Positions 1 through 60,437 of a DNA stretch of 60,437 nt are shown in pieces. Position numbers and translations under genes: made by a program. Below the pieces are notes generated by a model. That model did no database searches. It saw nothing but the letters and a program-made list of their open reading frames with translations, and was not told where the DNA came from. The DNA comes from a virus (taxonomy: Duplodnaviria > Caudoviricetes): IMG/VR virus record IMGVR_UViG_3300036831_000053, positions 1 to 60,437 of that record; one strand, given 5' to 3'. Within the stretch, counting starts at the first letter, position 1, and each line of letters starts with the position of its first letter.

Positions 1-127
1 CCGACGCGTTCGTGGAGCGGTATCGCACGATCGCGAACAGCAAGGGCCCGCGCGAGAAGGTGTTCGTCGCCCGGATGTTCAGCCAGTACCCCGAGGACCG
101 GGTGCTGACCGCGTCGGACGTGCGCAC
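1..127. repeat. Terminal overlap, identical to 60311-60437 (circular assembly overlap)
   Basis: Exact 127-nt identity of both ends; the capsid ORF reads through the junction in frame. Confidence 0.97.
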
Positions 128-1277
128 CAACCAACAGCGGATCGAGGCCGCGTCCCGGCCGGAGTCGCTGACCGCAGCCGCCCAGTCCGGTGGCCTGTGC
201 CTGCCGCTCGAAGTGATCTACGACATCAACGTGATCGGCGTGACGAGTCGGCCGATCCAGCAGGCACTGACCCGCTTCCAGGTGGAGCGCGGCGGCATCC
301 AGTACCGGCTGCCGTTCGATGCGCTGGCCATGTCCGAGGGTCTGGGTATCTGGGGCCAGGACAACGACCAGAGTCCGACGGTCGCGGCCGACGGCGTGGT
401 CACCTGGGAGTCCGGCGACGACAGCCAGGGCAACGCCTTCGGGCCGAAGACCTGCTACATCGCCGACTGCCCCGGCGTGGTCAACGCGTCGATCTACTCC
501 ACGTACATGTGCATGGAGTTCGCGAACATGACCTCTCGCTTCGACACCGAGTGGGTGGACGCGACCAACCAGGCCGCGCAGGTGGCGTGGGCTCGGTTCG
601 CTGAGAATCAGCTGCTGGCCCGCATCCTGGCCGCCAGCAAGATCGTCTACGGCAAGCAGGCCCTGGGCGCCGTCCGGGACGTGCTGGCCACGTACGACAA
701 GGTGATCAGCTACTACCGCAACCGGTACCGCCTGGACACCACCATTCCGCTGCACACGATCATGCCGCAGTGGCTGATCGACATGCTGCGGACGGACATG
801 GCCCGCGCGATGAACACCACCGGCGACCCGGCCGTGCAGTTCGCGATCGCCCAGTCGACGCTCGAAGGCTGGTTCCGGACCCGCAACGTCAACGTCACCT
901 GGCACCTGGACGGCCTGGCCGCCGTCACCTCGGCGATCAGCGGCGTGACCGTTCCGCAGCAGTTCTACAGCACCTACAGCGCCGGCCAGGAAGTCGCTGG
1001 CTGGCCGAACGCGGTCGACACCGTGCTGTATCGCGAAGGCGACTGGCTGTTCCTGGACGGCGGGACGCTCGACCTCGGCCTGGTGCGGGACTCGACGCTG
1101 AACCAGCGCAACCGCTACCAGACCTTCATCGAGACCTTCGAGGGCGTTGCCTTCCAGGGCCTGGAGTCCCTGCGGGTCGTGCTGCCGCTGATGCCGACCG
1201 GTGCCAGCTCGGGAACCGTGCCTCCGGAGACGGACGGCAGTTGGGACAACATGACCAACTGGGCCGGACACCCGTGA
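1..1277 (+). CDS. Major capsid (hexamer-type) protein, C-terminal part; ORF begins at 59704 and crosses the origin (about 627 aa)
   Basis: SLTAA..GGLCLPLEVIYD, RGGIQY and DGGTLDLGLVRDSTLN..N.YQTFIETFEG motifs typical of cluster B-like actinophage capsids. Confidence 0.92.
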   Translation, partial: DAFVERYRTIANSKGPREKVFVARMFSQYPEDRVLTASDVRTNQQRIEAASRPESLTAAAQSGGLCLPLEVIYDINVIGVTSRPIQQALTRFQVERGGIQYRLPFDALAMSEGLGIWGQDNDQSPTVAADGVVTWESGDDSQGNAFGPKTCYIADCPGVVNASIYSTYMCMEFANMTSRFDTEWVDATNQAAQVAWARFAENQLLARILAASKIVYGKQALGAVRDVLATYDKVISYYRNRYRLDTTIPLHTIMPQWLIDMLRTDMARAMNTTGDPAVQFAIAQSTLEGWFRTRNVNVTWHLDGLAAVTSAISGVTVPQQFYSTYSAGQEVAGWPNAVDTVLYREGDWLFLDGGTLDLGLVRDSTLNQRNRYQTFIETFEGVAFQGLESLRVVLPLMPTGASSGTVPPETDGSWDNMTNWAGHP

Positions 1278-1345
1278 TCGACTAGTTGGGGCCGGGCTGT
1301 GATCCGCAGCCCGGCCAGCCAGCCGGACTCGATCAGGAGGAAATC

Positions 1346-1621
1346 ATGGCGGCGGTTGGTAACTACGAAGTGGTCGAGCAGGCGTTCAGCTTCTGCGCTG
1401 AATTCCCGTACTCGATCACCGTCGACGCACCGGCTGACAAGGTCGTACTCGGTGGCGGAATCGAGTTCAGCTCGGACGTTACTACGCTCACTTACGACGG
1501 ATACCCGGCGACGGATGGTAGCTCCTGGACCTTCCAGATCAAGAACAACACCGACCAGGGGGGCGGCTGTCCCTACGCGGGCACGGCGTACGTGACCTGC
1601 GCTGAGCTGGGGGCCTGCTGA
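1346..1621 (+). CDS. Small virion/capsid-associated protein (91 aa)
   Basis: AGGAGG RBS before ATG 1346; lies between the two capsid genes; stop overlaps next start. Confidence 0.6.
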   Translation: MAAVGNYEVVEQAFSFCAEFPYSITVDAPADKVVLGGGIEFSSDVTTLTYDGYPATDGSSWTFQIKNNTDQGGGCPYAGTAYVTCAELGAC

Positions 1622-2502
1622 TGACCTTGTTCATGCCGGTCGATGGCTCCAGGGCCTCGGCTACCCGGGTGGCCAACCTGGAGGCGTCGGCCACCGCGCC
1701 CGACACTGGCGAGGACATCCACTGGGAAGGTGGCTTCTCGTGGCGGTCGGAGATGTGTCCCGAATGGGAGGTCATCAACCCGTGCGAGACCGTCGAGACC
1801 TACGGCACGGACGATTCGACCAACGGTGGGATCGTGCTCTGCGAACCACAGGGCTACCGCGTCCGGGACTACCTCGGTGCGCTCAACGTGTCCTTCGACC
1901 CCGCGCGCGTTCTGCGACAGGCCGAAGGCGTCGGGAGCATGGCGGCCGCCGCTGAGCTGTGGAACGGCACGGCCACCAAGCTGAACCCGTATGCCTCGCC
2001 GGTCGGCGAGCGGATCCTGAACCCGTCGCCCAGCTCCGACGAGTACGTCAACCCCTACCTGGCTGGGTCGACCGCGACCACGCTGACCGGGGTGACCGAC
2101 CCGATGGAGGCGCTGGGTGTCCTGGAGGAGAAGGCCCGCCAGCAGCTCGGCGGCATGCAGTGCTTCCTCCACGTGCCGGTCCGGATCGCGACCCAGCTCG
2201 GCGCGCAGATCCGCCGGGTCGGCAATCTACTGATGACCCAGACCGACGCGGTGATCGTGGCCGACCCGGGCTACCCCGGTACTGGCCCGGACGGGACTGA
2301 CCCGGCCGCGCCCGGCGTCTGGTGCTACGCCACTGGCCCGGTGCAGCTGCGGTACGGCTCGATCGTCACGACCGTGCAGCCGGTGTCGGCGACCTTCAAC
2401 CGGCGCACCAACATCCGCGAGGTCTGGGCTGACCGAGTCTTCGCGGCCACATTCGACCCCTGCTGCCACTTCGCCATCCAGGTCGATGCAGCTTCCGCCT
2501 GA
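1621..2502 (+). CDS. Major capsid pentamer-like protein
   Basis: Position after hexamer gene; GYPG.GPDG, W.YATGPV and N.REVWADR.FA.TFDPC motifs. Confidence 0.75.
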   Translation: MTLFMPVDGSRASATRVANLEASATAPDTGEDIHWEGGFSWRSEMCPEWEVINPCETVETYGTDDSTNGGIVLCEPQGYRVRDYLGALNVSFDPARVLRQAEGVGSMAAAAELWNGTATKLNPYASPVGERILNPSPSSDEYVNPYLAGSTATTLTGVTDPMEALGVLEEKARQQLGGMQCFLHVPVRIATQLGAQIRRVGNLLMTQTDAVIVADPGYPGTGPDGTDPAAPGVWCYATGPVQLRYGSIVTTVQPVSATFNRRTNIREVWADRVFAATFDPCCHFAIQVDAASA

Positions 2503-2517
2503 TCAGGAGGATCAAGG

Positions 2518-3450
2518 ATGCCAGCCACCTACGACGGCTCGGGCAGCGTCTACGCGCTGGGCCTGCGCCTGACCAAGCTCGACAGCAACGGCATACCGAT
2601 TGTCGGCGCGAACCAGTGCTACACGACCACGGCGCTGGTCAAGATCGAGATCGGCCTGGAGTACGAGGACGCCAAGGAAGTCACCCAGCTCAACGGCTCG
2701 GGTGACGTGTGTATCGAGTTCCAGGCGCCCTACACCCTCAAGCGCGGCACGATCTCGGGCCTTCAGATCTGCCAGCCCGACCCGAACGTGCTCCAGTTCC
2801 TACTCGGTGGCGACATCGTCAACGACAACGCGTCGCCGACCCCGAACCAGATCGGCTACCGCGCGCCACAGACCGGCGTCGAGGAAGTGCCGAACGGCGT
2901 CGCGGTCGAAGCCTGGTCGCGGGCCATCATCGGCAGCAACTGGGCCCGAACGCTGCCCTACCTGCACTGGTCGATCCCGCAGGCATATTTCCAGCCCACC
3001 GGCACGATGTCGCTGGCCGCCGACGGCTCGGTGCTGCCGGAGCTGGAGGGCTACTCGATCCAGAACCCGGGCTTCGGCTCGGGGCCGCTCAACGACATCG
3101 AGACCCCGACCGACCGCGTGTGGCAGTACGTGCGCGAGGCGACGCTGCCCGACCTGACCCAGGGCTTCCTGACGACGGTCGTCCAGACGCCTCCGACGAT
3201 CGTCTCCATCGCGGTGACCCCGGCGAACCCGACGATCAGTCACACCTCGACGATCCAGCTGACCGCCATCGCGACCATGTCCAACTCCACCACCCAGGAC
3301 GTGACCTCGACGGCCACCTGGTCTTCGGCCACCACGGCCGACGCCACGGTCAACTCCACCGGCCTGGTGACCGGCGTGGCCGCTGGTTCCTCGGTCATCA
3401 CCGCGACCAAGACCGGCATCGCCGGCACCACCACGGTCACCCTGTCCTGA
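2518..3450 (+). CDS. Major tail (tube) protein with C-terminal Ig-like (Big_2) domain
   Basis: LRLTKLD..G, C.PDP and NGVAVE.WS motifs; C-terminal SIAVTPA..QLTA..DVT..ATWSS..ATV..GLVTGV. Confidence 0.88.
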   Translation: MPATYDGSGSVYALGLRLTKLDSNGIPIVGANQCYTTTALVKIEIGLEYEDAKEVTQLNGSGDVCIEFQAPYTLKRGTISGLQICQPDPNVLQFLLGGDIVNDNASPTPNQIGYRAPQTGVEEVPNGVAVEAWSRAIIGSNWARTLPYLHWSIPQAYFQPTGTMSLAADGSVLPELEGYSIQNPGFGSGPLNDIETPTDRVWQYVREATLPDLTQGFLTTVVQTPPTIVSIAVTPANPTISHTSTIQLTAIATMSNSTTQDVTSTATWSSATTADATVNSTGLVTGVAAGSSVITATKTGIAGTTTVTLS

Positions 3451-4247
3451 TGCCCAGCAACGGTCAGCCCGCCCCGCGCAGCGAACTGCTGTGCGGGGCT
3501 TGGGCGACCGTGGATGACATCGAGGAGAACGATCGGCCGTTGCTCTCCGACGAGCAGTGGCCGGCGTGGCTGCTGACCGCGTCGGAGATCCTCTACGCCC
3601 TCACCGGCAAGCAGTGGTCGGGCAACGGCTGCTCGGCGACGGTGATGCTGCGCAACCAGCCGCCCGGCCCCGGTGAAGGCGCGTGGCCCTACTTCCGCAC
3701 CTGGGGCACCTCGGCTCAGTCCTATTGGTGGTGGTCCTTCGCCGGCTGGTCCTGGTTCCCGCGCTACGTGGGCCTGCCGCCGCAGCCGATGGCCATCAAG
3801 CTGCCGCACCGCGAGGTGCAGGCCATCACGGCGGTTTACGTGGACCAGGAGCCGTTCACCGCCTACCGCCTACTGGAGTCCGGCTGGATCGAGCGGACCG
3901 ACGGCCGGCGCTGGACCGAGTACACGGGCGACACCGTGATCCAGTACACCTTCGGCTGTGCCGCGCCTGAGTCCGGCGTGCGCGCCGTGGTGCGCCTGGC
4001 CGTCGAGCTGGTCCGCGAATGGCTCCAGGATCCGAAGTGCCGGCTGCCGAAGCGGACGACCTCGGTGACCCGCCAGGGCGTCACCGTCGCGATGACCGAC
4101 CCGCAGGTGTTCATCAAGCAGGGCTACACCGGTCTGGACATCGTCGACCTGTGGATCCGCGCGGTGAACCCGTACAACCGCCAGCAGGCGGCCACAGTCT
4201 GGTCGCCGGACATCCCCCGCGCTCTGCGGGTACCGCCGACGCCGTGA
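3450..4247 (+). CDS. Head-to-tail adaptor
   Basis: ASEILYALTGKQW, CRLPKR.TSVTRQGV and G.TGL..VDLWIRAVNP motifs. Confidence 0.82.
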   Translation: MPSNGQPAPRSELLCGAWATVDDIEENDRPLLSDEQWPAWLLTASEILYALTGKQWSGNGCSATVMLRNQPPGPGEGAWPYFRTWGTSAQSYWWWSFAGWSWFPRYVGLPPQPMAIKLPHREVQAITAVYVDQEPFTAYRLLESGWIERTDGRRWTEYTGDTVIQYTFGCAAPESGVRAVVRLAVELVREWLQDPKCRLPKRTTSVTRQGVTVAMTDPQVFIKQGYTGLDIVDLWIRAVNPYNRQQAATVWSPDIPRALRVPPTP

Positions 4248-4549
4248 GCGCGCTCGGTGACTGGCTGTTCTGGGAATTCGGAGCGTCGGGCACCGGATCG
4301 CACTACGGCGTCCTCTCTGGCTCGGGCAGTGACATCGGCGAGCTGGGCATCATCGGCGGTCTGTTCCTGCTGATCCGGAAGTACAACTGCCACGAGAAGG
4401 GCTGCTGGCGCTGGCCCGCCCGCCATGAGCTGGTCGACCCGGACACCCACGAGACACACCTGCTGTGCGCGAAGCACCATCCGCGCGGCGCCCCGACCCA
4501 CGCGCACATCGCCGACATCGTCCGACGGATCGAGGATCGCCGGACGTGA
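4244..4549 (+). CDS. Small membrane protein with Cys/His-rich C-terminus
   Basis: GTGA overlap; SG.GSDIGELGIIGG hydrophobic stretch, CH..GCWR, C.KHHP. Confidence 0.6.
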   Translation: MSALGDWLFWEFGASGTGSHYGVLSGSGSDIGELGIIGGLFLLIRKYNCHEKGCWRWPARHELVDPDTHETHLLCAKHHPRGAPTHAHIADIVRRIEDRRT

Positions 4550-4741
4550 TCGCGCTGCCGGTCGGCATCGTCGTCGCCATGACCTTGGCCGTGGCCGCGA
4601 TGTTCGTTGCCCAGCAGATGTGGATGCGCCGGGAGCTGGCCCGCCACCACGTCCGAATGAGGGCCATGCTGACCGCGCAACACCTCGCGCTGCGGGAAGT
4701 GCTCCGGCCCGCAGCGGGGCTACGCGACTACCCTGCTGGTC

Positions 4742-5047
4742 ATGACGCTGAGCAGGCCATGGGACCCCTTCTCACCCCACCTCCCCGAGCCGGAGACCCT
4801 GTCTACGGAACCGGTGCTGGTGGAGCTGCACACGGGGCAGCAGATCGAGCCGGTGGTGACGCATCTGGCCGACACCGTAGAGGCGCCCAGTTCGCTCCCA
4901 GTCGAGCCGGAGCCCGTCCCGGCCCCGATCGTCCAGGCCAAGCCGACGAGGACGCGGGGGACCCGAGCGGGCAGGCAGACGACCGCACGGAAGGCGAGCC
5001 CGCGTAAGCGGCTGGACGCGGCCCTGAAGAAAATGGAGGGGCAGTGA
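4742..5047 (+). CDS. Hypothetical protein (Pro-rich, basic tail)
   Basis: ORF coupled to the next gene by GTGA overlap. Confidence 0.5.
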   Translation: MTLSRPWDPFSPHLPEPETLSTEPVLVELHTGQQIEPVVTHLADTVEAPSSLPVEPEPVPAPIVQAKPTRTRGTRAGRQTTARKASPRKRLDAALKKMEGQ

Positions 5048-5637
5048 CGACCTACCCGTTCGGCTACGGCTACAACGCGCCGAGCAACGGGATCGACCTC
5101 ATCACGATCCCGAAGGCTCTCCTGGCCTACGTGGTGAGCTACTTCGGGCAGGCCGGCGTGATGCTGCCGGACCGGCAGGGCATGACCGCCGGGCCGGCCG
5201 CTGGAATCGCCTTCGACTGCGAGCAGTTGACCGTGACGCTGGAGACGGTCGGCTGGGGCCGAGCGCGCGACGCCACTCAGCTCTCGCCGGGCCTGGGCAA
5301 GGAATCGTCGGTCAACTCGATGCGCCACGGCGAGTGGATCATCACCCTGGTCCGCTGCTGGTCCTCCTCGGATCCCGAGGGCAACCTGGTCGACATGGAC
5401 GTGATCGAGACCCAGGCCGAGGCGATCCAGCGGGACGCGGGCCTGATGTCCCAGGCGCTGATCAACTTCGCCGCGTTCCAACAGTTCAACGACCAGGCCC
5501 CACTGCCGCCCGGGGGCAGCACCCAGGCGGGAGCGGTCAGCTTCACCCCACCCTCGGGTGGGTTCATCGGGATCAATGGTTCGTTCATCAGCACGGTGGC
5601 CGAACTCAATCCCCCGGCGCCGGGAGCGAACTACTGA
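5044..5637 (+). CDS. Tail terminator/neck-like protein
   Basis: Position in head-tail block; AFDCEQL.V, I.LVRC and GGF.G motifs. Confidence 0.65.
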   Translation: MTTYPFGYGYNAPSNGIDLITIPKALLAYVVSYFGQAGVMLPDRQGMTAGPAAGIAFDCEQLTVTLETVGWGRARDATQLSPGLGKESSVNSMRHGEWIITLVRCWSSSDPEGNLVDMDVIETQAEAIQRDAGLMSQALINFAAFQQFNDQAPLPPGGSTQAGAVSFTPPSGGFIGINGSFISTVAELNPPAPGANY

Positions 5638-6065
5638 TGCCTCTCGTCCTGGCCAGCGTGTCCGGTTCGGTCAACACTGGCGAATACGACAAGTACGTCA
5701 ACGACATGCGAGACCCGATCCGGCTGGACCTGGCCAAGCGGGCCAACAAGCTGCTGGCCGAGGCCACCAAGCGCTGCCCGGTCAACACCGGACTACTGCG
5801 ATCGACAGGTCGCAAGAATGACGGCCTGGACGGCGAGAAGCCCTACACCGATGTGATCTTCGGCCAGGACGGCATCACCGACTACCTGGGCTACGTGCTC
5901 AACGGCACCCCGGCGCACATGATCTACCCGCACCCTCGGCCCAACGGCCGGCTGCGGTTCGTGGTCGGCGGGACGATCATCTACGCCCGCGAGGTCCACC
6001 ACCCCGGTACCAGGGCGAATAACTTCCTAGAGAAGTCGATCCCCGCTGCCGCGAGTGCGTCTTGA
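5637..6065 (+). CDS. HK97 gp10-like neck protein
   Basis: CPV.TG.LR.T, YV.NGT..H.I.P and V.HPGTRAN.FL motifs. Confidence 0.8.
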   Translation: MPLVLASVSGSVNTGEYDKYVNDMRDPIRLDLAKRANKLLAEATKRCPVNTGLLRSTGRKNDGLDGEKPYTDVIFGQDGITDYLGYVLNGTPAHMIYPHPRPNGRLRFVVGGTIIYAREVHHPGTRANNFLEKSIPAAASAS

Positions 6066-6115
6066 TCACCGGCATTACACCCGACCCGGTCGTCTACGAA
6101 GGATTGCGAGAGATC

Positions 6116-6595
6116 ATGAAGCGTTACCGTGCGGTCAACCCGACCACGGTCAAAGCCGTCGAGTTCGAGCTGGCCGTCTACCGTGATGGCGTCGAGGAGG
6201 TCCACTCCTTCGTGGCCCGCCCGGTCGCCGATGCCGGCTCGATGCTGGCCTACACCCGCTCCGGCGACGATGCGGAGAAGGCCGCTGCCGTGTTCAAGAT
6301 GATGGGCCGAATGCTGGTCAACAACGATGGCGTGGCCGCCGACTGGACGCCCGAGCCGCTGCCCAAGCCCAAGAACGCGGCGGCGAACTACCAGCCCAAG
6401 TTCCGGGGGCCGGACGGCAAGCTGCACACCCTGGACAAGGCGTCCCTGTTCACCGACCCGGCCAAGGGCTCCAGTCGGCGCCGCTGGGAACACCTGGTGT
6501 TCCAGGACGCCGGCGTGACCGTGGACATCGGCGTGATCAGCGAGATCATCAACGACCTGGCCACAGAGTCGGCCGAGGTCCCTACCAGCGCGTAG
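6116..6595 (+). CDS. Tail assembly chaperone (gpG-like)
   Basis: Upstream of tape measure; ends ...EVPTSA. Confidence 0.75.
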   Translation: MKRYRAVNPTTVKAVEFELAVYRDGVEEVHSFVARPVADAGSMLAYTRSGDDAEKAAAVFKMMGRMLVNNDGVAADWTPEPLPKPKNAAANYQPKFRGPDGKLHTLDKASLFTDPAKGSSRRRWEHLVFQDAGVTVDIGVISEIINDLATESAEVPTSA

Positions 6596-6903
6596 TCACG
6601 ATTCTGTCGGCTACGCGAGACCCGATCTACGGGCAGTACATCCGAGGCAAGCTCGCCGTGGCGGGGATCGATTCGCGTGTGTCGCTGAAGACCTACTGCG
6701 ACGCCGTGTGGGCGATCCTCGTGGACGCGCCGACCGACCGGCTAAAGTCCATCAGCGACCACCTGATCGTGGCCGAGGCGATGGCCAATCCGGACGCGGC
6801 GCGCGAGACGTGGGGCATGCTCCCGGAGCACCAGCGCGGCGCCATGGCCGCCGAGACGATGCAGATTCCGGACATGCCCTCGGGAGTTCCGACGGGGAGG
6901 TGA
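6580..6903 (+). CDS. Tail assembly chaperone extension (gpT-like), probably reached by -1 frameshift
   Basis: -1 frame is open from CCC TAC at 6580 (PYQRVVTILSATRDPIYGQYIRGKLAVAGID...ETWG) to 6903. Confidence 0.65.
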   Translation, partial: PYQRVVTILSATRDPIYGQYIRGKLAVAGIDSRVSLKTYCDAVWAILVDAPTDRLKSISDHLIVAEAMANPDAARETWGMLPEHQRGAMAAETMQIPDMPSGVPTGR

Positions 6904-6909
6904 CCGGCT

Positions 6910-9576
6910 GTGGTGCAGGTGATCGGCTCGGCCGCCATCCGCATCACAGCCCTCACCGACGGTCTCAAAGAGAAGATCGACACCGATCTGAATTCCGCCC
7001 TCAAGGGCGTCGATATCCAGCCTGCGGCCGACGCGTATGCCAAGGCGCAGAAGGAAATGGACGACGCGACGCTCAGTGTCGCTGATGCCAAGATCAAGGA
7101 TGAGCTGGCCCAGGAAGCCCTGAGCGCCGCCGAGACCAAATACCAGCAGGTCAGCAGGACATCCCTGTCCTCGACGAAGCAGAAGCAGGCCGCGCTGGAG
7201 GCGCTGACCGCAGCGCAGGGCAAAGCCTCGACGGCTTCCGATGCCCTCTCGGCCGCCGAGTCGCGCATGAGCACCGCGTCCGACGGGGTCACCAAGGCGC
7301 AGACCGACCTGAAGAAGGCTGAAGACGATCTCACCACCAGCCAGAACAAGCACGTCGGCGTCATCAGCCAGCTGGACCTGAAGTTCAAGTCGCTCTTCTC
7401 GACGATGCTCGGCGGCCGGAAGACCACCGACGATTCGACGAGTTCGGCCGACAAGGCCAGCAAGTCGCTGGACGGCCTGAGCAAGTCGGCCGATGGCCTG
7501 AGCAGCAAGTTCGGCAGCATGATGAGCCAGTTCGGCTCGGCGGGCCCGGTGTTTGGGGCGCTCACGTCGCAGGTCGGCCTGATGGGCACGGCCATCGTCG
7601 CGCTGTCGGGCCCGGCGCTGGGTGTCCTGGGCTCCTTGCTGCCGTTGGCGTTCATTGGCGTGGGGATCGCGGCCGAGGCCAGCAATAGCAAGGTGCAGGC
7701 CGCGTTCAAGAAGACCGCCACGGTCGCCCAGCAGACGCTCCAGAAGGCGTTCGCGCCGTTCATCCCGGTCCTGGTCAACATCGCCGGGCAGGCCGACAAG
7801 CTGATCACCTCCCTGGCTCCGGCGTTCGCGGCCATCGCCAAGGCCGTGGCCCCGATGTTGCAGACCCTGGCTACCGGGGTGATGCAGTTCGTGGGGACCT
7901 TGGTCAACGGCCTCGTGCCGGTGATCAAGAGCTTCGGCCCGCTGATCTCCTCGATCGCCTCGGGACTTCAGCCGCTGGCGCAGGGCCTGATCGGGCTGTT
8001 CAAGTCGATCAACGTGCAGGGTGCGGCACAGGGTCTTGACCTGCTATTCCAGGGACTCGGCAAGATCCTTCCGGTCGTCGGGCAGTTGTTGAACGCCATG
8101 GTTCCGCTGGGCAACGCCATCCTCGGCGCGGTGTTGCCGGCCGTCGCACAACTCGGCGGCCAACTGGCCAGCGTCCTCGGGCCGATCCTGTCCAGCCTGG
8201 CGCCACTGGTGAAGCCGCTCGTCGGCGTGTTCGTCGAGCTGGCCGGTACGTTCCTCTCGTTGATCCAGGCCGCCGCGCCGCTGATCGCCCCGATCGTCAA
8301 GATCATTACCAGCATGCTGTCGATGGACACCGTGCTGGAAGCCCTTCAGCCGCTGTTCCAGGCGTTCGCCAAGGTCGTGGGCGCGGTGCTCCCGATCATC
8401 GGCCAGCTCGCCACGATCATCGCCAGCATCTTGACCAAGGCGATGGAGCAGCTGTTCAACAGCTTCAAACCGCTCCTGCCTGTGATCCAGCAGGTCGCGA
8501 CCACTCTCGGAAATGCCCTGGTCGGCGCCCTGAAAACGCTAGCTCCGGTGATCACCCAGCTGATCGGCGATTTCGGCAAAATCCTCCAGGCCCTCGCACC
8601 CCTGCTGCCGCCGCTGGCCCAACTGGCCGGCGCCATCCTCGGTGCGTTGGCCCAGATCCTCGCCGCCCTGATGCCACTGATCACGAGCATCATCAACGCC
8701 TTCATCCAGATCCTGCCCTCGATCACCCCCCTAATTCCGGTGATCACCCAGCTCGTGACGGTGCTGGCGAGCATTCTGGTCCCGGCCATCCGAGATCTGC
8801 TGCCGCTGTTCAACGCCGTGTTCGGCACGGTCGCCAAGGTTGTCGGCGACGCCATGGACGTGATCAAGGGCGTCATCAACGTCGTCCTGGGTCTGATCAC
8901 CGGCAACTGGAAGCAGTTCGGTCAAGGTCTCCAGGAGATCATCTCCGGCCTGTGGAACGCGGTCAAAGACCTGTTCACGGGCGCCCTGAAGATCCTCGGT
9001 GATGCGGTCGCCGCCGGTTTGCAGATCGTCTACAACCTGTTCAAGGGGCTGATCAACAACGTCCTGAACGCCCTCGGCGACGCCGGATCCTGGCTACTCA
9101 ACGTCGGCAAGAACATCATCGACGGCCTGACTCGCGGCATCAGCTCCGAAGTCGGCACGCTGATCAGCAAGATCAAGCAAATCGGCGGCCAGGTTGTCGG
9201 CGCGGTCAAGAGCTTCTTCGGCATCTCCTCGCCGTCGAAGGTGTTCCACGCGCTCGGCCAGTTCCTGTTCCAGGGCTTCAACAACGGCGTGTCGTCCATG
9301 CAGCCGGCCGTCACCGCGACCATGGGCAAGATGGCTGCTGCCGCCAGCGGCGCCTTCACTCCGGTCTTCGGCAGCGACGGCGCCAGCCTGCCCGACCTGG
9401 GGTCCGCCCTCGGTGGCAGCAGTGGCGGCGCGGGCGCGTCGGGCGGCAGCGGCGGGACCGCCGACCTGCACAATGCGATCGTGGACGCGATCAGTGGGTG
9501 GCAGGTCACCATGTCAGCCAAGCAGGCGGCTACCGAGATCAACCGGGTCAACAAGCAGCAGAAGGCGAATCGCTGA
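6910..9576 (+). CDS. Tape measure protein
   Basis: 888 aa; IGSA.IRI N-terminus, long amphipathic repeats, FFGISSPSKVF motif. Confidence 0.93.
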   Translation: MVQVIGSAAIRITALTDGLKEKIDTDLNSALKGVDIQPAADAYAKAQKEMDDATLSVADAKIKDELAQEALSAAETKYQQVSRTSLSSTKQKQAALEALTAAQGKASTASDALSAAESRMSTASDGVTKAQTDLKKAEDDLTTSQNKHVGVISQLDLKFKSLFSTMLGGRKTTDDSTSSADKASKSLDGLSKSADGLSSKFGSMMSQFGSAGPVFGALTSQVGLMGTAIVALSGPALGVLGSLLPLAFIGVGIAAEASNSKVQAAFKKTATVAQQTLQKAFAPFIPVLVNIAGQADKLITSLAPAFAAIAKAVAPMLQTLATGVMQFVGTLVNGLVPVIKSFGPLISSIASGLQPLAQGLIGLFKSINVQGAAQGLDLLFQGLGKILPVVGQLLNAMVPLGNAILGAVLPAVAQLGGQLASVLGPILSSLAPLVKPLVGVFVELAGTFLSLIQAAAPLIAPIVKIITSMLSMDTVLEALQPLFQAFAKVVGAVLPIIGQLATIIASILTKAMEQLFNSFKPLLPVIQQVATTLGNALVGALKTLAPVITQLIGDFGKILQALAPLLPPLAQLAGAILGALAQILAALMPLITSIINAFIQILPSITPLIPVITQLVTVLASILVPAIRDLLPLFNAVFGTVAKVVGDAMDVIKGVINVVLGLITGNWKQFGQGLQEIISGLWNAVKDLFTGALKILGDAVAAGLQIVYNLFKGLINNVLNALGDAGSWLLNVGKNIIDGLTRGISSEVGTLISKIKQIGGQVVGAVKSFFGISSPSKVFHALGQFLFQGFNNGVSSMQPAVTATMGKMAAAASGAFTPVFGSDGASLPDLGSALGGSSGGAGASGGSGGTADLHNAIVDAISGWQVTMSAKQAATEINRVNKQQKANR

Positions 9577-10475
9577 TGGCCATCGGAGCGAACCCTGGCA
9601 GCCAGGGCTACCCGGCCTTCTACCTCGGGCCGCTCGGCCGACTGATGGCGATCGCGGTTCCCTCGGCTGGTGCCGGCGCGTCTCCGCTCGTCTACGGCGT
9701 GCTGCACCAGAACCTGTCCGGCACGGCGACCAAGGACGTATTCGGCCAGAAGTGGTACTACCAGATCCCACTGGAGTCCCTCGATCCGCGAGCGTTCTCC
9801 TGGATCGAGATGCTGCTGCGGGGCGCGGTGGCTGGCCCGTTCTACCTGCTCGACCCGCGCCGCCGGAACCGGCTCGGCCCGGTCGTCTCCGGTTGCGGCA
9901 TCAACTACGCCGCGTCCGGGGTATCTCCGTGGCAACCCGCGTCCGGCACGGTGACCGTGGTCGCGGCCAACAGCGTGCTCCTGCCGTCGCCCACGAACGT
10001 CTTCACGCCCGGCCCGACCTATGCGCTCACCTGGGTGCCGACCGCCGCAGGCGTCCTCGTGGGCGGCCGTACGCCCGTCCCGGTATTGCCCGGCGAATCG
10101 GTCTGCTTCTCGTGCTACTGCCCGACCGGATCACCGTCACTGGAGTTGGTGCCCTACTCGGCGGCCGGCGTGGCCGGGGGAGCGATCTCCGGCACGGTCA
10201 ACGTGCCCGGCACCCTGGACCGCAAGTACATCAGCTACACCACCCCGACCAACGGATCCGTGGCCGCCGTCCTGCCGCAGATCCGCGCGGCCGCAGCCGG
10301 CACCTTCATCACCCAGGCGTGGCAGCTCACTGACGGCACCGTGCCCGAGCCGTGGGTGATGGGCGGTGGCATCCCCAAGGTGGTCTTCGACCAGGTGAAC
10401 ACGTCCGGCGCCTCGAACGGCATGGACTACCTGGGTAACACTCAGTCCGGATCCCTGACCCTCTACGAGGCGTGA
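9576..10475 (+). CDS. Minor tail protein (distal tail-like)
   Basis: Follows tape measure; FYLGPLG.L and GPFYLLDP...NRL motifs. Confidence 0.75.
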   Translation: MAIGANPGSQGYPAFYLGPLGRLMAIAVPSAGAGASPLVYGVLHQNLSGTATKDVFGQKWYYQIPLESLDPRAFSWIEMLLRGAVAGPFYLLDPRRRNRLGPVVSGCGINYAASGVSPWQPASGTVTVVAANSVLLPSPTNVFTPGPTYALTWVPTAAGVLVGGRTPVPVLPGESVCFSCYCPTGSPSLELVPYSAAGVAGGAISGTVNVPGTLDRKYISYTTPTNGSVAAVLPQIRAAAAGTFITQAWQLTDGTVPEPWVMGGGIPKVVFDQVNTSGASNGMDYLGNTQSGSLTLYEA

Positions 10476-13022
10476 ATGCAGCAGTCGGGTAACACCAACC
10501 TCGCGCTAGCCCTGGCGTCCGGCCAGACGCGCAACTTCACCGTGTCGGCCAAGTTCGACTGGCTGAAGAATGGCCTGTACGCCGACCCGAACTCAGACCT
10601 GTCCGCCCTGTTCCAAAGCGCCGTGGTCGATCGACAGCTGACCGGTGACTTCCCGGACGCCATCGACATCACCGAGGGCTACGTGGCGGCCGAGATGACC
10701 ATCACCCTGGAGGGCGTCCTGCCCAGTGATGGCGTCACCCCGATATGGCAGGCATTCAGCCCGTACGGCGGCGCCTACGGCACGACCGGTGCGATCAACG
10801 TCCCAGTCACCCTGGACTTGATCGTCCTGACTGCACTGGTGCCCGGCGGTATCGCGGTCCGGCAATTCACTGGCTACACCTCCGACAGCCTGCCTGACCG
10901 GTCTACCGGGGCGGTCACCGTCACCTGCTACGACCTGGCCAGCCAGCTCACCCAGGAGCAGACGCTCCAGACCTGGGCCGCCGACGCATATACCCGCGTC
11001 ACCCTGGCCAACTCCTACGCCGACGCCTGGGATAGCGGCAGCACGCTGCTGAGCTGGGTGATCGAGCACGTCCTGACCAAGGGCAACGTCTGGCAGGGGC
11101 CGACCTGGAACGCGTGGGCGGTGTGCGCCTGGACGCTCAACGGCTCGGTGCTGCCCTCCATCGGCTCCATCGGCATTGAGGACCCGTTCATCGGCGACCA
11201 GGGCCAGTCGGCCACCTCGACCAACTGGACGTTCGGTTACGGGGCCTACACGATCCCGCAGTACACGCCGGCTGGCCAGCCATCGACGGTGTGGGGCGCC
11301 GGCAAGTGGGGCAACTGCTGCTTCGTCGGGGCCAGCAAGCTGCCGACGTGGCCCGGCGGCCGAGGTGTCACCTACATCGCTGGCAACGCGCACGCGCAGA
11401 GCGGCTTCTCACCCTCGGCCAGCTACGGCAGCGCCAACTCGAATCTGATCGGGCTGAGCGTCTGGGTGGACATCGATCCGACCCAGACCGGCACCACTCA
11501 GATGACCGTGTTCCTGGAGGACGCTCAGTTCAACTACCAGGGCAGCAACCAGTACCCAGCCTACGGACTCCTGACGATCAACCACGCGACCGGCGCGGTC
11601 AGCCTCACCGTCAAGAACAACGGCTGGGGCAAGACCTGGACCTGGAACGCGGGCACCAATCTCACAGCCGGCTGGCACATGGTGTACGCCAACATCCAAT
11701 TCACTAGCACGGCCGTCAACGCCAACCTCTACGACACCGGCACACTGACCGCGTCGGGCAACGGCGGCCTGGCCTCGACTCTCGGCGCTCCGGTGTATTC
11801 GTTCCCGCCGTCGAGCGGCAATCTGTGCCAGATCCACTGCTCCGGGCCGGCCCAGTACGCCCAGATCTGGTTCCAGCCCAACACGTCGCTGGGCTCGATC
11901 GTCCAGCCGCCGATGACCCAGCCGAACGTGGGTTGCACCATCGACCGCAGCCTGACCCGGCTGACCTGGATGCCCGACATCAACGGCACCCAGATCTGGG
12001 ACATCCTCAAGGCGGCGGCCGTTGGCGAGCTCGGGGCGATCCAGATCGACGAGCAGGGGATCGTGCACTTCAGCAACCGGGCCACGATCCAGGCCCTGAA
12101 GGTCTCCAGCGCCAGCGTGCGCACGTTGACCCAGGACGAGTTCTACAACGTCCAGCCCGAGTCCGTGCTGGCCTCGGTGGCCAACCAGATCACCTGGTCG
12201 GTGGAGACCAAGCTGGCAGCCTCGTTCACCAGCGCCTACGCCACCAGCAGCTCAGCCCAGTACCTCGTGCCGGCCAACACGACCCAGACGTGGCCGATCA
12301 CTCTGGACGGTGTGCAGTCGATCCGGCTCGGCGACATCTCCTGGCACCCCGAGGCACAGGGCATCGGCAACGCCTCGAACCCGCTGGAGCCGGGCGGTGC
12401 CGGACCGGGGGGCACGTTCACCTGCAACGACTGGATGCAGATCTACGGGCCCGACTATTGGTACGACGGCTTCACCGCCTACGCGCCCGGCAGCAGTACG
12501 CCCGGCAGTTGCCCGACGGTGGGCAGCGGGATCAACGCCATTCCGGAGATCAACACCATCGGCGACCACAAGGACTCGCGCTCGATGAACCTCGTGCTGA
12601 TCAACGCCAACACGAGCGGCGGTGCCCTGGAGTTCGCCGTGGACGACTCGACGCCCTTCCTGCACGTCGGCGGGACCACGGTGGTCGATCAGGGCGCGAC
12701 GACCGGGGCGAGCAGCGACAGCACCAGCCAGACCACGTTCGGCGTGCGGAGCCAGGCGCTGCCCGGTGGCGACTGGCTCCAGGACGCGGTCTACACGCCG
12801 ACGATCGCCAACTCCCTGCTTGCCGACGTGAAGCAGCCCAAGCCGGTCTTCCAGACCGTCGACATCGTCGGCGACCCACGCCTACAACTGGAAGACGTGC
12901 TGGACCTGTCCGACCCATTCGGGCTCGGCGCGAACATGTACGCGTCGGTCGTCGGCATCAACCGTAAGATCGACAGCTCATCGAACGGTGTCCGAGACAC
13001 CCTGACCTTGCGGAGTATCTGA
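10476..13022 (+). CDS. Large minor tail/baseplate hub protein
   Basis: 848 aa, beta-rich; DE.G..HF..R and GDPRLQL.D motifs. Confidence 0.8.
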   Translation: MQQSGNTNLALALASGQTRNFTVSAKFDWLKNGLYADPNSDLSALFQSAVVDRQLTGDFPDAIDITEGYVAAEMTITLEGVLPSDGVTPIWQAFSPYGGAYGTTGAINVPVTLDLIVLTALVPGGIAVRQFTGYTSDSLPDRSTGAVTVTCYDLASQLTQEQTLQTWAADAYTRVTLANSYADAWDSGSTLLSWVIEHVLTKGNVWQGPTWNAWAVCAWTLNGSVLPSIGSIGIEDPFIGDQGQSATSTNWTFGYGAYTIPQYTPAGQPSTVWGAGKWGNCCFVGASKLPTWPGGRGVTYIAGNAHAQSGFSPSASYGSANSNLIGLSVWVDIDPTQTGTTQMTVFLEDAQFNYQGSNQYPAYGLLTINHATGAVSLTVKNNGWGKTWTWNAGTNLTAGWHMVYANIQFTSTAVNANLYDTGTLTASGNGGLASTLGAPVYSFPPSSGNLCQIHCSGPAQYAQIWFQPNTSLGSIVQPPMTQPNVGCTIDRSLTRLTWMPDINGTQIWDILKAAAVGELGAIQIDEQGIVHFSNRATIQALKVSSASVRTLTQDEFYNVQPESVLASVANQITWSVETKLAASFTSAYATSSSAQYLVPANTTQTWPITLDGVQSIRLGDISWHPEAQGIGNASNPLEPGGAGPGGTFTCNDWMQIYGPDYWYDGFTAYAPGSSTPGSCPTVGSGINAIPEINTIGDHKDSRSMNLVLINANTSGGALEFAVDDSTPFLHVGGTTVVDQGATTGASSDSTSQTTFGVRSQALPGGDWLQDAVYTPTIANSLLADVKQPKPVFQTVDIVGDPRLQLEDVLDLSDPFGLGANMYASVVGINRKIDSSSNGVRDTLTLRSI

Positions 13023-13399
13023 TGGCCCAGCATGCCCAGCCGGACGGCGGCCCGCTCGGGCCCTATGCCATCTCGCTCATCCGGACGGTGGTCCCCCTGA
13101 TCTGGGGCCACGCGGTGGCCTACGCCATCTCCTTCGGCATCCCCGCCAGCTTCCTGGCCACCTATCGCGACGTGGCCACCGAGGCGCTGGGTCTCGTGCT
13201 CACGACCGCCTGGTACGCGCTGTGGCGTCTCCTGGAAGTACGCCTGCCGCAGATCGACACCGACATCACCCACGTCATGACCTGGGTCGCCCTTGGTCAT
13301 CCGGCGGCGCCGATCTACGCCACGGCGCCGGTTCCGCAGCAGTCGGGTAACACCGGCAACTCCACGGTGAACGTGACAATCCAGCCGCCCGCGCCGTAA
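13022..13399 (+). CDS. Holin-like membrane protein
   Basis: SLIRTVVP.IWG, WYALWRLLE and LG...AP.Y motifs; two hydrophobic segments. Confidence 0.7.
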   Translation: MAQHAQPDGGPLGPYAISLIRTVVPLIWGHAVAYAISFGIPASFLATYRDVATEALGLVLTTAWYALWRLLEVRLPQIDTDITHVMTWVALGHPAAPIYATAPVPQQSGNTGNSTVNVTIQPPAP

Positions 13400-13432
13400 C
13401 CTGATCTCGATCGGTCGAGGTTCTCGCGCTCC

Positions 13433-13834
13433 TTACTGATCTCCTGTTCGCGGCCCCCGGTCTATGCCAGCCGGGGGCCGCATCATGTCCTGGGGAATGT
13501 CGAGGTAGCCGCCCGCCGAGGTGAGCAGCACCCACTTGCGGCAGAGGATCTTGACCGGGGTCAGGCGAGGCACCTCCCACTCAGGGATCATGAACCCGCG
13601 CTCGGCGGCCCAGGCCGGGTCTAGGTGGGCGGACGGTCGGCCGAGGTTGTGCGCCTCGTGGCACAGGGCCAGCAGGTTGGGCAGCGTGTGCACGTCGGGC
13701 TTGCGGGTGCCACCTGATCCACGCTTGCGGCGATGATGCGCGGCCCAACTGTCGCCGAGCGGCCGGCCAGAGATCTCGCAGCGACCACCGGCCCGCTCGT
13801 AGAGCGCTTCGCGAATGGGTGCCCAATTCGTCAT
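13433..13834 (-). CDS. HNH endonuclease
   Basis: ERAGGRCE, HHRRKRGSGG and NLLALC..AH motifs; start MTNWAP at 13834. Confidence 0.8.
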   Translation of the reverse strand: MTNWAPIREALYERAGGRCEISGRPLGDSWAAHHRRKRGSGGTRKPDVHTLPNLLALCHEAHNLGRPSAHLDPAWAAERGFMIPEWEVPRLTPVKILCRKWVLLTSAGGYLDIPQDMMRPPAGIDRGPRTGDQ

Positions 13835-13851
13835 AGTTCCACAGCGTAGCA

Positions 13852-13881
13852 TTGTGCCCCGCTGATCAGGCGGGGTACACT
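13852..13881 (+). promoter_or_regulatory. Palindromic promoter/operator copy 1 (between divergent HNH and RHH genes)
   Basis: TTGTGCCCCGC-TGATCAG-GCGGGGTACACT; ATG 7 nt after the -10 box. Confidence 0.8.
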
Positions 13882-13888
13882 TCGCACC

Positions 13889-14338
13889 ATGACCGAAGAC
13901 ACCTCGCTGGCGGACCTCGCCCGCCAGTACACCGAACAGGCCGCGCCGGGGCCCGAGGCTACCGACGTGGTCATGGACAAGAGCGAGGTCGACCTGAAGA
14001 TCGATCAGGTCGTGCACGAGGCGGCCACGATCCGAGCCGAAACCAAGGGGCAGACGTTGGCCGGAGTCGCTCGGGCCATCATCTTCCTGGAGGCCGAGCA
14101 CGCCGTACCGGACCCGGCATACCGGTCGGAGATCACTCGGCCTCCACTGCGGGAGTACCGCCAGGAAGGTGACCGGGCCCGGCTGCGGTTCAAGCTGCCC
14201 CGCGTCGACTACGAAATGGCCCAGCGGGCGATCCGCCGGTCGGGCCGCAGCATCAGCCAGATCGTGGAGCAGGGGCTGCGCGAGTACGCCCGTACGGGTG
14301 CCATCGCCCCCGCGCCGCGAACCGAACCCAGCGAATGA
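13889..14338 (+). CDS. Tandem ribbon-helix-helix DNA-binding protein (candidate regulator)
   Basis: Two RHH-like units: VDLKIDQVVHEAATIRAETKGQTLAGVARAII and LRFKLPRVDYEMAQRAIRRSGRSISQIVEQGLREY. Confidence 0.6.
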   Translation: MTEDTSLADLARQYTEQAAPGPEATDVVMDKSEVDLKIDQVVHEAATIRAETKGQTLAGVARAIIFLEAEHAVPDPAYRSEITRPPLREYRQEGDRARLRFKLPRVDYEMAQRAIRRSGRSISQIVEQGLREYARTGAIAPAPRTEPSE

Positions 14339-15243
14339 AACAGGAGATCAACGTGAGCACCTCGGCCGATCAGCCAGACGCCGTCCTGGCCGCCGTCTGG
14401 GCCGTCATGAAGGAGGTCACCGTCATCGCCAAGGGTGACCGTGGCCCGAAGGAGCAGGGCAGCTACAAGTTCCGGTCCGCCGATGACGTGGTGGACACCC
14501 TCGGCCCGGCATTCCGGCAACACGGCCTGTTCCTCCAGTCCGAGGTCGTCACTGTCGACAACGAGGCGTACGTGACTACCGGCACTGACCGGCAGGGCAA
14601 CGAGCGCGTCACCCACTGGTGCCGAACCCGGGTCGTCATGAACTACCAGATCACCTCGCTGGTGGACGGCAGCTCCCTGCATTTCGGGGCCAGCGGTGAA
14701 GGTCTGGACCAGTCGGACAAGTCGAGCAACAAGGCCCTCACGGCGGCGATGAAGTACGCGCTGTGCCAGGCGTTCGTCATCCCGACCGGCGACCCGGATC
14801 CCGACAGCGAATCTCCCATGGTCGACACCCCGGCCGCGCGGGCGATCGCCGAGCGTCGGGCCCAGGAGCAGGCCGCTCGCCCGCCTGCCGTGCCCGTTGC
14901 CAGCCCGGTGCCGGCACCTGCGGCCGAACAGTCCAGCCCGACTGCGCAGCCCGAGCAGGAGCGTACGGCAGCCCAGTCGTACGAGGAGAAGGCCGCGACC
15001 GTGGCCCTCACCGAGGCGGCCAAGCAGTTCGTGCAGATCCAGGAGCGCGGCGACACGCTGTCGTTCTCGCCCGAACAGCTCGACCGTGCGGCCAAGGCCC
15101 ACCAGGTGGCCATCACCGGCAACCGGGCGCTCATCAACCGGGTCATCATCCAGGCCAAGGCCGAGGGCATCATGCAGGCCCCGACTCACGGTGACACCGT
15201 TCTGCACGCGGTCCTGGGCGCACTGCGCGAGGTGTCTCCGTGA
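14335..15243 (+). CDS. ERF-family ssDNA annealing protein
   Basis: YKFRSADDV, GEGLD.SDKS.NKA.TAA.KYAL.Q.F.IPTGDPDPD motifs. Confidence 0.88.
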   Translation: MKQEINVSTSADQPDAVLAAVWAVMKEVTVIAKGDRGPKEQGSYKFRSADDVVDTLGPAFRQHGLFLQSEVVTVDNEAYVTTGTDRQGNERVTHWCRTRVVMNYQITSLVDGSSLHFGASGEGLDQSDKSSNKALTAAMKYALCQAFVIPTGDPDPDSESPMVDTPAARAIAERRAQEQAARPPAVPVASPVPAPAAEQSSPTAQPEQERTAAQSYEEKAATVALTEAAKQFVQIQERGDTLSFSPEQLDRAAKAHQVAITGNRALINRVIIQAKAEGIMQAPTHGDTVLHAVLGALREVSP

Positions 15244-16109
15244 TCAGCGTCGAGCGCGGCCTGGTCCGGGCCTTCTACCCGGCGCACATCAGTTGCCTGG
15301 ACGCGGCTGACCCGATTCAAGATCCCGAGTTCGGTCTGGTCTGCCAGGGCTGTGGCACCATCCTCGGGTTCCCGGACAAGATCGGTACCGAGGAGGACTC
15401 GGGCGCGGTGGCGACGCCCGAGGAGGCGCACGACGCCGAGGGCCTGTCCGGCCAGCGTGAGATCGAGCCCGAGCCACCCGAGGTGGGCGGCGGTGGTGTT
15501 CCGTATGAACCGGCCGAGCCGCCGCAGGAGCCGCTGGACGACAAGCACGCGGCTATCGCCGAGAGCATGACCCAGGGCGACCCGCCGTGGTCCGAGGATC
15601 AGGACTCACCGATCCAGCACGAGCCGGTCATCAACGAGCAACCACCCGACGAGGCCGATCTGCCGGCACCGCACGGCTCGGCCAGTAAGTCGGCGGTCGT
15701 GCCACAGGATCCGATCATGGCCGCCCTGGACGTGATCGACCCGACTCGGCCGTACACCCCGGCCGAGGTCGAGAGCCAGCTGGTCGACATCGAGGCCCGG
15801 CTGGATCGCGGCCAGCACTATCAGCGCGTCTGGGAGGAGCGGGCCTTCCGCACCAAGCTGGCCTACACCCTGGCCTACGAGGCCGACCTGGTGCGGATCT
15901 ACAACGATACCCGGGCCCCTGCGGATATACGGCAGGCGCAGGCCAGGCAGGTGAACAGGGCAGCCTACGAGGCGATGACGCTGGCCGAGATGATGGTCAA
16001 GGCGGTCCGCGAAACGATGCACACACTGCGCAGTCAGCTCTCGGGGTACCAGTCGATCTGCCGCAGCGTGGGGGCATCGTTCAGTGGCCCACAAGGGTAC
16101 CGAACGTGA
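15240..16109 (+). CDS. Hypothetical protein (acidic linker, C-terminal coiled coil)
   Basis: Coupled ORF, genome-typical codon use. Confidence 0.6.
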   Translation: MISVERGLVRAFYPAHISCLDAADPIQDPEFGLVCQGCGTILGFPDKIGTEEDSGAVATPEEAHDAEGLSGQREIEPEPPEVGGGGVPYEPAEPPQEPLDDKHAAIAESMTQGDPPWSEDQDSPIQHEPVINEQPPDEADLPAPHGSASKSAVVPQDPIMAALDVIDPTRPYTPAEVESQLVDIEARLDRGQHYQRVWEERAFRTKLAYTLAYEADLVRIYNDTRAPADIRQAQARQVNRAAYEAMTLAEMMVKAVRETMHTLRSQLSGYQSICRSVGASFSGPQGYRT

Positions 16110-16507
16110 TCATCAAACACCCCGGCAACGTGGCCACTCGCCTGCAACTGCGCAGTCGTGAGCTACCCAACGGCTGCCGTGAGTGGATTGGAGCCCGACA
16201 TCCGAGCGGGTACGGCGTGATCAGGATCGACGGCAAGAACCAGTACGCGCACCGGGTTGCCTTTGTGCTGGCCGGTGGCGTACTGGACGACAAGCTGGTA
16301 CTCGATCACCTGAAGTGCGACTACCCGCCGTGCATCAGGGCTGAACACCTGGCACAGGTCACACAAGGCGAGAACGTAGCGCGTAACCGTCTCGCCACAG
16401 CGACACATTGCAAGCGTCATCACGAGTGGACTGACGAGAACACCTACCGCGACCCGAAGGGCCATCGGCGTTGCCGAGCCTGCCGGGCCGGTGGATACCG
16501 AACCTGA
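16106..16507 (+). CDS. HNH endonuclease (HNH_3 type)
   Basis: GC.EW.G, GYG, AHRVAF, LDH..C..P.C....HL..VT..EN and THCK..HE motifs. Confidence 0.88.
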   Translation: MIIKHPGNVATRLQLRSRELPNGCREWIGARHPSGYGVIRIDGKNQYAHRVAFVLAGGVLDDKLVLDHLKCDYPPCIRAEHLAQVTQGENVARNRLATATHCKRHHEWTDENTYRDPKGHRRCRACRAGGYRT

Positions 16508-16520
16508 ACAGGAGAGCGTG

Positions 16521-17072
16521 ATGGGCAAGCTGCACGAGGACAAGGCATTCGTGGAGATCCTGGCCAGCCACATGCGGCCGGGCGACGAGGGCGCGCTGCT
16601 GCGCTTCTCGGCCGCTCTGGAGGACATGCGTAAGGGTGTGGCCAGTATCGGTGGTCACCGCGTGCGGTCGTGGCTGGCGGCCTCGGCGACCGGCACGGCG
16701 TCGGAGTACGCCCACGAGGCCGGACTGGCCGTGGTGCGGATCGACTGGGGCCAGCGACTGAAGCCGAAGTCCTGATACCTCTTATCCGGAAAGACATCTA
16801 CGACCGTCCCGAATGGACGACAACAGGAGATCACGATGGGCCTGTTCAGCAAGGATGAGTGGAGTACCCGGGAGATCTCGGCGACGGAGCTGGAGCCGAA
16901 GATGCTCCTGGCGCCCGGCCGGTACCAGCAGGAGCCGCTGACCAACGTTCACCGCAAGGGTGAAGAGGTGGTGGAGGTGGTCCAGGAGGACCGGCTGATC
17001 ACAGTGCTGGGCGCCGGTTCCGTGGACATGTGGAACCTGACGCCCGAAGACATCGTGGTCATCGCCCAGTAA
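16521..17072 (+). CDS. Two small hypothetical proteins (16521-16775, 16836-17072)
   Basis: Each preceded by an AGGAG RBS. Confidence 0.55.
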
Positions 17073-17097
17073 TCAACAAGACCAACAGGAGATCAAC

Positions 17098-17577
17098 ATG
17101 GCAGGCGAAACCAGCATCACCCTGGTGGGGAACCTCACCAGTGATCCGGAGCTGCGGTTCACGGGTGGCGGCGCGGCCGTGGCCTCGTTCACCGTGGCCA
17201 GCACGCCCCGGAAATTCGACAAGAACACCAACCAGTGGCAGGACGGCGAGGCGCTGTTCATGCGCTGCTCGATCTGGCGTCAGGCCGCCGAGAACGTGGC
17301 CGAGACCCTGACCCGAGGCATGCGGGTGATCGTGACCGGCTCGATGCGCCAGCGCAGCTACACCACCAAGGAGGGCGAGAAGCGCACGGTCATCGAGCTG
17401 GAGGTGGAGGAGGTGGGCCCCTCGATCCGGTATGCCACGGCGAAGGTAAACCGGGCCGCGCGCGAGGGCTCGACCAGCACCCAGCAGGCGCCGGCCGCAG
17501 CGGCGGCGGATGACCCGTGGGGTACGCCTGCGGCGACCGGGCAACAGTCCGCGTTCGATGGTCCGCCTCCGTTCTGA
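17098..17577 (+). CDS. ssb: Single-stranded DNA-binding protein
   Basis: [22 protein letters not shown]...[22 protein letters not shown]...PPF, canonical actinobacterial SSB. Confidence 0.97.
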
Positions 17578-17598
17578 TCTTTGATCCGAGATTGCCGC

Positions 17599-17627
17599 TT
17601 GTACCCCGTCGCGAGGCGGGGTACATT
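17599..17627 (+). promoter_or_regulatory. Palindromic promoter copy 2
   Basis: TTGTAC-17 nt-TACATT with arms TGTACCCCG/CGGGGTACA; leaderless ATG at 17634. Confidence 0.85.
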
Positions 17628-17633
17628 CGTTTC

Positions 17634-19432
17634 ATGACCTTGAACCTGTCAAACGTGATGTTGCAGCAGAAGGCCGACTACACGCTGGCCGTGCACATCG
17701 TGCCGGTCATCGAGACCCAGCAGGAGCAGTGCGAGGAGTGCCAGCTCATCGGCGCCTACGCCAACGCCCGCGTCTCCTACACCCGCGACGAGCCCCTGGA
17801 GGGACCGGAGCGCGACGTGGCCCAGATGTGCCTGGCGTGCGTCATCCCGTTCATCGACTCCATCGACTACCTGAACACCGACATCGAGATCGACGTGGAG
17901 GTGTCCCGTGTCGCAACTGCCCGCCCTTTCTGAGACCCAGTACAACCACCTGCACCGGGTCGGTCAGACGGCTGCCAACGAGGTGATCGAGCACTACCGC
18001 AACGAGCCGCAGGGTCGAGAGCGGATCCAGCTGGAGCTGACCACCTCCGACGCGCTGTGGAACGACCCCACGATCAACTACTCGGACACCGAAACCAGCT
18101 TGGCGCTGCTGTCCGGCTACCGGGACACCCTGCGCGAATACCTGGAGCGGGGGAGCGATGCCTGAGTCGGTCGAGCAGCACATGTACGAGTCCGGCGGCC
18201 TCCGCAGCACCTGCACGGTCTGCGGCCAGATGTACGCGGCGGAGGTGCACCACGTCGTACCCGAGGGCTGGTGCCAGTGGGACGAGGAAGACCACGACTA
18301 TCAGCCCGGCCTCCTGGAGTGTCGCCGCTGCGGCGCCGAGGAGCCGCCGCCCGAGGAGGACGAAGACGATGAGTGAGCTGATGATCGGCGACCGGGTCAT
18401 GCCCGAGCCGCGCAGCATCCTGGCCGTACTGAAGGATCAGCTCAACGCGGCCGTACTAGTCGAGCGACAGCGGCGCGGGCCGGTCAGCGACGTGGCCGAC
18501 ACGTACGAGATGCACCGCAGCCTGGCCGCCGTCGAGGAGACCTGCGGGGAATACTCCCGGGCCTTCCAGGCCGTCCAGCGCGAGGCACGCTCCGTTGCCG
18601 AGGAAGAGCTGGGCGAGGTCTTCGGAGAACAGGACGGCATCCCGAACGACGGGACCACCGTGCCGTGCCCTGACGGAACCGAGGTGCGGGTTATCCGTCA
18701 GTTCGCCAACGTATGGACGGCCGACGAGAACGCGGTGATGGCGGCAGTGGCCTATCAGGTGCTGGAGACCTTCACCGAGGAGGTGGAGGGCCTGACTGAG
18801 TGTGAGGCGCAGCCGGAGACGGATGCCGCGCGGAACACCCTGGCCAATCTGCTCATCATCGCCATGCAGCGCTACAGCGAGACCGGCAAGTACGAGCCGC
18901 AGGTGACCAAGGTGAAGGCCCTGGTCAAGGAGATGGCCGGGGTACCGGCAGGTGATCGGGTGGCGGCCACGGTGGCCGCGTCCCTGAAGAAGACCCAGCA
19001 GTACAAGGGGATCAAGATCGAGCGCGTTCAACCGAAAGGAAAATGACCATGACCGAGTACGACCCGTGGTACGTGCGCAACAACCGGACCCCGAAGGGCG
19101 ACGACGAGCGCAAGGCGGTCGAGGACGCTCTGCGCTGCATGGGTGCCCAGGTGGACGAGGTGAGTAGCTGGCCGACGGTGGCGGAAGTCCTCGGCCGCGA
19201 GGTGCTCCGACTGCGGACCGCGCTGGACAACGCGCCCGACGCCATGACGCCCGACGGTGCCACGGTGCAGCTGGTGGTGCCGAGCGGCCAGATGCAGCAC
19301 ACCCACATGATCGAGGCGCTCGTGGCCGCATCCTCGGCTCTTGCCGGCACCGAGGGTCCCGACCGACTCCGAGGCATGAAGAAGGCAATCACCCACCTGC
19401 GCGAGGCGCTGGACCTGGAACCCGAGAAGTGA
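17634..19432 (+). CDS. Five coupled hypothetical proteins (17634-17933, 17908-18165, 18158-18376, 18369-19046, 19043-19432)
   Basis: Overlapping start/stop codons; two carry CxxC pairs. Confidence 0.6.
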
Positions 19433-19626
19433 AGAAGATCGAACGCGAGTTGGGGCGCTTGGCCGAGCGATACGGCTTCGGCGCCCCGGCGCGCACCTCG
19501 AAGGGGCACTTCGCGTTCAAACATCCGTCCGGCCGGACGGTCTACTTTTCCGGCACACCGGGCGACCGATGGGCGCTGGAGCGTCTCAAGCAGAAGTTTC
19601 GGATCATGAACAAGGAGAACGCGTGA
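19429..19626 (+). CDS. HicA-like small basic protein
   Basis: 65 aa; G..RTSKGHF.FKHPSG.TV.FSGTPGD pattern. Confidence 0.55.
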   Translation: MKKIERELGRLAERYGFGAPARTSKGHFAFKHPSGRTVYFSGTPGDRWALERLKQKFRIMNKENA

Positions 19627-20015
19627 TGGATGACCAGCGGATCCAGGAAGCCGTCGCCCTGGCCGAACACCTGAAGAAGTGGACCGATCCGCGAATTGCG
19701 ATCCTCGCCAGTGCGGTGCTGGATATGGCGGACCAGCAGTCCGACCGCACCGCCGCTGCGCAGATATCGGAGGCGATCACCATCGCTGGCGATCAGATCG
19801 GCAAGATTCGGGCCGAGTTCGTGAAGTCCCTCGTGTCAACACAACAGGTAATGATCGCGCAGCAGCCCGAACCGGTGGGCCGAGACGAACTGGCCGGGGT
19901 GGTTACGGCGGCCCATCGGAACTGGGAGGAGCACGACCTCTACGGCCACGTCGACGACTACATCACGGAGTGCGTCCAGGAACACTTCGTGGTCACCCGC
20001 AAGGTCGGTGCGTGA
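19626..20015 (+). CDS. Hypothetical protein
   Basis: AAGGAG RBS; coupled ORF. Confidence 0.55.
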   Translation: MDDQRIQEAVALAEHLKKWTDPRIAILASAVLDMADQQSDRTAAAQISEAITIAGDQIGKIRAEFVKSLVSTQQVMIAQQPEPVGRDELAGVVTAAHRNWEEHDLYGHVDDYITECVQEHFVVTRKVGA

Positions 20016-20320
20016 TGGCCAGGGCTGGCACGCGAGGGACGACCAACAGCAACAAGCGCGGCAGTGCTGCGGCTCGACGGCAGCGCAAGCAGTGGTTGCT
20101 CGATGAGTTCGGCGACGGCGCCACGGCACCGTGCGCGATCGGCAAGCGCGGCATCTGCCAGGGCCGCGTCGACTTCAACACGATCTGGGTGGACCGCTGG
20201 CCGATCGCTGGCCACGAGAACGGCACCTACGCCCGAGACAACATCCGGCCCAGCTGCGGGCCGTGCAACATGAGCGACGGCGGCGCGGTCGGCCGGGCGC
20301 TCCAACTGGAGGCGTCATGA
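20015..20320 (+). CDS. HNH-like nuclease (small actinophage type)
   Basis: N.RGSA..RR.RK.WLL..FGDG..APC, VDR and GTY.RDNIRP.CGPCN motifs. Confidence 0.7.
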   Translation: MARAGTRGTTNSNKRGSAAARRQRKQWLLDEFGDGATAPCAIGKRGICQGRVDFNTIWVDRWPIAGHENGTYARDNIRPSCGPCNMSDGGAVGRALQLEAS

Positions 20321-20922
20321 CCGACGAACCACTACGGGACGCGCTGCGGGCGGTCGATCGGGCCAAGCGCTGCCTTCGGCTCCTGGCGCAGTCCCGGCTG
20401 GAGTCCGACATCAGCCAGTCGGTCGGCGGTATCGGGACCGAGCTGCTCATCATCGATTCGGCCATCAGGCAGGCCCTAGGAGCCGCGCTGATCGATGCCG
20501 TGGCAGATTCCCCCGGCAAGGTCCGTGCGGACGCTCCTGCGACCAGCAGAGCCGCAGCGCGGGCGATTCGGATCGCCTCGGGAAACCAGCGCGGCCGGAT
20601 CCTGCTGGCCCTGCACAACCACCACGGCCTGACGGATCACGACCTACCGGGCGTGACGGACATGAAGCCGGACAGTGTGCGGCCACGGCGCGGCGAACTG
20701 GTCGACACCGGCCTGGTGCTCGGATCGGACGCGGTCCGGCACATCAACGGCCAGGACTGGCGGGTATGGACCTGCACGCCTCTCGGTCACCAGGTGGCCA
20801 TCGAGCTGACCCGGCAGGGCATCAACGGCGCGGTGGAGATCAACCCGAGCGACTGTGTTCAGCCGGTGCCGGCCGAGGATGTGGCAGCTGATCCGGCCGA
20901 CGGTGATCCGGTCCTGTTCTAG
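20317..20922 (+). CDS. Winged-HTH DNA-binding protein
   Basis: PATSRAAA, GLTD.DL and SVRPRRGELVD.GLV motifs. Confidence 0.65.
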   Translation: MTDEPLRDALRAVDRAKRCLRLLAQSRLESDISQSVGGIGTELLIIDSAIRQALGAALIDAVADSPGKVRADAPATSRAAARAIRIASGNQRGRILLALHNHHGLTDHDLPGVTDMKPDSVRPRRGELVDTGLVLGSDAVRHINGQDWRVWTCTPLGHQVAIELTRQGINGAVEINPSDCVQPVPAEDVAADPADGDPVLF

Positions 20923-21082
20923 GTCAGAGCTCCGGTCTACGATCCGAGAACCGATCGAGCTACGTAGCGCCGCCGGGCAGGACCGACACCCTGGCCCGGC
21001 GACTTGCCCCGCAGCTCCCTGCACACCAGGAGCGCTGATGGCCAGCTGGAAGTCTACCGACAGTGGCCCCTAGGACACGGAA

Positions 21083-21110
21083 AGGCCCCCGGCCTGGAAA
21101 CCGGGGGCCT
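21083..21110 (-). terminator. Hairpin with U-tract on the minus strand (possible end of an antisense RNA)
   Basis: AGGCCCCCGG-CCTGGAAA-CCGGGGGCCT, preceded on + by an A run. Confidence 0.55.
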
Positions 21111-21232
21111 GCGCCGTCATCCAACCGCTCAACCCCGACCGCCAAGTACGAGGTGAACATGTCCCCCGTTGTTGTCAGCAAGGAGAACACGATGAGCGTA
21201 CCAATGCGCCCCGTCAAAGACGAGGTGTCGCG

Positions 21233-22288
21233 ATGAGCGAGAGCTTCAGCGTCTGGCGCGGTGACATTCCCGCCGACCGATTCATGATCGTCACCAACGA
21301 CTTCATGCGCGGCAAGCTCCCCGTCCCGCTGCGATCACTGGCCCGCTGCCTCCTGGGTCACCTGCTCTCGCTGCCCCCCGAATGGGAGATGTACCGGTTC
21401 ACCCTCGACGAGAGCGTGCTGGAGGGTCGGGACGCGGTGGACCGCGCGCTGCGGGAGTTGGTGTCCGCCGGGTACCTCCAGCAGATCAAGATGCGCGCCG
21501 AGGGTGGCAAATGGAAATGGGCGTGGCGCGTCACCGACGATCCGACCACCCGGCCGCTGAGTCCACACCCTGGAAACCAGGGTGTGGACTCGACCAGCGA
21601 AAATGACACTAACCCGCAGGTCGGGCCATGCCCTGGAAACCCGGTCACGGAAACCCAGGGCATAAAAGAAGACGGACTTAAGAAGACTGATAAGAAGACT
21701 GATGGCGAAGCTGGCGCTTCGCGCGGAGGCGTTCAGCTCCCTCTGCTCCAGGCCAGTCCTGAACTGGCACCGGTCGTAAAGAAGAAGACCGCCAAGACGA
21801 GGAACATCACCGAGGTGGCGTACCAGGTCTGGAAAGAGAACTGGGGCATCACTCAGGAGCAGGCGCCGATCCCCGCAGCGGCCGAAGGCATCCAGGACCA
21901 GATCAAGTCGATCGCCGATCGGTTCGACTGCGATGGCGAGGCGCTCCTGTCGGCGGCCCTCTCGGCTGGCCAGCAGGGCCGCTACTCGGTGGCCAGCTTC
22001 TACAACCCAGCGCCGCTCACCGGGGCTCGCCTGAACCAGGCCGCCCAGAAGATCGCAGCCGTGGTCTACGAGGAACGGAACCACCAGTTCAACTTCATGG
22101 CCGTCCGGCAGGTAGTGAAGTCCGCCCTGGCCGACGCCCACCACCAGCCGGAGGATGTGCTGTGTGGCCTCCGTGCGCTGTTCACGACGGGCAGGCCGCC
22201 GACCAGGCAGGTGCTCGACCAGTTCGTTCGCATCGCCCACACGAACCGTCTGGCCGAGCAGGCCGGGCATGGAAAGGTTGAGCGCTGA
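21233..22288 (+). CDS. Replication initiator (N-terminal HTH)
   Basis: F.IV.ND..R, L...ARCLL..LLSLP..W and EGRDAV..AL.EL...GYL motifs; directly upstream of helicase. Confidence 0.78.
   Translation: MSESFSVWRGDIPADRFMIVTNDFMRGKLPVPLRSLARCLLGHLLSLPPEWEMYRFTLDESVLEGRDAVDRALRELVSAGYLQQIKMRAEGGKWKWAWRVTDDPTTRPLSPHPGNQGVDSTSENDTNPQVGPCPGNPVTETQGIKEDGLKKTDKKTDGEAGASRGGVQLPLLQASPELAPVVKKKTAKTRNITEVAYQVWKENWGITQEQAPIPAAAEGIQDQIKSIADRFDCDGEALLSAALSAGQQGRYSVASFYNPAPLTGARLNQAAQKIAAVVYEERNHQFNFMAVRQVVKSALADAHHQPEDVLCGLRALFTTGRPPTRQVLDQFVRIAHTNRLAEQAGHGKVER
21559..21702. repeat. Probable replication origin inside rep
   Basis: Perfect 15-bp inverted repeat GAGTCCACACCCTGG-AAA-CCAGGGTGTGGACTC, three GGAAACC, then A-rich TAAGAAGACTGA twice. 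Confidence 0.6.
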
Positions 22289-23574
22289 TGCCCCTCAATG
22301 CGCAGGATCTCCTGGCCGAGCAGGCCCTGATCGGCAGCATGCTGGCCGCGCCCTCGGTGGCGACCCCGGCGTTCATGACCCTTCCGGCCGCCGCCTACTT
22401 CGCCGAGAAGCACAAGGCCTTGGCTTCGGTGATCCAGGACATGGTGGCCAAGCAGATCCCGGTGGACCCGATCACGGTGCTTCAGCAGGTGTCGGACCTG
22501 GGCATCCTGGGTCGGATCGGCGGCGGCCCATACCTGATCAGCCTCATGCAGGCCACGCCGTCGGCCATCAATGCCGACTACTGGGCCGAGTGGCTGAGTG
22601 AGCTGTACGGCCGGCGCCTGCTGCACGAGGCGTGCGAACGCGAGATGCAGCGCCTGGACGCCCTGGGTGAGGCCGGAGAGCGGACCGGTGTGGCCGACTC
22701 GGTGAACCGGCTGCGGTCGGAGATGGAGGACGTGCTGGCCTATTCGGCTGGTAGCCGCGCGGAGCAGGTCACTTCGATGGCCGACTTCCTGGAGCAGATC
22801 AGCTCGTGGGACTGGATCGTGCCGGGCCTGTTCGAGCGTCGCGACCGCCTCGTGGTGACCGGCGACGAGGGCGGCGGCAAGTCGATGCTGATGGCCCAGA
22901 TCTCCTGCGCGATGGCGGGCGGTATCCATCCGTTCACCTCGGCACCGATCCCGGGTGATCCGGAGATTCGGGTGACGATCATCGACTGCGAGAACAGCGC
23001 GGGCCAATCTCGCCGCCGGTTCCGGGACGTGGTGCGGCGGGTCAACCTGCTCCGCGAGACGTTCGGTCTCCCGGCGGCCGACTGGACGAAGCGGATGTCC
23101 ATCGAGTTCCGGACCGACGGGGTTGACCTGATGGCCGCGCACGATGTCGCCTGGCTGGAGCGCTACGTGGCCGCGACCACGCCGGACGTGTTGGTGATCG
23201 GGCCGCTTTACAAGCTGCACCACGAGGACATGAACAGCGAGCCGGCCGCACGGGCCATGGTCGGCGTGCTCGACTCGATCCGAGCCCGACACGACTGCAT
23301 GATCCTGACCGAGGCGCACGCTGGCCACGGCAAGAGCGAGAGCGGCAAGCGGCTGATGCGGCCCAGAGGCTCGTCGCTGTTCCTGGGCTGGCCGGAGTTC
23401 GGGTTCGGTATACGCGGAACCGATCAGCAGGGGTGCGCCGAGTTCGTACCCTGGAGAGGTCAGCGGGAACAGCGAGCATTCCCGCAGCAGATGTGCTGGG
23501 GTCACCGGGACGCCCTTCCCTGGAAGCCCTCGCAGGAGTACTTCGACGAGCCCGACCCGGGCTGGAGGGGCTGA
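22288..23574 (+). CDS. DnaB-like replicative helicase (DnaB N-domain + RecA-type ATPase)
   Basis: AEQALIGSML, PVDPITV, GG.PYL; Walker A GDEGGGKS; IDCEN; RPRGSS motifs. Confidence 0.85.
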   Translation: MPLNAQDLLAEQALIGSMLAAPSVATPAFMTLPAAAYFAEKHKALASVIQDMVAKQIPVDPITVLQQVSDLGILGRIGGGPYLISLMQATPSAINADYWAEWLSELYGRRLLHEACEREMQRLDALGEAGERTGVADSVNRLRSEMEDVLAYSAGSRAEQVTSMADFLEQISSWDWIVPGLFERRDRLVVTGDEGGGKSMLMAQISCAMAGGIHPFTSAPIPGDPEIRVTIIDCENSAGQSRRRFRDVVRRVNLLRETFGLPAADWTKRMSIEFRTDGVDLMAAHDVAWLERYVAATTPDVLVIGPLYKLHHEDMNSEPAARAMVGVLDSIRARHDCMILTEAHAGHGKSESGKRLMRPRGSSLFLGWPEFGFGIRGTDQQGCAEFVPWRGQREQRAFPQQMCWGHRDALPWKPSQEYFDEPDPGWRG

Positions 23575-23581
23575 ACAGGAG

Positions 23582-24478
23582 ATGACCATGACCGGAGTAC
23601 TGAACGTCGGCGATGAAGTGTTCGACGGTACGAACCATCCGAGCAGCGCGACGGTGGTCGCGGACAAGTTCGCGGGCGCCGCGCTCTACCTCGGCACCCC
23701 GGCCAGCGCGCTGGGCAAGGATGTGACGGCGGCCCAGTACAGCGACTACGTGAGCGCTGGGCTGTTCATGATCCTCATGTACGAGAACCTGGCGACCGAC
23801 ATCAACAGCGGCGCGGCCGGAGGTGCTGCGCACGCCCAGGACTTCTGGAACGACGCGGTGACCAAGGGGACGGGCGGCTACTGGCCAGCCGAGTGCTGCA
23901 TCGACGAGCACCTGGCGGCCGACCAGCTCGGGGCGGCGGCGGCCTACGTGGCCGGGTTCCACAACCAGCTCCGCGCGCTGGGCTGGAGGGGGATGGTCGG
24001 CGTCTACGGCTTCCCCGAGGTGACCGCCTATGTGGCCGCCCACGCCCCGGTGGACTTCTACCACGGCTGCGGCAGCCAATCGGCGCAGCCGTCCGGCCTG
24101 ATCCACCTCTGGCAGGACAACAACACCTCGGCCACTGTCGGCGGTGCCAAGGACGACGTGAACCACTGCTGGAAGCCGCTCAGCATCTCCGGCAGTGTGA
24201 CTCCGCCGGTGATCGTGCCGGCGCCGCCGGCCCCCTCGGGCGGGGCGAGCGGCAAGCTACCGGTGGGTACGGTTCTGCGGCCGGGCTCGACGGGCAACGC
24301 GGTGCGCATCCTCCAGACTGCGCTGAACGTCCAGTACCCGCTGTACTCGAAGCTCACCGTGGACGGCGACTACGGTCCCAAGACCGAGGCCGTGGTCAAG
24401 ACCTTCCAGTCCAGGGCCCACCTGTCCGTGGACGGCATCGCCGGTCCGCAGACCCTCGGCGCTCTACACCTGCTGTGA
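23582..24478 (+). CDS. Endolysin: GH25-like (DUF1906/Rv2525c-type) domain + peptidoglycan-binding domain
   Basis: YE, GG..HA, GVYG, LWQ motifs; C-terminal GSTG.AV..LQ..LN and VDG.YGPKT..VV..FQ....L.VDGIAGPQT. Confidence 0.88.
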   Translation: MTMTGVLNVGDEVFDGTNHPSSATVVADKFAGAALYLGTPASALGKDVTAAQYSDYVSAGLFMILMYENLATDINSGAAGGAAHAQDFWNDAVTKGTGGYWPAECCIDEHLAADQLGAAAAYVAGFHNQLRALGWRGMVGVYGFPEVTAYVAAHAPVDFYHGCGSQSAQPSGLIHLWQDNNTSATVGGAKDDVNHCWKPLSISGSVTPPVIVPAPPAPSGGASGKLPVGTVLRPGSTGNAVRILQTALNVQYPLYSKLTVDGDYGPKTEAVVKTFQSRAHLSVDGIAGPQTLGALHLL

Positions 24479-24822
24479 CCGCCCGCGTCGCCGACACGGC
24501 GCAGATGAAGCTGGCCAAGGCCATGACCGAGGGCGGTCTGCAAGCGGCGATCATGGCCTACGCCAAGCTGCGGCACTGGCGCGCCGTGCACATCCGGCCA
24601 GCCAGGATGAAGTCCGGGCGCATCGCCACCCCCTACGAGGGCGACAGCGGCCTACCGGACCTGATCCTGGCCCGCGATCAGCGCGTGGTCCTGGCCGAAC
24701 TGAAGCGGCAGGCCGACTGGCAGTGGAAGCCAGGCCAGCAGGAGTGGCTGGCCGCGTCCGGCGGGTACCTGTGGCAGCCGATCGACTGGCTGGATGGGCA
24801 CGTACAGGAGGTGCTCGACTAG
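24475..24822 (+). CDS. VRR-NUC domain nuclease
   Basis: GLPDLILAR....LAELK, Q.EWL and W.P.DW motifs. Confidence 0.8.
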   Translation: MTARVADTAQMKLAKAMTEGGLQAAIMAYAKLRHWRAVHIRPARMKSGRIATPYEGDSGLPDLILARDQRVVLAELKRQADWQWKPGQQEWLAASGGYLWQPIDWLDGHVQEVLD

Positions 24823-24991
24823 GCTGGCCAGGTCCTATGTAACGGTCGCACCGCTCGGTTCCTCATCCGGGACCATCAGCCGGGTGGCAATGCGGCACCG
24901 TACGGCCCCGAAGGTCCTTCTCCGGCCCTCGGGGCCGCTGCATGTCCACGATCTCCAGCGCCCCGATTCGGCCAGCCCTTAGTCTGCTGCC

Positions 24992-25630
24992 GTGGCGACG
25001 GTAACCAATCTCATGATCGACGGCCAGGGACGTGGCCTTCGCGAGGTGACCGTACGAATCAGCCTCGTGGCGCCACTGAACCCGTTCCTCCTCAACGGAA
25101 CCGGCGAGGTGTCACAGAAGGTCGCGGTCGACACCGACGAGTCCGGCGTCTGGACGGCCACGCTGCTCGGTAACGACCAGTTCGAGCAGCCGAATACCTA
25201 CTACCTGGTCGATGAGACCGAGGCGCCCAGTGGGCTCACCTGGGCGATCCGGGTGCCCAACGACTCCGGCACGTACAACCTCCGCGACTTGCTGATCACA
25301 CCGCCCGACGGCGGCGGGACGATCCCGGGTGCGATGAAGCTCGGCGATCTGGCCGACGTGGACACCTCCGGCGAGGTTGCTGGCGACGTGCTCACCTACA
25401 CCAGCAACGGCGAGTGGCAGCCCGTCACGCCCGAGGTCGAGCCGATCGAGTTCCCGGTGACGAGCCCGCAGGCCACCTGGATCTGGCAGCACAACCTCAA
25501 CCGGTACCCGGTGATCGCGGTGCTCAACTCCCAGCGTCAGGTCGTCCTCACCTACGTGGAGTACCTGGACCTGAACTCCCTCCAGATCGACTGGGGAATG
25601 CCCATGACCGGCTATATCGAGGCGAGGTAG
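24992..25630 (+). CDS. Virion structural protein (fibre adaptor-like)
   Basis: L.DLADVD, GDVLTY...W and W...HNL.RYP motifs. Confidence 0.6.
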   Translation: MATVTNLMIDGQGRGLREVTVRISLVAPLNPFLLNGTGEVSQKVAVDTDESGVWTATLLGNDQFEQPNTYYLVDETEAPSGLTWAIRVPNDSGTYNLRDLLITPPDGGGTIPGAMKLGDLADVDTSGEVAGDVLTYTSNGEWQPVTPEVEPIEFPVTSPQATWIWQHNLNRYPVIAVLNSQRQVVLTYVEYLDLNSLQIDWGMPMTGYIEAR

Positions 25631-25633
25631 GCA

Positions 25634-26815
25634 ATGCCCAACAACATCCCCATCGGCGGGCCCGTCGACCACGCGAAGTTCGCCAACTTCAACTTCGTGG
25701 CCGAGTCGGTGGGTACCCTGCCTTCGGTCACCTCGGCCGACATCGGGCGCCTGGTCCAGCTGGCCACCGACGGCAACCTCTACATCTGCGACACGACGCC
25801 CGCATTCCGGCTGATCGACGCGCGCAACGCGACCAACGCCGCGACCGCGACCACCGCGACCTCGGCTACCACGGCCGGCACGGCGACGAACGCGACCAAC
25901 CTCAACGGGCAGCCAGCGAGCTTCTACACCAACTTCGCCAACAGCACCGGCCAACGCACGCACACGGCGATCAGCGACTTCGATACGCAGGCGATCGCCG
26001 ACGCGCAGGCCCAGCGGCTCGACCAGTTCGCCGCGCCCACCTCGGCTATCAACGTCAACAGCCAGCGGCTGACCGCAGTCGGTACGCCGAGCACCGGTAC
26101 GGACGCGGCCAACAAGACCTACGTCGATGGCGCCGTGGCGGCCGCGCAGGCCGGCATCGACATCAAGACCAACGTGCAGACGGTGGCCGTCGCCAACATC
26201 ACCCTGAACGGTCTGATCACCGTCAACGGGTACACCGTGCTCGCTGGCGACCGGGTGCTGGTCACAGCCCAAACCACGGCCACCCAGAACGGCGTCTACC
26301 TAGCCAGCTCTGGCTCGTGGGCCCGGGTCACTCCGCAGGAGGAGAACCCCGGTTCGCTGTGGTACGTCCAGCAAGGCAGTTCGGCCGGCCAGCAGTGGGT
26401 CTGCAACAACACCGGCACCGTGACCATCGGCACCACGGCCGTGTCGATCATCCAGTTCGCGGCCTCGGTCGTCTACCACGCCAGCTCCTCGATCGGCATC
26501 GACGGCAGCAACAACATCACAGCCACGGCGGCCAGCGGCGGCGGCATCAGCACCACGTCCGGCATCGCCGTCGACAGCACGGTGAGCCGCTCGGCCAGCG
26601 TGGCCGTGCCGGCGCCCGGCTCCGGCACGGCCGTCAACATCACCTCGCCGTTCACCCCGGCCAGCGGGCGACGCCTCCAGGTCGCGGTCTACCGGAACTC
26701 CGACAACGCCCAGGTCATGTGTTACGTGGCCAACGCGCCCGGGTCCGCGACCGTGACGCTGGACTTCGGCGTGGCGCCAGTGGCCTCCCAGTACACCGCC
26801 GAGATCAGGAGCTGA
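25634..26815 (+). CDS. Fibre/decoration protein
   Basis: DAANKTYVD and GDRVLV.AQT...QNGVY......W.R motifs; Thr/Ala-rich. Confidence 0.7.
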   Translation: MPNNIPIGGPVDHAKFANFNFVAESVGTLPSVTSADIGRLVQLATDGNLYICDTTPAFRLIDARNATNAATATTATSATTAGTATNATNLNGQPASFYTNFANSTGQRTHTAISDFDTQAIADAQAQRLDQFAAPTSAINVNSQRLTAVGTPSTGTDAANKTYVDGAVAAAQAGIDIKTNVQTVAVANITLNGLITVNGYTVLAGDRVLVTAQTTATQNGVYLASSGSWARVTPQEENPGSLWYVQQGSSAGQQWVCNNTGTVTIGTTAVSIIQFAASVVYHASSSIGIDGSNNITATAASGGGISTTSGIAVDSTVSRSASVAVPAPGSGTAVNITSPFTPASGRRLQVAVYRNSDNAQVMCYVANAPGSATVTLDFGVAPVASQYTAEIRS

Positions 26816-26817
26816 TC

Positions 26818-27660
26818 ATGCCCAGCAGCGCGCCGGTTGTCGCGCCGCTGGACCTCGGCAGTCTGCTGGGACACAACCTGGCCGACCCGGCCAGCGCGCA
26901 GGACGTGGCCACCAAGCATTACGTGGACGGCCAGGTCATCGTCTCCACCTGGACCAACCTGAACAACTCCACCAACCAGGCCATCGTCTACCCGGTCGGC
27001 ACCCGGCTCTACGAGACGGACACCGGGTTCACCAAGATCAGCGACGGGCTGACCCAGTACCAGGCGCTGAACTATGTCCGCAGCCCGAACATCTGGACCC
27101 CGGCCACCCAGGGGCTTACGGCGGCCACGCTGGACGGCGCGGGCGCCTCCAGCAACAGCGGCGTGACGACCGGCCGGCCGATGTTCATGCCGACCCGGAT
27201 CGATACCTGGCAGGCCAGTAACACCCTGTTCACCGGCTACGTGAGCCAGGCCAGCACGATCACCGTCACTAACACCTACCTGGGTGTCTACGACGGCGAC
27301 ACGGGCGCGCTCCTGGTCAAGACCCCGGACATCTCCAGCCAGTTCGTCACGTTGGCCAGTGGCAACGGCACGCTGGTCAAGTCGACTTTCGATTCCAGTC
27401 TGGCCTCGACGCTGACCAACCTGCCGATCGGCAAAAAGATCTACCTAGCCCTGCTGATGAACTACACCGGCTCCGGCACGCTGCCGCAGATCATCTGTGA
27501 TCGGCTGCTCGGTACCGACCTGATGGCCACCATTACTGGAGCGATCCCCCGGCTGTACACCAACAGCAGCGGCTCCACGATGACGGCCCTGCCGAGCACG
27601 CTGCCCACCCTGGGCACCACGACCGGCAACGAGCTGTGGTGGGTGGGACTGAGCCAATGA
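26818..27660 (+). CDS. Fibre/receptor-binding-like protein
   Basis: N-terminal HNLADP..AQDVATKHYVD; YETDTG..KI.DG motif. Confidence 0.65.
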   Translation: MPSSAPVVAPLDLGSLLGHNLADPASAQDVATKHYVDGQVIVSTWTNLNNSTNQAIVYPVGTRLYETDTGFTKISDGLTQYQALNYVRSPNIWTPATQGLTAATLDGAGASSNSGVTTGRPMFMPTRIDTWQASNTLFTGYVSQASTITVTNTYLGVYDGDTGALLVKTPDISSQFVTLASGNGTLVKSTFDSSLASTLTNLPIGKKIYLALLMNYTGSGTLPQIICDRLLGTDLMATITGAIPRLYTNSSGSTMTALPSTLPTLGTTTGNELWWVGLSQ

Positions 27661-28199
27661 CCAACAACCTGCCCGTGGTGGCGCCGTTCGACCTGACCAG
27701 CCTCCTGGCGCACAACCTCCAGGACCCGGCTGCCGCCCAGGACGCGGCCAGCAAGAACTACGTCGACAGCAATACCGGCGTGGGCTACTACACCGAGTGG
27801 AACCTGGCCACGTCTGGCTACGCCTCCGGCGCTTGGCACCTGCCGATCACTGCCAGCTCGACGCCGAACGTCGGTACGGCGAAGGGGCTCACACTCAGTG
27901 GCATCCAGAACAGCGTGACCCTTGGCCCTGGTACCTGGGACTGCCAGATCCACTGTTTCGCGACGGTCCAGTTCATTGCCGCACTGAGCAACACCACGGC
28001 CACCACTCCTTCGGGCACCGTTCCTTACACCTCGGTGAGCCCCGGCCTACCGTCCGGCTCGGGCTGGTGTGCCGGCTGCGCCAACCGAAAGATCATTTCT
28101 ACGTCAGGCTCGCCGGCCGTAGTCGTGCCCTGGGTCTTCCTAGCCAGCGGGACCACAGTCAACTACGCATACATCGCGTTCCAGAAGACCAGCGCCTGA
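27657..28199 (+). CDS. Fibre/receptor-binding-like protein, N-terminus paralogous to the previous gene
   Basis: HNLQDP..AQDAASKNYVD. Confidence 0.65.
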   Translation: MTNNLPVVAPFDLTSLLAHNLQDPAAAQDAASKNYVDSNTGVGYYTEWNLATSGYASGAWHLPITASSTPNVGTAKGLTLSGIQNSVTLGPGTWDCQIHCFATVQFIAALSNTTATTPSGTVPYTSVSPGLPSGSGWCAGCANRKIISTSGSPAVVVPWVFLASGTTVNYAYIAFQKTSA

Positions 28200-28252
28200 C
28201 GTTGCAGCGTTGAGACATCTACTCCGTCTCGGGCGCGGGTTACTATCCGTTC

Positions 28253-28891
28253 ATGCGCGAACAGGTGAAGATCCTTCGGACTCGCTGGGTCCCGATCGAC
28301 TCGGTGACACCGCACCCCGAGAACGCCCGCCGAGCCGACACCGAGCGGATCCGGCAGTCCCTGGAGGATCACGCCCAGTACGCCCCGATCGTGGTGCACG
28401 ACGAAACGAAACAGGTGATCGCCCATAACCACGTCTGGGCCATCGCCAAGGAGCTGGGTCACCCGAAGATCTACGCCACCTTCGTCGAGTGCAGCACGGC
28501 CAAGGCCAGGGCCGTGCTTGCCGCCGACAACCGGACATCGGACAGTGCCGGCTACGAGGACGCGGCGCTACTGGAGCTGCTGAGCAACCTCGACGACACC
28601 GGCCTACTCCTGGAGGGCGGCTGGGATGGCGGCGCGCTCGACGAGCTGCGGACCGCCCTGGAGGGCGATGTGGCCCCGGCGACGCGGCTGGATGACGGCT
28701 CGGTGGACAGCGACCTGCGCAACGTCCGGTCGTCCGAAGTTCGTAGTATCACGATCACCGTGTCCGATTCGGCGTACGCGCGCCTGATCGAGCAGCTCGA
28801 TCACCTCCAGGCGCACTTCGAGACCGCGAACTACTCGGACACCGTCGTTGCGGTGACCAACGAGTACATGGACCAGATCGGACGCCAGTAA
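28253..28891 (+). CDS. ParB/Srx N-terminal domain protein (modification/terminase-associated type)
   Basis: VPID.V.PHPENAR, I..SL..H.QY.PIVV and LAADNRTSD motifs; TACTAT -10 six nt before ATG. Confidence 0.85.
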   Translation: MREQVKILRTRWVPIDSVTPHPENARRADTERIRQSLEDHAQYAPIVVHDETKQVIAHNHVWAIAKELGHPKIYATFVECSTAKARAVLAADNRTSDSAGYEDAALLELLSNLDDTGLLLEGGWDGGALDELRTALEGDVAPATRLDDGSVDSDLRNVRSSEVRSITITVSDSAYARLIEQLDHLQAHFETANYSDTVVAVTNEYMDQIGRQ

Positions 28892-29685
28892 TGATCATCG
28901 TCATCGGCGCCGGCATCGCCGGATCCAGCCTCGTCCACCACCTCGACGAGCGCGGCATCGAGTATCGGCACTTGGCCAGCGCGGACAGTGCCAGCACTAC
29001 CTCGGTTGCCCTACTGCGGCGCGGCTACCACCACGGCGACCAGCTAGCCCTATTCGACCGCTCCCTGGAGCTGCTGAAGAAGTGGCACACCCCCGTGCGG
29101 CAGGGTGGCCTGGTCACCAACTACCGGACGCCGGACCGTGCGCCTCGACATGAGGACGACTGGTACCTGGTCAACCCCCTGAGCCCGCTGCTCAACGCGG
29201 AGTTCCGAGGTGAGGCCCGACCGGTCTCCACCGATGGCGTCCTTCTGGAGGGTCCCGAGGGTGAGCGGTTCTGGCGCGGCCAGGTGATCTGGGCGACCGG
29301 TGCGGCCCTGCATCCCGCCGGCCTCACCTTCGGCGTGACCTGGATACACGATCGGCCCGACGTGCTGAACTCGGTCGACGAGCTGCGGCTGCACCACTAC
29401 GCGCCGTACAAGACCATCGCCGCCGCGTGCGTCAACGGGCAGGCCCGGCTCGGCTCCTCCTCGGCCAGGACCGACGTGGGCGCGATGGAGCAGGCGAAGA
29501 AGATGCTCCAGGCCGCCTACGAGGTCGGCATCATCAACAGCCTCACCGGCTGGACCGCCGAGATCGGCATCCGCTGCAAGGGTGTCGAGGCGCAGCCGCC
29601 GTGTGGCCAGTACTTCGGCGGCTTCCATCGGACCGGCTACGCCATCGCGCCGGCCGCAGCGGAGAGGCTGGTGGCCGCGCTGTGA
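28891..29685 (+). CDS. FAD-dependent oxidoreductase (DAO-like)
   Basis: IIVIGAGIAGS Rossmann motif, VIWATGA, G.R and GG..RTGYAIAPA.A. Confidence 0.82.
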   Translation: MIIVIGAGIAGSSLVHHLDERGIEYRHLASADSASTTSVALLRRGYHHGDQLALFDRSLELLKKWHTPVRQGGLVTNYRTPDRAPRHEDDWYLVNPLSPLLNAEFRGEARPVSTDGVLLEGPEGERFWRGQVIWATGAALHPAGLTFGVTWIHDRPDVLNSVDELRLHHYAPYKTIAAACVNGQARLGSSSARTDVGAMEQAKKMLQAAYEVGIINSLTGWTAEIGIRCKGVEAQPPCGQYFGGFHRTGYAIAPAAAERLVAAL

Positions 29686-30251
29686 CCCACGTGCACCTGA
29701 TCGTCGGCGAGCCGGGCGTGGGCAAGTCCTGGCTGATGGACCGTCTCACGGAGGGGTATCACCGCATTCAGGTCGACGGGACACCGAGACGAGAGTGGGT
29801 CTCGCGCGTGCCCGAGATGAAGGATGCGCAGATGGCCGATATCGCGGCCGTGGAGCTGGGCGCCCGCGCCGGCAAGCACCCCGAGGGTTACCCGGGCACC
29901 GACGCGATGAGCATGACCGCGATTGTCGATGTCGAGCGCTGGCTGACCCACATCACCATGTCGAAGCCAGTAGTCGCCGAAGGTGCGCGGCTCGGTGTCC
30001 GCCGGTTCGCCGACGTGTGTGCGACCGCAGGTCACCACCTGCACGTCTATCACCTCGTGGATCCGGATCGCGCCGCAGCTCAGCGGCTTGCGCGCGGCTC
30101 GAACCAGAAGGACAGTTGGATCAAGGGAGCCCGAACCAGGGCTGAACGGTTCGCGATGTACGTGCAGGAGCAGCGCCTGGGCGAAGTGCAGCACCTGACC
30201 TGTCCGCCGGAGCAGGTGCTGGCCGTACTTCGTCGCGAGACGGGGCTGTGA
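29682..30251 (+). CDS. P-loop nucleotide kinase (5-hmU DNA kinase-like family)
   Basis: GEPGVGKS, GTDAMSM, EGARL and RGSNQ..SWIKG..TR motifs. Confidence 0.72.
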   Translation: MTHVHLIVGEPGVGKSWLMDRLTEGYHRIQVDGTPRREWVSRVPEMKDAQMADIAAVELGARAGKHPEGYPGTDAMSMTAIVDVERWLTHITMSKPVVAEGARLGVRRFADVCATAGHHLHVYHLVDPDRAAAQRLARGSNQKDSWIKGARTRAERFAMYVQEQRLGEVQHLTCPPEQVLAVLRRETGL

Positions 30252-30287
30252 CTTCTCGCCCTGTCGCGAGAACGTGGAGGTGACGCA

Positions 30288-30779
30288 ATGCCCCCCCGTC
30301 CGAACAAGCTGGCGCACAAGGAAGCGGTCAAGGAGCCGGCCACCGTCACGGCCCTGCGGGTCATCAACGGTGCCCGGGTGGTCGAGCTGGTGGCGTCGGG
30401 CCTGACGATCGACGCGGCGGCCAAGCTGCTGAAGATCAACCGGAATCAGGCCAGCAAGCTCCTGCACGACACGCTGGCCGACACGCTGGCCGAGCGGCAG
30501 GCCGACCGCGAGGCGGTCCTGGCTCAGCAGCTGGAGGGCTACCGCCTGCTGAAGCGGGCCTGGATGCCGGTCGCCCTCAACCCGGCGCACGAGAAGGCGT
30601 ACCAGGGCGCCCGGATCATCCTGGACGCGATGGACAAGGAGAATCTGCTGCTTGGCCTCAACGCGGCTATGAAGATCGAGATCTCGAACAAGAGGGTCGC
30701 CGAGACCGTGGCCGATGTGGTCGAACTCCTGGAAGACACCAGCGCCGACATGCCGATGATTCTTGAGGCCGAGCAGTGA
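30288..30779 (+). CDS. Terminase small subunit (HTH)
   Basis: Coupled to terL; HTH region and MDK...LLGLNA motif. Confidence 0.7.
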   Translation: MPPRPNKLAHKEAVKEPATVTALRVINGARVVELVASGLTIDAAAKLLKINRNQASKLLHDTLADTLAERQADREAVLAQQLEGYRLLKRAWMPVALNPAHEKAYQGARIILDAMDKENLLLGLNAAMKIEISNKRVAETVADVVELLEDTSADMPMILEAEQ

Positions 30780-32590
30780 CCTACGCCCGCGCCGAGGTGA
30801 GCCTGGAGGAGACGATCCGGCAGAAGCTGGATCAACTGAACCCTAACGAGCGACGCCTGGCCGAGATACGGCTGGAGCGCATCGTGAAGCGGCGCCGGGC
30901 CGTGCGCGAGTTCCGCAGCCCCGGCCACGTGGCCAAATATACGAACCCCGACGTGGTCCAGACCGAGATGATGGTGGCCCTGGACAAGGCCGTCATCCAG
31001 GCCGAGACCGGCATGCAGCGCCGCTGGGTGATCTCGACCCCTCCGCAGGAGGGCAAGACCATGCGGCTCGGCACGGCCACGCCGCTGTGGCTGTTGATCC
31101 GCGACCCGTCCCGCCGCATCGTCGTCGCCTCCTACGAGCAGGGCCTGGCCGCGCGGTCCGCGCTGGCCGTCCGGCAGCTCATCGAGTCCTATGGCGGCGG
31201 CTACAAGGGTGACCGGGCCTCGGCCCGGCAGGAAGACCACTTCGGCCTACTGCTCGACCCCGACCGGGCCCAGCAGACCAACTGGCAACTGGCCGACGTG
31301 CCCGGCCGGATCAACGGCGGCATGACGGCCGTCGGTGTCGGCTCCTCGTTCACTGGCCGCTCGGCCGACATCTTGATCGTGGACGACGCGGTCAAGGACC
31401 CGAAGGCCGCAGACAGTGCCCTCCAGCGGCAGGTGCTGTGGAACTGGTGGCAGGCCGTGGCCACGACCAGGCTGGCCGGTAAGGCCATCGTCATCGTCAT
31501 TGGGACCCGCTGGCACGAGGACGACCTGCTGGGCCGGATCATCCGCGAGGACGAGAAGGAACCGACGCCGGAGTGGTCCCGGCTCAACATTCCCGCCCAG
31601 GCCGGCGCCGACGATCCGCTGGGCCGCAAGCCCGGCGAGTACCTGCGCAGCGCCCGCGAGGGCCGCGAATGGGTCAAGATTCGCCGCCGCGTCGGTGAGC
31701 GCTGGTGGGCCGCGATGTACCAGGGCAACCCGCACCCGATCTCCGGTGGCGTGTTCAAGCAGGAGTGGTTTGACCGCAACCGCGTCAAGGAGGCGCCAGA
31801 GCTGGCCCGGGTCAGCGTGTTCGTCGACCCGGCCGACAACGAGGGCGGTGGCGACGAGGCGGGCATCGTGGTCGCCGGCAAGGGCTACGACGAGGACCAC
31901 TACATCCTGGCCGACCGGTCCGGCGCCATGACGGCCGGCCGCTGGCTGCGGGTCGCCTTCCTGGCCGCCCTGGAGTTCAACGCCACGGAGATCGCCTACG
32001 AGCAGTCCCTGTCGGGCCTCAAGCGCACGGCGCGGCAGACCTGGAAGGACATGGTCCGAGAGTTCCGGGTGCTGAACAAGCTCTACAAGCCGCTGCCGAA
32101 CACGCCTCGGCCCAAGCTGCCGCCGGTCGACCTGCTGACCAAGGCGGTCACCCTGCTCGTGCGCGACGACGCGACCGCAACGGACCGGGTGAACCAGGAG
32201 CACAACCTGATCGAGATGTGGCCGTTCGTGCCGGCCGCGCTGGAGCTGCCCGCCATCGGCCTGCCCATCCGGGCGTTCCCGGCCAGGGGTTCGAAGACCT
32301 TCCGGGCCCGGATGATCGCGCCGACGTTCGAGGGCGATCACGTCAAGCTCCTCGGTCACTTCCCCGAGGCCGAACACCAGATGATCACCTGGCAGGAGTC
32401 GCAGAAGTCGCCCGACCGGATGGACGTGTTCGTGCACGCGATCACCGAGCACAGCAAGATCGGCGGCCCGGTCGACATGCGGGCCGCGAAGGGCGGGACG
32501 ACGATGCGCGCGGCCGGCAGCGCCGCACCGAAGGAGTACCGAGGCGACAGCATGCGCGACGTGGTGCGCAGGATGCGGACAGGGCGGTGA
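30776..32590 (+). CDS. terL: Terminase large subunit
   Basis: PPQEGKT, ILIVDD.VKD, GTRWHEDDL.G, YQG.P, VDPA and SPDRMD motifs. Confidence 0.95.
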   Translation: MTYARAEVSLEETIRQKLDQLNPNERRLAEIRLERIVKRRRAVREFRSPGHVAKYTNPDVVQTEMMVALDKAVIQAETGMQRRWVISTPPQEGKTMRLGTATPLWLLIRDPSRRIVVASYEQGLAARSALAVRQLIESYGGGYKGDRASARQEDHFGLLLDPDRAQQTNWQLADVPGRINGGMTAVGVGSSFTGRSADILIVDDAVKDPKAADSALQRQVLWNWWQAVATTRLAGKAIVIVIGTRWHEDDLLGRIIREDEKEPTPEWSRLNIPAQAGADDPLGRKPGEYLRSAREGREWVKIRRRVGERWWAAMYQGNPHPISGGVFKQEWFDRNRVKEAPELARVSVFVDPADNEGGGDEAGIVVAGKGYDEDHYILADRSGAMTAGRWLRVAFLAALEFNATEIAYEQSLSGLKRTARQTWKDMVREFRVLNKLYKPLPNTPRPKLPPVDLLTKAVTLLVRDDATATDRVNQEHNLIEMWPFVPAALELPAIGLPIRAFPARGSKTFRARMIAPTFEGDHVKLLGHFPEAEHQMITWQESQKSPDRMDVFVHAITEHSKIGGPVDMRAAKGGTTMRAAGSAAPKEYRGDSMRDVVRRMRTGR

Positions 32591-32592
32591 CC

Positions 32593-33060
32593 ATGGAAAT
32601 CAGACCGCAGTCAGAGACCTATCACCCCGAGAATCGGCGGAGCCAGATCCGATCGATCCAGCTCAACGTCGAGATCATGGACCAGGGCCTGCGGGTCAGT
32701 CTGCCGGTGGCCCAGGGCTGGGCCGCGTTCGCCTCGTCGCCACACTCCCTCGTGGCCGCCGTCAAGGCCGCCTTCACCGAGGCCGAGATTGCCGCGTACG
32801 CCCAGTGGCGGAACGGGACCTACGACCTGGCTGACACGGTGAGTCGGGACGACCCCGACCCGATCGTGGCCGCGCCACCGAATGAGATCAGCCGGCACCG
32901 ACCGAAGACGAGACGCGATCAGTACAACCCGGCCGACTGGAAGGTGGACGGCATGGGCCGGTACGTGAGTCCGACGGGCCGCAGCTACGCGCCGGACAGC
33001 TACATGGCGAGCCGGATTCGGGCGATGTGGGTGAAGCATGGGATCAACGGCGCCGCGTAA
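32593..33060 (+). CDS. Hypothetical protein
   Basis: ORF directly after terL. Confidence 0.55.
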   Translation: MEIRPQSETYHPENRRSQIRSIQLNVEIMDQGLRVSLPVAQGWAAFASSPHSLVAAVKAAFTEAEIAAYAQWRNGTYDLADTVSRDDPDPIVAAPPNEISRHRPKTRRDQYNPADWKVDGMGRYVSPTGRSYAPDSYMASRIRAMWVKHGINGAA

Positions 33061-33063
33061 CGG

Positions 33064-33093
33064 TTGTGCCCCGTTGAGCGTGCGGGGTACATT
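33064..33093 (+). promoter_or_regulatory. Palindromic promoter copy 3
   Basis: TTGTGCCCCG-N9-CGGGGTACATT; leaderless ATG at 33100. Confidence 0.82.
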
Positions 33094-33099
33094 GGGTCC

Positions 33100-34426
33100 A
33101 TGACCGATGACGACCGACCGAAGTCAATCCTCGAACTGCCACCGGAGTTCGCGCGCGAGGTGGTCCTGGATGTCGCCCTGCTCCCCGACGCGCTGCTGAA
33201 CCACCTGTTGGTGACCATCGACCAGGTCATCACCGTCCTGCATGCTACCTACCCCGACCAGCTGGCTGTCGAGCACGAGGACGAGCACCTGATCGTCTAC
33301 CGCACCAAGGACACCGGCGAGCAGATGCGCATCCTGGAGTCCCTCCAGAACCAGTACGACCGTAACGGTGAGTCCCATGGCGACCTGTGACGTGTGCGGC
33401 GAGCGCGAGGCCGCCGGGGTCGGTGCGATGCCCGGTGTGCCGATCAGCTTCGCCTACTGCAAGGACTGCCTGCGAGCCAACGCCCACCCGTACGTGATCG
33501 TCGTGGCCAATACCGCAATGCTCGGCGGCATGGCCGAGGCCGCGCCGTGGTGGCAGCAGCTCGTGGACGACACCCTGACTCACCTCCACAAGTCGCGTGA
33601 GCGGTTCGACGGCGACGTGTCGGCCGAGATCGCGATCATGGCCGAGGAGGAGCACCGGGCGAACGCCGAGTTCGCGGCGACCGATGAAGGGCAGCCGTGC
33701 GTGCCGGGTTGCGTCGGACTGCATGAGCACCCGGAACGGGGTGAGTTGTGATGGGTGACAGCGGCAGCACCAGCAAGGCGTACATCGACCGCCTGCGCGT
33801 TGAGAGCGTCAACGCGCTCCTGGAGACCGTGGCCGCACTGGCCGACCGGGTGTCCGTTGCCTCGAACCTCGACGATGTGGATCACGTCTACGTTATCGAG
33901 GACGTGCTGTGGCACCTGGACGTGATCGCTGGACGCATCCCGCCGCGAGGACAGAAGGTGGACTTCCCATGATCCTTTCGTGCATTGCCTTGGGCGCAGC
34001 TCTCGCCTCTCTCGTCCTGGCCATCGTGGCTTACCGGGGGACGAAGTGAGCTACTTCGACGACAACGAGGACTACCTGACGGGTCTGCCTCGGCCGATCC
34101 GGTCGGAATACGTGCAGCAGCCGGCACCGCGCGCCGAGGGCGACGAGTGCAAGCACGAGCTGCCGCGCAGCATGTGCGCCTGGTGCAACGGCAGGCCGGT
34201 GGACCGCGAGGTGGAGCAGCTGCTGGGTGGTACCGATCGACCGGGGTCCGACAAGGACCAGGCCGACCTGGAGACCAGGGTGGCGATGTATCAGGGGACC
34301 TGCAACCGGTGCCATGAGCCGTTCGAGGTGGGTGCCACCATTGGCTGGTCCCGTTCGCTCCGGATCACGGTAGGTCCATGCTGCTGGTCCCCGACCGAGA
34401 GCAACGCGGGTGGGTGGTCCTCGTGA
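33100..34426 (+). CDS. Four small hypothetical proteins (33100-33390, 33377-33751, 33748-33972, 34046-34426)
   Basis: Mostly coupled ORFs; two have Cys/Zn-finger motifs. Confidence 0.55.
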
Positions 34427-35085
34427 TGGCCCGGGGCCACTCGCTGCACGGCGCGATCGTCGGCCTGGCACTCGCGCCGTTGGCGTGGCACCTCGACCCC
34501 GGCATGGGTCCGGTACTGGGGTCCGCCGCCTGGACCATCGGTACCACGATCGGTTCACTGGTGCCGGACCTCGACCACCCGAAGTCCAGGCTGACTCACG
34601 CGCTGGGACCGGTCACCTGGCTGATCAACAAGGTCCTGGTCCGGCTGTCGAAGTCGGTCTATTACCTCACCAGGAGCAACCAGGACTACCCGGACACCAA
34701 CGGGCACCGGTGCTTGACCCATACCCCCGTGTTTGCCGCTGTGCTGGCTGCTGCCGTGAGCTGGGGGCTGGCGGCTACCGACGCGCGACCGGCCGCTGTT
34801 CTCGTGGGAGCGGCCCTGGGGACCGGGTGTCTGGCCCATCTGTTCGGCGACTCCCTCACCAACTCCGGCGTGCCCTGGCTGTGGCCACTCAAGAACCGCA
34901 GCACCGGCCGCCGCTGGCAGCACTACGGGATCCCGAAGGTGATGCGGTTCGAGACCGGCGGCGGGACGAGCCATGGCAAGGCGCTCACCTGGAAGGCGCA
35001 CGGCGAGCACATCGTCACCGCCGCATCCATGGGTCTCGTGGTCGCGGTGCCGGCGTTCTACCTGGTCGCAGGGTGGGGGATATGA
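34426..35085 (+). CDS. Membrane-bound metal-dependent hydrolase (YdjM/DUF457-like)
   Basis: GSLVPDLDHPKS, HR.LTH and HLFGD.LT.SGVP.LWP motifs; several TM segments. Confidence 0.85.
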   Translation: MARGHSLHGAIVGLALAPLAWHLDPGMGPVLGSAAWTIGTTIGSLVPDLDHPKSRLTHALGPVTWLINKVLVRLSKSVYYLTRSNQDYPDTNGHRCLTHTPVFAAVLAAAVSWGLAATDARPAAVLVGAALGTGCLAHLFGDSLTNSGVPWLWPLKNRSTGRRWQHYGIPKVMRFETGGGTSHGKALTWKAHGEHIVTAASMGLVVAVPAFYLVAGWGI

Positions 35086-35704
35086 GCCCGGCCTGGGTGC
35101 TGGTCATGCCGATCGCCGGTCTGGTCATCACCGTGCTGGTCGTGCTGTTCACGGTGTCCAACCTGATCCGGGATGGCATCCGGCGGCGGGTCGGGCCATG
35201 GCGTGGGACCTGGATCTTGAACAACACCCCAAGGTCGCAGCCGCACCACTGCCGTCTCCCGCGTGCCAGCTCTCGCAGGCGACGTGACCAGTGGCGATGC
35301 GAGACCTGCGACCGGGTCTACAGGCAGCACGCGGTGCATGGGGGGTTCGGAGATGTGTTCTGGATCTGGAAGGAGCGCGGATGAAGATCAGCGGAGAGAT
35401 GGCCACCTATGAGCTGCGCCTGGAGGACGTGGGCGTGGTGATGAACCGGTGGGATGAGGAGTTCCTGCCGGCCAAGGCCACGGCCTACTGGAGCAAGGAC
35501 GAATCGGGCACCTGGGTGATCGAGGTCGTGAACATCAGCGGCCCCGGCATCCTCAAGAAGACCGGCGAGCTGGGCACACGCACTCGGACCGAGTGGTACG
35601 ACGCCAAGACGGTGACGGAGCTGCCGGGGGGCCTGTGGGCGCAGATCCTGGCCAACAAGCCCCTCAACGGCGTGGTGGCAGCCGAGGTCGCCTTCGTCGA
35701 CTGA
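35082..35704 (+). CDS. Two hypothetical proteins (35082-35384 membrane/CxxC; 35381-35704)
   Basis: ATGA overlaps. Confidence 0.55.
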
Positions 35705-35711
35705 GACAGCC

Positions 35712-35752
35712 AGAGACCCCCCTGACTGATGTCGCTGGTCAGGGGGGTCTCT
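35712..35752. terminator. Hairpin between convergent operons
   Basis: AGAGACCCCCCTGAC-N11-GTCAGGGGGGTCTCT, 15-bp stem. Confidence 0.75.
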
Positions 35753-35934
35753 CTGTGTCCCGGTGGGCCAAACTGGAGCCGGTCCAAATCTACCGGACCG
35801 TAGGTCGATCTTACACCTTGTATCCGCAGGTCAGGCGCTATGTTGATGTTGAACGAAGATCGTTGATCTCAGGTCGCACGGACGCCTGCGCCCATTATGC
35901 GCGGTCGTCCGTGCGAGACATGCGACGCGACACG

Positions 35935-37842
35935 TCACGCGGACGCTTGCGCGCGCACGGGCTCGGGCCCGCGCATCCATGTGCCCGCGAGCGCGTGCGC
36001 TTCACCCGCGTCGCGGGCCTGCGCGAGGTGTCGGTAGACGGTGGCCCGGGCGACTCCGGCCCTGGTGGCGATGTCATCGGCCTTGCCGGGGCCTTGGTCG
36101 AGGACGGCGAGGATGTCAGCGTGGGTCTTGTCGGCACCTTCGGCGGGGATGTCGATGTCGTCGACCTCGGGCACTGCGGCGCCGGCCCCGGTGAGGGCCT
36201 TCCAGCCCTTGGGCTCCATGCGCCGTTCGAGCCGGGCCGCAGCGTCGATGTGGGCTTTCACGTCCCTCTGCCGCACGTAGAAGCCCTTGGCGATGTTGGC
36301 GGTCTTGTGCTCGCTGTCCTGGAGCAGGTACTGGCCGATCTTCAGGCCGTGGCTGTACCAGCCGTAGCGCTTCTGGTCGCCCCACAGCACCGAGGAGGCG
36401 TGCTGGTCGAGCATGAGGCTCACGATGGCCGTGAGCTGGGACTGGAGCTCCTTCGCCCCGGTGTCGGCCTTGCTGCCGTTCTGGCAGGCCAGGATGAGCT
36501 TGCCGCCGCACTTGCGGATCCTCTTGCCGATTCGGCCGATGAGGGCGAGCCACTTCGCGCCAGCTTTGCCCAGGTCATTGGCCTCGGCCACGAAGTCGGG
36601 GTACTCGTCGATGATCACCACGAGCCAGGGGGTGTCCACGGAGGGCTCGATCACGTCGGACTGCTCGCCCGGCCGCAGCGAGCTGTCCCGTAGGTCTTCC
36701 TCGCGGCTCTCGATCCAGGCCATGATCCGGGTCAGCATCACGCAGGTCGACTCGAAGTCAGTGGCCAGCGGCAGATCGAGCACCGGCTGCCACATGGCCA
36801 GGGTCGCGCCACCAGCCATGTCGGCGGCGATGATGTGGCAGTCCTGCATCGACGACAGCCAGATCATCAGGGTGCGCAGCCAGATCGACTTGCCGGAGCC
36901 GGACGCGCCGACCAGCAGGGTGTGTTGGAGGCGGTAGGGGTCGTCGTTGCCGTCGGCGTGCAGGCCCATCGGGAAGCGCGCATCGGTGCTGACCAGGGTG
37001 ATCGAGCCGGGCGTGGGCATCGGGTGCGGGATGTTGCCCTTCCACGGGTCGCGCGGCAGGAACCGGAACTGGACTTGGCGGGCGTTCTCCGCCACCGGCA
37101 GCAGGTAGACGCTGCTCAGGCGCATCCCGTAGAAGCTGGCGAGCTGGTCCATGGACTCCGGCCGGCCGGCCATCGCGGCCGTGGCACCCTCGCGGAGCCG
37201 GACGGTCAACAGGGACTGGCCCCGGTTGCCAGTGGCCCCGACAACTTTGGACCCGTGCAGCTCCCGGATCGGACCCCGGTCCTTGTTCGACAGGATCCGC
37301 CAGCGCCGCGCGTACCGGTCCGAACGGCCCGCGACCCGAATGCGACGGTGGTACCACCAGACGCCACCGAAGCCGACGGTACCGGCCAGCCACCAGTACT
37401 CCGTGATCGTCGAAGGACCGGCCCCGACACGCAGGGCCAGCCAGCCGCCGAGGGCCGCCGTGAAGGTACCGACGTAGATCCGCTCCGGTACCCGGTCCAG
37501 GACGCCCTTGCGGCCGGCATCCACCGAGTCCGGTACCACCCACATGATGGCCTTGGACCACGGTCCCGAGAGCCGAGGACCGAGTACCGCCAGCGTGGCA
37601 CCGCAGATGGGCAGTACCAGGGCCACCCACCAGGTCCAGCTGGCACCGAAGCGCCAGATCAGGGCCACGATCTCGGTACCGGTACCGAACCAGAGCGGCG
37701 TGAGGAACCGGCGCCAGCGCCACGACAGGTGGGCGATACCACGACCGATCGGCCGCAGGATCCACCGGAAGACCGCGTACATCACGATCCCGGTGACGAT
37801 GCCCTCGCCGAACAGCTTCTCCAGGGGGTGTTTGTCGCTCAT
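35935..37842 (-). CDS. TraB-like FtsK/SpoIIIE DNA translocase with N-terminal TM segments and C-terminal HTH
   Basis: Walker A GASGSGKS, Walker B VVIIDEYP, RK.G..LILA.Q; C-terminal DDIATRAGVARATVYRHL. Confidence 0.85.
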   Translation of the reverse strand: MSDKHPLEKLFGEGIVTGIVMYAVFRWILRPIGRGIAHLSWRWRRFLTPLWFGTGTEIVALIWRFGASWTWWVALVLPICGATLAVLGPRLSGPWSKAIMWVVPDSVDAGRKGVLDRVPERIYVGTFTAALGGWLALRVGAGPSTITEYWWLAGTVGFGGVWWYHRRIRVAGRSDRYARRWRILSNKDRGPIRELHGSKVVGATGNRGQSLLTVRLREGATAAMAGRPESMDQLASFYGMRLSSVYLLPVAENARQVQFRFLPRDPWKGNIPHPMPTPGSITLVSTDARFPMGLHADGNDDPYRLQHTLLVGASGSGKSIWLRTLMIWLSSMQDCHIIAADMAGGATLAMWQPVLDLPLATDFESTCVMLTRIMAWIESREEDLRDSSLRPGEQSDVIEPSVDTPWLVVIIDEYPDFVAEANDLGKAGAKWLALIGRIGKRIRKCGGKLILACQNGSKADTGAKELQSQLTAIVSLMLDQHASSVLWGDQKRYGWYSHGLKIGQYLLQDSEHKTANIAKGFYVRQRDVKAHIDAAARLERRMEPKGWKALTGAGAAVPEVDDIDIPAEGADKTHADILAVLDQGPGKADDIATRAGVARATVYRHLAQARDAGEAHALAGTWMRGPEPVRAQASA

Positions 37843-38798
37843 GCCGACTTCTCCTTGACGGCGCGGGCAATGTTGCCCGCTCGGTTGGTGCCGAGGCCGT
37901 ACGCGGTTGCGATGGCCCGGCGTGAGGTGAGTCCTTCGTCCATGGCGCGCTGGATCAGATCTTCGTCGGACAGGTGTGCGTGGCTGGCCCGCTCGACCGG
38001 TGCCGAGACCTCGGCTGCCTCGCGGCGTGCCGGCTGCACCTTGGCCGGGGCCGGGTCAACGGTGGCCGGGTCGAACTTGCCGGGCTGCTCGTCGGTGATC
38101 CTGGGCATGATCTGGGTGCGCTCGGCGTCGTTGTCGGGCACGTTCACCGGGAGCGGCTTGACCAGCTCGGGCGCGGTGCTAACGGGGGTGAGCGGGGGGG
38201 TGTGCATCTCGGGTACTTCCTCGCGGGTCGCGAAGATCTTCGGGTACTCGGCCCACGCCTGCTCGGCCTCGGCCGCCATGCGCAGAACCTGGCCGTCGAT
38301 CCACTCCTGAGTGGCTACTCGGTCGCGGTGGGCTGCCTGGTTAAGGTCGGGGTGCTGCTCCTGGTAGCCCGTGTAGATGGGGTCCGGCACCGTCGGGGGA
38401 AGGTCCGGTACCGGCTCGATGGCCTTGACACTGGTACCGGGCTGGCCGTGCTTGTGGAGGACTAGCAGCATCCAGGCCAGCATGGCCGGCGCGATACCAC
38501 CGAGCAGGGCCGCCAGTGCGGTACCGGCCACCAGGTAGTGGTCGGCCACGTTGCTGGCCAGGGAGAGGCCGATAGAGGTGAGAGCCAGCGCGCCGGCCGC
38601 CCGCTGTGCTGCGGTGCGACGCATCCAGATGTCGACGGCCAGGGCCGTGACGGCGTCCAGGCAGATCGGGAAGGCCCAGGCCCGCAGGCCGAACCCGGCC
38701 CGAACGGCCAAATCCTGGCTGGAGCTGAACGAGATCCAGGCAGTACCGGCCACGGTGAGCAGCGCGAGACCGCGCAGGCGGATGGTCTTCAGGTTCAC
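37839..38798 (-). CDS. DUF2637/Spd-like membrane protein with C-terminal HTH
   Basis: A.ISF....DLA..AGF...AWAFPI.LD and SLA.NV..H motifs; four TM segments; SRRAIATAYGLGTNRA. Confidence 0.78.
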   Translation of the reverse strand: MNLKTIRLRGLALLTVAGTAWISFSSSQDLAVRAGFGLRAWAFPICLDAVTALAVDIWMRRTAAQRAAGALALTSIGLSLASNVADHYLVAGTALAALLGGIAPAMLAWMLLVLHKHGQPGTSVKAIEPVPDLPPTVPDPIYTGYQEQHPDLNQAAHRDRVATQEWIDGQVLRMAAEAEQAWAEYPKIFATREEVPEMHTPPLTPVSTAPELVKPLPVNVPDNDAERTQIMPRITDEQPGKFDPATVDPAPAKVQPARREAAEVSAPVERASHAHLSDEDLIQRAMDEGLTSRRAIATAYGLGTNRAGNIARAVKEKSA

Positions 38799-38977
38799 TA
38801 GTCCTCCTCGGTGGGGCCGAACGCGGCGACCCGTTCGCGCTTGGTCAGGACGTGGTGGACCTGGCACCAGGCGATGAAGCCAAGGAACTCCAGGACCACG
38901 GCGAGGTACCAGCTCTCGGCGAGCGATACCGCGAAGGCGCCGACGAGTACCGCGCCGAGTACCAGGGTGGTCTTCAT
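38798..38977 (-). CDS. Small two-TM membrane protein, first gene of the transfer-like operon
   Basis: MKTTLVLGAVLVGAFAVSL...; stop overlaps next GTG. Confidence 0.6.
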   Translation of the reverse strand: MKTTLVLGAVLVGAFAVSLAESWYLAVVLEFLGFIAWCQVHHVLTKRERVAAFGPTEED

Positions 38978-39053
38978 GGGTACCATTGTCGCATGTGCCC
39001 CACGCATTTACGGGGTGCTACCTGCGGAAACAGGATTGACCCACGAAAAGGGG

Positions 39054-39082
39054 TTGTGCCCCGCAGTACCACGGGGTAGATT
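39054..39082 (+). promoter_or_regulatory. Palindromic promoter copy 4 (variant copy at 38993-39018 faces the transfer operon)
   Basis: TTGTGCCCCG-N8-CGGGGTAGATT. Confidence 0.75.
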
Positions 39083-39171
39083 TGCCCTCACAACAGCAGA
39101 GCGGGAACGCGGTCAGGGGGTGTCCCGACTGACCGGGTGACCGCTACAACCGAAGATCACAACCGAAAGCG

Positions 39172-39475
39172 AGATCCACCCGCGTTCCTGGAGCAGCGCG
39201 TGGCCGAGATCGAGGAGAAGGCGGGCGTCGCGGTGGTGCGGCCGAAGCAGACCATCGAGGTCCTGGCGAAGCAGTTCAACCTGACCGAGGCCGAATCCGA
39301 CGGCATCCTGGGCCACTTCATGGCGGGCGGCTCCCCGACCGCTGGCGGTGTGGCCAACGCGTTCACCTCGTTCAGCCAGACGGTACGTTCGGCCGAGCGC
39401 TCCGACGCCATCGAGCAGGTGGCCATCGAGGCGATGAACGTGGCCGCAGCTCAGGCCCGGCTCGCCAACCGCTGA
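39172..39475 (+). pseudogene. C-terminal remnant of a DUF932-like protein
   Basis: FLEQRVAEIEEKAG..IEVLAK...GILGHF..GG..TAGGV.NA.TSF.Q resembles that family's C-terminus; no good start or RBS. Confidence 0.55.
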
Positions 39476-39480
39476 TCCAC

Positions 39481-39509
39481 GCGGGGCGCCCACCCCGAGG
39501 GCGCCCCGC
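39481..39509 (+). terminator. GC-rich hairpin just upstream of the tRNA
   Basis: GCGGGGCGCCC-N7-GGGCGCCCCGC. Confidence 0.55.
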
Positions 39510-39514
39510 CTTCC

Positions 39515-39586
39515 GCCTCCGTAGCTCAGTGGCAGAGCGGCCGGTTTCTACCCGGCAACGCGTCGGTTCGAGTCCGACCGGGGGCA
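39515..39586 (+). tRNA. tRNA-Arg (anticodon UCU), CCA not encoded
   Basis: Cloverleaf: GCCTCCG/CGGGGGC acceptor, GCTC/GAGC D stem, GCCGG-TTTCTAC-CCGGC anticodon arm, GTCGG-TTCGAGT-CCGAC T arm. Confidence 0.92.
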
Positions 39587-39620
39587 CGCGGAACACCCGC
39601 AGAACAGGAAGGGGCATGGC

Positions 39621-40758
39621 ATGGAGACCGAGGAGCCGGAGACCAAGCGGTACATCACCGCCGAGCAGCTGCGGTACCTGCCCTTCGATGTGGCCTACGC
39701 GCCCGCTGGTGGCCTCGTCGAGGTGTACCTGAACTACTGGTGGGCGGTGAACCCGACAAAGGGGCTCGTCTTCTTCCAGCGCAACACTCGGGCCGATGCG
39801 GTCGCGCAGTGCAACCGGTCGGAGGCCATCGCCAAGAAGGTCGCCGAGGTCTATGACCCGAGCTTGGGCATCGTCGTGACGCACGTGGAGCGGGCCTACG
39901 TCCCCAAGTCGATGGTCTACAGCCGCCTCAACGGCACCGAGCTGGCCACCGACCTGCGCGGCAAGGCCGTGCGGTGAACAAGCGCGAGTTGAAGCAGTGG
40001 GTCAAGGCCGAGCAGCCGTTCTTGGTGGACAACGTGCGGGGGATCAAGTACCCGACGTGGGACCAGATCGGCACGGGCAAGCTCAGCCGCAACATGGGCG
40101 CCCAGTTGACCGACGAGGCGCCGCACGTCCGGTACATCGTCTACGTAGGCGTGACCCCGGTGGCCTGGATGCTCCAGGACGACAGCCCGTGCGTGGTCAA
40201 CGAGGAGTTCGACCACGACATCCAGGCGTGGATCAAATCCGCGTGGGGCTGCAACGTCTACGAGGAGGTGCCGGACCGGTGGTGAAGAGGCGGCGCAAGC
40301 GTGGCCTACTGGCCCGACTCGTCCTCGCGTTCGTGGCCACGGCCGGGAAGCACGGCAAGAAGCAGGCCACACGGGCCGGTGGCGGCCTGAAGACCGCGCT
40401 GGGCCCAAAGGTGCTGCGGAAGGCGTCGGAGGAGTACGGCGGCAAGCGCAAGGCCAACGCCCCGATCCCCGTGGTCGTGTGCCCGGTCCAGCCCGAGGCG
40501 GCAGCCGACCGGTGGGAGATCTCGGCCATGGTCGGCGGCTACCACGTGCCGTTCGTGATGGTGGCCGACTACGACATCAGCGAGCTGGACGACGAACGCG
40601 TGGTCACGATGGCCGTCCTGGCGGCTTGTCACATCACTCACGACCAGCGGCCGATCGAGCACTGCTGGGAGGTGACCCAGCTGGTCGCGACGGGGGATGC
40701 GGCGCTGACCTGGTTCGGGAGCGCTGGCCACTTCCCGACGCACGTGATCAAGCAATGA
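39621..40758 (+). CDS. Three hypothetical proteins (39621-39977, 39974-40285, 40282-40758)
   Basis: GTGA-coupled ORFs. Confidence 0.55.
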
Positions 40759-40923
40759 TGATCATGTCGTAACCTCTGCGGCATGAATCGGTGGGGGACG
40801 ATCGACCGGCTCATTCGCGTGCGGCGCGCGGTGAGTCGGTCGATTCCGTATGTGGTGCTCGGCGGTGCGTCGGCGGCGGTACTGGTCATGGTGGGCTGGG
40901 CCTATTTCGCCAGATGAGGGACC

Positions 40924-40953
40924 CTGTACCCCGCCACGCAGACGGGGTACATT
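40924..40953 (+). promoter_or_regulatory. Palindromic promoter copy 5
   Basis: CTGTACCCCG-N9-CGGGGTACATT ahead of ORF 40986-41369. Confidence 0.82.
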
Positions 40954-40985
40954 GGACAAGCAGAGCTGACAACGAGAGGCAAGAG

Positions 40986-41369
40986 ATGGCAACGGTAAGC
41001 AAGATGGAGCCCGAGGCCGAAGCGCAGATGTGGATGGCCTCCTGGGGGTTCACCGGCGCGTCCGGCGCGACCAACGGGGCTGTGTCCGGGCTCGTCGAGT
41101 TCGTGAACCTGGCGAACGCCCGGCAGTCCCTGGTGTCCTTCGCCGAGGACGCGGTGGAGAAGGACTCGCGAGAGCGTCAGTCGATGATCAGCACGCTGGG
41201 CAGGGAAGAGGGCGAGAGCCTGCCGGACATGGCCCACGAGTGGGACCAGAAGCGACACCTGGTGGGCTCGTTCCGGGAGTGGAACCGCGAGTTCTCGCTG
41301 ACCCTGGAGAGCTGCACCGGCCATCACCTGGAGTTCCGCATCGAGTGGGATGGCGCTGCGGACGAGTGA
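40986..41369 (+). CDS. Hypothetical protein
   Basis: GAGG RBS; single-gene cassette between two palindromes. Confidence 0.6.
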   Translation: MATVSKMEPEAEAQMWMASWGFTGASGATNGAVSGLVEFVNLANARQSLVSFAEDAVEKDSRERQSMISTLGREEGESLPDMAHEWDQKRHLVGSFREWNREFSLTLESCTGHHLEFRIEWDGAADE

Positions 41370-41391
41370 GCCAGATCGCAGCCGATTCGAT

Positions 41392-41421
41392 ATGTACCCC
41401 GCACGAGTTGCGGGGTACAGT
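41392..41421 (+). promoter_or_regulatory. Palindromic promoter copy 6
   Basis: ATGTACCCCGCA-N5-TGCGGGGTACAGT. Confidence 0.82.
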
Positions 41422-41459
41422 CGTCTTATCAGGTTGAACAACCGAACAAGGAGTCATAG

Positions 41460-41798
41460 ATGACCAGCACCGAACCCGGCGTCGCCTCCGTGGCCACTCA
41501 GCGCGTCCGCCGTGTCCTCGCTGACCTGTTCGACGAGATGCCCGAGGTCTGGACCAACAGCACCGTGACCGTGACCCGAGTCCTGTTCAGCATGAACATC
41601 GTGGACTCACGCCTGCGGAACGGCGTCACCCGCGAAGACGTGCCGCAGGCGCTGAGCAAGGTCTTTCTCTCGGCCCGCGTCACCTGGGACCAGGAGCTGA
41701 TCAGCATCACCTGGACCCCCGAGGCCGACGAGGACCGTCCACTGCCCCGCGAGTACGACACCCCCGAGGACTACCCCGGCCCCGACTTCGACATCTGA
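41460..41798 (+). CDS. Hypothetical protein
   Basis: AAGGAG RBS. Confidence 0.6.
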   Translation: MTSTEPGVASVATQRVRRVLADLFDEMPEVWTNSTVTVTRVLFSMNIVDSRLRNGVTREDVPQALSKVFLSARVTWDQELISITWTPEADEDRPLPREYDTPEDYPGPDFDI

Positions 41799-41852
41799 GC
41801 CGAAACGCCCTGCGGGGCGTCGCGGGAATCGAGACCCGCCTGATGATGGCTC
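41797..41852 (+). ncRNA. Hammerhead ribozyme, type II
   Basis: GAGCC-GAAA-CGCCC-TGCG-GGGCG-TC-GCGGG-N8-CCCGC-CTGATGA-T-GGCTC: complete core, three stems, GUC cleavage triplet. Confidence 0.88.
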
Positions 41853-41873
41853 CCATGGACAGGAGAACGGACG

Positions 41874-41978
41874 ATGGCCAAGGAAAGCAAGCCGGTCAAG
41901 GAGACCGAGAAGCGGATCAACGAGGCGAACAAGTCCGGCAAGTCGGCGGACGAGAAGCTGCGCGACCTGATCAAGTAA
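41874..41978 (+). CDS. 34-aa charged peptide (MAKESKPVKETEKRINEANKSGKSADEKLRDLIK)
   Basis: AGGAG RBS just downstream of the ribozyme; genome-typical codons. Confidence 0.6.
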   Translation: MAKESKPVKETEKRINEANKSGKSADEKLRDLIK

Positions 41979-42042
41979 CGGGGAACCGACGACCCGGCCG
42001 GGCTCACGACAGCCCGGCCGGGCAACCCAAGGAGAACACACG

Positions 42043-42330
42043 ATGCACACGATCCACATCCACCGGGAAGACGAGGGGCAGTGCTACGAGTTGAGCGTGG
42101 ACGGCCAGTTCGTCACGGCTAGCGACAACGAGAAGCTGATCGGCGCGGCCGTCCTGGAGCAGCTGGCGAAGCTCGGCGAGGTCTGCCTGATCGGCATCAC
42201 CGACCTGGCGCCGGAGAAGCGGGCCGTCCGGCAGGCCGAGAAGCTGGCCAAGGTGCGCCTGTCCGTGACGACCGAGGCCCAGGCGCGCGTGCAGGACGCA
42301 CGTCGGCAGCCGGAGCCGTGGCGAGCATGA
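42043..42330 (+). CDS. Hypothetical protein
   Basis: AAGGAG RBS. Confidence 0.6.
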   Translation: MHTIHIHREDEGQCYELSVDGQFVTASDNEKLIGAAVLEQLAKLGEVCLIGITDLAPEKRAVRQAEKLAKVRLSVTTEAQARVQDARRQPEPWRA

Positions 42331-42782
42331 GCCGCCCACTGTTCCGCCCGGCCGAGGCGGAGACCCTGACGGAGTTGTTGGGGCACATCGCGACGCATCC
42401 TGTTATCGAGTGGTGCGTCATCACCGCGTCCCGCACCTACGCCCGCGCCGGCACGATGCGGGCCATCCTGGAGTGCCTGCCGTCCTCGACGCGCCTGCGG
42501 CACGGTGCGGCGCGCGGCGGCGACCGACTGGCCGGACAGATCTGGGTCTGGCTCGGCCGGGAGCTGACCGAGTATCCGGTGACGGCGGAGCAGTGGCGCC
42601 TGACCCGCCGCGCTGGCCACCTCCGCAATCAGCTGATGCTGGAGGGGCGCGCGGGCGAGCCACGCGCCGACATCTGCCTGGAGTTCAACCGCGACCACAG
42701 TGCCGGCGCTGCCGACTGCGCGGCACGGGCGCGGCTGCTCGACATCCCCACCTTCACCTTCCCGTACACGACAGGGGCCTGA
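42327..42782 (+). CDS. SLOG-family (DUF2493/YspA-like) protein
   Basis: IT.SR, HGAARGGD.LA, AGH.RNQ.ML and S.G.ADC..RAR...IP motifs. Confidence 0.78.
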   Translation: MSRPLFRPAEAETLTELLGHIATHPVIEWCVITASRTYARAGTMRAILECLPSSTRLRHGAARGGDRLAGQIWVWLGRELTEYPVTAEQWRLTRRAGHLRNQLMLEGRAGEPRADICLEFNRDHSAGAADCAARARLLDIPTFTFPYTTGA

Positions 42783-42785
42783 CTC

Positions 42786-43949
42786 ATGGGCTGGATTAAT
42801 GGCGGTCGGCCACAGGGCCGGGCGCACAAGTGCTCACCACCACCGATCCTGCGGTTGGGCCGCTTCGGTGCCGACGTGGGATCGCAGTGGTCCTGCGACG
42901 ACTGCACCTGCGTGTGGGAGGTGTGGAAGACCGTCGGTGGTCAGTTCAGCTGGCGCAAGCTCGTCGACGAGGCCGACCGCGAGGAGACTGGCTCGCTGCA
43001 CCTCGGCAAGCCGCAGCCCGGCCCGACCGTGACCGAGGACGGCGCCCGGCTGATCCCGCACGCGCGGGAGTCGTTCGTGGCAGCCCTCGCCGACACCTTC
43101 CACGCGGGTGACATGAACGAAGACCAACGCGTCTGGTTGGTCGGCCAGCTCCTGGGCAAGTTGGAGGGCTGGGCGTACATCGCCTTCCCCGCGTCCGTTC
43201 CCGGCGCTACCGTGGACGGCGGTACTGATTGACCCCCGACCGGTACCGACCCCTGATGTGCCCCGGAAGTGTCCCGACACGACCGGGGCACATTTATGCG
43301 ACCATAGGGTTATGAAAACCGAGGTCGAGCCCAGCCTGGTGTACTTCACCTGGTTCCCGGCAACGGTGCTGTTCCCCCGCGAGGAGGGGCAGCGCGTGCA
43401 GCGAATGGCGCACACCGCGCGGGTCTACGCCACCGACGCGGGCCTGTACGTCTACTCCAGCGCCAACGGGCGCATCCAGTTGGACTTCAACTCGCCCATC
43501 GACTACAGCCAGACCGTGAAGCCGGTCAACGGGCTGCCCGGCTACGCGCACGACGTGCACACCGAGGCCGGCTTGGTCGTGGTTACCAAGACCGGCGGCT
43601 GCGGCTGCGGCAACCCGGCCAAGGGCTACCGGCCTTCCTACGCCCACCAGGTGGCGGCATGGCCAACCGTGTAGCCAAGACGTACCAACCGGCGGATCTC
43701 GGCCGGGCAACCCTGCGGAGCGACGGCCGACAGCTGGGGATCGTCTGCCCGGATTGCTCGGACTTCCTGCCGATGGGCTTAGAGCTGCACCTGGTCCAGG
43801 ACACGGCAATGGATCATGGATTCGTCACCGCGCGCCTCAAGGTCGAGAACATGGACGAGATCACCGACCAGTTCCGTCGGCACGTCGTCGCAGACCCGGG
43901 CGCCCACCCGTCATTCGCCACTCCCGTTACCGAGGGCTCGATAGGCTGA
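42786..43949 (+). CDS. Three hypothetical proteins (42786-43232, 43312-43674, 43659-43949)
   Basis: ORFs with Cys motifs; long-spacer palindrome variant at 43256-43293 precedes the second. Confidence 0.55.
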
Positions 43950-43986
43950 GCCTGCATCTCGCAACCGCAACCAGACGGAGGCTCCC

Positions 43987-44328
43987 GTGGCCGCAAGTCC
44001 CATCGCAGCGCAGGCGTTCGGCATGGAGCCGCTCGGTGCGCTGAACTTCTCCGACCTGGGCGCCGGCACCGCCGCCGACGCCACCAACGGCAACAGCACC
44101 CCGAACAATGGCGCGACCATCCTCGTCTGCCTCGGCACGGCGGCCGACACCGTGGTGGTGACCCGGCCCGAGGAAGGCAGCTCGAACGCGGCCAGCCAGG
44201 CGATCGTGGCCAACCACCTCTCGTTCATGGGTCCGTTCGAGACCGACATCTACGGCCCGACCCTCAACTACAAGGCCGGCGCCACGACCACCAAGGTGTG
44301 GCCGGTGCAGCTGGCCGAGCTGGACTGA
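43987..44328 (+). CDS. Small, probably virion-associated protein
   Basis: GGAGG RBS; AADATNGNS.PN.G and GPF....YG motifs seen in actinophage head-region proteins. Confidence 0.55.
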   Translation: MAASPIAAQAFGMEPLGALNFSDLGAGTAADATNGNSTPNNGATILVCLGTAADTVVVTRPEEGSSNAASQAIVANHLSFMGPFETDIYGPTLNYKAGATTTKVWPVQLAELD

Positions 44329-44331
44329 CCC

Positions 44332-44592
44332 GTGGTCGACAACCAGCACAAGCAGATCACCGGCTACCGCGACCTGCCGCAGCACGACCTCGACCTGGTC
44401 AATGAAATCAAGGCGGTCGAAGTGGAGCTGGCTCGGCTGTGGCAGAAGGTCCAGAGCCGCCAGTTCATGGTCGCCGAGGAGCCACAGGTGGACCGCCGCT
44501 GGCTGGCTGTCGCCCGGACTCACTTCCAGGAGGGCTTCAGCGCCCTGGTGCGCTCGGTGACCCGGCCGACCGACCCGTTCGATCCGCAGTGA
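44332..44592 (+). CDS. acb2: Acb2-like anti-CBASS cyclic-nucleotide sponge
   Basis: DNQHKQITGYRDL.....L.N.IK and RWLAVARTHFQEGF.ALVRSV..P match the Acb2 family signature. Confidence 0.85.
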   Translation: MVDNQHKQITGYRDLPQHDLDLVNEIKAVEVELARLWQKVQSRQFMVAEEPQVDRRWLAVARTHFQEGFSALVRSVTRPTDPFDPQ

Positions 44593-44934
44593 GCAACCAC
44601 GCAGGAAGCGACCCGGCTCGGGAGACTGAGCCGGGTCGCACGCTTCCGGCCAACCTCGTTCGGGCGATGGCCGAGCAGCACCGGCCGCGCAGGCGCCGAG
44701 ACACCATGGCTGCCGTCGAGCAGTACGTGATGTGGTGCAAGGCGTGCGACGGTCACAACCGCCGGGTCTGGCGGCCAGGAGACGAGCCGGTCGAGTGCAC
44801 GTTCGTCGAGGCGCTGCGGACGGTCGGGATCGACGTGAGCGATCCACTGGAACTGGATGAGTGATGGGCGAATGGTTCGATCAGCATCTCGAATGGGTCT
44901 GGCTCGCCACGATCGTGATCTTCCTGGTCCTCAT

Positions 44935-45276
44935 GTGGATCGTCGCCGGTCCAACGCCACGCTGGCCGTAGTCGACGCCCTGGCCGTAGCCCGCGTCGTC
45001 CGCTTCCTCCAGCAGGACACCTTGATCGACAAGCAGCGGCATCAGCTCCAGGACTGGCTGGCCCGCCACGGCCACTACAAGGCGATGGAGCTGCTGGACT
45101 GCCCGTGGTGCCTGAGCGTGCACGTGGCCGCCGCCTGGACCGCACTGCGGATCATCGCCCCACGACTCGCCACGCCGATCGGTACCGCGCTGGCAAGCTC
45201 GTACGCAGCATCGGCACTCATCGAGATCAACGCGGCAATACAGGCAAAGCAGGCAGGCGAACCAGGAGGCGACTAA
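44935..45276 (+). CDS. DUF1360-like membrane protein (start uncertain)
   Basis: AR..RF...D and ELL.CPWCLSV.VA motifs; directly upstream of portal. Confidence 0.7.
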   Translation: MDRRRSNATLAVVDALAVARVVRFLQQDTLIDKQRHQLQDWLARHGHYKAMELLDCPWCLSVHVAAAWTALRIIAPRLATPIGTALASSYAASALIEINAAIQAKQAGEPGGD

Positions 45277-45277
45277 C

Positions 45278-47968
45278 GTGGGCTGGTTCGCCGCACGCAC
45301 CGGCAACACTGACCGCGACGGCAAACGCACCAACCAGCCCAGCGCCTCCATGACCGCCGCAGGCAGCCGCATCAACCTGCAAGACCGCAACGCCGTCAAC
45401 ACCATCGCCGCCACCAAAATGGGCTGGCAACACCAAGCCTGGAACTACCGCGACCTCATCGGCGAACTGGCCAGCGCCCTGCGCTTCCGAGCCAACGCCA
45501 TCGCCAAAGTCGCCCTCATTATCGGCCAAGTCAACGAAGACGCCGACACCCCCATCCCCGCCGACAGCCCCGAATCCACCCTCGACCCGATCGTGGCCCG
45601 CGCCGCCCAAGACGCCCTGTCGCGGCTGCCGTGGCGCAACGGTGGAGCGTTCGGCGGCCGGATAGACACCTGCTTCGGGACGACCGGCGAGGCATGGCTG
45701 CACGGCAAGACCGACCCGGCTACGGGCGAGGAGCGCTGGACGGTTCGGTCCACCGACGAGATCACCCCGGTGATGGGTGGCAGCAACCTGGGCATCGTCG
45801 AAGTGCCTGGTCGGCCGGCGATCCCGATCGACAAGAACAAAGAGGCCCTGCTGCGGCTGTGGAACCCTCACCCGCGTTTCGCGATGCTGGCTGACAGCCC
45901 GATCCGCTCCATGCTGCCGGTGTGTGAGGACATCGTGCTGATTGCCCGGGAGATCCAGGCGGCCAGCAAGTCCCGTATCGCGGCCAACGGCCTGCTGCTG
46001 GTCCCGCACTCGATGAGCATGATCCGGGCGACACCGGGCGGCCAGGAGGGTGATGCCGAGGTCGAGGACTTCGCGGCCGGCCTGGAGGCGGCGATGATGG
46101 CGCCGATCGCGAACGAGGGCGACGCGGGCGCGGTGGTGCCGATCGTGATCCGGGGCGACAGCGAGGACATCGGCGCGGTCAAGCACCTGTCGATGGTCCG
46201 TGAAACCAGCCCGATCTTGATCGAGAAGCTCGACAACGCCCTTAAGCGCATGGGCGAGACCCTCGACGTACCGCCCACGGTGGTGACCGGCCTCCAGGAC
46301 ACCAACCACTGGAACGCCTATGTGATCTCCGACGAGACGTGGACCAACCACATCGAGCCTGGTGAGCGGCTCATCGTCGACTCCCTGACCGAAGGCTTCC
46401 TGCGGCCGATCCTCCAGCTGCCGACCACGGCCGGTGGCTACGGCCTGACTCGCCAGCAGGCGCAGACCGTGCAGGTCTGGTACGACGCCAGTGGTGTCAC
46501 CAAGAACCCGAACCGCAGCCAGGACGCCCAAGCAGCGTTCGCTCTCGGTGCGATCGGCTTCAAGGCGCTCTTGCGGGACATGGGCTTCGACGAGTCGGAC
46601 GCGCCCACCGAGCAGGAGGCGATGCAGATGCTGGCGTTCAAGCAGACGCCGGATCCGGCCACCGCCGCTCAGCTCATCAACCTGGCGTTCCCCGGCGTCC
46701 ACCTGGTCGTGCAGGCGCCTGGTTCGACCGAGCAGCCGGCCGTGGGTGGCCCGGCCGTGGTGCAGAGCAGGCCAGCTCTACCTGCCGGACAGCAGCAGGG
46801 TCAGCCACCGAGCACGCGGCTACCGGCCGGGCAGGCCAGCGTGCCGGCACAGGGCAACACTGGCCAGCCCATCGCACCCACGGCAGTCCGAGGTGCGGCA
46901 GATCAGCAGCGAGTACTCGATTCAGTACGGCTGCTCAGCGCTCAGCCGCTCGTCGACCTGGACCGCCAGCTGCGGGACCGGCTGCTCGACGCGGCCGACA
47001 TGGCCATCACCAACGCCGTCGAGAAGGCCGCCAAGCGGATCGTCTCGGCCGCTCAGCACAAGGTTGCCGCCGACGTGCTGAGTCAGTTCCACGGTGCCGA
47101 GCTGGCCGCCTACATCGGGCCAGAGGGCGTCGCCGAGCTGGGTCTGACCGAGGAAGCGCTGCTGAGCGCGGCATTCGCCTACCTGTACGAGAAGTTCATG
47201 GCCTGGTCGCTGTCCACGATCGAGTCGGCAGTGAAGGTCGCGGTCAAGGTCTTCGGCCTGGAGCTGCACGCGGCCGCGTCGCTGCGCAGCAAGATGGCCG
47301 GACGCCGACAGAGGGCATGGCACGGGTTCGAGCACAGCGTGAAGCAGCGCGCCCTCGCGAAGCTGTACGGCAAGGGCGGTACCGCCGAGGACGACCACAT
47401 CGGCGAGAAGGTGGACAGCGTCGTCATGCCGGGTGATGTGCGGACTGCGCTGGCCGAGATCGGCGGCCAGTCCTCGGTGCACGGCCGGTCTCGGCAGCCG
47501 CTCGGCGGCATCGCGACGGGCCCGGACGTACTGTCCGAGGTCGACCGGCGGATGGACCGGGTGGGCTTCACGTGGGAGTACGGGATCACCGACGGCCGGC
47601 GCCACGCGCATTTCCTGCCGCACATGGAGCTGGACGGCCAGCGGTTCTCCGGCTGGGATGATGCCGCGCTCCAGACCAGCGACGCCTACTCGTGGGTGGG
47701 CGATCACTACAAGCCCGGCGACCACAAGGGCTGCATGTGCGACTACGTGTGGGTGTGGGCACTCGACGAGCACAGCGCCGAGATCCAGCGGCAGCTCAAC
47801 GAGCCGGAGTCGCCGAGCATGGCCGGCAACCGACTCATGGCCGACCTGGACAACGCGGCCGGGCGGACCGGCACCACGGCTCAGCGCAACGTGGCTCAGC
47901 GGGAGCGCGTGCTGGCGGCGCAACGGCGCTGGCTGGCCAATGCCAACAACGCAAGGAGTGGATCATGA
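45278..47968 (+). CDS. Portal protein fused to a MuF-like minor head domain
   Basis: WQ..AW.Y...IGEL, W.PHP....ADSP and G..DTNHWNA motifs; C-terminal H..LDG and PGDH.GC.C. Confidence 0.88.
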   Translation: MGWFAARTGNTDRDGKRTNQPSASMTAAGSRINLQDRNAVNTIAATKMGWQHQAWNYRDLIGELASALRFRANAIAKVALIIGQVNEDADTPIPADSPESTLDPIVARAAQDALSRLPWRNGGAFGGRIDTCFGTTGEAWLHGKTDPATGEERWTVRSTDEITPVMGGSNLGIVEVPGRPAIPIDKNKEALLRLWNPHPRFAMLADSPIRSMLPVCEDIVLIAREIQAASKSRIAANGLLLVPHSMSMIRATPGGQEGDAEVEDFAAGLEAAMMAPIANEGDAGAVVPIVIRGDSEDIGAVKHLSMVRETSPILIEKLDNALKRMGETLDVPPTVVTGLQDTNHWNAYVISDETWTNHIEPGERLIVDSLTEGFLRPILQLPTTAGGYGLTRQQAQTVQVWYDASGVTKNPNRSQDAQAAFALGAIGFKALLRDMGFDESDAPTEQEAMQMLAFKQTPDPATAAQLINLAFPGVHLVVQAPGSTEQPAVGGPAVVQSRPALPAGQQQGQPPSTRLPAGQASVPAQGNTGQPIAPTAVRGAADQQRVLDSVRLLSAQPLVDLDRQLRDRLLDAADMAITNAVEKAAKRIVSAAQHKVAADVLSQFHGAELAAYIGPEGVAELGLTEEALLSAAFAYLYEKFMAWSLSTIESAVKVAVKVFGLELHAAASLRSKMAGRRQRAWHGFEHSVKQRALAKLYGKGGTAEDDHIGEKVDSVVMPGDVRTALAEIGGQSSVHGRSRQPLGGIATGPDVLSEVDRRMDRVGFTWEYGITDGRRHAHFLPHMELDGQRFSGWDDAALQTSDAYSWVGDHYKPGDHKGCMCDYVWVWALDEHSAEIQRQLNEPESPSMAGNRLMADLDNAAGRTGTTAQRNVAQRERVLAAQRRWLANANNARSGS

Positions 47969-49848
47969 CCAAGCGGGCCCGGATCGCGCCGCGCGCCGCC
48001 GACGCTGCGGCCTCGGTCAGCGACGACCTCAATGACAAGGGCGAGTTGCCCTTGTTTTTCAACTGCCTCGCCGTCGAGGGCCTGTCCACCAGTGACGGCC
48101 GCACCATCAAGGCCGGCGCGCTCGGCCACCGCGCACTGCCCTTCTCGATCCTGGCGCAGTACACGAACCCGGGACAGCAGGGCGGCCACGCGGGCGCCGA
48201 GGTCATCGGCCACATGACCGAGCTGTGGCGCAAGCCCGGCCCCGAAGTGGTCAGCCGCGAGACCAACGAGCCGTTCCCCGAGGGCACGTACGTGTGGCAG
48301 GGCCGGGGCGTGGCCGATCCGGAGACGCGCGGCGGCAAGCTGGCCCGCGATCACCACCTGACCGGCAACAGCGTCGACCTGTCGGAGCTGGACTTCACCG
48401 AGGAGTTCGGCGACGACGACAAGCAGAAGATCACCATCACCCAGGGCAAGATCGCGGCCACGACGCTGTGCCCGATCCCCGCGTTCGCCGAGGCGTACGT
48501 GTCCATCGGCGACGACGACGCCGAGTTGACCGCCGACGGCGACCCCGGCGACATCCTGGTCAGCTTCGGTATGGGCCCGTCGCTGGCCGCGTCCCTGGCG
48601 GCCGACTGGACCTACAGCCTGCCGATGTTCCGTGCGGCCGACCTCGGCGACGAATGCGGCATGTGCTCGATCGAAGACGAGGACGCGGCCGACTGGTCCG
48701 AGCTGGCCAACGGCGAGTTCAGTCCCTCGGTGGCCAAGCGCAAGCGGGCCTTCGCGCGCGGCCTGGCCATGAAAGGCGAGAAGGCCGACGGCTCGGACGC
48801 CAGCTACCCGATCGAGAACCAGTCCGACCTCGACAAGGCCGCGCACATGGTCGGTCTCGGCAGCGACAGCAACGGTGCGATTACCGCGCACATCAAGAAG
48901 GCCGCCCGCAAGCTCGGCCTGAAGCTGCCCGCGTCGCTGACCGCAGGTGCGCCGTCGCTACCCTCGATCGCCCTGTTCGCCGATCCGGGCCTGGCCGCGC
49001 CGAGCCCGATCAGCATCGGCGCCTGCCGCGAGGACGGCCGCCGCGAGATCACCGGCCACATCGCGGTCTGGAACACCTGCCACGTGAGCTACAGCGACCG
49101 CTGTGTACGGCCGCCGCACTCGCGCACCGACTACGCCCGCTTCGCCACTGGAGCCGTCCACGTGGACGATGCCGGCACGAGTCGGGTCGCTGCGGTCGGC
49201 CACATCGCGATGAGCCGGGACACGGCGCACGGCGGTCACGCTGACGCCAACATGGGCCTGTCCGACACGGTGGCGTTCTACGACAACCACTGCACGGTGG
49301 CAGCCGATGTCGCGGCCGGCGAGGACGCCCACGGCATCTGGATCCACGGACTCACCCGGCCCGAACTGACCGAGGCCGACGTGCAGGCCCTGCTGGCCAG
49401 TCCGATGTCCGGCGACTGGCGCGGCCATCAGGGCAACCTGGAACTCTGCGCCGTCCTGGCCGTCAACACCCCCGGCTTCCCCGTGCCGCGTTCCCGGGTC
49501 GCCAGCGGTGAACCGGTCAGCCTCGTCGCGGCCGGTCTCCTCAAGCCCGGCGGCGAGTTCGCGGCTGGGCCGCTGTCGATCGCGGCGATCCAGTCGGTCG
49601 TGCAGACCGAGGTGATGAAGGCGTTGCAGGCATTCTTCGATCCGGACAACGACGGTGACATCGACCGGCCGATGGACACCGATGGCGACGCGGCGCCGGC
49701 CACCCAGCACACTCCGGCGAAGGATCAGGGCCAGTCGGGCGGCGATGCTCAGTCGGCGCTGAAGCCGAAGAAGTCGATGGCCGACCGCAAGGCCGACGCG
49801 CTGCTGTCGCTGCGGATGGGCTCGGCGGTCGGTCTGGTACAGCAGTGA
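47965..49848 (+). CDS. Capsid maturation protease-like protein (cluster B-like type) with an inserted domain
   Basis: EG..T.DGR, H.GA.VIG, IAATTL.PIPAF.EA, GHIA.W..CH, GED.HGIW and SGDWR.....LEL.AVLAVN.PGFP motifs. Confidence 0.82.
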   Translation: MTKRARIAPRAADAAASVSDDLNDKGELPLFFNCLAVEGLSTSDGRTIKAGALGHRALPFSILAQYTNPGQQGGHAGAEVIGHMTELWRKPGPEVVSRETNEPFPEGTYVWQGRGVADPETRGGKLARDHHLTGNSVDLSELDFTEEFGDDDKQKITITQGKIAATTLCPIPAFAEAYVSIGDDDAELTADGDPGDILVSFGMGPSLAASLAADWTYSLPMFRAADLGDECGMCSIEDEDAADWSELANGEFSPSVAKRKRAFARGLAMKGEKADGSDASYPIENQSDLDKAAHMVGLGSDSNGAITAHIKKAARKLGLKLPASLTAGAPSLPSIALFADPGLAAPSPISIGACREDGRREITGHIAVWNTCHVSYSDRCVRPPHSRTDYARFATGAVHVDDAGTSRVAAVGHIAMSRDTAHGGHADANMGLSDTVAFYDNHCTVAADVAAGEDAHGIWIHGLTRPELTEADVQALLASPMSGDWRGHQGNLELCAVLAVNTPGFPVPRSRVASGEPVSLVAAGLLKPGGEFAAGPLSIAAIQSVVQTEVMKALQAFFDPDNDGDIDRPMDTDGDAAPATQHTPAKDQGQSGGDAQSALKPKKSMADRKADALLSLRMGSAVGLVQQ

Positions 49849-50210
49849 CCACGCTGACCGCGTCGGCCGTCCAGTTCCTGATCGATGCTCAGGTGGACGG
49901 CCGCGCGCTGGCCGAGGATGGCCTGCCGGTGTTCGACGCCGAGCACCCGATCGGACTGGACAGCTGGCCGACGATGTTCGGCAGCAAGCTGCCCTTTGGA
50001 CCCGGGACCGCGCTCTGGCTATATTGGGTCTCAGGTAAGGGCGCGGCGAAGTGGATGTCCAGCCCTAAGCCCTGGACCACGCTACGTTCGCTTTTGATCA
50101 AGTACGTTGGCCCCAAGGCGGCCGGCCTGACAACCAACATCATGCTGGCATCGCCGCAGGGCCGCGCCCTATTCAAGAAGCACCATCAGGGTGTGGCCCA
50201 TGCCAGGTAG
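49845..50210 (+). CDS. Head-region hypothetical protein
   Basis: L..YW..GKGAAKW...PWT.L...L.KY motif. Confidence 0.6.
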   Translation: MTTLTASAVQFLIDAQVDGRALAEDGLPVFDAEHPIGLDSWPTMFGSKLPFGPGTALWLYWVSGKGAAKWMSSPKPWTTLRSLLIKYVGPKAAGLTTNIMLASPQGRALFKKHHQGVAHAR

Positions 50211-50224
50211 GGCATACTGGACAC

Positions 50225-50671
50225 ATGGAGCGATGCGTCGTGTGTGCGGCCGAGTTCGAGCCGAAGCGCAAGACTTCCGTACTGTGTGGCGACCCGGCAT
50301 GCCGCAGAAGACGCAAGACCGATTGGCAGCTCGCCTGGCAGCTCGACAACGCCAAGAAGCACGCGCAGTACACGAAGATCACACGACAGCGCTGGCCGGA
50401 TCGCCGTCGGGCGAATCGCGCCAGGGAGGCCGGACGCAAGCGAGCCGCAGAGTATGGCTGCGAGCACGAGAACTATTCGGCGGACGACTTGCTGGCACTA
50501 CTTCCGCAGGGTTGCTACGTCTGCGGTGGTCACGACGGGCCAATTGGCTGGGATCATGTTGTGCCGCTCGCCGAGCTGGGGCCAGATGCCCTGCGGAACA
50601 TAAAGCCGTGCCACTGGCATCCGTGCCACACGTCTCTTCATCGTGGTCGGCCACCTATCCGTCGGAGGTAA
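50225..50671 (+). CDS. HNH endonuclease with N-terminal zinc finger
   Basis: C..C..EF, CYVCG, DHVVPL and N..PC...C motifs. Confidence 0.75.
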   Translation: MERCVVCAAEFEPKRKTSVLCGDPACRRRRKTDWQLAWQLDNAKKHAQYTKITRQRWPDRRRANRAREAGRKRAAEYGCEHENYSADDLLALLPQGCYVCGGHDGPIGWDHVVPLAELGPDALRNIKPCHWHPCHTSLHRGRPPIRRR

Positions 50672-50675
50672 GCGC

Positions 50676-51629
50676 ATGAGTACCGTCCAACAGCACCTGT
50701 TCGGCAACGTCGCCAGCCTGGCGCTCTCCGTCGGCGTCTTCCTGGTCGTCCTGCTGCTCGCACGTGGCCCCGGCGCGACGCCCGCGCGCTGGGCGCTGAA
50801 GGTCGGCTGGTTCGTCGTGGGCATCCTCGCACTGGCCAGCATCGTCTTCCGGGCCGTTCTGCTGGTGACGGGCAGCTGACGTGCCACGCCCGTTCCGCCA
50901 CCACTACCGGCTCCAGTCCTCCATGGCTCTGGTGCTGTTGCAGCTGGTAGCGACGGGCCTGCATGTCGTGCCGAGCCTGGTCTACCCGCACACCGCATTG
51001 AAGACGACCCGCGTCGTCGCGGAGATCAACTCGCTCGGCCCGGTCTGGGTACTGCTGTTCGGCGTGACCTCGCTCGGCCTCGGCGCGGCGCTGTGGTGGA
51101 ACCGAGGTGAGACATACGCGCACCTGGCCTGCGCCGGCACCTGGGTGTTCTACGCGACCGGGCTGTGGATCGGCGCCTTCGGTGAGCAGCCACACGGAAC
51201 CATCCTGTTCCCGGTGGTGGCCACCATGACCGTGCTGTTTCATACGATCTTGGCAGCCTCGTACAACGAGGACATCGTGGACGGGGGGAGGCCAAGACCA
51301 TGACGGTGACCGTGCTCGGCCCGACGATCTCGGCCTTGGCGACCCTGCTGTTCCTGATCTTCGCGATCGTGACCTTTCGCGCCCGCCGCGCCGACAAGCG
51401 GGCCGGCAACCTGGCCGCCGTCCGAGAGACCAACGTGGCCGCCATGGGGTGGGCCTACCAGGTCCGCGTGCTCGGCGCCGCGAACGGCTGGCAGCTTCCG
51501 CCACTGCCCAAGGAGATGACCCCCGAGTACCTTGCAGGCAGGGCCGAGGGCGAGACCAATCCTGAGCTGGCCCAACTGGCCCAGTTGGCCGGTCAGCTAC
51601 TGCCCGGAACCGTGCAGGAGAAGCGATGA
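50676..51629 (+). CDS. Three membrane proteins (50676-50879, 50881-51303, 51300-51629), lysis-cassette-like
   Basis: About 2, 4 and 1 hydrophobic segments; coupled to the collagen-like gene. Confidence 0.6.
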
Positions 51630-52507
51630 CCGGAGCGCACACCACCCAGGCCAGCCCGCCGCCCACACCGCGTGGCCGTATCGCCCGCGCGATCCGCCGG
51701 ACACCGGTCGTCCTGTCTCTGTTCATCCTCGGCGGCTTGATCATCCTGCTGCTGATCCCACTGTCGATCTGGTTCACCGCGCGGGCCGAGAACACCCAGA
51801 CCAACCTGGACGCGGCCAACGGCCAGGTGACGGCGGTCAAGTCGCAGGCCGCGCCACTGGCCGGACAGGTCCAGTCCGTATGCGACCAGGGCGGCGCGGG
51901 TGCGACGGCGCTGAACAACGCGGGTGCCTGCACTCAGGCCAGCAAGGTCCAGTCGGCCATCGCTGGTCCAGCCGGTCCGACCGGACCCAGTGGGCAGCCG
52001 GGTGCCAACGGCAGCAACGGACGCGGCATTGCCAGCACGCATCTAGCCAACGGCGATCTGATCGTGGTCTACACCGATGGCACGGCGGACGACGTGGGCA
52101 CGGTGACCGGGCCGCAGGGTGTGCAGGGCAGCAACGGCAAGGACGGCCGGGGTATCACCGGCTCGGCGATCGTCGGCACCGATCTTGTGGTCACCTACTC
52201 GGACGGGACGAGCAGCGACCTGGGCAACGTGGTGGGGCCGCAGGGCACGGCCGGCGCGACAGGCCAGGCGGGCACCAACGGTCAGAACGGCGCCAACGGG
52301 TCGAACGGTGTCGGTGTCTCCTCGGTGGTAGTGAACACCTCGGGTCACATGATCGTCACCTACACCGATGGCACCACGGGTGACGCTGGACCCGTACCGC
52401 AGGCCAATGCCTGCCCGGACGGCAGCGCGCCGAGCACAACCCAGCTGACCGAGCCCAGCGGCCTCTCGACGACCACCGTCAACGGCGTCCTGGTCTGCGG
52501 CTCCTGA
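51626..52507 (+). CDS. Membrane-anchored collagen-like protein
   Basis: N-terminal TM, Gly-X-Y repeats, three GDL.V.Y.DG.T.D.G.V repeats. Confidence 0.78.
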   Translation: MTGAHTTQASPPPTPRGRIARAIRRTPVVLSLFILGGLIILLLIPLSIWFTARAENTQTNLDAANGQVTAVKSQAAPLAGQVQSVCDQGGAGATALNNAGACTQASKVQSAIAGPAGPTGPSGQPGANGSNGRGIASTHLANGDLIVVYTDGTADDVGTVTGPQGVQGSNGKDGRGITGSAIVGTDLVVTYSDGTSSDLGNVVGPQGTAGATGQAGTNGQNGANGSNGVGVSSVVVNTSGHMIVTYTDGTTGDAGPVPQANACPDGSAPSTTQLTEPSGLSTTTVNGVLVCGS

Positions 52508-52559
52508 GCTACCCTCGTGACGGTCCGGCGCGATGCCGGCCAGCGAAGGGAGGGTGAAT

Positions 52560-52868
52560 ATGCCCAAGGAGAAGCTCAACTACGACCGCACCGAGAAGCG
52601 GTTCACTCAGGAGCAGGTCGACAGCGAGCTGACGCAGGTCGGCTACGACGAGCAGCAGCCACTCGTCACGCTGCACTGGAATCCGGACAACTACGCCCAG
52701 TTCAGTGTCGTGGTCGACCGCGCGGCGGCGAAGAAGCTCATGGACGAGGCGGAGCCGCAGGAAGCGACGCTCACGTTCTGGGGGATGCCGATGGAGCGCC
52801 GGGAGATGCAGGAAGCGATCCGGGCACTCAAGCGGGCGCGTAACCAGGTGTTCGGCGCCGACGAGTAG
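52560..52868 (+). CDS. Hypothetical protein
   Basis: GGAGG RBS; C-terminal IRALKRARNQVFGADE motif. Confidence 0.65.
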   Translation: MPKEKLNYDRTEKRFTQEQVDSELTQVGYDEQQPLVTLHWNPDNYAQFSVVVDRAAAKKLMDEAEPQEATLTFWGMPMERREMQEAIRALKRARNQVFGADE

Positions 52869-52928
52869 GCGATTCGCCTGGATCGGGTGCCTCGCTGCTC
52901 GATCCAGGCGAAGTCCCACGTCATAGCT

Positions 52929-52958
52929 CTGTACCCCGCGCCAATCATGGGGTACATT
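52929..52958 (+). promoter_or_regulatory. Palindromic promoter copy 7
   Basis: CTGTACCCC-N11-GGGGTACATT; leaderless ATG at 52965. Confidence 0.82.
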
Positions 52959-52964
52959 GGTCAT

Positions 52965-53548
52965 ATGACGACGTACACCGAAGACCGTGAACTCAGCTTC
53001 GACGAGTGCACCGAACTGGACATCGACGTGATGGAGTTCCAGTTCGTCAACTGCCGCAACGTCATGTTGACCGACCTGACTGGCGACCAGTTGCACCAGC
53101 TCGGCCTCTATCCCGAGCCCAACCGGACCGTCATCGCCGACTGGACCTGCGTCCGCTTCGACTGCTCCGGCACCATCGAGTTCCACCGGCATGCCGAGCG
53201 CAGCAACAAGCCGACGATCCTGTGCTCGGTGCACGGCGAGACCGTGGCCATCCCCGCCGCCCGCTTCCGCAACAAGGACCGGAGCATCTGATCATGAAGC
53301 TGTACACCGTGTGCAACGGCCACTTGAGTCAGTCCGGCATCCGGCAGAAGATGCTGGTCGTGGCCACCAGTCCCGCCGAAGCGATCGACATCGCCGAGCG
53401 GACCGACTGGCCCGACAAGATCACCAGCGACTGGGCCGAGCTGACCGTGGACAAGGGCTCCCGACTCTCCGGTGCGTTCGTGCTCGTTCACGAGCCGTGC
53501 GTCACCTCGATCACCGAGGCCGCGCTGGACACCTGGACCACCAGATGA
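52965..53548 (+). CDS. Two hypothetical proteins (52965-53291, 53294-53548)
   Basis: Consecutive ORFs behind promoter copy 7. Confidence 0.55.
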
Positions 53549-54064
53549 AGGCGCTCGAACTCTGCTGCTGCGCGGGCGGTGCCTCCATGGGGCTCGCCCG
53601 CGCAGGGTTTGAGATGACCGGCGTCGACAGCGAGCCGCAGCCGCGCTACCCGTTCCGTTTCGTCCAGGCCGACGCCTTCGCCTATCTGGCCGAGTACGGC
53701 GCCGAGTACGACCTGATCACCGCGCATCCGCCGTGCCACGACCACACCGACCTCGCCCACCGGGCTGGCCGGGACGGGACCGCCTGGATGCTGCTCACGA
53801 TGCGCACCGCGTTGATCGACCTCGGCGTGCCGTGGATCCTGGAGAACGTCGAGGGCGCGCCGATGGATCCTGACCTGATCCTCTGCGGCACGATGTTCGG
53901 ACTGGGCGCCAATGGGCGCCATCTGCGTCGTCACCGCTGGTTCGAGTCCTCACTGGATGCGCCGGGCCGAGCTGTCGCAGTCGATACCGCCCGCGTACAC
54001 CGAGTACATCGGTCGACACGCGTTCGCCCAGTTGTCGCAGCAAGTGGGTATGTACCCCGCTTGA
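53545..54064 (+). pseudogene. C5 cytosine DNA methyltransferase with internal deletion and frameshift
   Basis: C.AGGASMG, PPC, ENV, LCG.MFGL, RHR.FES in one frame; WM.RAELSQSIPPAYTEYIG follows at once in the +1 frame from 53954. Confidence 0.8.
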
Positions 54065-54079
54065 CCTGTGGGGTACTAT
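54050..54079 (+). promoter_or_regulatory. Palindromic promoter copy 8
   Basis: ATGTACCCC-N11-GGGGTACTAT; leaderless ATG at 54086. Confidence 0.78.
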
Positions 54080-54085
54080 TGCCAC

Positions 54086-54623
54086 ATGAGCGAGGAAATC
54101 ACCGCCAGCGGCATGAAGGACACCACCAACTACGACGAGCTGATCCGCCGCGCGCTGGACGCCGAGTACGCCGCGCGCAACTGGGTCAGCCGCTCGTACC
54201 CCTACCCCGGAACGGACTGACCATGAACGCATCGATCTTGGCCGAGTACGAGTTCGGCAGCGGTCCGGTCTCGCACGCCGCCTGCGGCGACTCGATGCCG
54301 GCGCAGGATGCCACGGTCGAGGAGGCCGTGGCATGGGTGCAGGAGCACGCCCGCGAGTGCGGGAAAGACGACACGGATTGGGGCTGGTAATGAAGATCAC
54401 CGAGCACGAGGTGCCGTCCGGCACGATCCCCATCGAGCGGGTGGACGAGTTTCCCCCGGTGCGGATCTCGCCGGATATGAGGAACGTGGCCATCCGCACG
54501 CATCCGGAGCACGAGTTCCCGTGGCGGGTCAGCAACGGCGGCTGGTACACCGACGCTGCCATGGCGGACTGGCTGATGCTGGAGCTGGACCCCGACTCGA
54601 TCGAGGACGGCTTCGGTCTCTGA
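54086..54623 (+). CDS. Three small hypothetical proteins (54086-54220, 54223-54390, 54390-54623)
   Basis: Consecutive short ORFs with genome-typical codons. Confidence 0.55.
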
Positions 54624-54629
54624 CCGTAC

Positions 54630-54675
54630 GAGAAAGGCCCCCTGCGCTGGATCCGAAGCGCTGGGGGCCTTTCTC
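54630..54675. terminator. Bidirectional terminator-like hairpin
   Basis: GAGAAAGGCCCCC...GGGGGCCTTTCTC between convergent genes. Confidence 0.75.
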
Positions 54676-54761
54676 GGTCCTCCCTGACGGGTTACGTGCT
54701 CTAGGAGCTGCTGCCCAACCGGTCGAACATTGACCACAGTACCCCATGGTCAGGTGGGGCG

Positions 54762-55486
54762 CTAGCCCATCGCGGAGCCGGTCTGCGGCGCGTCGGCCGT
54801 GGTGTCGGCTGCCGGCGCGGTGGTGCTGTCGCCATCAGTGGGCGCCGGAGTCGAGCCGCCATCCGTCGGGGCCGGAGTGCTCGACGTGGACGGCAGCGCG
54901 GCCGACGCGGCGCTGGCCGAGGTGTTCAGAGCGGACGCGGCCGACTGGAGCGCCGCCACCTGCTGCTCGATCTGCTGCGCCGTGGCCGAGGTGTCACCGC
55001 CAGCCGAGACCTGGGCCTGAAGTTGCTGCACCAGCGTGACCAGGTCGGTCACCATCGTCTCGATGCCGGTCGCGGCCGTGCTGATGGTGCCGACGGCATC
55101 GCCGAGGTCGGACATGGCCTGAATGAGGGGATCGGTCATTGCTCTGATCCTTTCGAGGAGGAAGTTTCCGAATCGTCCGAGTTCGGACTGGAGTTCGACG
55201 CGGTCGATGTCGCCACCTCCGGACTGTCGGCCGCCGCCGTCACCGGAGCGGCCTGGGTAGGGTTTGCCGCGCTCGTGGCCGGCTCGTTGAGCACGGGGCT
55301 GGAGACGGACAGGTGGGCGGCCATCTCCAGGTGCTGGATGATCGAGAACAGGACGGGGTGCTCACCGTCCACGAGACCGTTGATCTTCGATGCTGCCTCG
55401 GCGAGCACGGCGTGAACCTTCTCCGCGACCGTGCCTGCCTCGGTGCGCAGCGACTTGAACCGCTGCTCCACGTTGGCGAGTCCCAC
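54762..55486 (-). CDS. Two Ser/Thr/Ala-rich hypothetical proteins (55486-55136, 55139-54762)
   Basis: GGAGG RBS before GTG 55486; ATGA coupling. Confidence 0.6.
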
Positions 55487-55497
55487 TGGACCTCCCG

Positions 55498-55526
55498 TTG
55501 TGTCCCGCTGTGACGCGGGGTACATT
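55498..55526 (+). promoter_or_regulatory. Palindromic promoter copy 9 (at a divergent boundary)
   Basis: TTGTGTCCCGC-N6-GCGGGGTACATT. Confidence 0.78.
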
Positions 55527-55558
55527 TGACAGAACCGAACCTACCCGAAAGAGGTCCC

Positions 55559-56671
55559 ATGCTGCCGTTGATCGTGATCGGTGCGACCGACCGCGTGCGC
55601 GAGATCCTGGAGCCATACGCCGAGGCCGGCCACATCAGCTATCACCCTACGGTCGAAGCTGCCTACCACGCGCTGAGCGATGAGCTGGTGAAGCACAGTC
55701 ACGACACAGCCGCCACCATGACCCCATCCGGCCACTGGCGTGTGCACGTGGCCTACGGGCCAGCCGCCTGGGGTTACCTGACCCGTGGCCAGGTCGGCAC
55801 GGCTGCGGTCACTCCGGCCACACTGCCCGTCGCCGGTCACAAGCTGATCTTCGGTCTTGCCGTGCACGAGCCGCCGCCGGCGATCCGATCCGTCGGTGGC
55901 GAGCCGGAGACCGAGCCCGAGCACACCATGATCTGGACGGCGGCCACCGTCGCCTCGGCCGACCTCGTGGTCGACCTGGAGAACCCGAACGCCATCGAGC
56001 ACCTGATCAACTACCTGAGCTGGAAATCATGATTTGGCTGGCCATCCTGGCGCTGGTGCTCATCGGCGTGCCGGTGACGATCGGCGTACTGGTGGCCCGA
56101 TACATCCACCGGAGGATGCGATGAGCAAGAACCGTGCGAGGACGCGGGCGATCCGCGCACGCATGGCCCAGACCGGCGAGTCCTACACGGCGGCCGCGCG
56201 GGCGCTGGAGCCAAGCGAGCCGATCCGGATCGCCATGGACGAGGAGGCGCATCGACTCGGCGGCATGATCGAGGCCGAGGCACTGCTGAACGCGATGCAG
56301 GAGTCAGCGCGAGTTCGGGAGTCACGGTGACCGGCAAGCCACGGCAGGCACCGACCGAGAGTCGGTGCGAGTTCTGTCACGAGCCGATCCTGTGGGCCGA
56401 GTGGATGCCGAACCCGAACGCTCGGACCCGCAAGGGTGCGCAGTTCGTGCCGATCAATCCCGAACCGTCGGACGACCGGCGGGCGCGGTTGGCGATGACG
56501 AAGCGTGAGGGCGATCGGCCGCTGGTCGGCGAGATGTCGGTGGGCCAGACGGCGGGTTTCCGCGCGGCCGGCAACCCGATCTACATCCCGCACGCGAAGA
56601 CGTGCACCGAGGCGCACGCGCTGATCAAGAAGCTGGCGGCCCGGAACTCGGCCGCTGCGACTTCACGCTAG
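55559..56671 (+). CDS. Four hypothetical proteins (55559-56032, 56029-56124 TM, 56121-56330, 56327-56671 Zn-finger-like)
   Basis: ATGA/GTGA coupling; last has C..C..PI.W and H..TC motifs. Confidence 0.55.
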
Positions 56672-56675
56672 CCAC

Positions 56676-56705
56676 TTGTACCCCGCGCCAGTCGCGGGGT
56701 ACATT
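56676..56705 (+). promoter_or_regulatory. Palindromic promoter copy 10
   Basis: TTGTACCCCGCG-N5-CGCGGGGTACATT; leaderless ATG at 56712. Confidence 0.85.
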
Positions 56706-56711
56706 TGTGTC

Positions 56712-57389
56712 ATGACCACACACCGCAAGCCGAGGCGCCAGCCCGGCAAGCTCGCACTCAGCGCCATCGTGCTGACCGGGACCGTGGTGGGCGGCGGAGT
56801 ACTCGGCTGGATCGCGGCATCGGAGGCACCATGGAACAGCGGATCCGCTGCTACATCAGCGACGACAACCAGCGGACAGTCCTCTCCTGCTGCCCCTGCA
56901 CCTGCCACACCGACTACCAGCAGCCCGACCGGATCGTTCCCCCGCAGCTCCACCACTGGGCCGACCACAACGGGATCAGCTGCGACGACTGGGTCAACGC
57001 CCGGTTCGTCCTCGAAGGCGCCCAGGTCGACCTCCACCGTCGCGCCGTTGCCCTCCAGCTCCAGCGGCTCGAACTCGAACGCGGGAGCACGCGCGGCCAC
57101 TCGGTCAGTCGGGTCTTCATCGACGATCGTGAAGTCGGGGTCGGACCAGTCACCTGGGAGTGAGGCCAACGACCCGGGTCAGACCTATCCGGCGCCGACG
57201 GCCATCACCTGCATCCCGCCTGCTGGCTGGCCCGTGGGCGTCTACTACATCTGCTCCGGCACTCCGCAGGCCGCGCCGTCGGTTCCGGCCGCCAGCGACT
57301 GCACGGGCACCGGGACGCAGTGCTTGAACAACTTGACCGGTGACCCGATCGACGTACCCGAACCAGGCTTGAACCCGAACAACCAGTAG
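56712..57389 (+). CDS. Membrane-anchored or secreted Ser/Thr/Pro-rich protein
   Basis: Basic N-terminus plus TM, long low-complexity linker, Cys-containing C-terminus. Confidence 0.6.
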   Translation: MTTHRKPRRQPGKLALSAIVLTGTVVGGGVLGWIAASEAPWNSGSAATSATTTSGQSSPAAPAPATPTTSSPTGSFPRSSTTGPTTTGSAATTGSTPGSSSKAPRSTSTVAPLPSSSSGSNSNAGARAATRSVGSSSTIVKSGSDQSPGSEANDPGQTYPAPTAITCIPPAGWPVGVYYICSGTPQAAPSVPAASDCTGTGTQCLNNLTGDPIDVPEPGLNPNNQ

Positions 57390-57398
57390 GAGCGCGAT

Positions 57399-58992
57399 AT
57401 GCCGACCTATCAGGTCCACATCGTTCAGATGGTTAGCACGACGATCGATGTCGAGGCCGAGACGCCCGAGCAGGCCACCGAGGTCTTCCTGGATGCGCCC
57501 GACGCACCGGGGTCGCTGGTGCACGGTGCCTTCGGTGGCGGCGCTTCGGTTGACGAGGCAGGCGACTGGGAGGCGTACGCGGTGATGTTGGGCAACGACA
57601 CCGTGTGGGAGCGCAAGGGCTGACTCACCGAATATCAGGTCTCCGTGCGCCGGGGTGGCCGACAACCCCCGGCGCACGCGTTCATCTACCGAGGAGTAAC
57701 CCCATGGATCTCCACGACGACTTTGTGATCGAAAACTCCGAGTGTGGCCCGACGATGGTGTGCCGCGTGTGCGACGACTGGGTGTACATCGAAGACCTGT
57801 CACTCGCGGACCTCATCGAGAGCGCCAAGGAGCACACCCACAAGCGAAAGGCGCCCACGACATGACCGACGGGCCGATGAGCGGCAAGCTGCCGGTCGAG
57901 CACGCCGAACCCACTCCGCAGCCGGTGGTAATCGCACACCTGGCGTCCAACACGGCCGAGGCATACCAGCAGGTCGCCGAGGCCGCTCGGATCTTCGAGG
58001 AGTTCGCCCGCAAGTTGACCGAGATCGTCACCCGTATGGAGCCCGTACTGCGGGAGATCGGAGAAATCAGCGATGGAGCAGGAGACGACGACAGCGGAGC
58101 CGCTGCCGGGTGAAGCGGGCTCGCACGCCTGGATGCTCGACTACCTCAAGGGCCTCGGCGAGGAGCAGGTGCTGGCCGGGTTCGGGTGGACGATCCAGCG
58201 CGGCGACAAGTGGGCCACGATCGCCGTGAGCTGGCAGCGCGCCGGCATGGAGCAACCGATCCGGCGCGAGTGGCGCATGGTCCCGGTGGACCGCGAGGAG
58301 CGAAGGAAGGTGGACGGCAGTGGATGAGGAGCGCATCAGTTCCGTGCACAAGCTCGGCAACCAGGTGGCGATCACCCTGGACGGTGGCGACGGGGGGATC
58401 TTCGTCTTTGACGCCGAGATGGAGGGTGTCGAAGAGGTCAGCTACCTCGACGGGGATTGGCGGCGGATCTGGCCATGATCAGTAACAGTCGAGAAGTCAG
58501 GAGCGTTGACGCGGCCTTGGCCGCCGAGTTCCTGCGCAACATGGCGAACGACATCGAGGCGTCCGTGGCGGCGGTGAAGAGGCATCTGCTGCCGTTCCAG
58601 CAAATGACGATCCTCTGCGAAGAGAAGACCGACCACGCCGACGAGCTGATCACACTCAACAGCGGGTCGATCTATGACCTCCTGCCGCAGCAGGAGGTGG
58701 CCCGCTCTCGCACTTGGTCGATCGAGATCAGGACGGGGAGACCGTGGTGAGTACAACCCAGGCGTCACCGGACGAGTGCCCGGCGTTCCCGTCGGACGAG
58801 CAGCTACCGGCGCTGCACCGCTGGACGCCGATCGCGGTGCATTCGCAGTGCATGCCGGTCGTGCCCGGTGGGCAGATCACGATGGAGCTGCAAGCTGGCG
58901 CTATCAGCGTGATCGAGGTCTGCCCGAGTTGTCACCAGTACAGAGTCAGAGCGTACAACCCTGTACCCCGCGACGCAGACGGGGTACATTAG
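57399..58992 (+). CDS. Run of about seven small hypothetical proteins (57399-57623, 57704-57865, 57862-58113, 58073-58327, 58320-58485, 58475-58750, 58747-58992)
   Basis: RBSs and overlapping start/stop codons. Confidence 0.5.
58961..58990 (+). promoter_or_regulatory. Palindromic promoter copy 11
   Basis: CTGTACCCCG-N9-CGGGGTACATT; leaderless ATG at 58997. Confidence 0.82.
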
Positions 58993-58996
58993 GCAC

Positions 58997-59548
58997 ATGA
59001 TGACTCTCGGGATCTCGACCCACGGACCGTTTCTCAGCTGGACCTCGTGGCGTCGGCGCAAGCCGTTCCGGCACACCCTCGCCTACTGGCTCCTGGGTCT
59101 CTGGGTGTTCGAGCTGGCCTACGGCGTCGCCCGGTGGTCGCTGTGTGCGGCCATCTGGATCCTGGTCCCGGTCATCAAGGGCGCCGGCATCGCCCTCGCC
59201 GCGATGGTCCTGCTGCTGATCGTGGCGGCCTGGCTGCTGTGGCGTGCCTACCGCAACCACCGACAGGAGATCTAGCGATGGACCCGATCGACGTGCTGTA
59301 CGACGAGCTGATCTACGGAGATGAGCCGGTGATCAACGATGATTGAGCAGCTCTACGTCTGGCTGGTGCAGGACCACTCCGGTATCGCGGAGGCGGTCGT
59401 CATCGCCGCCAGCGCACCGCAGGCGCAGAACATCGCAGAGCAGCACCTGGCCGATCCGCTCGGGATCACCACGGTCCTTGGTGAGTGCGAGATTGGCACC
59501 CATCTGCGCCCCGGGATCATCGTGCCCTGCTGGAACGAGCACGGCTGA
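58997..59548 (+). CDS. Small membrane protein (58997-59275) and hypothetical protein (59339-59548)
   Basis: Hydrophobic ORF behind promoter copy 11. Confidence 0.55.
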
Positions 59549-59569
59549 CCCCACAACTCCACGCACACC

Positions 59570-59700
59570 GTTCGCCCCGTCTGCAACGATCACCCGCAGA
59601 CGGGGCGAACCCGTGTTGCAGGTCCCAAGGTCCGGCAACCGAACGGCAGCCGTAGGCGCCAGCGGTCCCGCAGTCCTGTACCTGCAACACGAAGGGGCGA
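59570..59700 (+). promoter_or_regulatory. Structured 5' leader of the major capsid gene
   Basis: 15-bp hairpin 59570-59610; 12-bp stem 59612-59623/59680-59691 abutting the RBS. Confidence 0.6.
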
Positions 59701-59703
59701 GTT

Positions 59704-60437
59704 GTGAACCCGATCGTCCAGATCATCCAGGCCCTCGCGGCTGCGGAGACGGACCGCGAACGTGCGGCCCTGCGGGCTCAGCTCGCTACCGAACTCCGCC
59801 ACGCGTCCGCCGAGCAGCTACACGCGGCCCTCACCGGCATGCGGGAGCGCGGTACCGAGCTGGCCGCAGGCGAGCTGACCGAGCAGGCCGTGGCCGAAGC
59901 CGAGGCGCTCTCCGCCGCCGTCACCGACATCAACGCCCGGCTGACCGAGCTGGCCAGTGGGACGAGTCTGGCCGAGCGCCAGGCGGCGGCCCTCTCGGCC
60001 ATCGACGGCGCGGCCGAAGGCGAGACCGGCGCGACGACCCATGACCCGGCCACCGACGCGGTGCAGCCCGACCCGGCTGCCGCACCCGTGCCGGCGCCGG
60101 CCGATCCCCCCGCCGCGCCGGAAGGTGCACCCGAGGGTGGACGCCACGAGGCGGGGGAGCAGCCACGCGGCGGTGACCTCGGCCTGATGAACAACGGCGG
60201 CCAGCCGCAGGAGCGGGCGTTCGGCGGCCAGATCAACATCCGGACCGTCCTTCAGGGCGGCATTCCCGGGCACGAGGTCGGCGAGCAGCCAGCCGACCGG
60301 GCTGGCCTGGCCGACGCGTTCGTGGAGCGGTATCGCACGATCGCGAACAGCAAGGGCCCGCGCGAGAAGGTGTTCGTCGCCCGGATGTTCAGCCAGTACC
60401 CCGAGGACCGGGTGCTGACCGCGTCGGACGTGCGCAC
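59704..60437 (+). CDS. Major capsid protein, N-terminal (scaffold-like helical) part; continues at position 128
   Basis: GAAGGGG RBS and GTG at 59704; frame open to the window end and in frame with ORF 12-1277. Confidence 0.88.
   Translation, partial: MNPIVQIIQALAAAETDRERAALRAQLATELRHASAEQLHAALTGMRERGTELAAGELTEQAVAEAEALSAAVTDINARLTELASGTSLAERQAAALSAIDGAAEGETGATTHDPATDAVQPDPAAAPVPAPADPPAAPEGAPEGGRHEAGEQPRGGDLGLMNNGGQPQERAFGGQINIRTVLQGGIPGHEVGEQPADRAGLADAFVERYRTIANSKGPREKVFVARMFSQYPEDRVLTASDVR

Follow-up and report, generated by a model that had tools for sequence, protein, structure and literature searches.

Why would a tailed phage carry, between its terminase and portal genes, an operon resembling the DNA transfer modules of actinomycete conjugative plasmids, and what might that operon do? 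The window analysed here, i.e. the whole stretch of 60,437 nucleotides given as IMG/VR record IMGVR_UViG_3300036831_000053, is a complete tailed-phage genome (60.3 kb) with a full set of virion genes, as had been predicted, and belongs to a lineage of uncultivated soil phages. The circle assumed in the original prediction comes down to a 127-nt assembly overlap shared by the genome ends, so that the true length is 60310 nt. The features on which the argument depends are as follows.

28253–28891: ParB-like gene, upstream of the terminase genes
30776–32590: large terminase gene, flanking the operon on one side
35693–35771, no strand assigned: inverted repeat with 34-nt arms between convergent genes, probably a bidirectional terminator at the end of the operon
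35866–35919, minus strand: conserved non-coding site, candidate clt-like cis recognition site (pattern search, alignment)
35935–37842, minus strand: predicted TraB/FtsK-type dsDNA translocase of 635 aa (Pfam, NCBIfam, AF2, Foldseek)
37839–38867, minus strand: DUF2637 membrane protein (Pfam, AF2, orthologue alignment)
38798–38986, minus strand: first operon gene, predicted small protein forming a two-TM hairpin (hydropathy)
38995–39018, minus strand: palindromic start-associated element, probable promoter or operator (11-copy pattern)
45278–47968: portal gene, flanking the operon on the other side

The three ORFs of the operon (35935–37842, 635 aa; 37839–38867, 342 aa; 38798–39007, 69 aa) are the only sizeable minus-strand genes, the rest of the genome being read on the plus strand, and their GC3 of 0.83–0.91 is of the coding type. 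Both the ORFs and the domains agree with the predicted order of a small TM protein, a DUF2637 TM/HTH protein and a TM/FtsK ATPase/HTH protein, as does the position between terminase and portal. The operon end given earlier as 38977 is corrected: the operon spans 35935 to 38986, or to 39007, the small protein having 62 aa from the ATG at 38986 or 69 aa from that at 39007. Reading of the sequence places the ATG of the ATPase gene over the stop of the DUF2637 gene (ATGA), and the GTG at 38798, likely the true DUF2637 start (319 aa), over the stop of the small ORF (TAGTG). The three proteins thus appear to be translationally coupled, and stop/start overlaps are likewise described for spd operons in passages of PMC4447253. 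The possibility raised at the outset that the module is an assembly chimera was discounted at the level of contigs: one from a second assembler, maybe of the same sample, spans 30000–42427 without a difference, and the junction at 35201–36909 is covered in a close relative from another study.

At the head of the operon, the expected variant of the phage's own palindrome was found at 38995–39018. The genome has 11 copies of the element (GYRCCCM-N6-12-KGGGYRC), where first-order Markov simulations predict 0.63; seven of the 11 are followed on the plus strand by an ATG 9–10 nt downstream, and for the copy at the operon head the in-frame ATG at 38986 comes 8 nt further on along the minus strand. 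The small protein encoded from there has a hydropathy peak of 1.87, each of the three operon proteins having one segment above 1.8. It had no family match in profile searches; of 14 related loci examined, 10 have a similar small hydrophobic ORF in front of the DUF2637 gene.

The ATPase consists, in order, of N-terminal membrane helices, a beta-rich pre-motor domain, a RecA-like motor and a C-terminal winged helix at 568–624. Its Walker A (G312–K318) and Walker B (D412–E413) residues are invariant across 39 homologues. With 32 bits against Pfam FtsK_SpoIIIE (PF01580, cut-off 24) it belongs to this superfamily, and C-terminal HTH Pfam matches are found at 566–617. In the AF2 model (pLDDT 83.4), long N-terminal helices at 6–90 and 118–185 are followed by the motor at 308–536 and by an H-H-H-E-E arrangement at 568–624; the ten best Foldseek matches of this model are without exception FtsK motor chains, with E between 1e-15 and 3e-14 and a TM on the target of 0.64–0.70. 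The ATPase is accordingly modelled with the FtsK alpha/beta motor fold, in the layout typical of TraB, i.e. an N-terminal membrane domain, a translocase and a C-terminal winged helix.

Chromosomal FtsK/SpoIIIE proteins share the motor fold, a membrane anchor and a C-terminal winged helix, which in their case reads short DNA words. Several comparisons bear on which of the two groups the phage protein resembles. Its best NCBIfam model is plasmid_TraB (NF041214) with 33.6 bits, against 15.6 bits on the FtsK model, on which the FtsK of Amycolatopsis scores 447 bits; neither the FtsK alpha nor the gamma Pfam domain was matched. The equivalog cut-off of plasmid_TraB, 800 bits, is not reached, in a narrow model that gives just 426 and 419 bits to the TraB-like proteins of pFP4 (NC_017833) and of S. 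globisporus NZ_CP108668, which represent the Streptomyces TraB systems here. Since chromosomal FtsK itself scores 52 bits on plasmid_TraB, this HMM alone does not discriminate. Among 74 sequence neighbours of the ATPase, plasmid_TraB is the best model for 69 (33–199 bits), and FtsK never exceeds 48. The hhalign comparison with the TraB-like protein of plasmid pFP4 (score 140.7) covers columns 117–480, reaching the membrane-proximal part, whereas that with chromosomal FtsK (score 101.1, columns 210–538) is confined to the motor. A first tree gave no resolved base; in the best tree, a branch with SH-aLRT 98.9 separates the TraB-like, plasmid and phage rows, 65 in all, from FtsK and EccC. Taken together, the ATPase appears to have a TraB-like sequence neighbourhood and not that of chromosomal FtsK, with the deep order of the tree left undecided by an AU test in which a topology joining the plasmid pair to FtsK was not rejected (p 0.4). 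The comparison suggested in the original prediction thus favours TraB in HMM neighbours, hhalign and best tree, and does not do so in the TraB cut-off or the AU test.

The motor fold is also the starting point for a different explanation, a role in development or segregation. An FtsK/SpoIIIE-like pump acting at closing septa during sporulation or hyphal fragmentation could translocate or trap phage DNA, or that of the host, with the result that spores receive phage genomes (a carrier state) or that the development of the host changes. In passages of PMC10117723 and PMC13587820, phage FtsK-like genes are read as serving the manipulation of host development, and other means of persistence would be useful to a phage with no integrase. 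We nevertheless consider such a role rather unlikely, given the TraB-like neighbourhood of the ATPase, a DUF2637 partner of a kind that sits in transfer clusters on plasmids, and a private conserved site beside the gene, which suits recognition of the element's own DNA.

In the partner in question, four TM helices are predicted; a variable, proline-rich linker connects them to a conserved C-terminal HTH of three helices. Its own match to Pfam DUF2637 (PF10935) is marginal (22.9 bits, cut-off 22.8); 14 of 18 orthologues match the family, with a best E of 1.3e-25, and the C-terminal motif is conserved in the orthologue alignment. The AF2 model contains four helices at 26–141 and a three-helix bundle at 301–341 with pLDDT >90. 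Atlas neighbours of the protein are DUF2637 clusters at 0.89, which is a lead only. A tblastn search against phages and plasmids gave no match, and Foldseek of the model against the PDB gave nothing at E 0.001. The C-terminal HTH also resembles the FtsK gamma domain over 41 columns (E 3.1, probability 0.8), again a lead and not evidence. On both Streptomyces plasmids examined (2/2), the traB-like genes are adjoined by DUF2637 genes. This adjacency, added to the architecture, the best NCBIfam model, the 69 neighbours and the hhalign result, supports the original assignment of the module to the TraB/Spd kind.

Thoma et al. (2015, PMC4447253) report homologues of SpdB2 of plasmid pSVH1 on actinophages phiC31 and VWB, and passages of their paper suggest that Spd homologues could serve the spread of phage DNA. 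Any likeness of the DUF2637 protein to SpdB2 would be one of architecture, with four predicted helices, a predicted C-terminal HTH and coupling to the ATPase; unlike those phage homologues, the membrane protein here comes with its own TraB-like pump. No PF10935 match was obtained in phiC31, and a literature search did not find DUF2637 in phages.

Transfer systems of the TraB type also have a cis-acting site (clt), made up of repeated short words beside the pump gene to which the winged helix binds; according to passages of PMC3583192, the clt of pWTY27 adjoins traA. Directly 3′ of the ATPase stop lies a candidate for such a site, composed of GTCTC, the core GCGCATAATGGGCGCAGG and then GAGAT. 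The window contains the core pattern once, as does each of 9 out of 20 related viral loci; every copy closely follows the ATPase gene and has its orientation, and the 480 kb of loci searched contain no other. An alignment of the site from 12 phages has 12 invariant columns in about 75 nt, and 10 of 16 sequences have 3–5 GTCTC/GAGAC repeats in the first 130 nt, against 0.5–0.8 expected. The site of the window itself is degenerate: GTCTC and GAGAT occur once each, compared to five repeats in some relatives. Across the genome, the word GAGAY is not enriched and forms no array elsewhere, and the site words have no strand bias or arrays beyond coding bias. In the relatives, G+C-rich hairpins equivalent to the inverted repeat at 35693–35771 come after the conserved site. 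An RNA element was considered for the site and rejected (RNAalifold consensus −1 kcal/mol, no Rfam family); a Rfam search of 35500–39700 returned tRNA only.

Two predicted DNA-binding tails on membrane proteins, together with a conserved site, would also fit a part in replication or packaging of the phage itself, either as a DNA-membrane anchor formed by the DUF2637 HTH and the site, or in resolving or feeding concatemers. This is improbable in a phage that has a canonical large terminase and portal, and in whose genome the site words form no array elsewhere; moreover, no TraB-like protein is known to act in replication. More improbable still is a function in exclusion or defence, by which the membrane pump and its partners would block or expel foreign DNA such as superinfecting phages or conjugating plasmids. 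A membrane location and a probable early-type promoter element would suit it, and FtsK/HerA-type ATPases do occur in defence systems; PADLOC, however, found no convincing defence model in the operon, with weak matches of the ATPase (mad8 23.6 bits, SspH 17.2 bits) and none of the two partner proteins, and a conserved site for the phage's own DNA beside the gene has no obvious use in exclusion.

The distribution of the operon speaks to its age. Megablast of 35000–40000 gave no match among isolated phages. The ATPase has 41 homologues of 41–99% identity, 18 of them on contigs of 58–63 kb. In the survey of related phages called for earlier, made with an alignment as query, 15 of the 20 viral loci have the operon in the same place, between terminase and portal and with TerL on the far side of the ATPase gene. 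The operon is therefore ancestral to the lineage and a syntenic core feature, not a recent insertion as the word "inserted" in the original prediction had implied, and the homologues, the invariant Walker motifs and the position of TerL point to purifying selection and synteny. The relation to cluster B phages proposed at the same time was not retained, as it rests on just ~29% portal identity to mycobacteriophages of 68–70 kb.

Related modules are also found in the chromosomes of Amycolatopsis, and a related phage contig has been assigned to a Pseudonocardia MAG; from these records the hosts are presumed to be mycelial. Strong matches were obtained in 3 of 201 genomes of the family of the Amycolatopsis genome, a tally that includes one genome flagged as unpublished and that carries no other conclusion. 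In a cultured Amycolatopsis strain, a related module lies beside a prophage. The module is carried by several unrelated backbones and thus moves between elements: besides the 60-kb lineage, these are a complete virus of 155 kb, a record of 100 kb that has an integrase, and a prophage of HK97 type in Amycolatopsis. The window-type TerL was not found in two Amycolatopsis genomes or in the 155-kb and 49-kb virus records, which identifies these elements as other backbones. Such mobility could suggest that the module hitch-hikes, as the functionless remnant of an AICE or plasmid once captured. That the operon has kept its place and its catalytic motifs while its proteins diverged to 36–61% identity, and that it stands under the phage's own start element, makes this scarcely credible.

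A more substantial proposal was that of a phage-plasmid. Like the original prediction, six-frame searches for Phage_integrase, Resolvase and Recombinase found no integrase, with positive controls, and a tyrosine integrase is also missing in two complete relatives. The element is not an AICE, which would combine integrase, Rep and Tra: it has no tyrosine or serine recombinase, and it has a full virion gene set. A true conjugative phage-plasmid, replicating extrachromosomally and conjugating between mycelia, would have a precedent in pZL12/phiZL12 (Zhong et al. 2010, J Bacteriol 192:3747), described in passages of PMC3583192 and PMC4487206 as a tailed-phage genome with Streptomyces-type tra genes; pZL12 has ParA/ParB (PMC4487206) and lives as a plasmid. 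The lack of an integrase, the TraB/Spd-type module and the ParB-like gene at 28253–28891 would all agree with this. This gene, however, immediately precedes the terminase genes and gave no match to Pfam ParB at E 0.001, six-frame searches with AAA_31 and CbiA revealed no ParA, and neither a plasmid Rep or replicon nor a repressor was recognised in the window, whose replication genes are of phage type only (initiator/DnaD-like, DnaB, SSB and Erf). A GntR-type regulator (TraR/KorA), present beside the Amycolatopsis relatives and on both plasmids, was not seen among the window ORFs scanned, and all genes outside the operon form a single plus-strand array as in lytic phages. The term phage-plasmid is thus not supported, and the chance that the element lives in this way appears slim. 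The size of pZL12 is about 90 kb. Compared by description only, the window differs from it in having 60 kb and no ParA or recognised plasmid replicon.

The reading we prefer is that the operon moves phage dsDNA across hyphal septa; of those considered it is the most likely, and we would put it at somewhat short of an even chance. The operon would encode a membrane-embedded apparatus for dsDNA translocation, of a type that serves the conjugative plasmids and AICEs of actinomycetes, in which a TraB-like hexameric pump, the DUF2637 protein as membrane and DNA-binding partner, and the small membrane protein would form a complex. Transcription would begin at a start-associated palindrome that belongs to the phage itself. 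The winged helix of the pump, and perhaps the HTH of the DUF2637 protein, would probably recognise the site just behind the pump gene, and replicating phage DNA would then be pushed through septal cross-walls into neighbouring compartments or touching hyphae before lysis. In this way a single infection would extend further through the mycelium with no need for virions, which benefits a lytic phage only if neighbouring compartments survive long enough. It is tempting to speculate, more tentatively, that these integrase-less and probably virulent tailed phages encode their own movement machinery, made up of a TraB-type pump, membrane partners and a private site, for a virion-independent spread of naked genomes from cell to cell.

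Several known systems provide a frame for this septal transfer reading. The TraB, Tra and TraA proteins of Streptomyces conjugative plasmids and AICEs (pSVH1, pIJ101, pWTY27), which act with clt, are likewise single FtsK-fold ATPases whose N-terminal part lies in the membrane and whose C-terminus forms a winged helix, and Streptomyces TraB systems have a cis site next to the gene, for which the window offers a candidate, as well as DUF2637 in the cluster and stop/start overlaps. The ATPase of the window differs in sharing just ~24–28% identity with the Streptomyces TraB-like proteins, and in being phage-borne and probably driven by a phage element, with no GntR regulator, Rep or integrase. FtsK-like genes have been noted in actinophages of Streptomyces (Stanimal, Yaboi, Wofford), Thermobifida (P1312 ORF63) and Mycobacterium (Bobby, Schatzie). 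FtsK/SpoIIIE-domain ATPases of isolated actinophages have at most 28% identity to that of the window, in alignments covering a third of the protein; the ATPase and DUF2637 genes of Stanimal are 60 kb apart, and its ATPase falls in a different branch of the TraB-like radiation in the tree. A literature search of main texts found no test of a phage TraB/FtsK-like gene. The idea itself is not new, as it rests on pZL12, on the remark of 2015 about SpdB2 and on FtsK-like genes having been noted repeatedly in actinophages; what the present case offers is a well-defined, testable example and not a new principle, the lineage being a compact and conserved test case of three genes and one site.

If the proposal is true, phages of mycelial bacteria have a second, particle-free route of spread, by which receptor-based resistance would be bypassed inside the mycelium, in analogy to the movement proteins of plant viruses. 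This would change the understanding of plaque growth, of the containment of infection by Streptomyces-type development and of receptor-based resistance, and would link the evolution of phages and conjugative elements in actinomycetes.

The virus record comprises 60437 bases with direct terminal repeats and an estimated completeness of 100%. The two window ends share 127 identical nt, as is typical of a circular assembly; the genome therefore measures 60310 bp, with the major capsid gene crossing the window ends. The + strand carries nearly all genes, and transcription is unidirectional except for the operon. The main features are as follows:

coordinates not listed, + strand array, major tail protein
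6910-9576, + strand array, tape measure
coordinates not listed, + strand array, Erf, SSB, replication initiator-like protein and DnaB
coordinates not listed, + strand array, endolysin
28253-28891, + strand array, ParB-like protein
30776-32590, + strand array, large terminase
39515-39587, + strand, tRNA-Arg(TCT)
45278-47968, + strand array, portal
47692-49848, + strand array, head protein

Megablast returned no isolated close relative, and the portal shares 27-35% identity with those from Arthrobacter, Microbacterium, Streptomyces and Mycobacterium phages. An 86-aa protein (44332-44592, +) scores 56.4 bits on the Pfam Acb2/Tad1 hairpin domain and is likely to be a sponge of cyclic-nucleotide defence signals (anti-CBASS/Thoeris). 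Summed contig depth is doubled in bin 36408-36941 in both sequencing runs (111 vs ~46, and 52 vs ~8), presumably because the conserved Walker A region is common to contigs of related phages.

The three minus-strand ORFs of the operon are present as first described. No family match was obtained for the first, small ORF. The 342-aa product of the second matches DUF2637 at 22.9 bits, barely above the cut-off of 22.8, and the same family is matched by 14 of 18 orthologues from related loci (best E 1.3e-25). The third encodes the 635-aa ATPase, with Pfam FtsK_SpoIIIE at 32 bits (cut-off 24), several HTH models at 566-617, and PHROG matches that are all "FtsK/SpoIIIE-like". The small ORF's stop, TAG, overlaps a GTG (38798) that shares its frame with the DUF2637 ORF, and within the sequence ATGA the start of the ATPase gene overlaps the DUF2637 stop, TGA; because of these overlaps, the three genes are predicted to be translationally coupled.

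At the head of the operon lies a palindrome (38995-39018), one of 11 such elements in the genome where 0.63 would be expected (starts at 13854, 17601, 33066, 38995, 40926, 41394, 52931, 54052, 54739, 56678 and 58963). The 11 copies take the form GTACCCCG-N7-9-CGGGGTAC and variants thereof. Seven of them show an ATT..ATG pattern with a + strand ATG 9-10 nt downstream, and three lack an ATG; the copy at the operon head has an in-frame ATG on the minus strand at 38986, 8 nt downstream. This shared palindrome with its nearby ATG argues that the operon is tied to a start-associated element that belongs to the phage itself. As a family, the 11 palindromes look like promoter/operator elements with leaderless starts, marking non-structural genes. 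A second palindromic element (39057-39079) lies with the tRNA-Arg(TCT) gene in the divergent region immediately upstream of the operon head.

The operon had been described as inserted between terminase and portal; comparison of 20 related viral loci, from an alignment-based scan of viral contigs, reveals instead a syntenic core feature. In 15 of the 20, as in the window, the large terminase is found past the ATPase gene, and in 17 a gene for a YdjM-like membrane hydrolase (window 34378-35085) separates the two. The DUF2637 gene is found by tblastn immediately upstream of the ATPase gene in 13/20, the loci inspected have a DUF2637-like ORF directly adjoining the ATPase gene, and a small hydrophobic ORF precedes the DUF2637 gene in 10 of 14. 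The portal lies on the opposite side in five loci, those whose flank extends far enough. ATPase homologues number 41, at 41-99% identity, with 18 on 58-63 kb contigs; an alignment of 39 homologues shows no variation in Walker A, Walker B or a QNGSK motif. An assembly chimera is excluded by this synteny together with a contig from an independent assembler, possibly of the same sample, that covers 30000-42427 with zero differences, and a ~96% relative from another study that covers the junction 35201-36909. In the DUF2637 orthologues of loci L011 (8910-9980) and L018 (8944-9972), an HNH endonuclease domain interrupts the variable linker that joins the membrane part to the C-terminal HTH.

Other backbones carry the module too, namely a complete virus of 155 kb and a fragment of 49 kb, both devoid of the window's terminase type, a 100-kb record with a tyrosine integrase, and the chromosomes of two Amycolatopsis strains. 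The large virus (locus L015, a complete 155,347-bp DTR virus, listed alongside locus L014 and protein P0026) has a close copy with an ATPase at 43% identity and keeps the YdjM-like neighbour. Such a copy in a much larger phage lacking the window-type terminase indicates that the module moves between phage backbones. The YdjM-family inner-membrane hydrolase (34378-35085, +; 90 bits) may be functionally part of the module, since it adjoins it in the 155-kb virus despite the different terminase. In Amycolatopsis sp. WAC 01376 (L024 and L028), an HK97-type prophage (D5 primase, portal, MuF, scaffold, capsid, tape measure, Dit) has the module at its margin, by comEC and genes for a Fic protein and a GntR/UTRA regulator. 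The 39 kb read showed no integrase, and the module may belong to the prophage or form an element of its own. The second strain (L022) has an ATPase broken into two ORFs. Strong matches occur in only 3 of 201 sampled genomes of the family to which the Amycolatopsis genome belongs, one of the three being flagged unpublished.

In the ATPase as modelled by AF2 (pLDDT 83.4), long N-terminal helices (6-90 and 118-185) precede a beta-rich domain (199-304), after which come the RecA-like motor (308-536) and a winged helix (568-624; helix-helix-helix-strand-strand). Structurally, the model matches FtsK motor domains best (E ~1e-15), followed by the conjugation coupling protein TcpA, EccC/EssC and HerA; by sequence, the PDB matches are EccC and FtsK. 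The DUF2637 protein model (pLDDT 70) has four helices (26-141), a long helix (173-207), a Pro-rich disordered linker and a confident three-helix bundle (301-341), and gave no significant match in a structural search.

Whether the ATPase groups with plasmid TraB or chromosomal FtsK was addressed by HMM and phylogeny. Its best NCBIfam model is plasmid_TraB, at 33.6 bits for a cut-off of 800, ahead of EccCa (29.4) and FtsK (15.6). The TraB-like proteins of two Streptomyces plasmids, pFP4 and NZ_CP108668, themselves reach only 426 and 419 bits on this narrow equivalog model, and an Amycolatopsis FtsK reaches 52, so that the HMM score of the window protein alone is weak evidence. A family profile search against 1.84 billion representatives gave 18646 matches at E 0.001 and 125 at 1e-30. 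Seventy-four neighbours of ~560-780 aa outside the phage clade, among the matches listed, were scanned with NCBIfam: plasmid_TraB was the best model for 69 (33-199 bits, none near the cut-off), four had no model and one had EccCa only, and the chromosomal FtsK model never exceeded 48 bits. With hhalign, the family profile aligns to the pFP4 protein over columns 117-480, into the membrane-proximal part (prob 98.9, score 140.7), and to FtsK over columns 210-538 (prob 97.6, score 101.1). Phage proteins form a single clade (SH-aLRT 100) nested with Amycolatopsis and other element-borne proteins (99) within the TraB-like radiation. With an EccC-domain outgroup and three long-branch rows excluded, all 65 TraB-like, plasmid and phage rows separate from FtsK plus EccC (98.9), but joining of the plasmid pair with FtsK is not rejected by the AU test (p 0.4), in which long branches are involved. 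The sequence is thus likely, though not settled, to be nearer to TraB than to FtsK.

Both Streptomyces plasmids carry an annotated DUF2637 gene (confirmed at 119-122 bits), a TraB-like gene and a GntR regulator in one cluster. In the jumbo Streptomyces phage Stanimal both genes are present but far apart, unlike the adjacent genes of the window operon, and phiC31 yielded no DUF2637 match.

Directly behind the ATPase gene lies a conserved non-coding site (35866-35919, minus strand), examined by aligning the DNA 3' of the ATPase stop from 16 genomes. Its core, TAAYGNG(G)SGCAGR, has a single copy in the window (35885-35897, minus strand), as it does in each of 9 viral loci out of 20, with variants in three more; it is always directly 3' of the ATPase gene on the same strand, and occurs nowhere else in 480 kb of loci. 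Twelve columns in ~75 nt are invariant across 12 genomes, the proteins meanwhile being 36-61% identical. Inverted GTCTC/ATCTC words come first, then the near-palindromic core, direct (T/C)GAGA(C/T) words (three at most) and G+C-rich hairpins. Within the first 130 nt, 3-5 such words occur in 10 of 16 sequences (0.5-0.8 expected), and two in the window. An RNA element was considered and rejected; because neither an Rfam family nor a conserved RNA fold was found, a protein-binding DNA site is the better reading. The clt of pWTY27 is described as the end of traA and the adjoining 159 bp (PMC3583192); the candidate site of the window resembles it by position, in adjoining the translocase gene.

The absence of a recognisable integrase was borne out by six-frame searches, negative with positive controls, and a tyrosine integrase is also absent from two complete relatives. 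The proposed phage-plasmid lifestyle found no positive support: no ParA was found in the genome, no plasmid replicon or repressor was recognised among its genes, and the ParB-like gene immediately before the terminase region has no Pfam ParB match at E 0.001. The data suit a virulent phage no less well than they suit a phage-plasmid. Pseudonocardia and Amycolatopsis are mycelial genera. Since a related contig of 60,468 bp is catalogued under a Pseudonocardia MAG and Amycolatopsis holds the nearest cellular copies, we infer a mycelial actinomycete host.

TraB and Spd proteins are described as moving plasmid DNA to a neighbouring compartment (PMC4447253). By analogy, in the leading reading, held with slightly less than even confidence, the three operon proteins would assemble into a complex in the membrane at septal cross-walls or where hyphae touch, and there the pump would load onto phage dsDNA at the conserved site and drive it into the adjacent compartment. 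For SpdB2 homologues of actinophages, Thoma et al. (2015; PMC4447253) had already suggested a possible part in spreading phage DNA. Published accounts repeatedly list FtsK-like genes, with function by annotation, in Streptomyces and Thermobifida phages. What distinguishes the present case is a module conserved as a core operon in a 60-kb lineage that lacks an integrase, apparently under the phage's start element and with its own conserved candidate site beside it.
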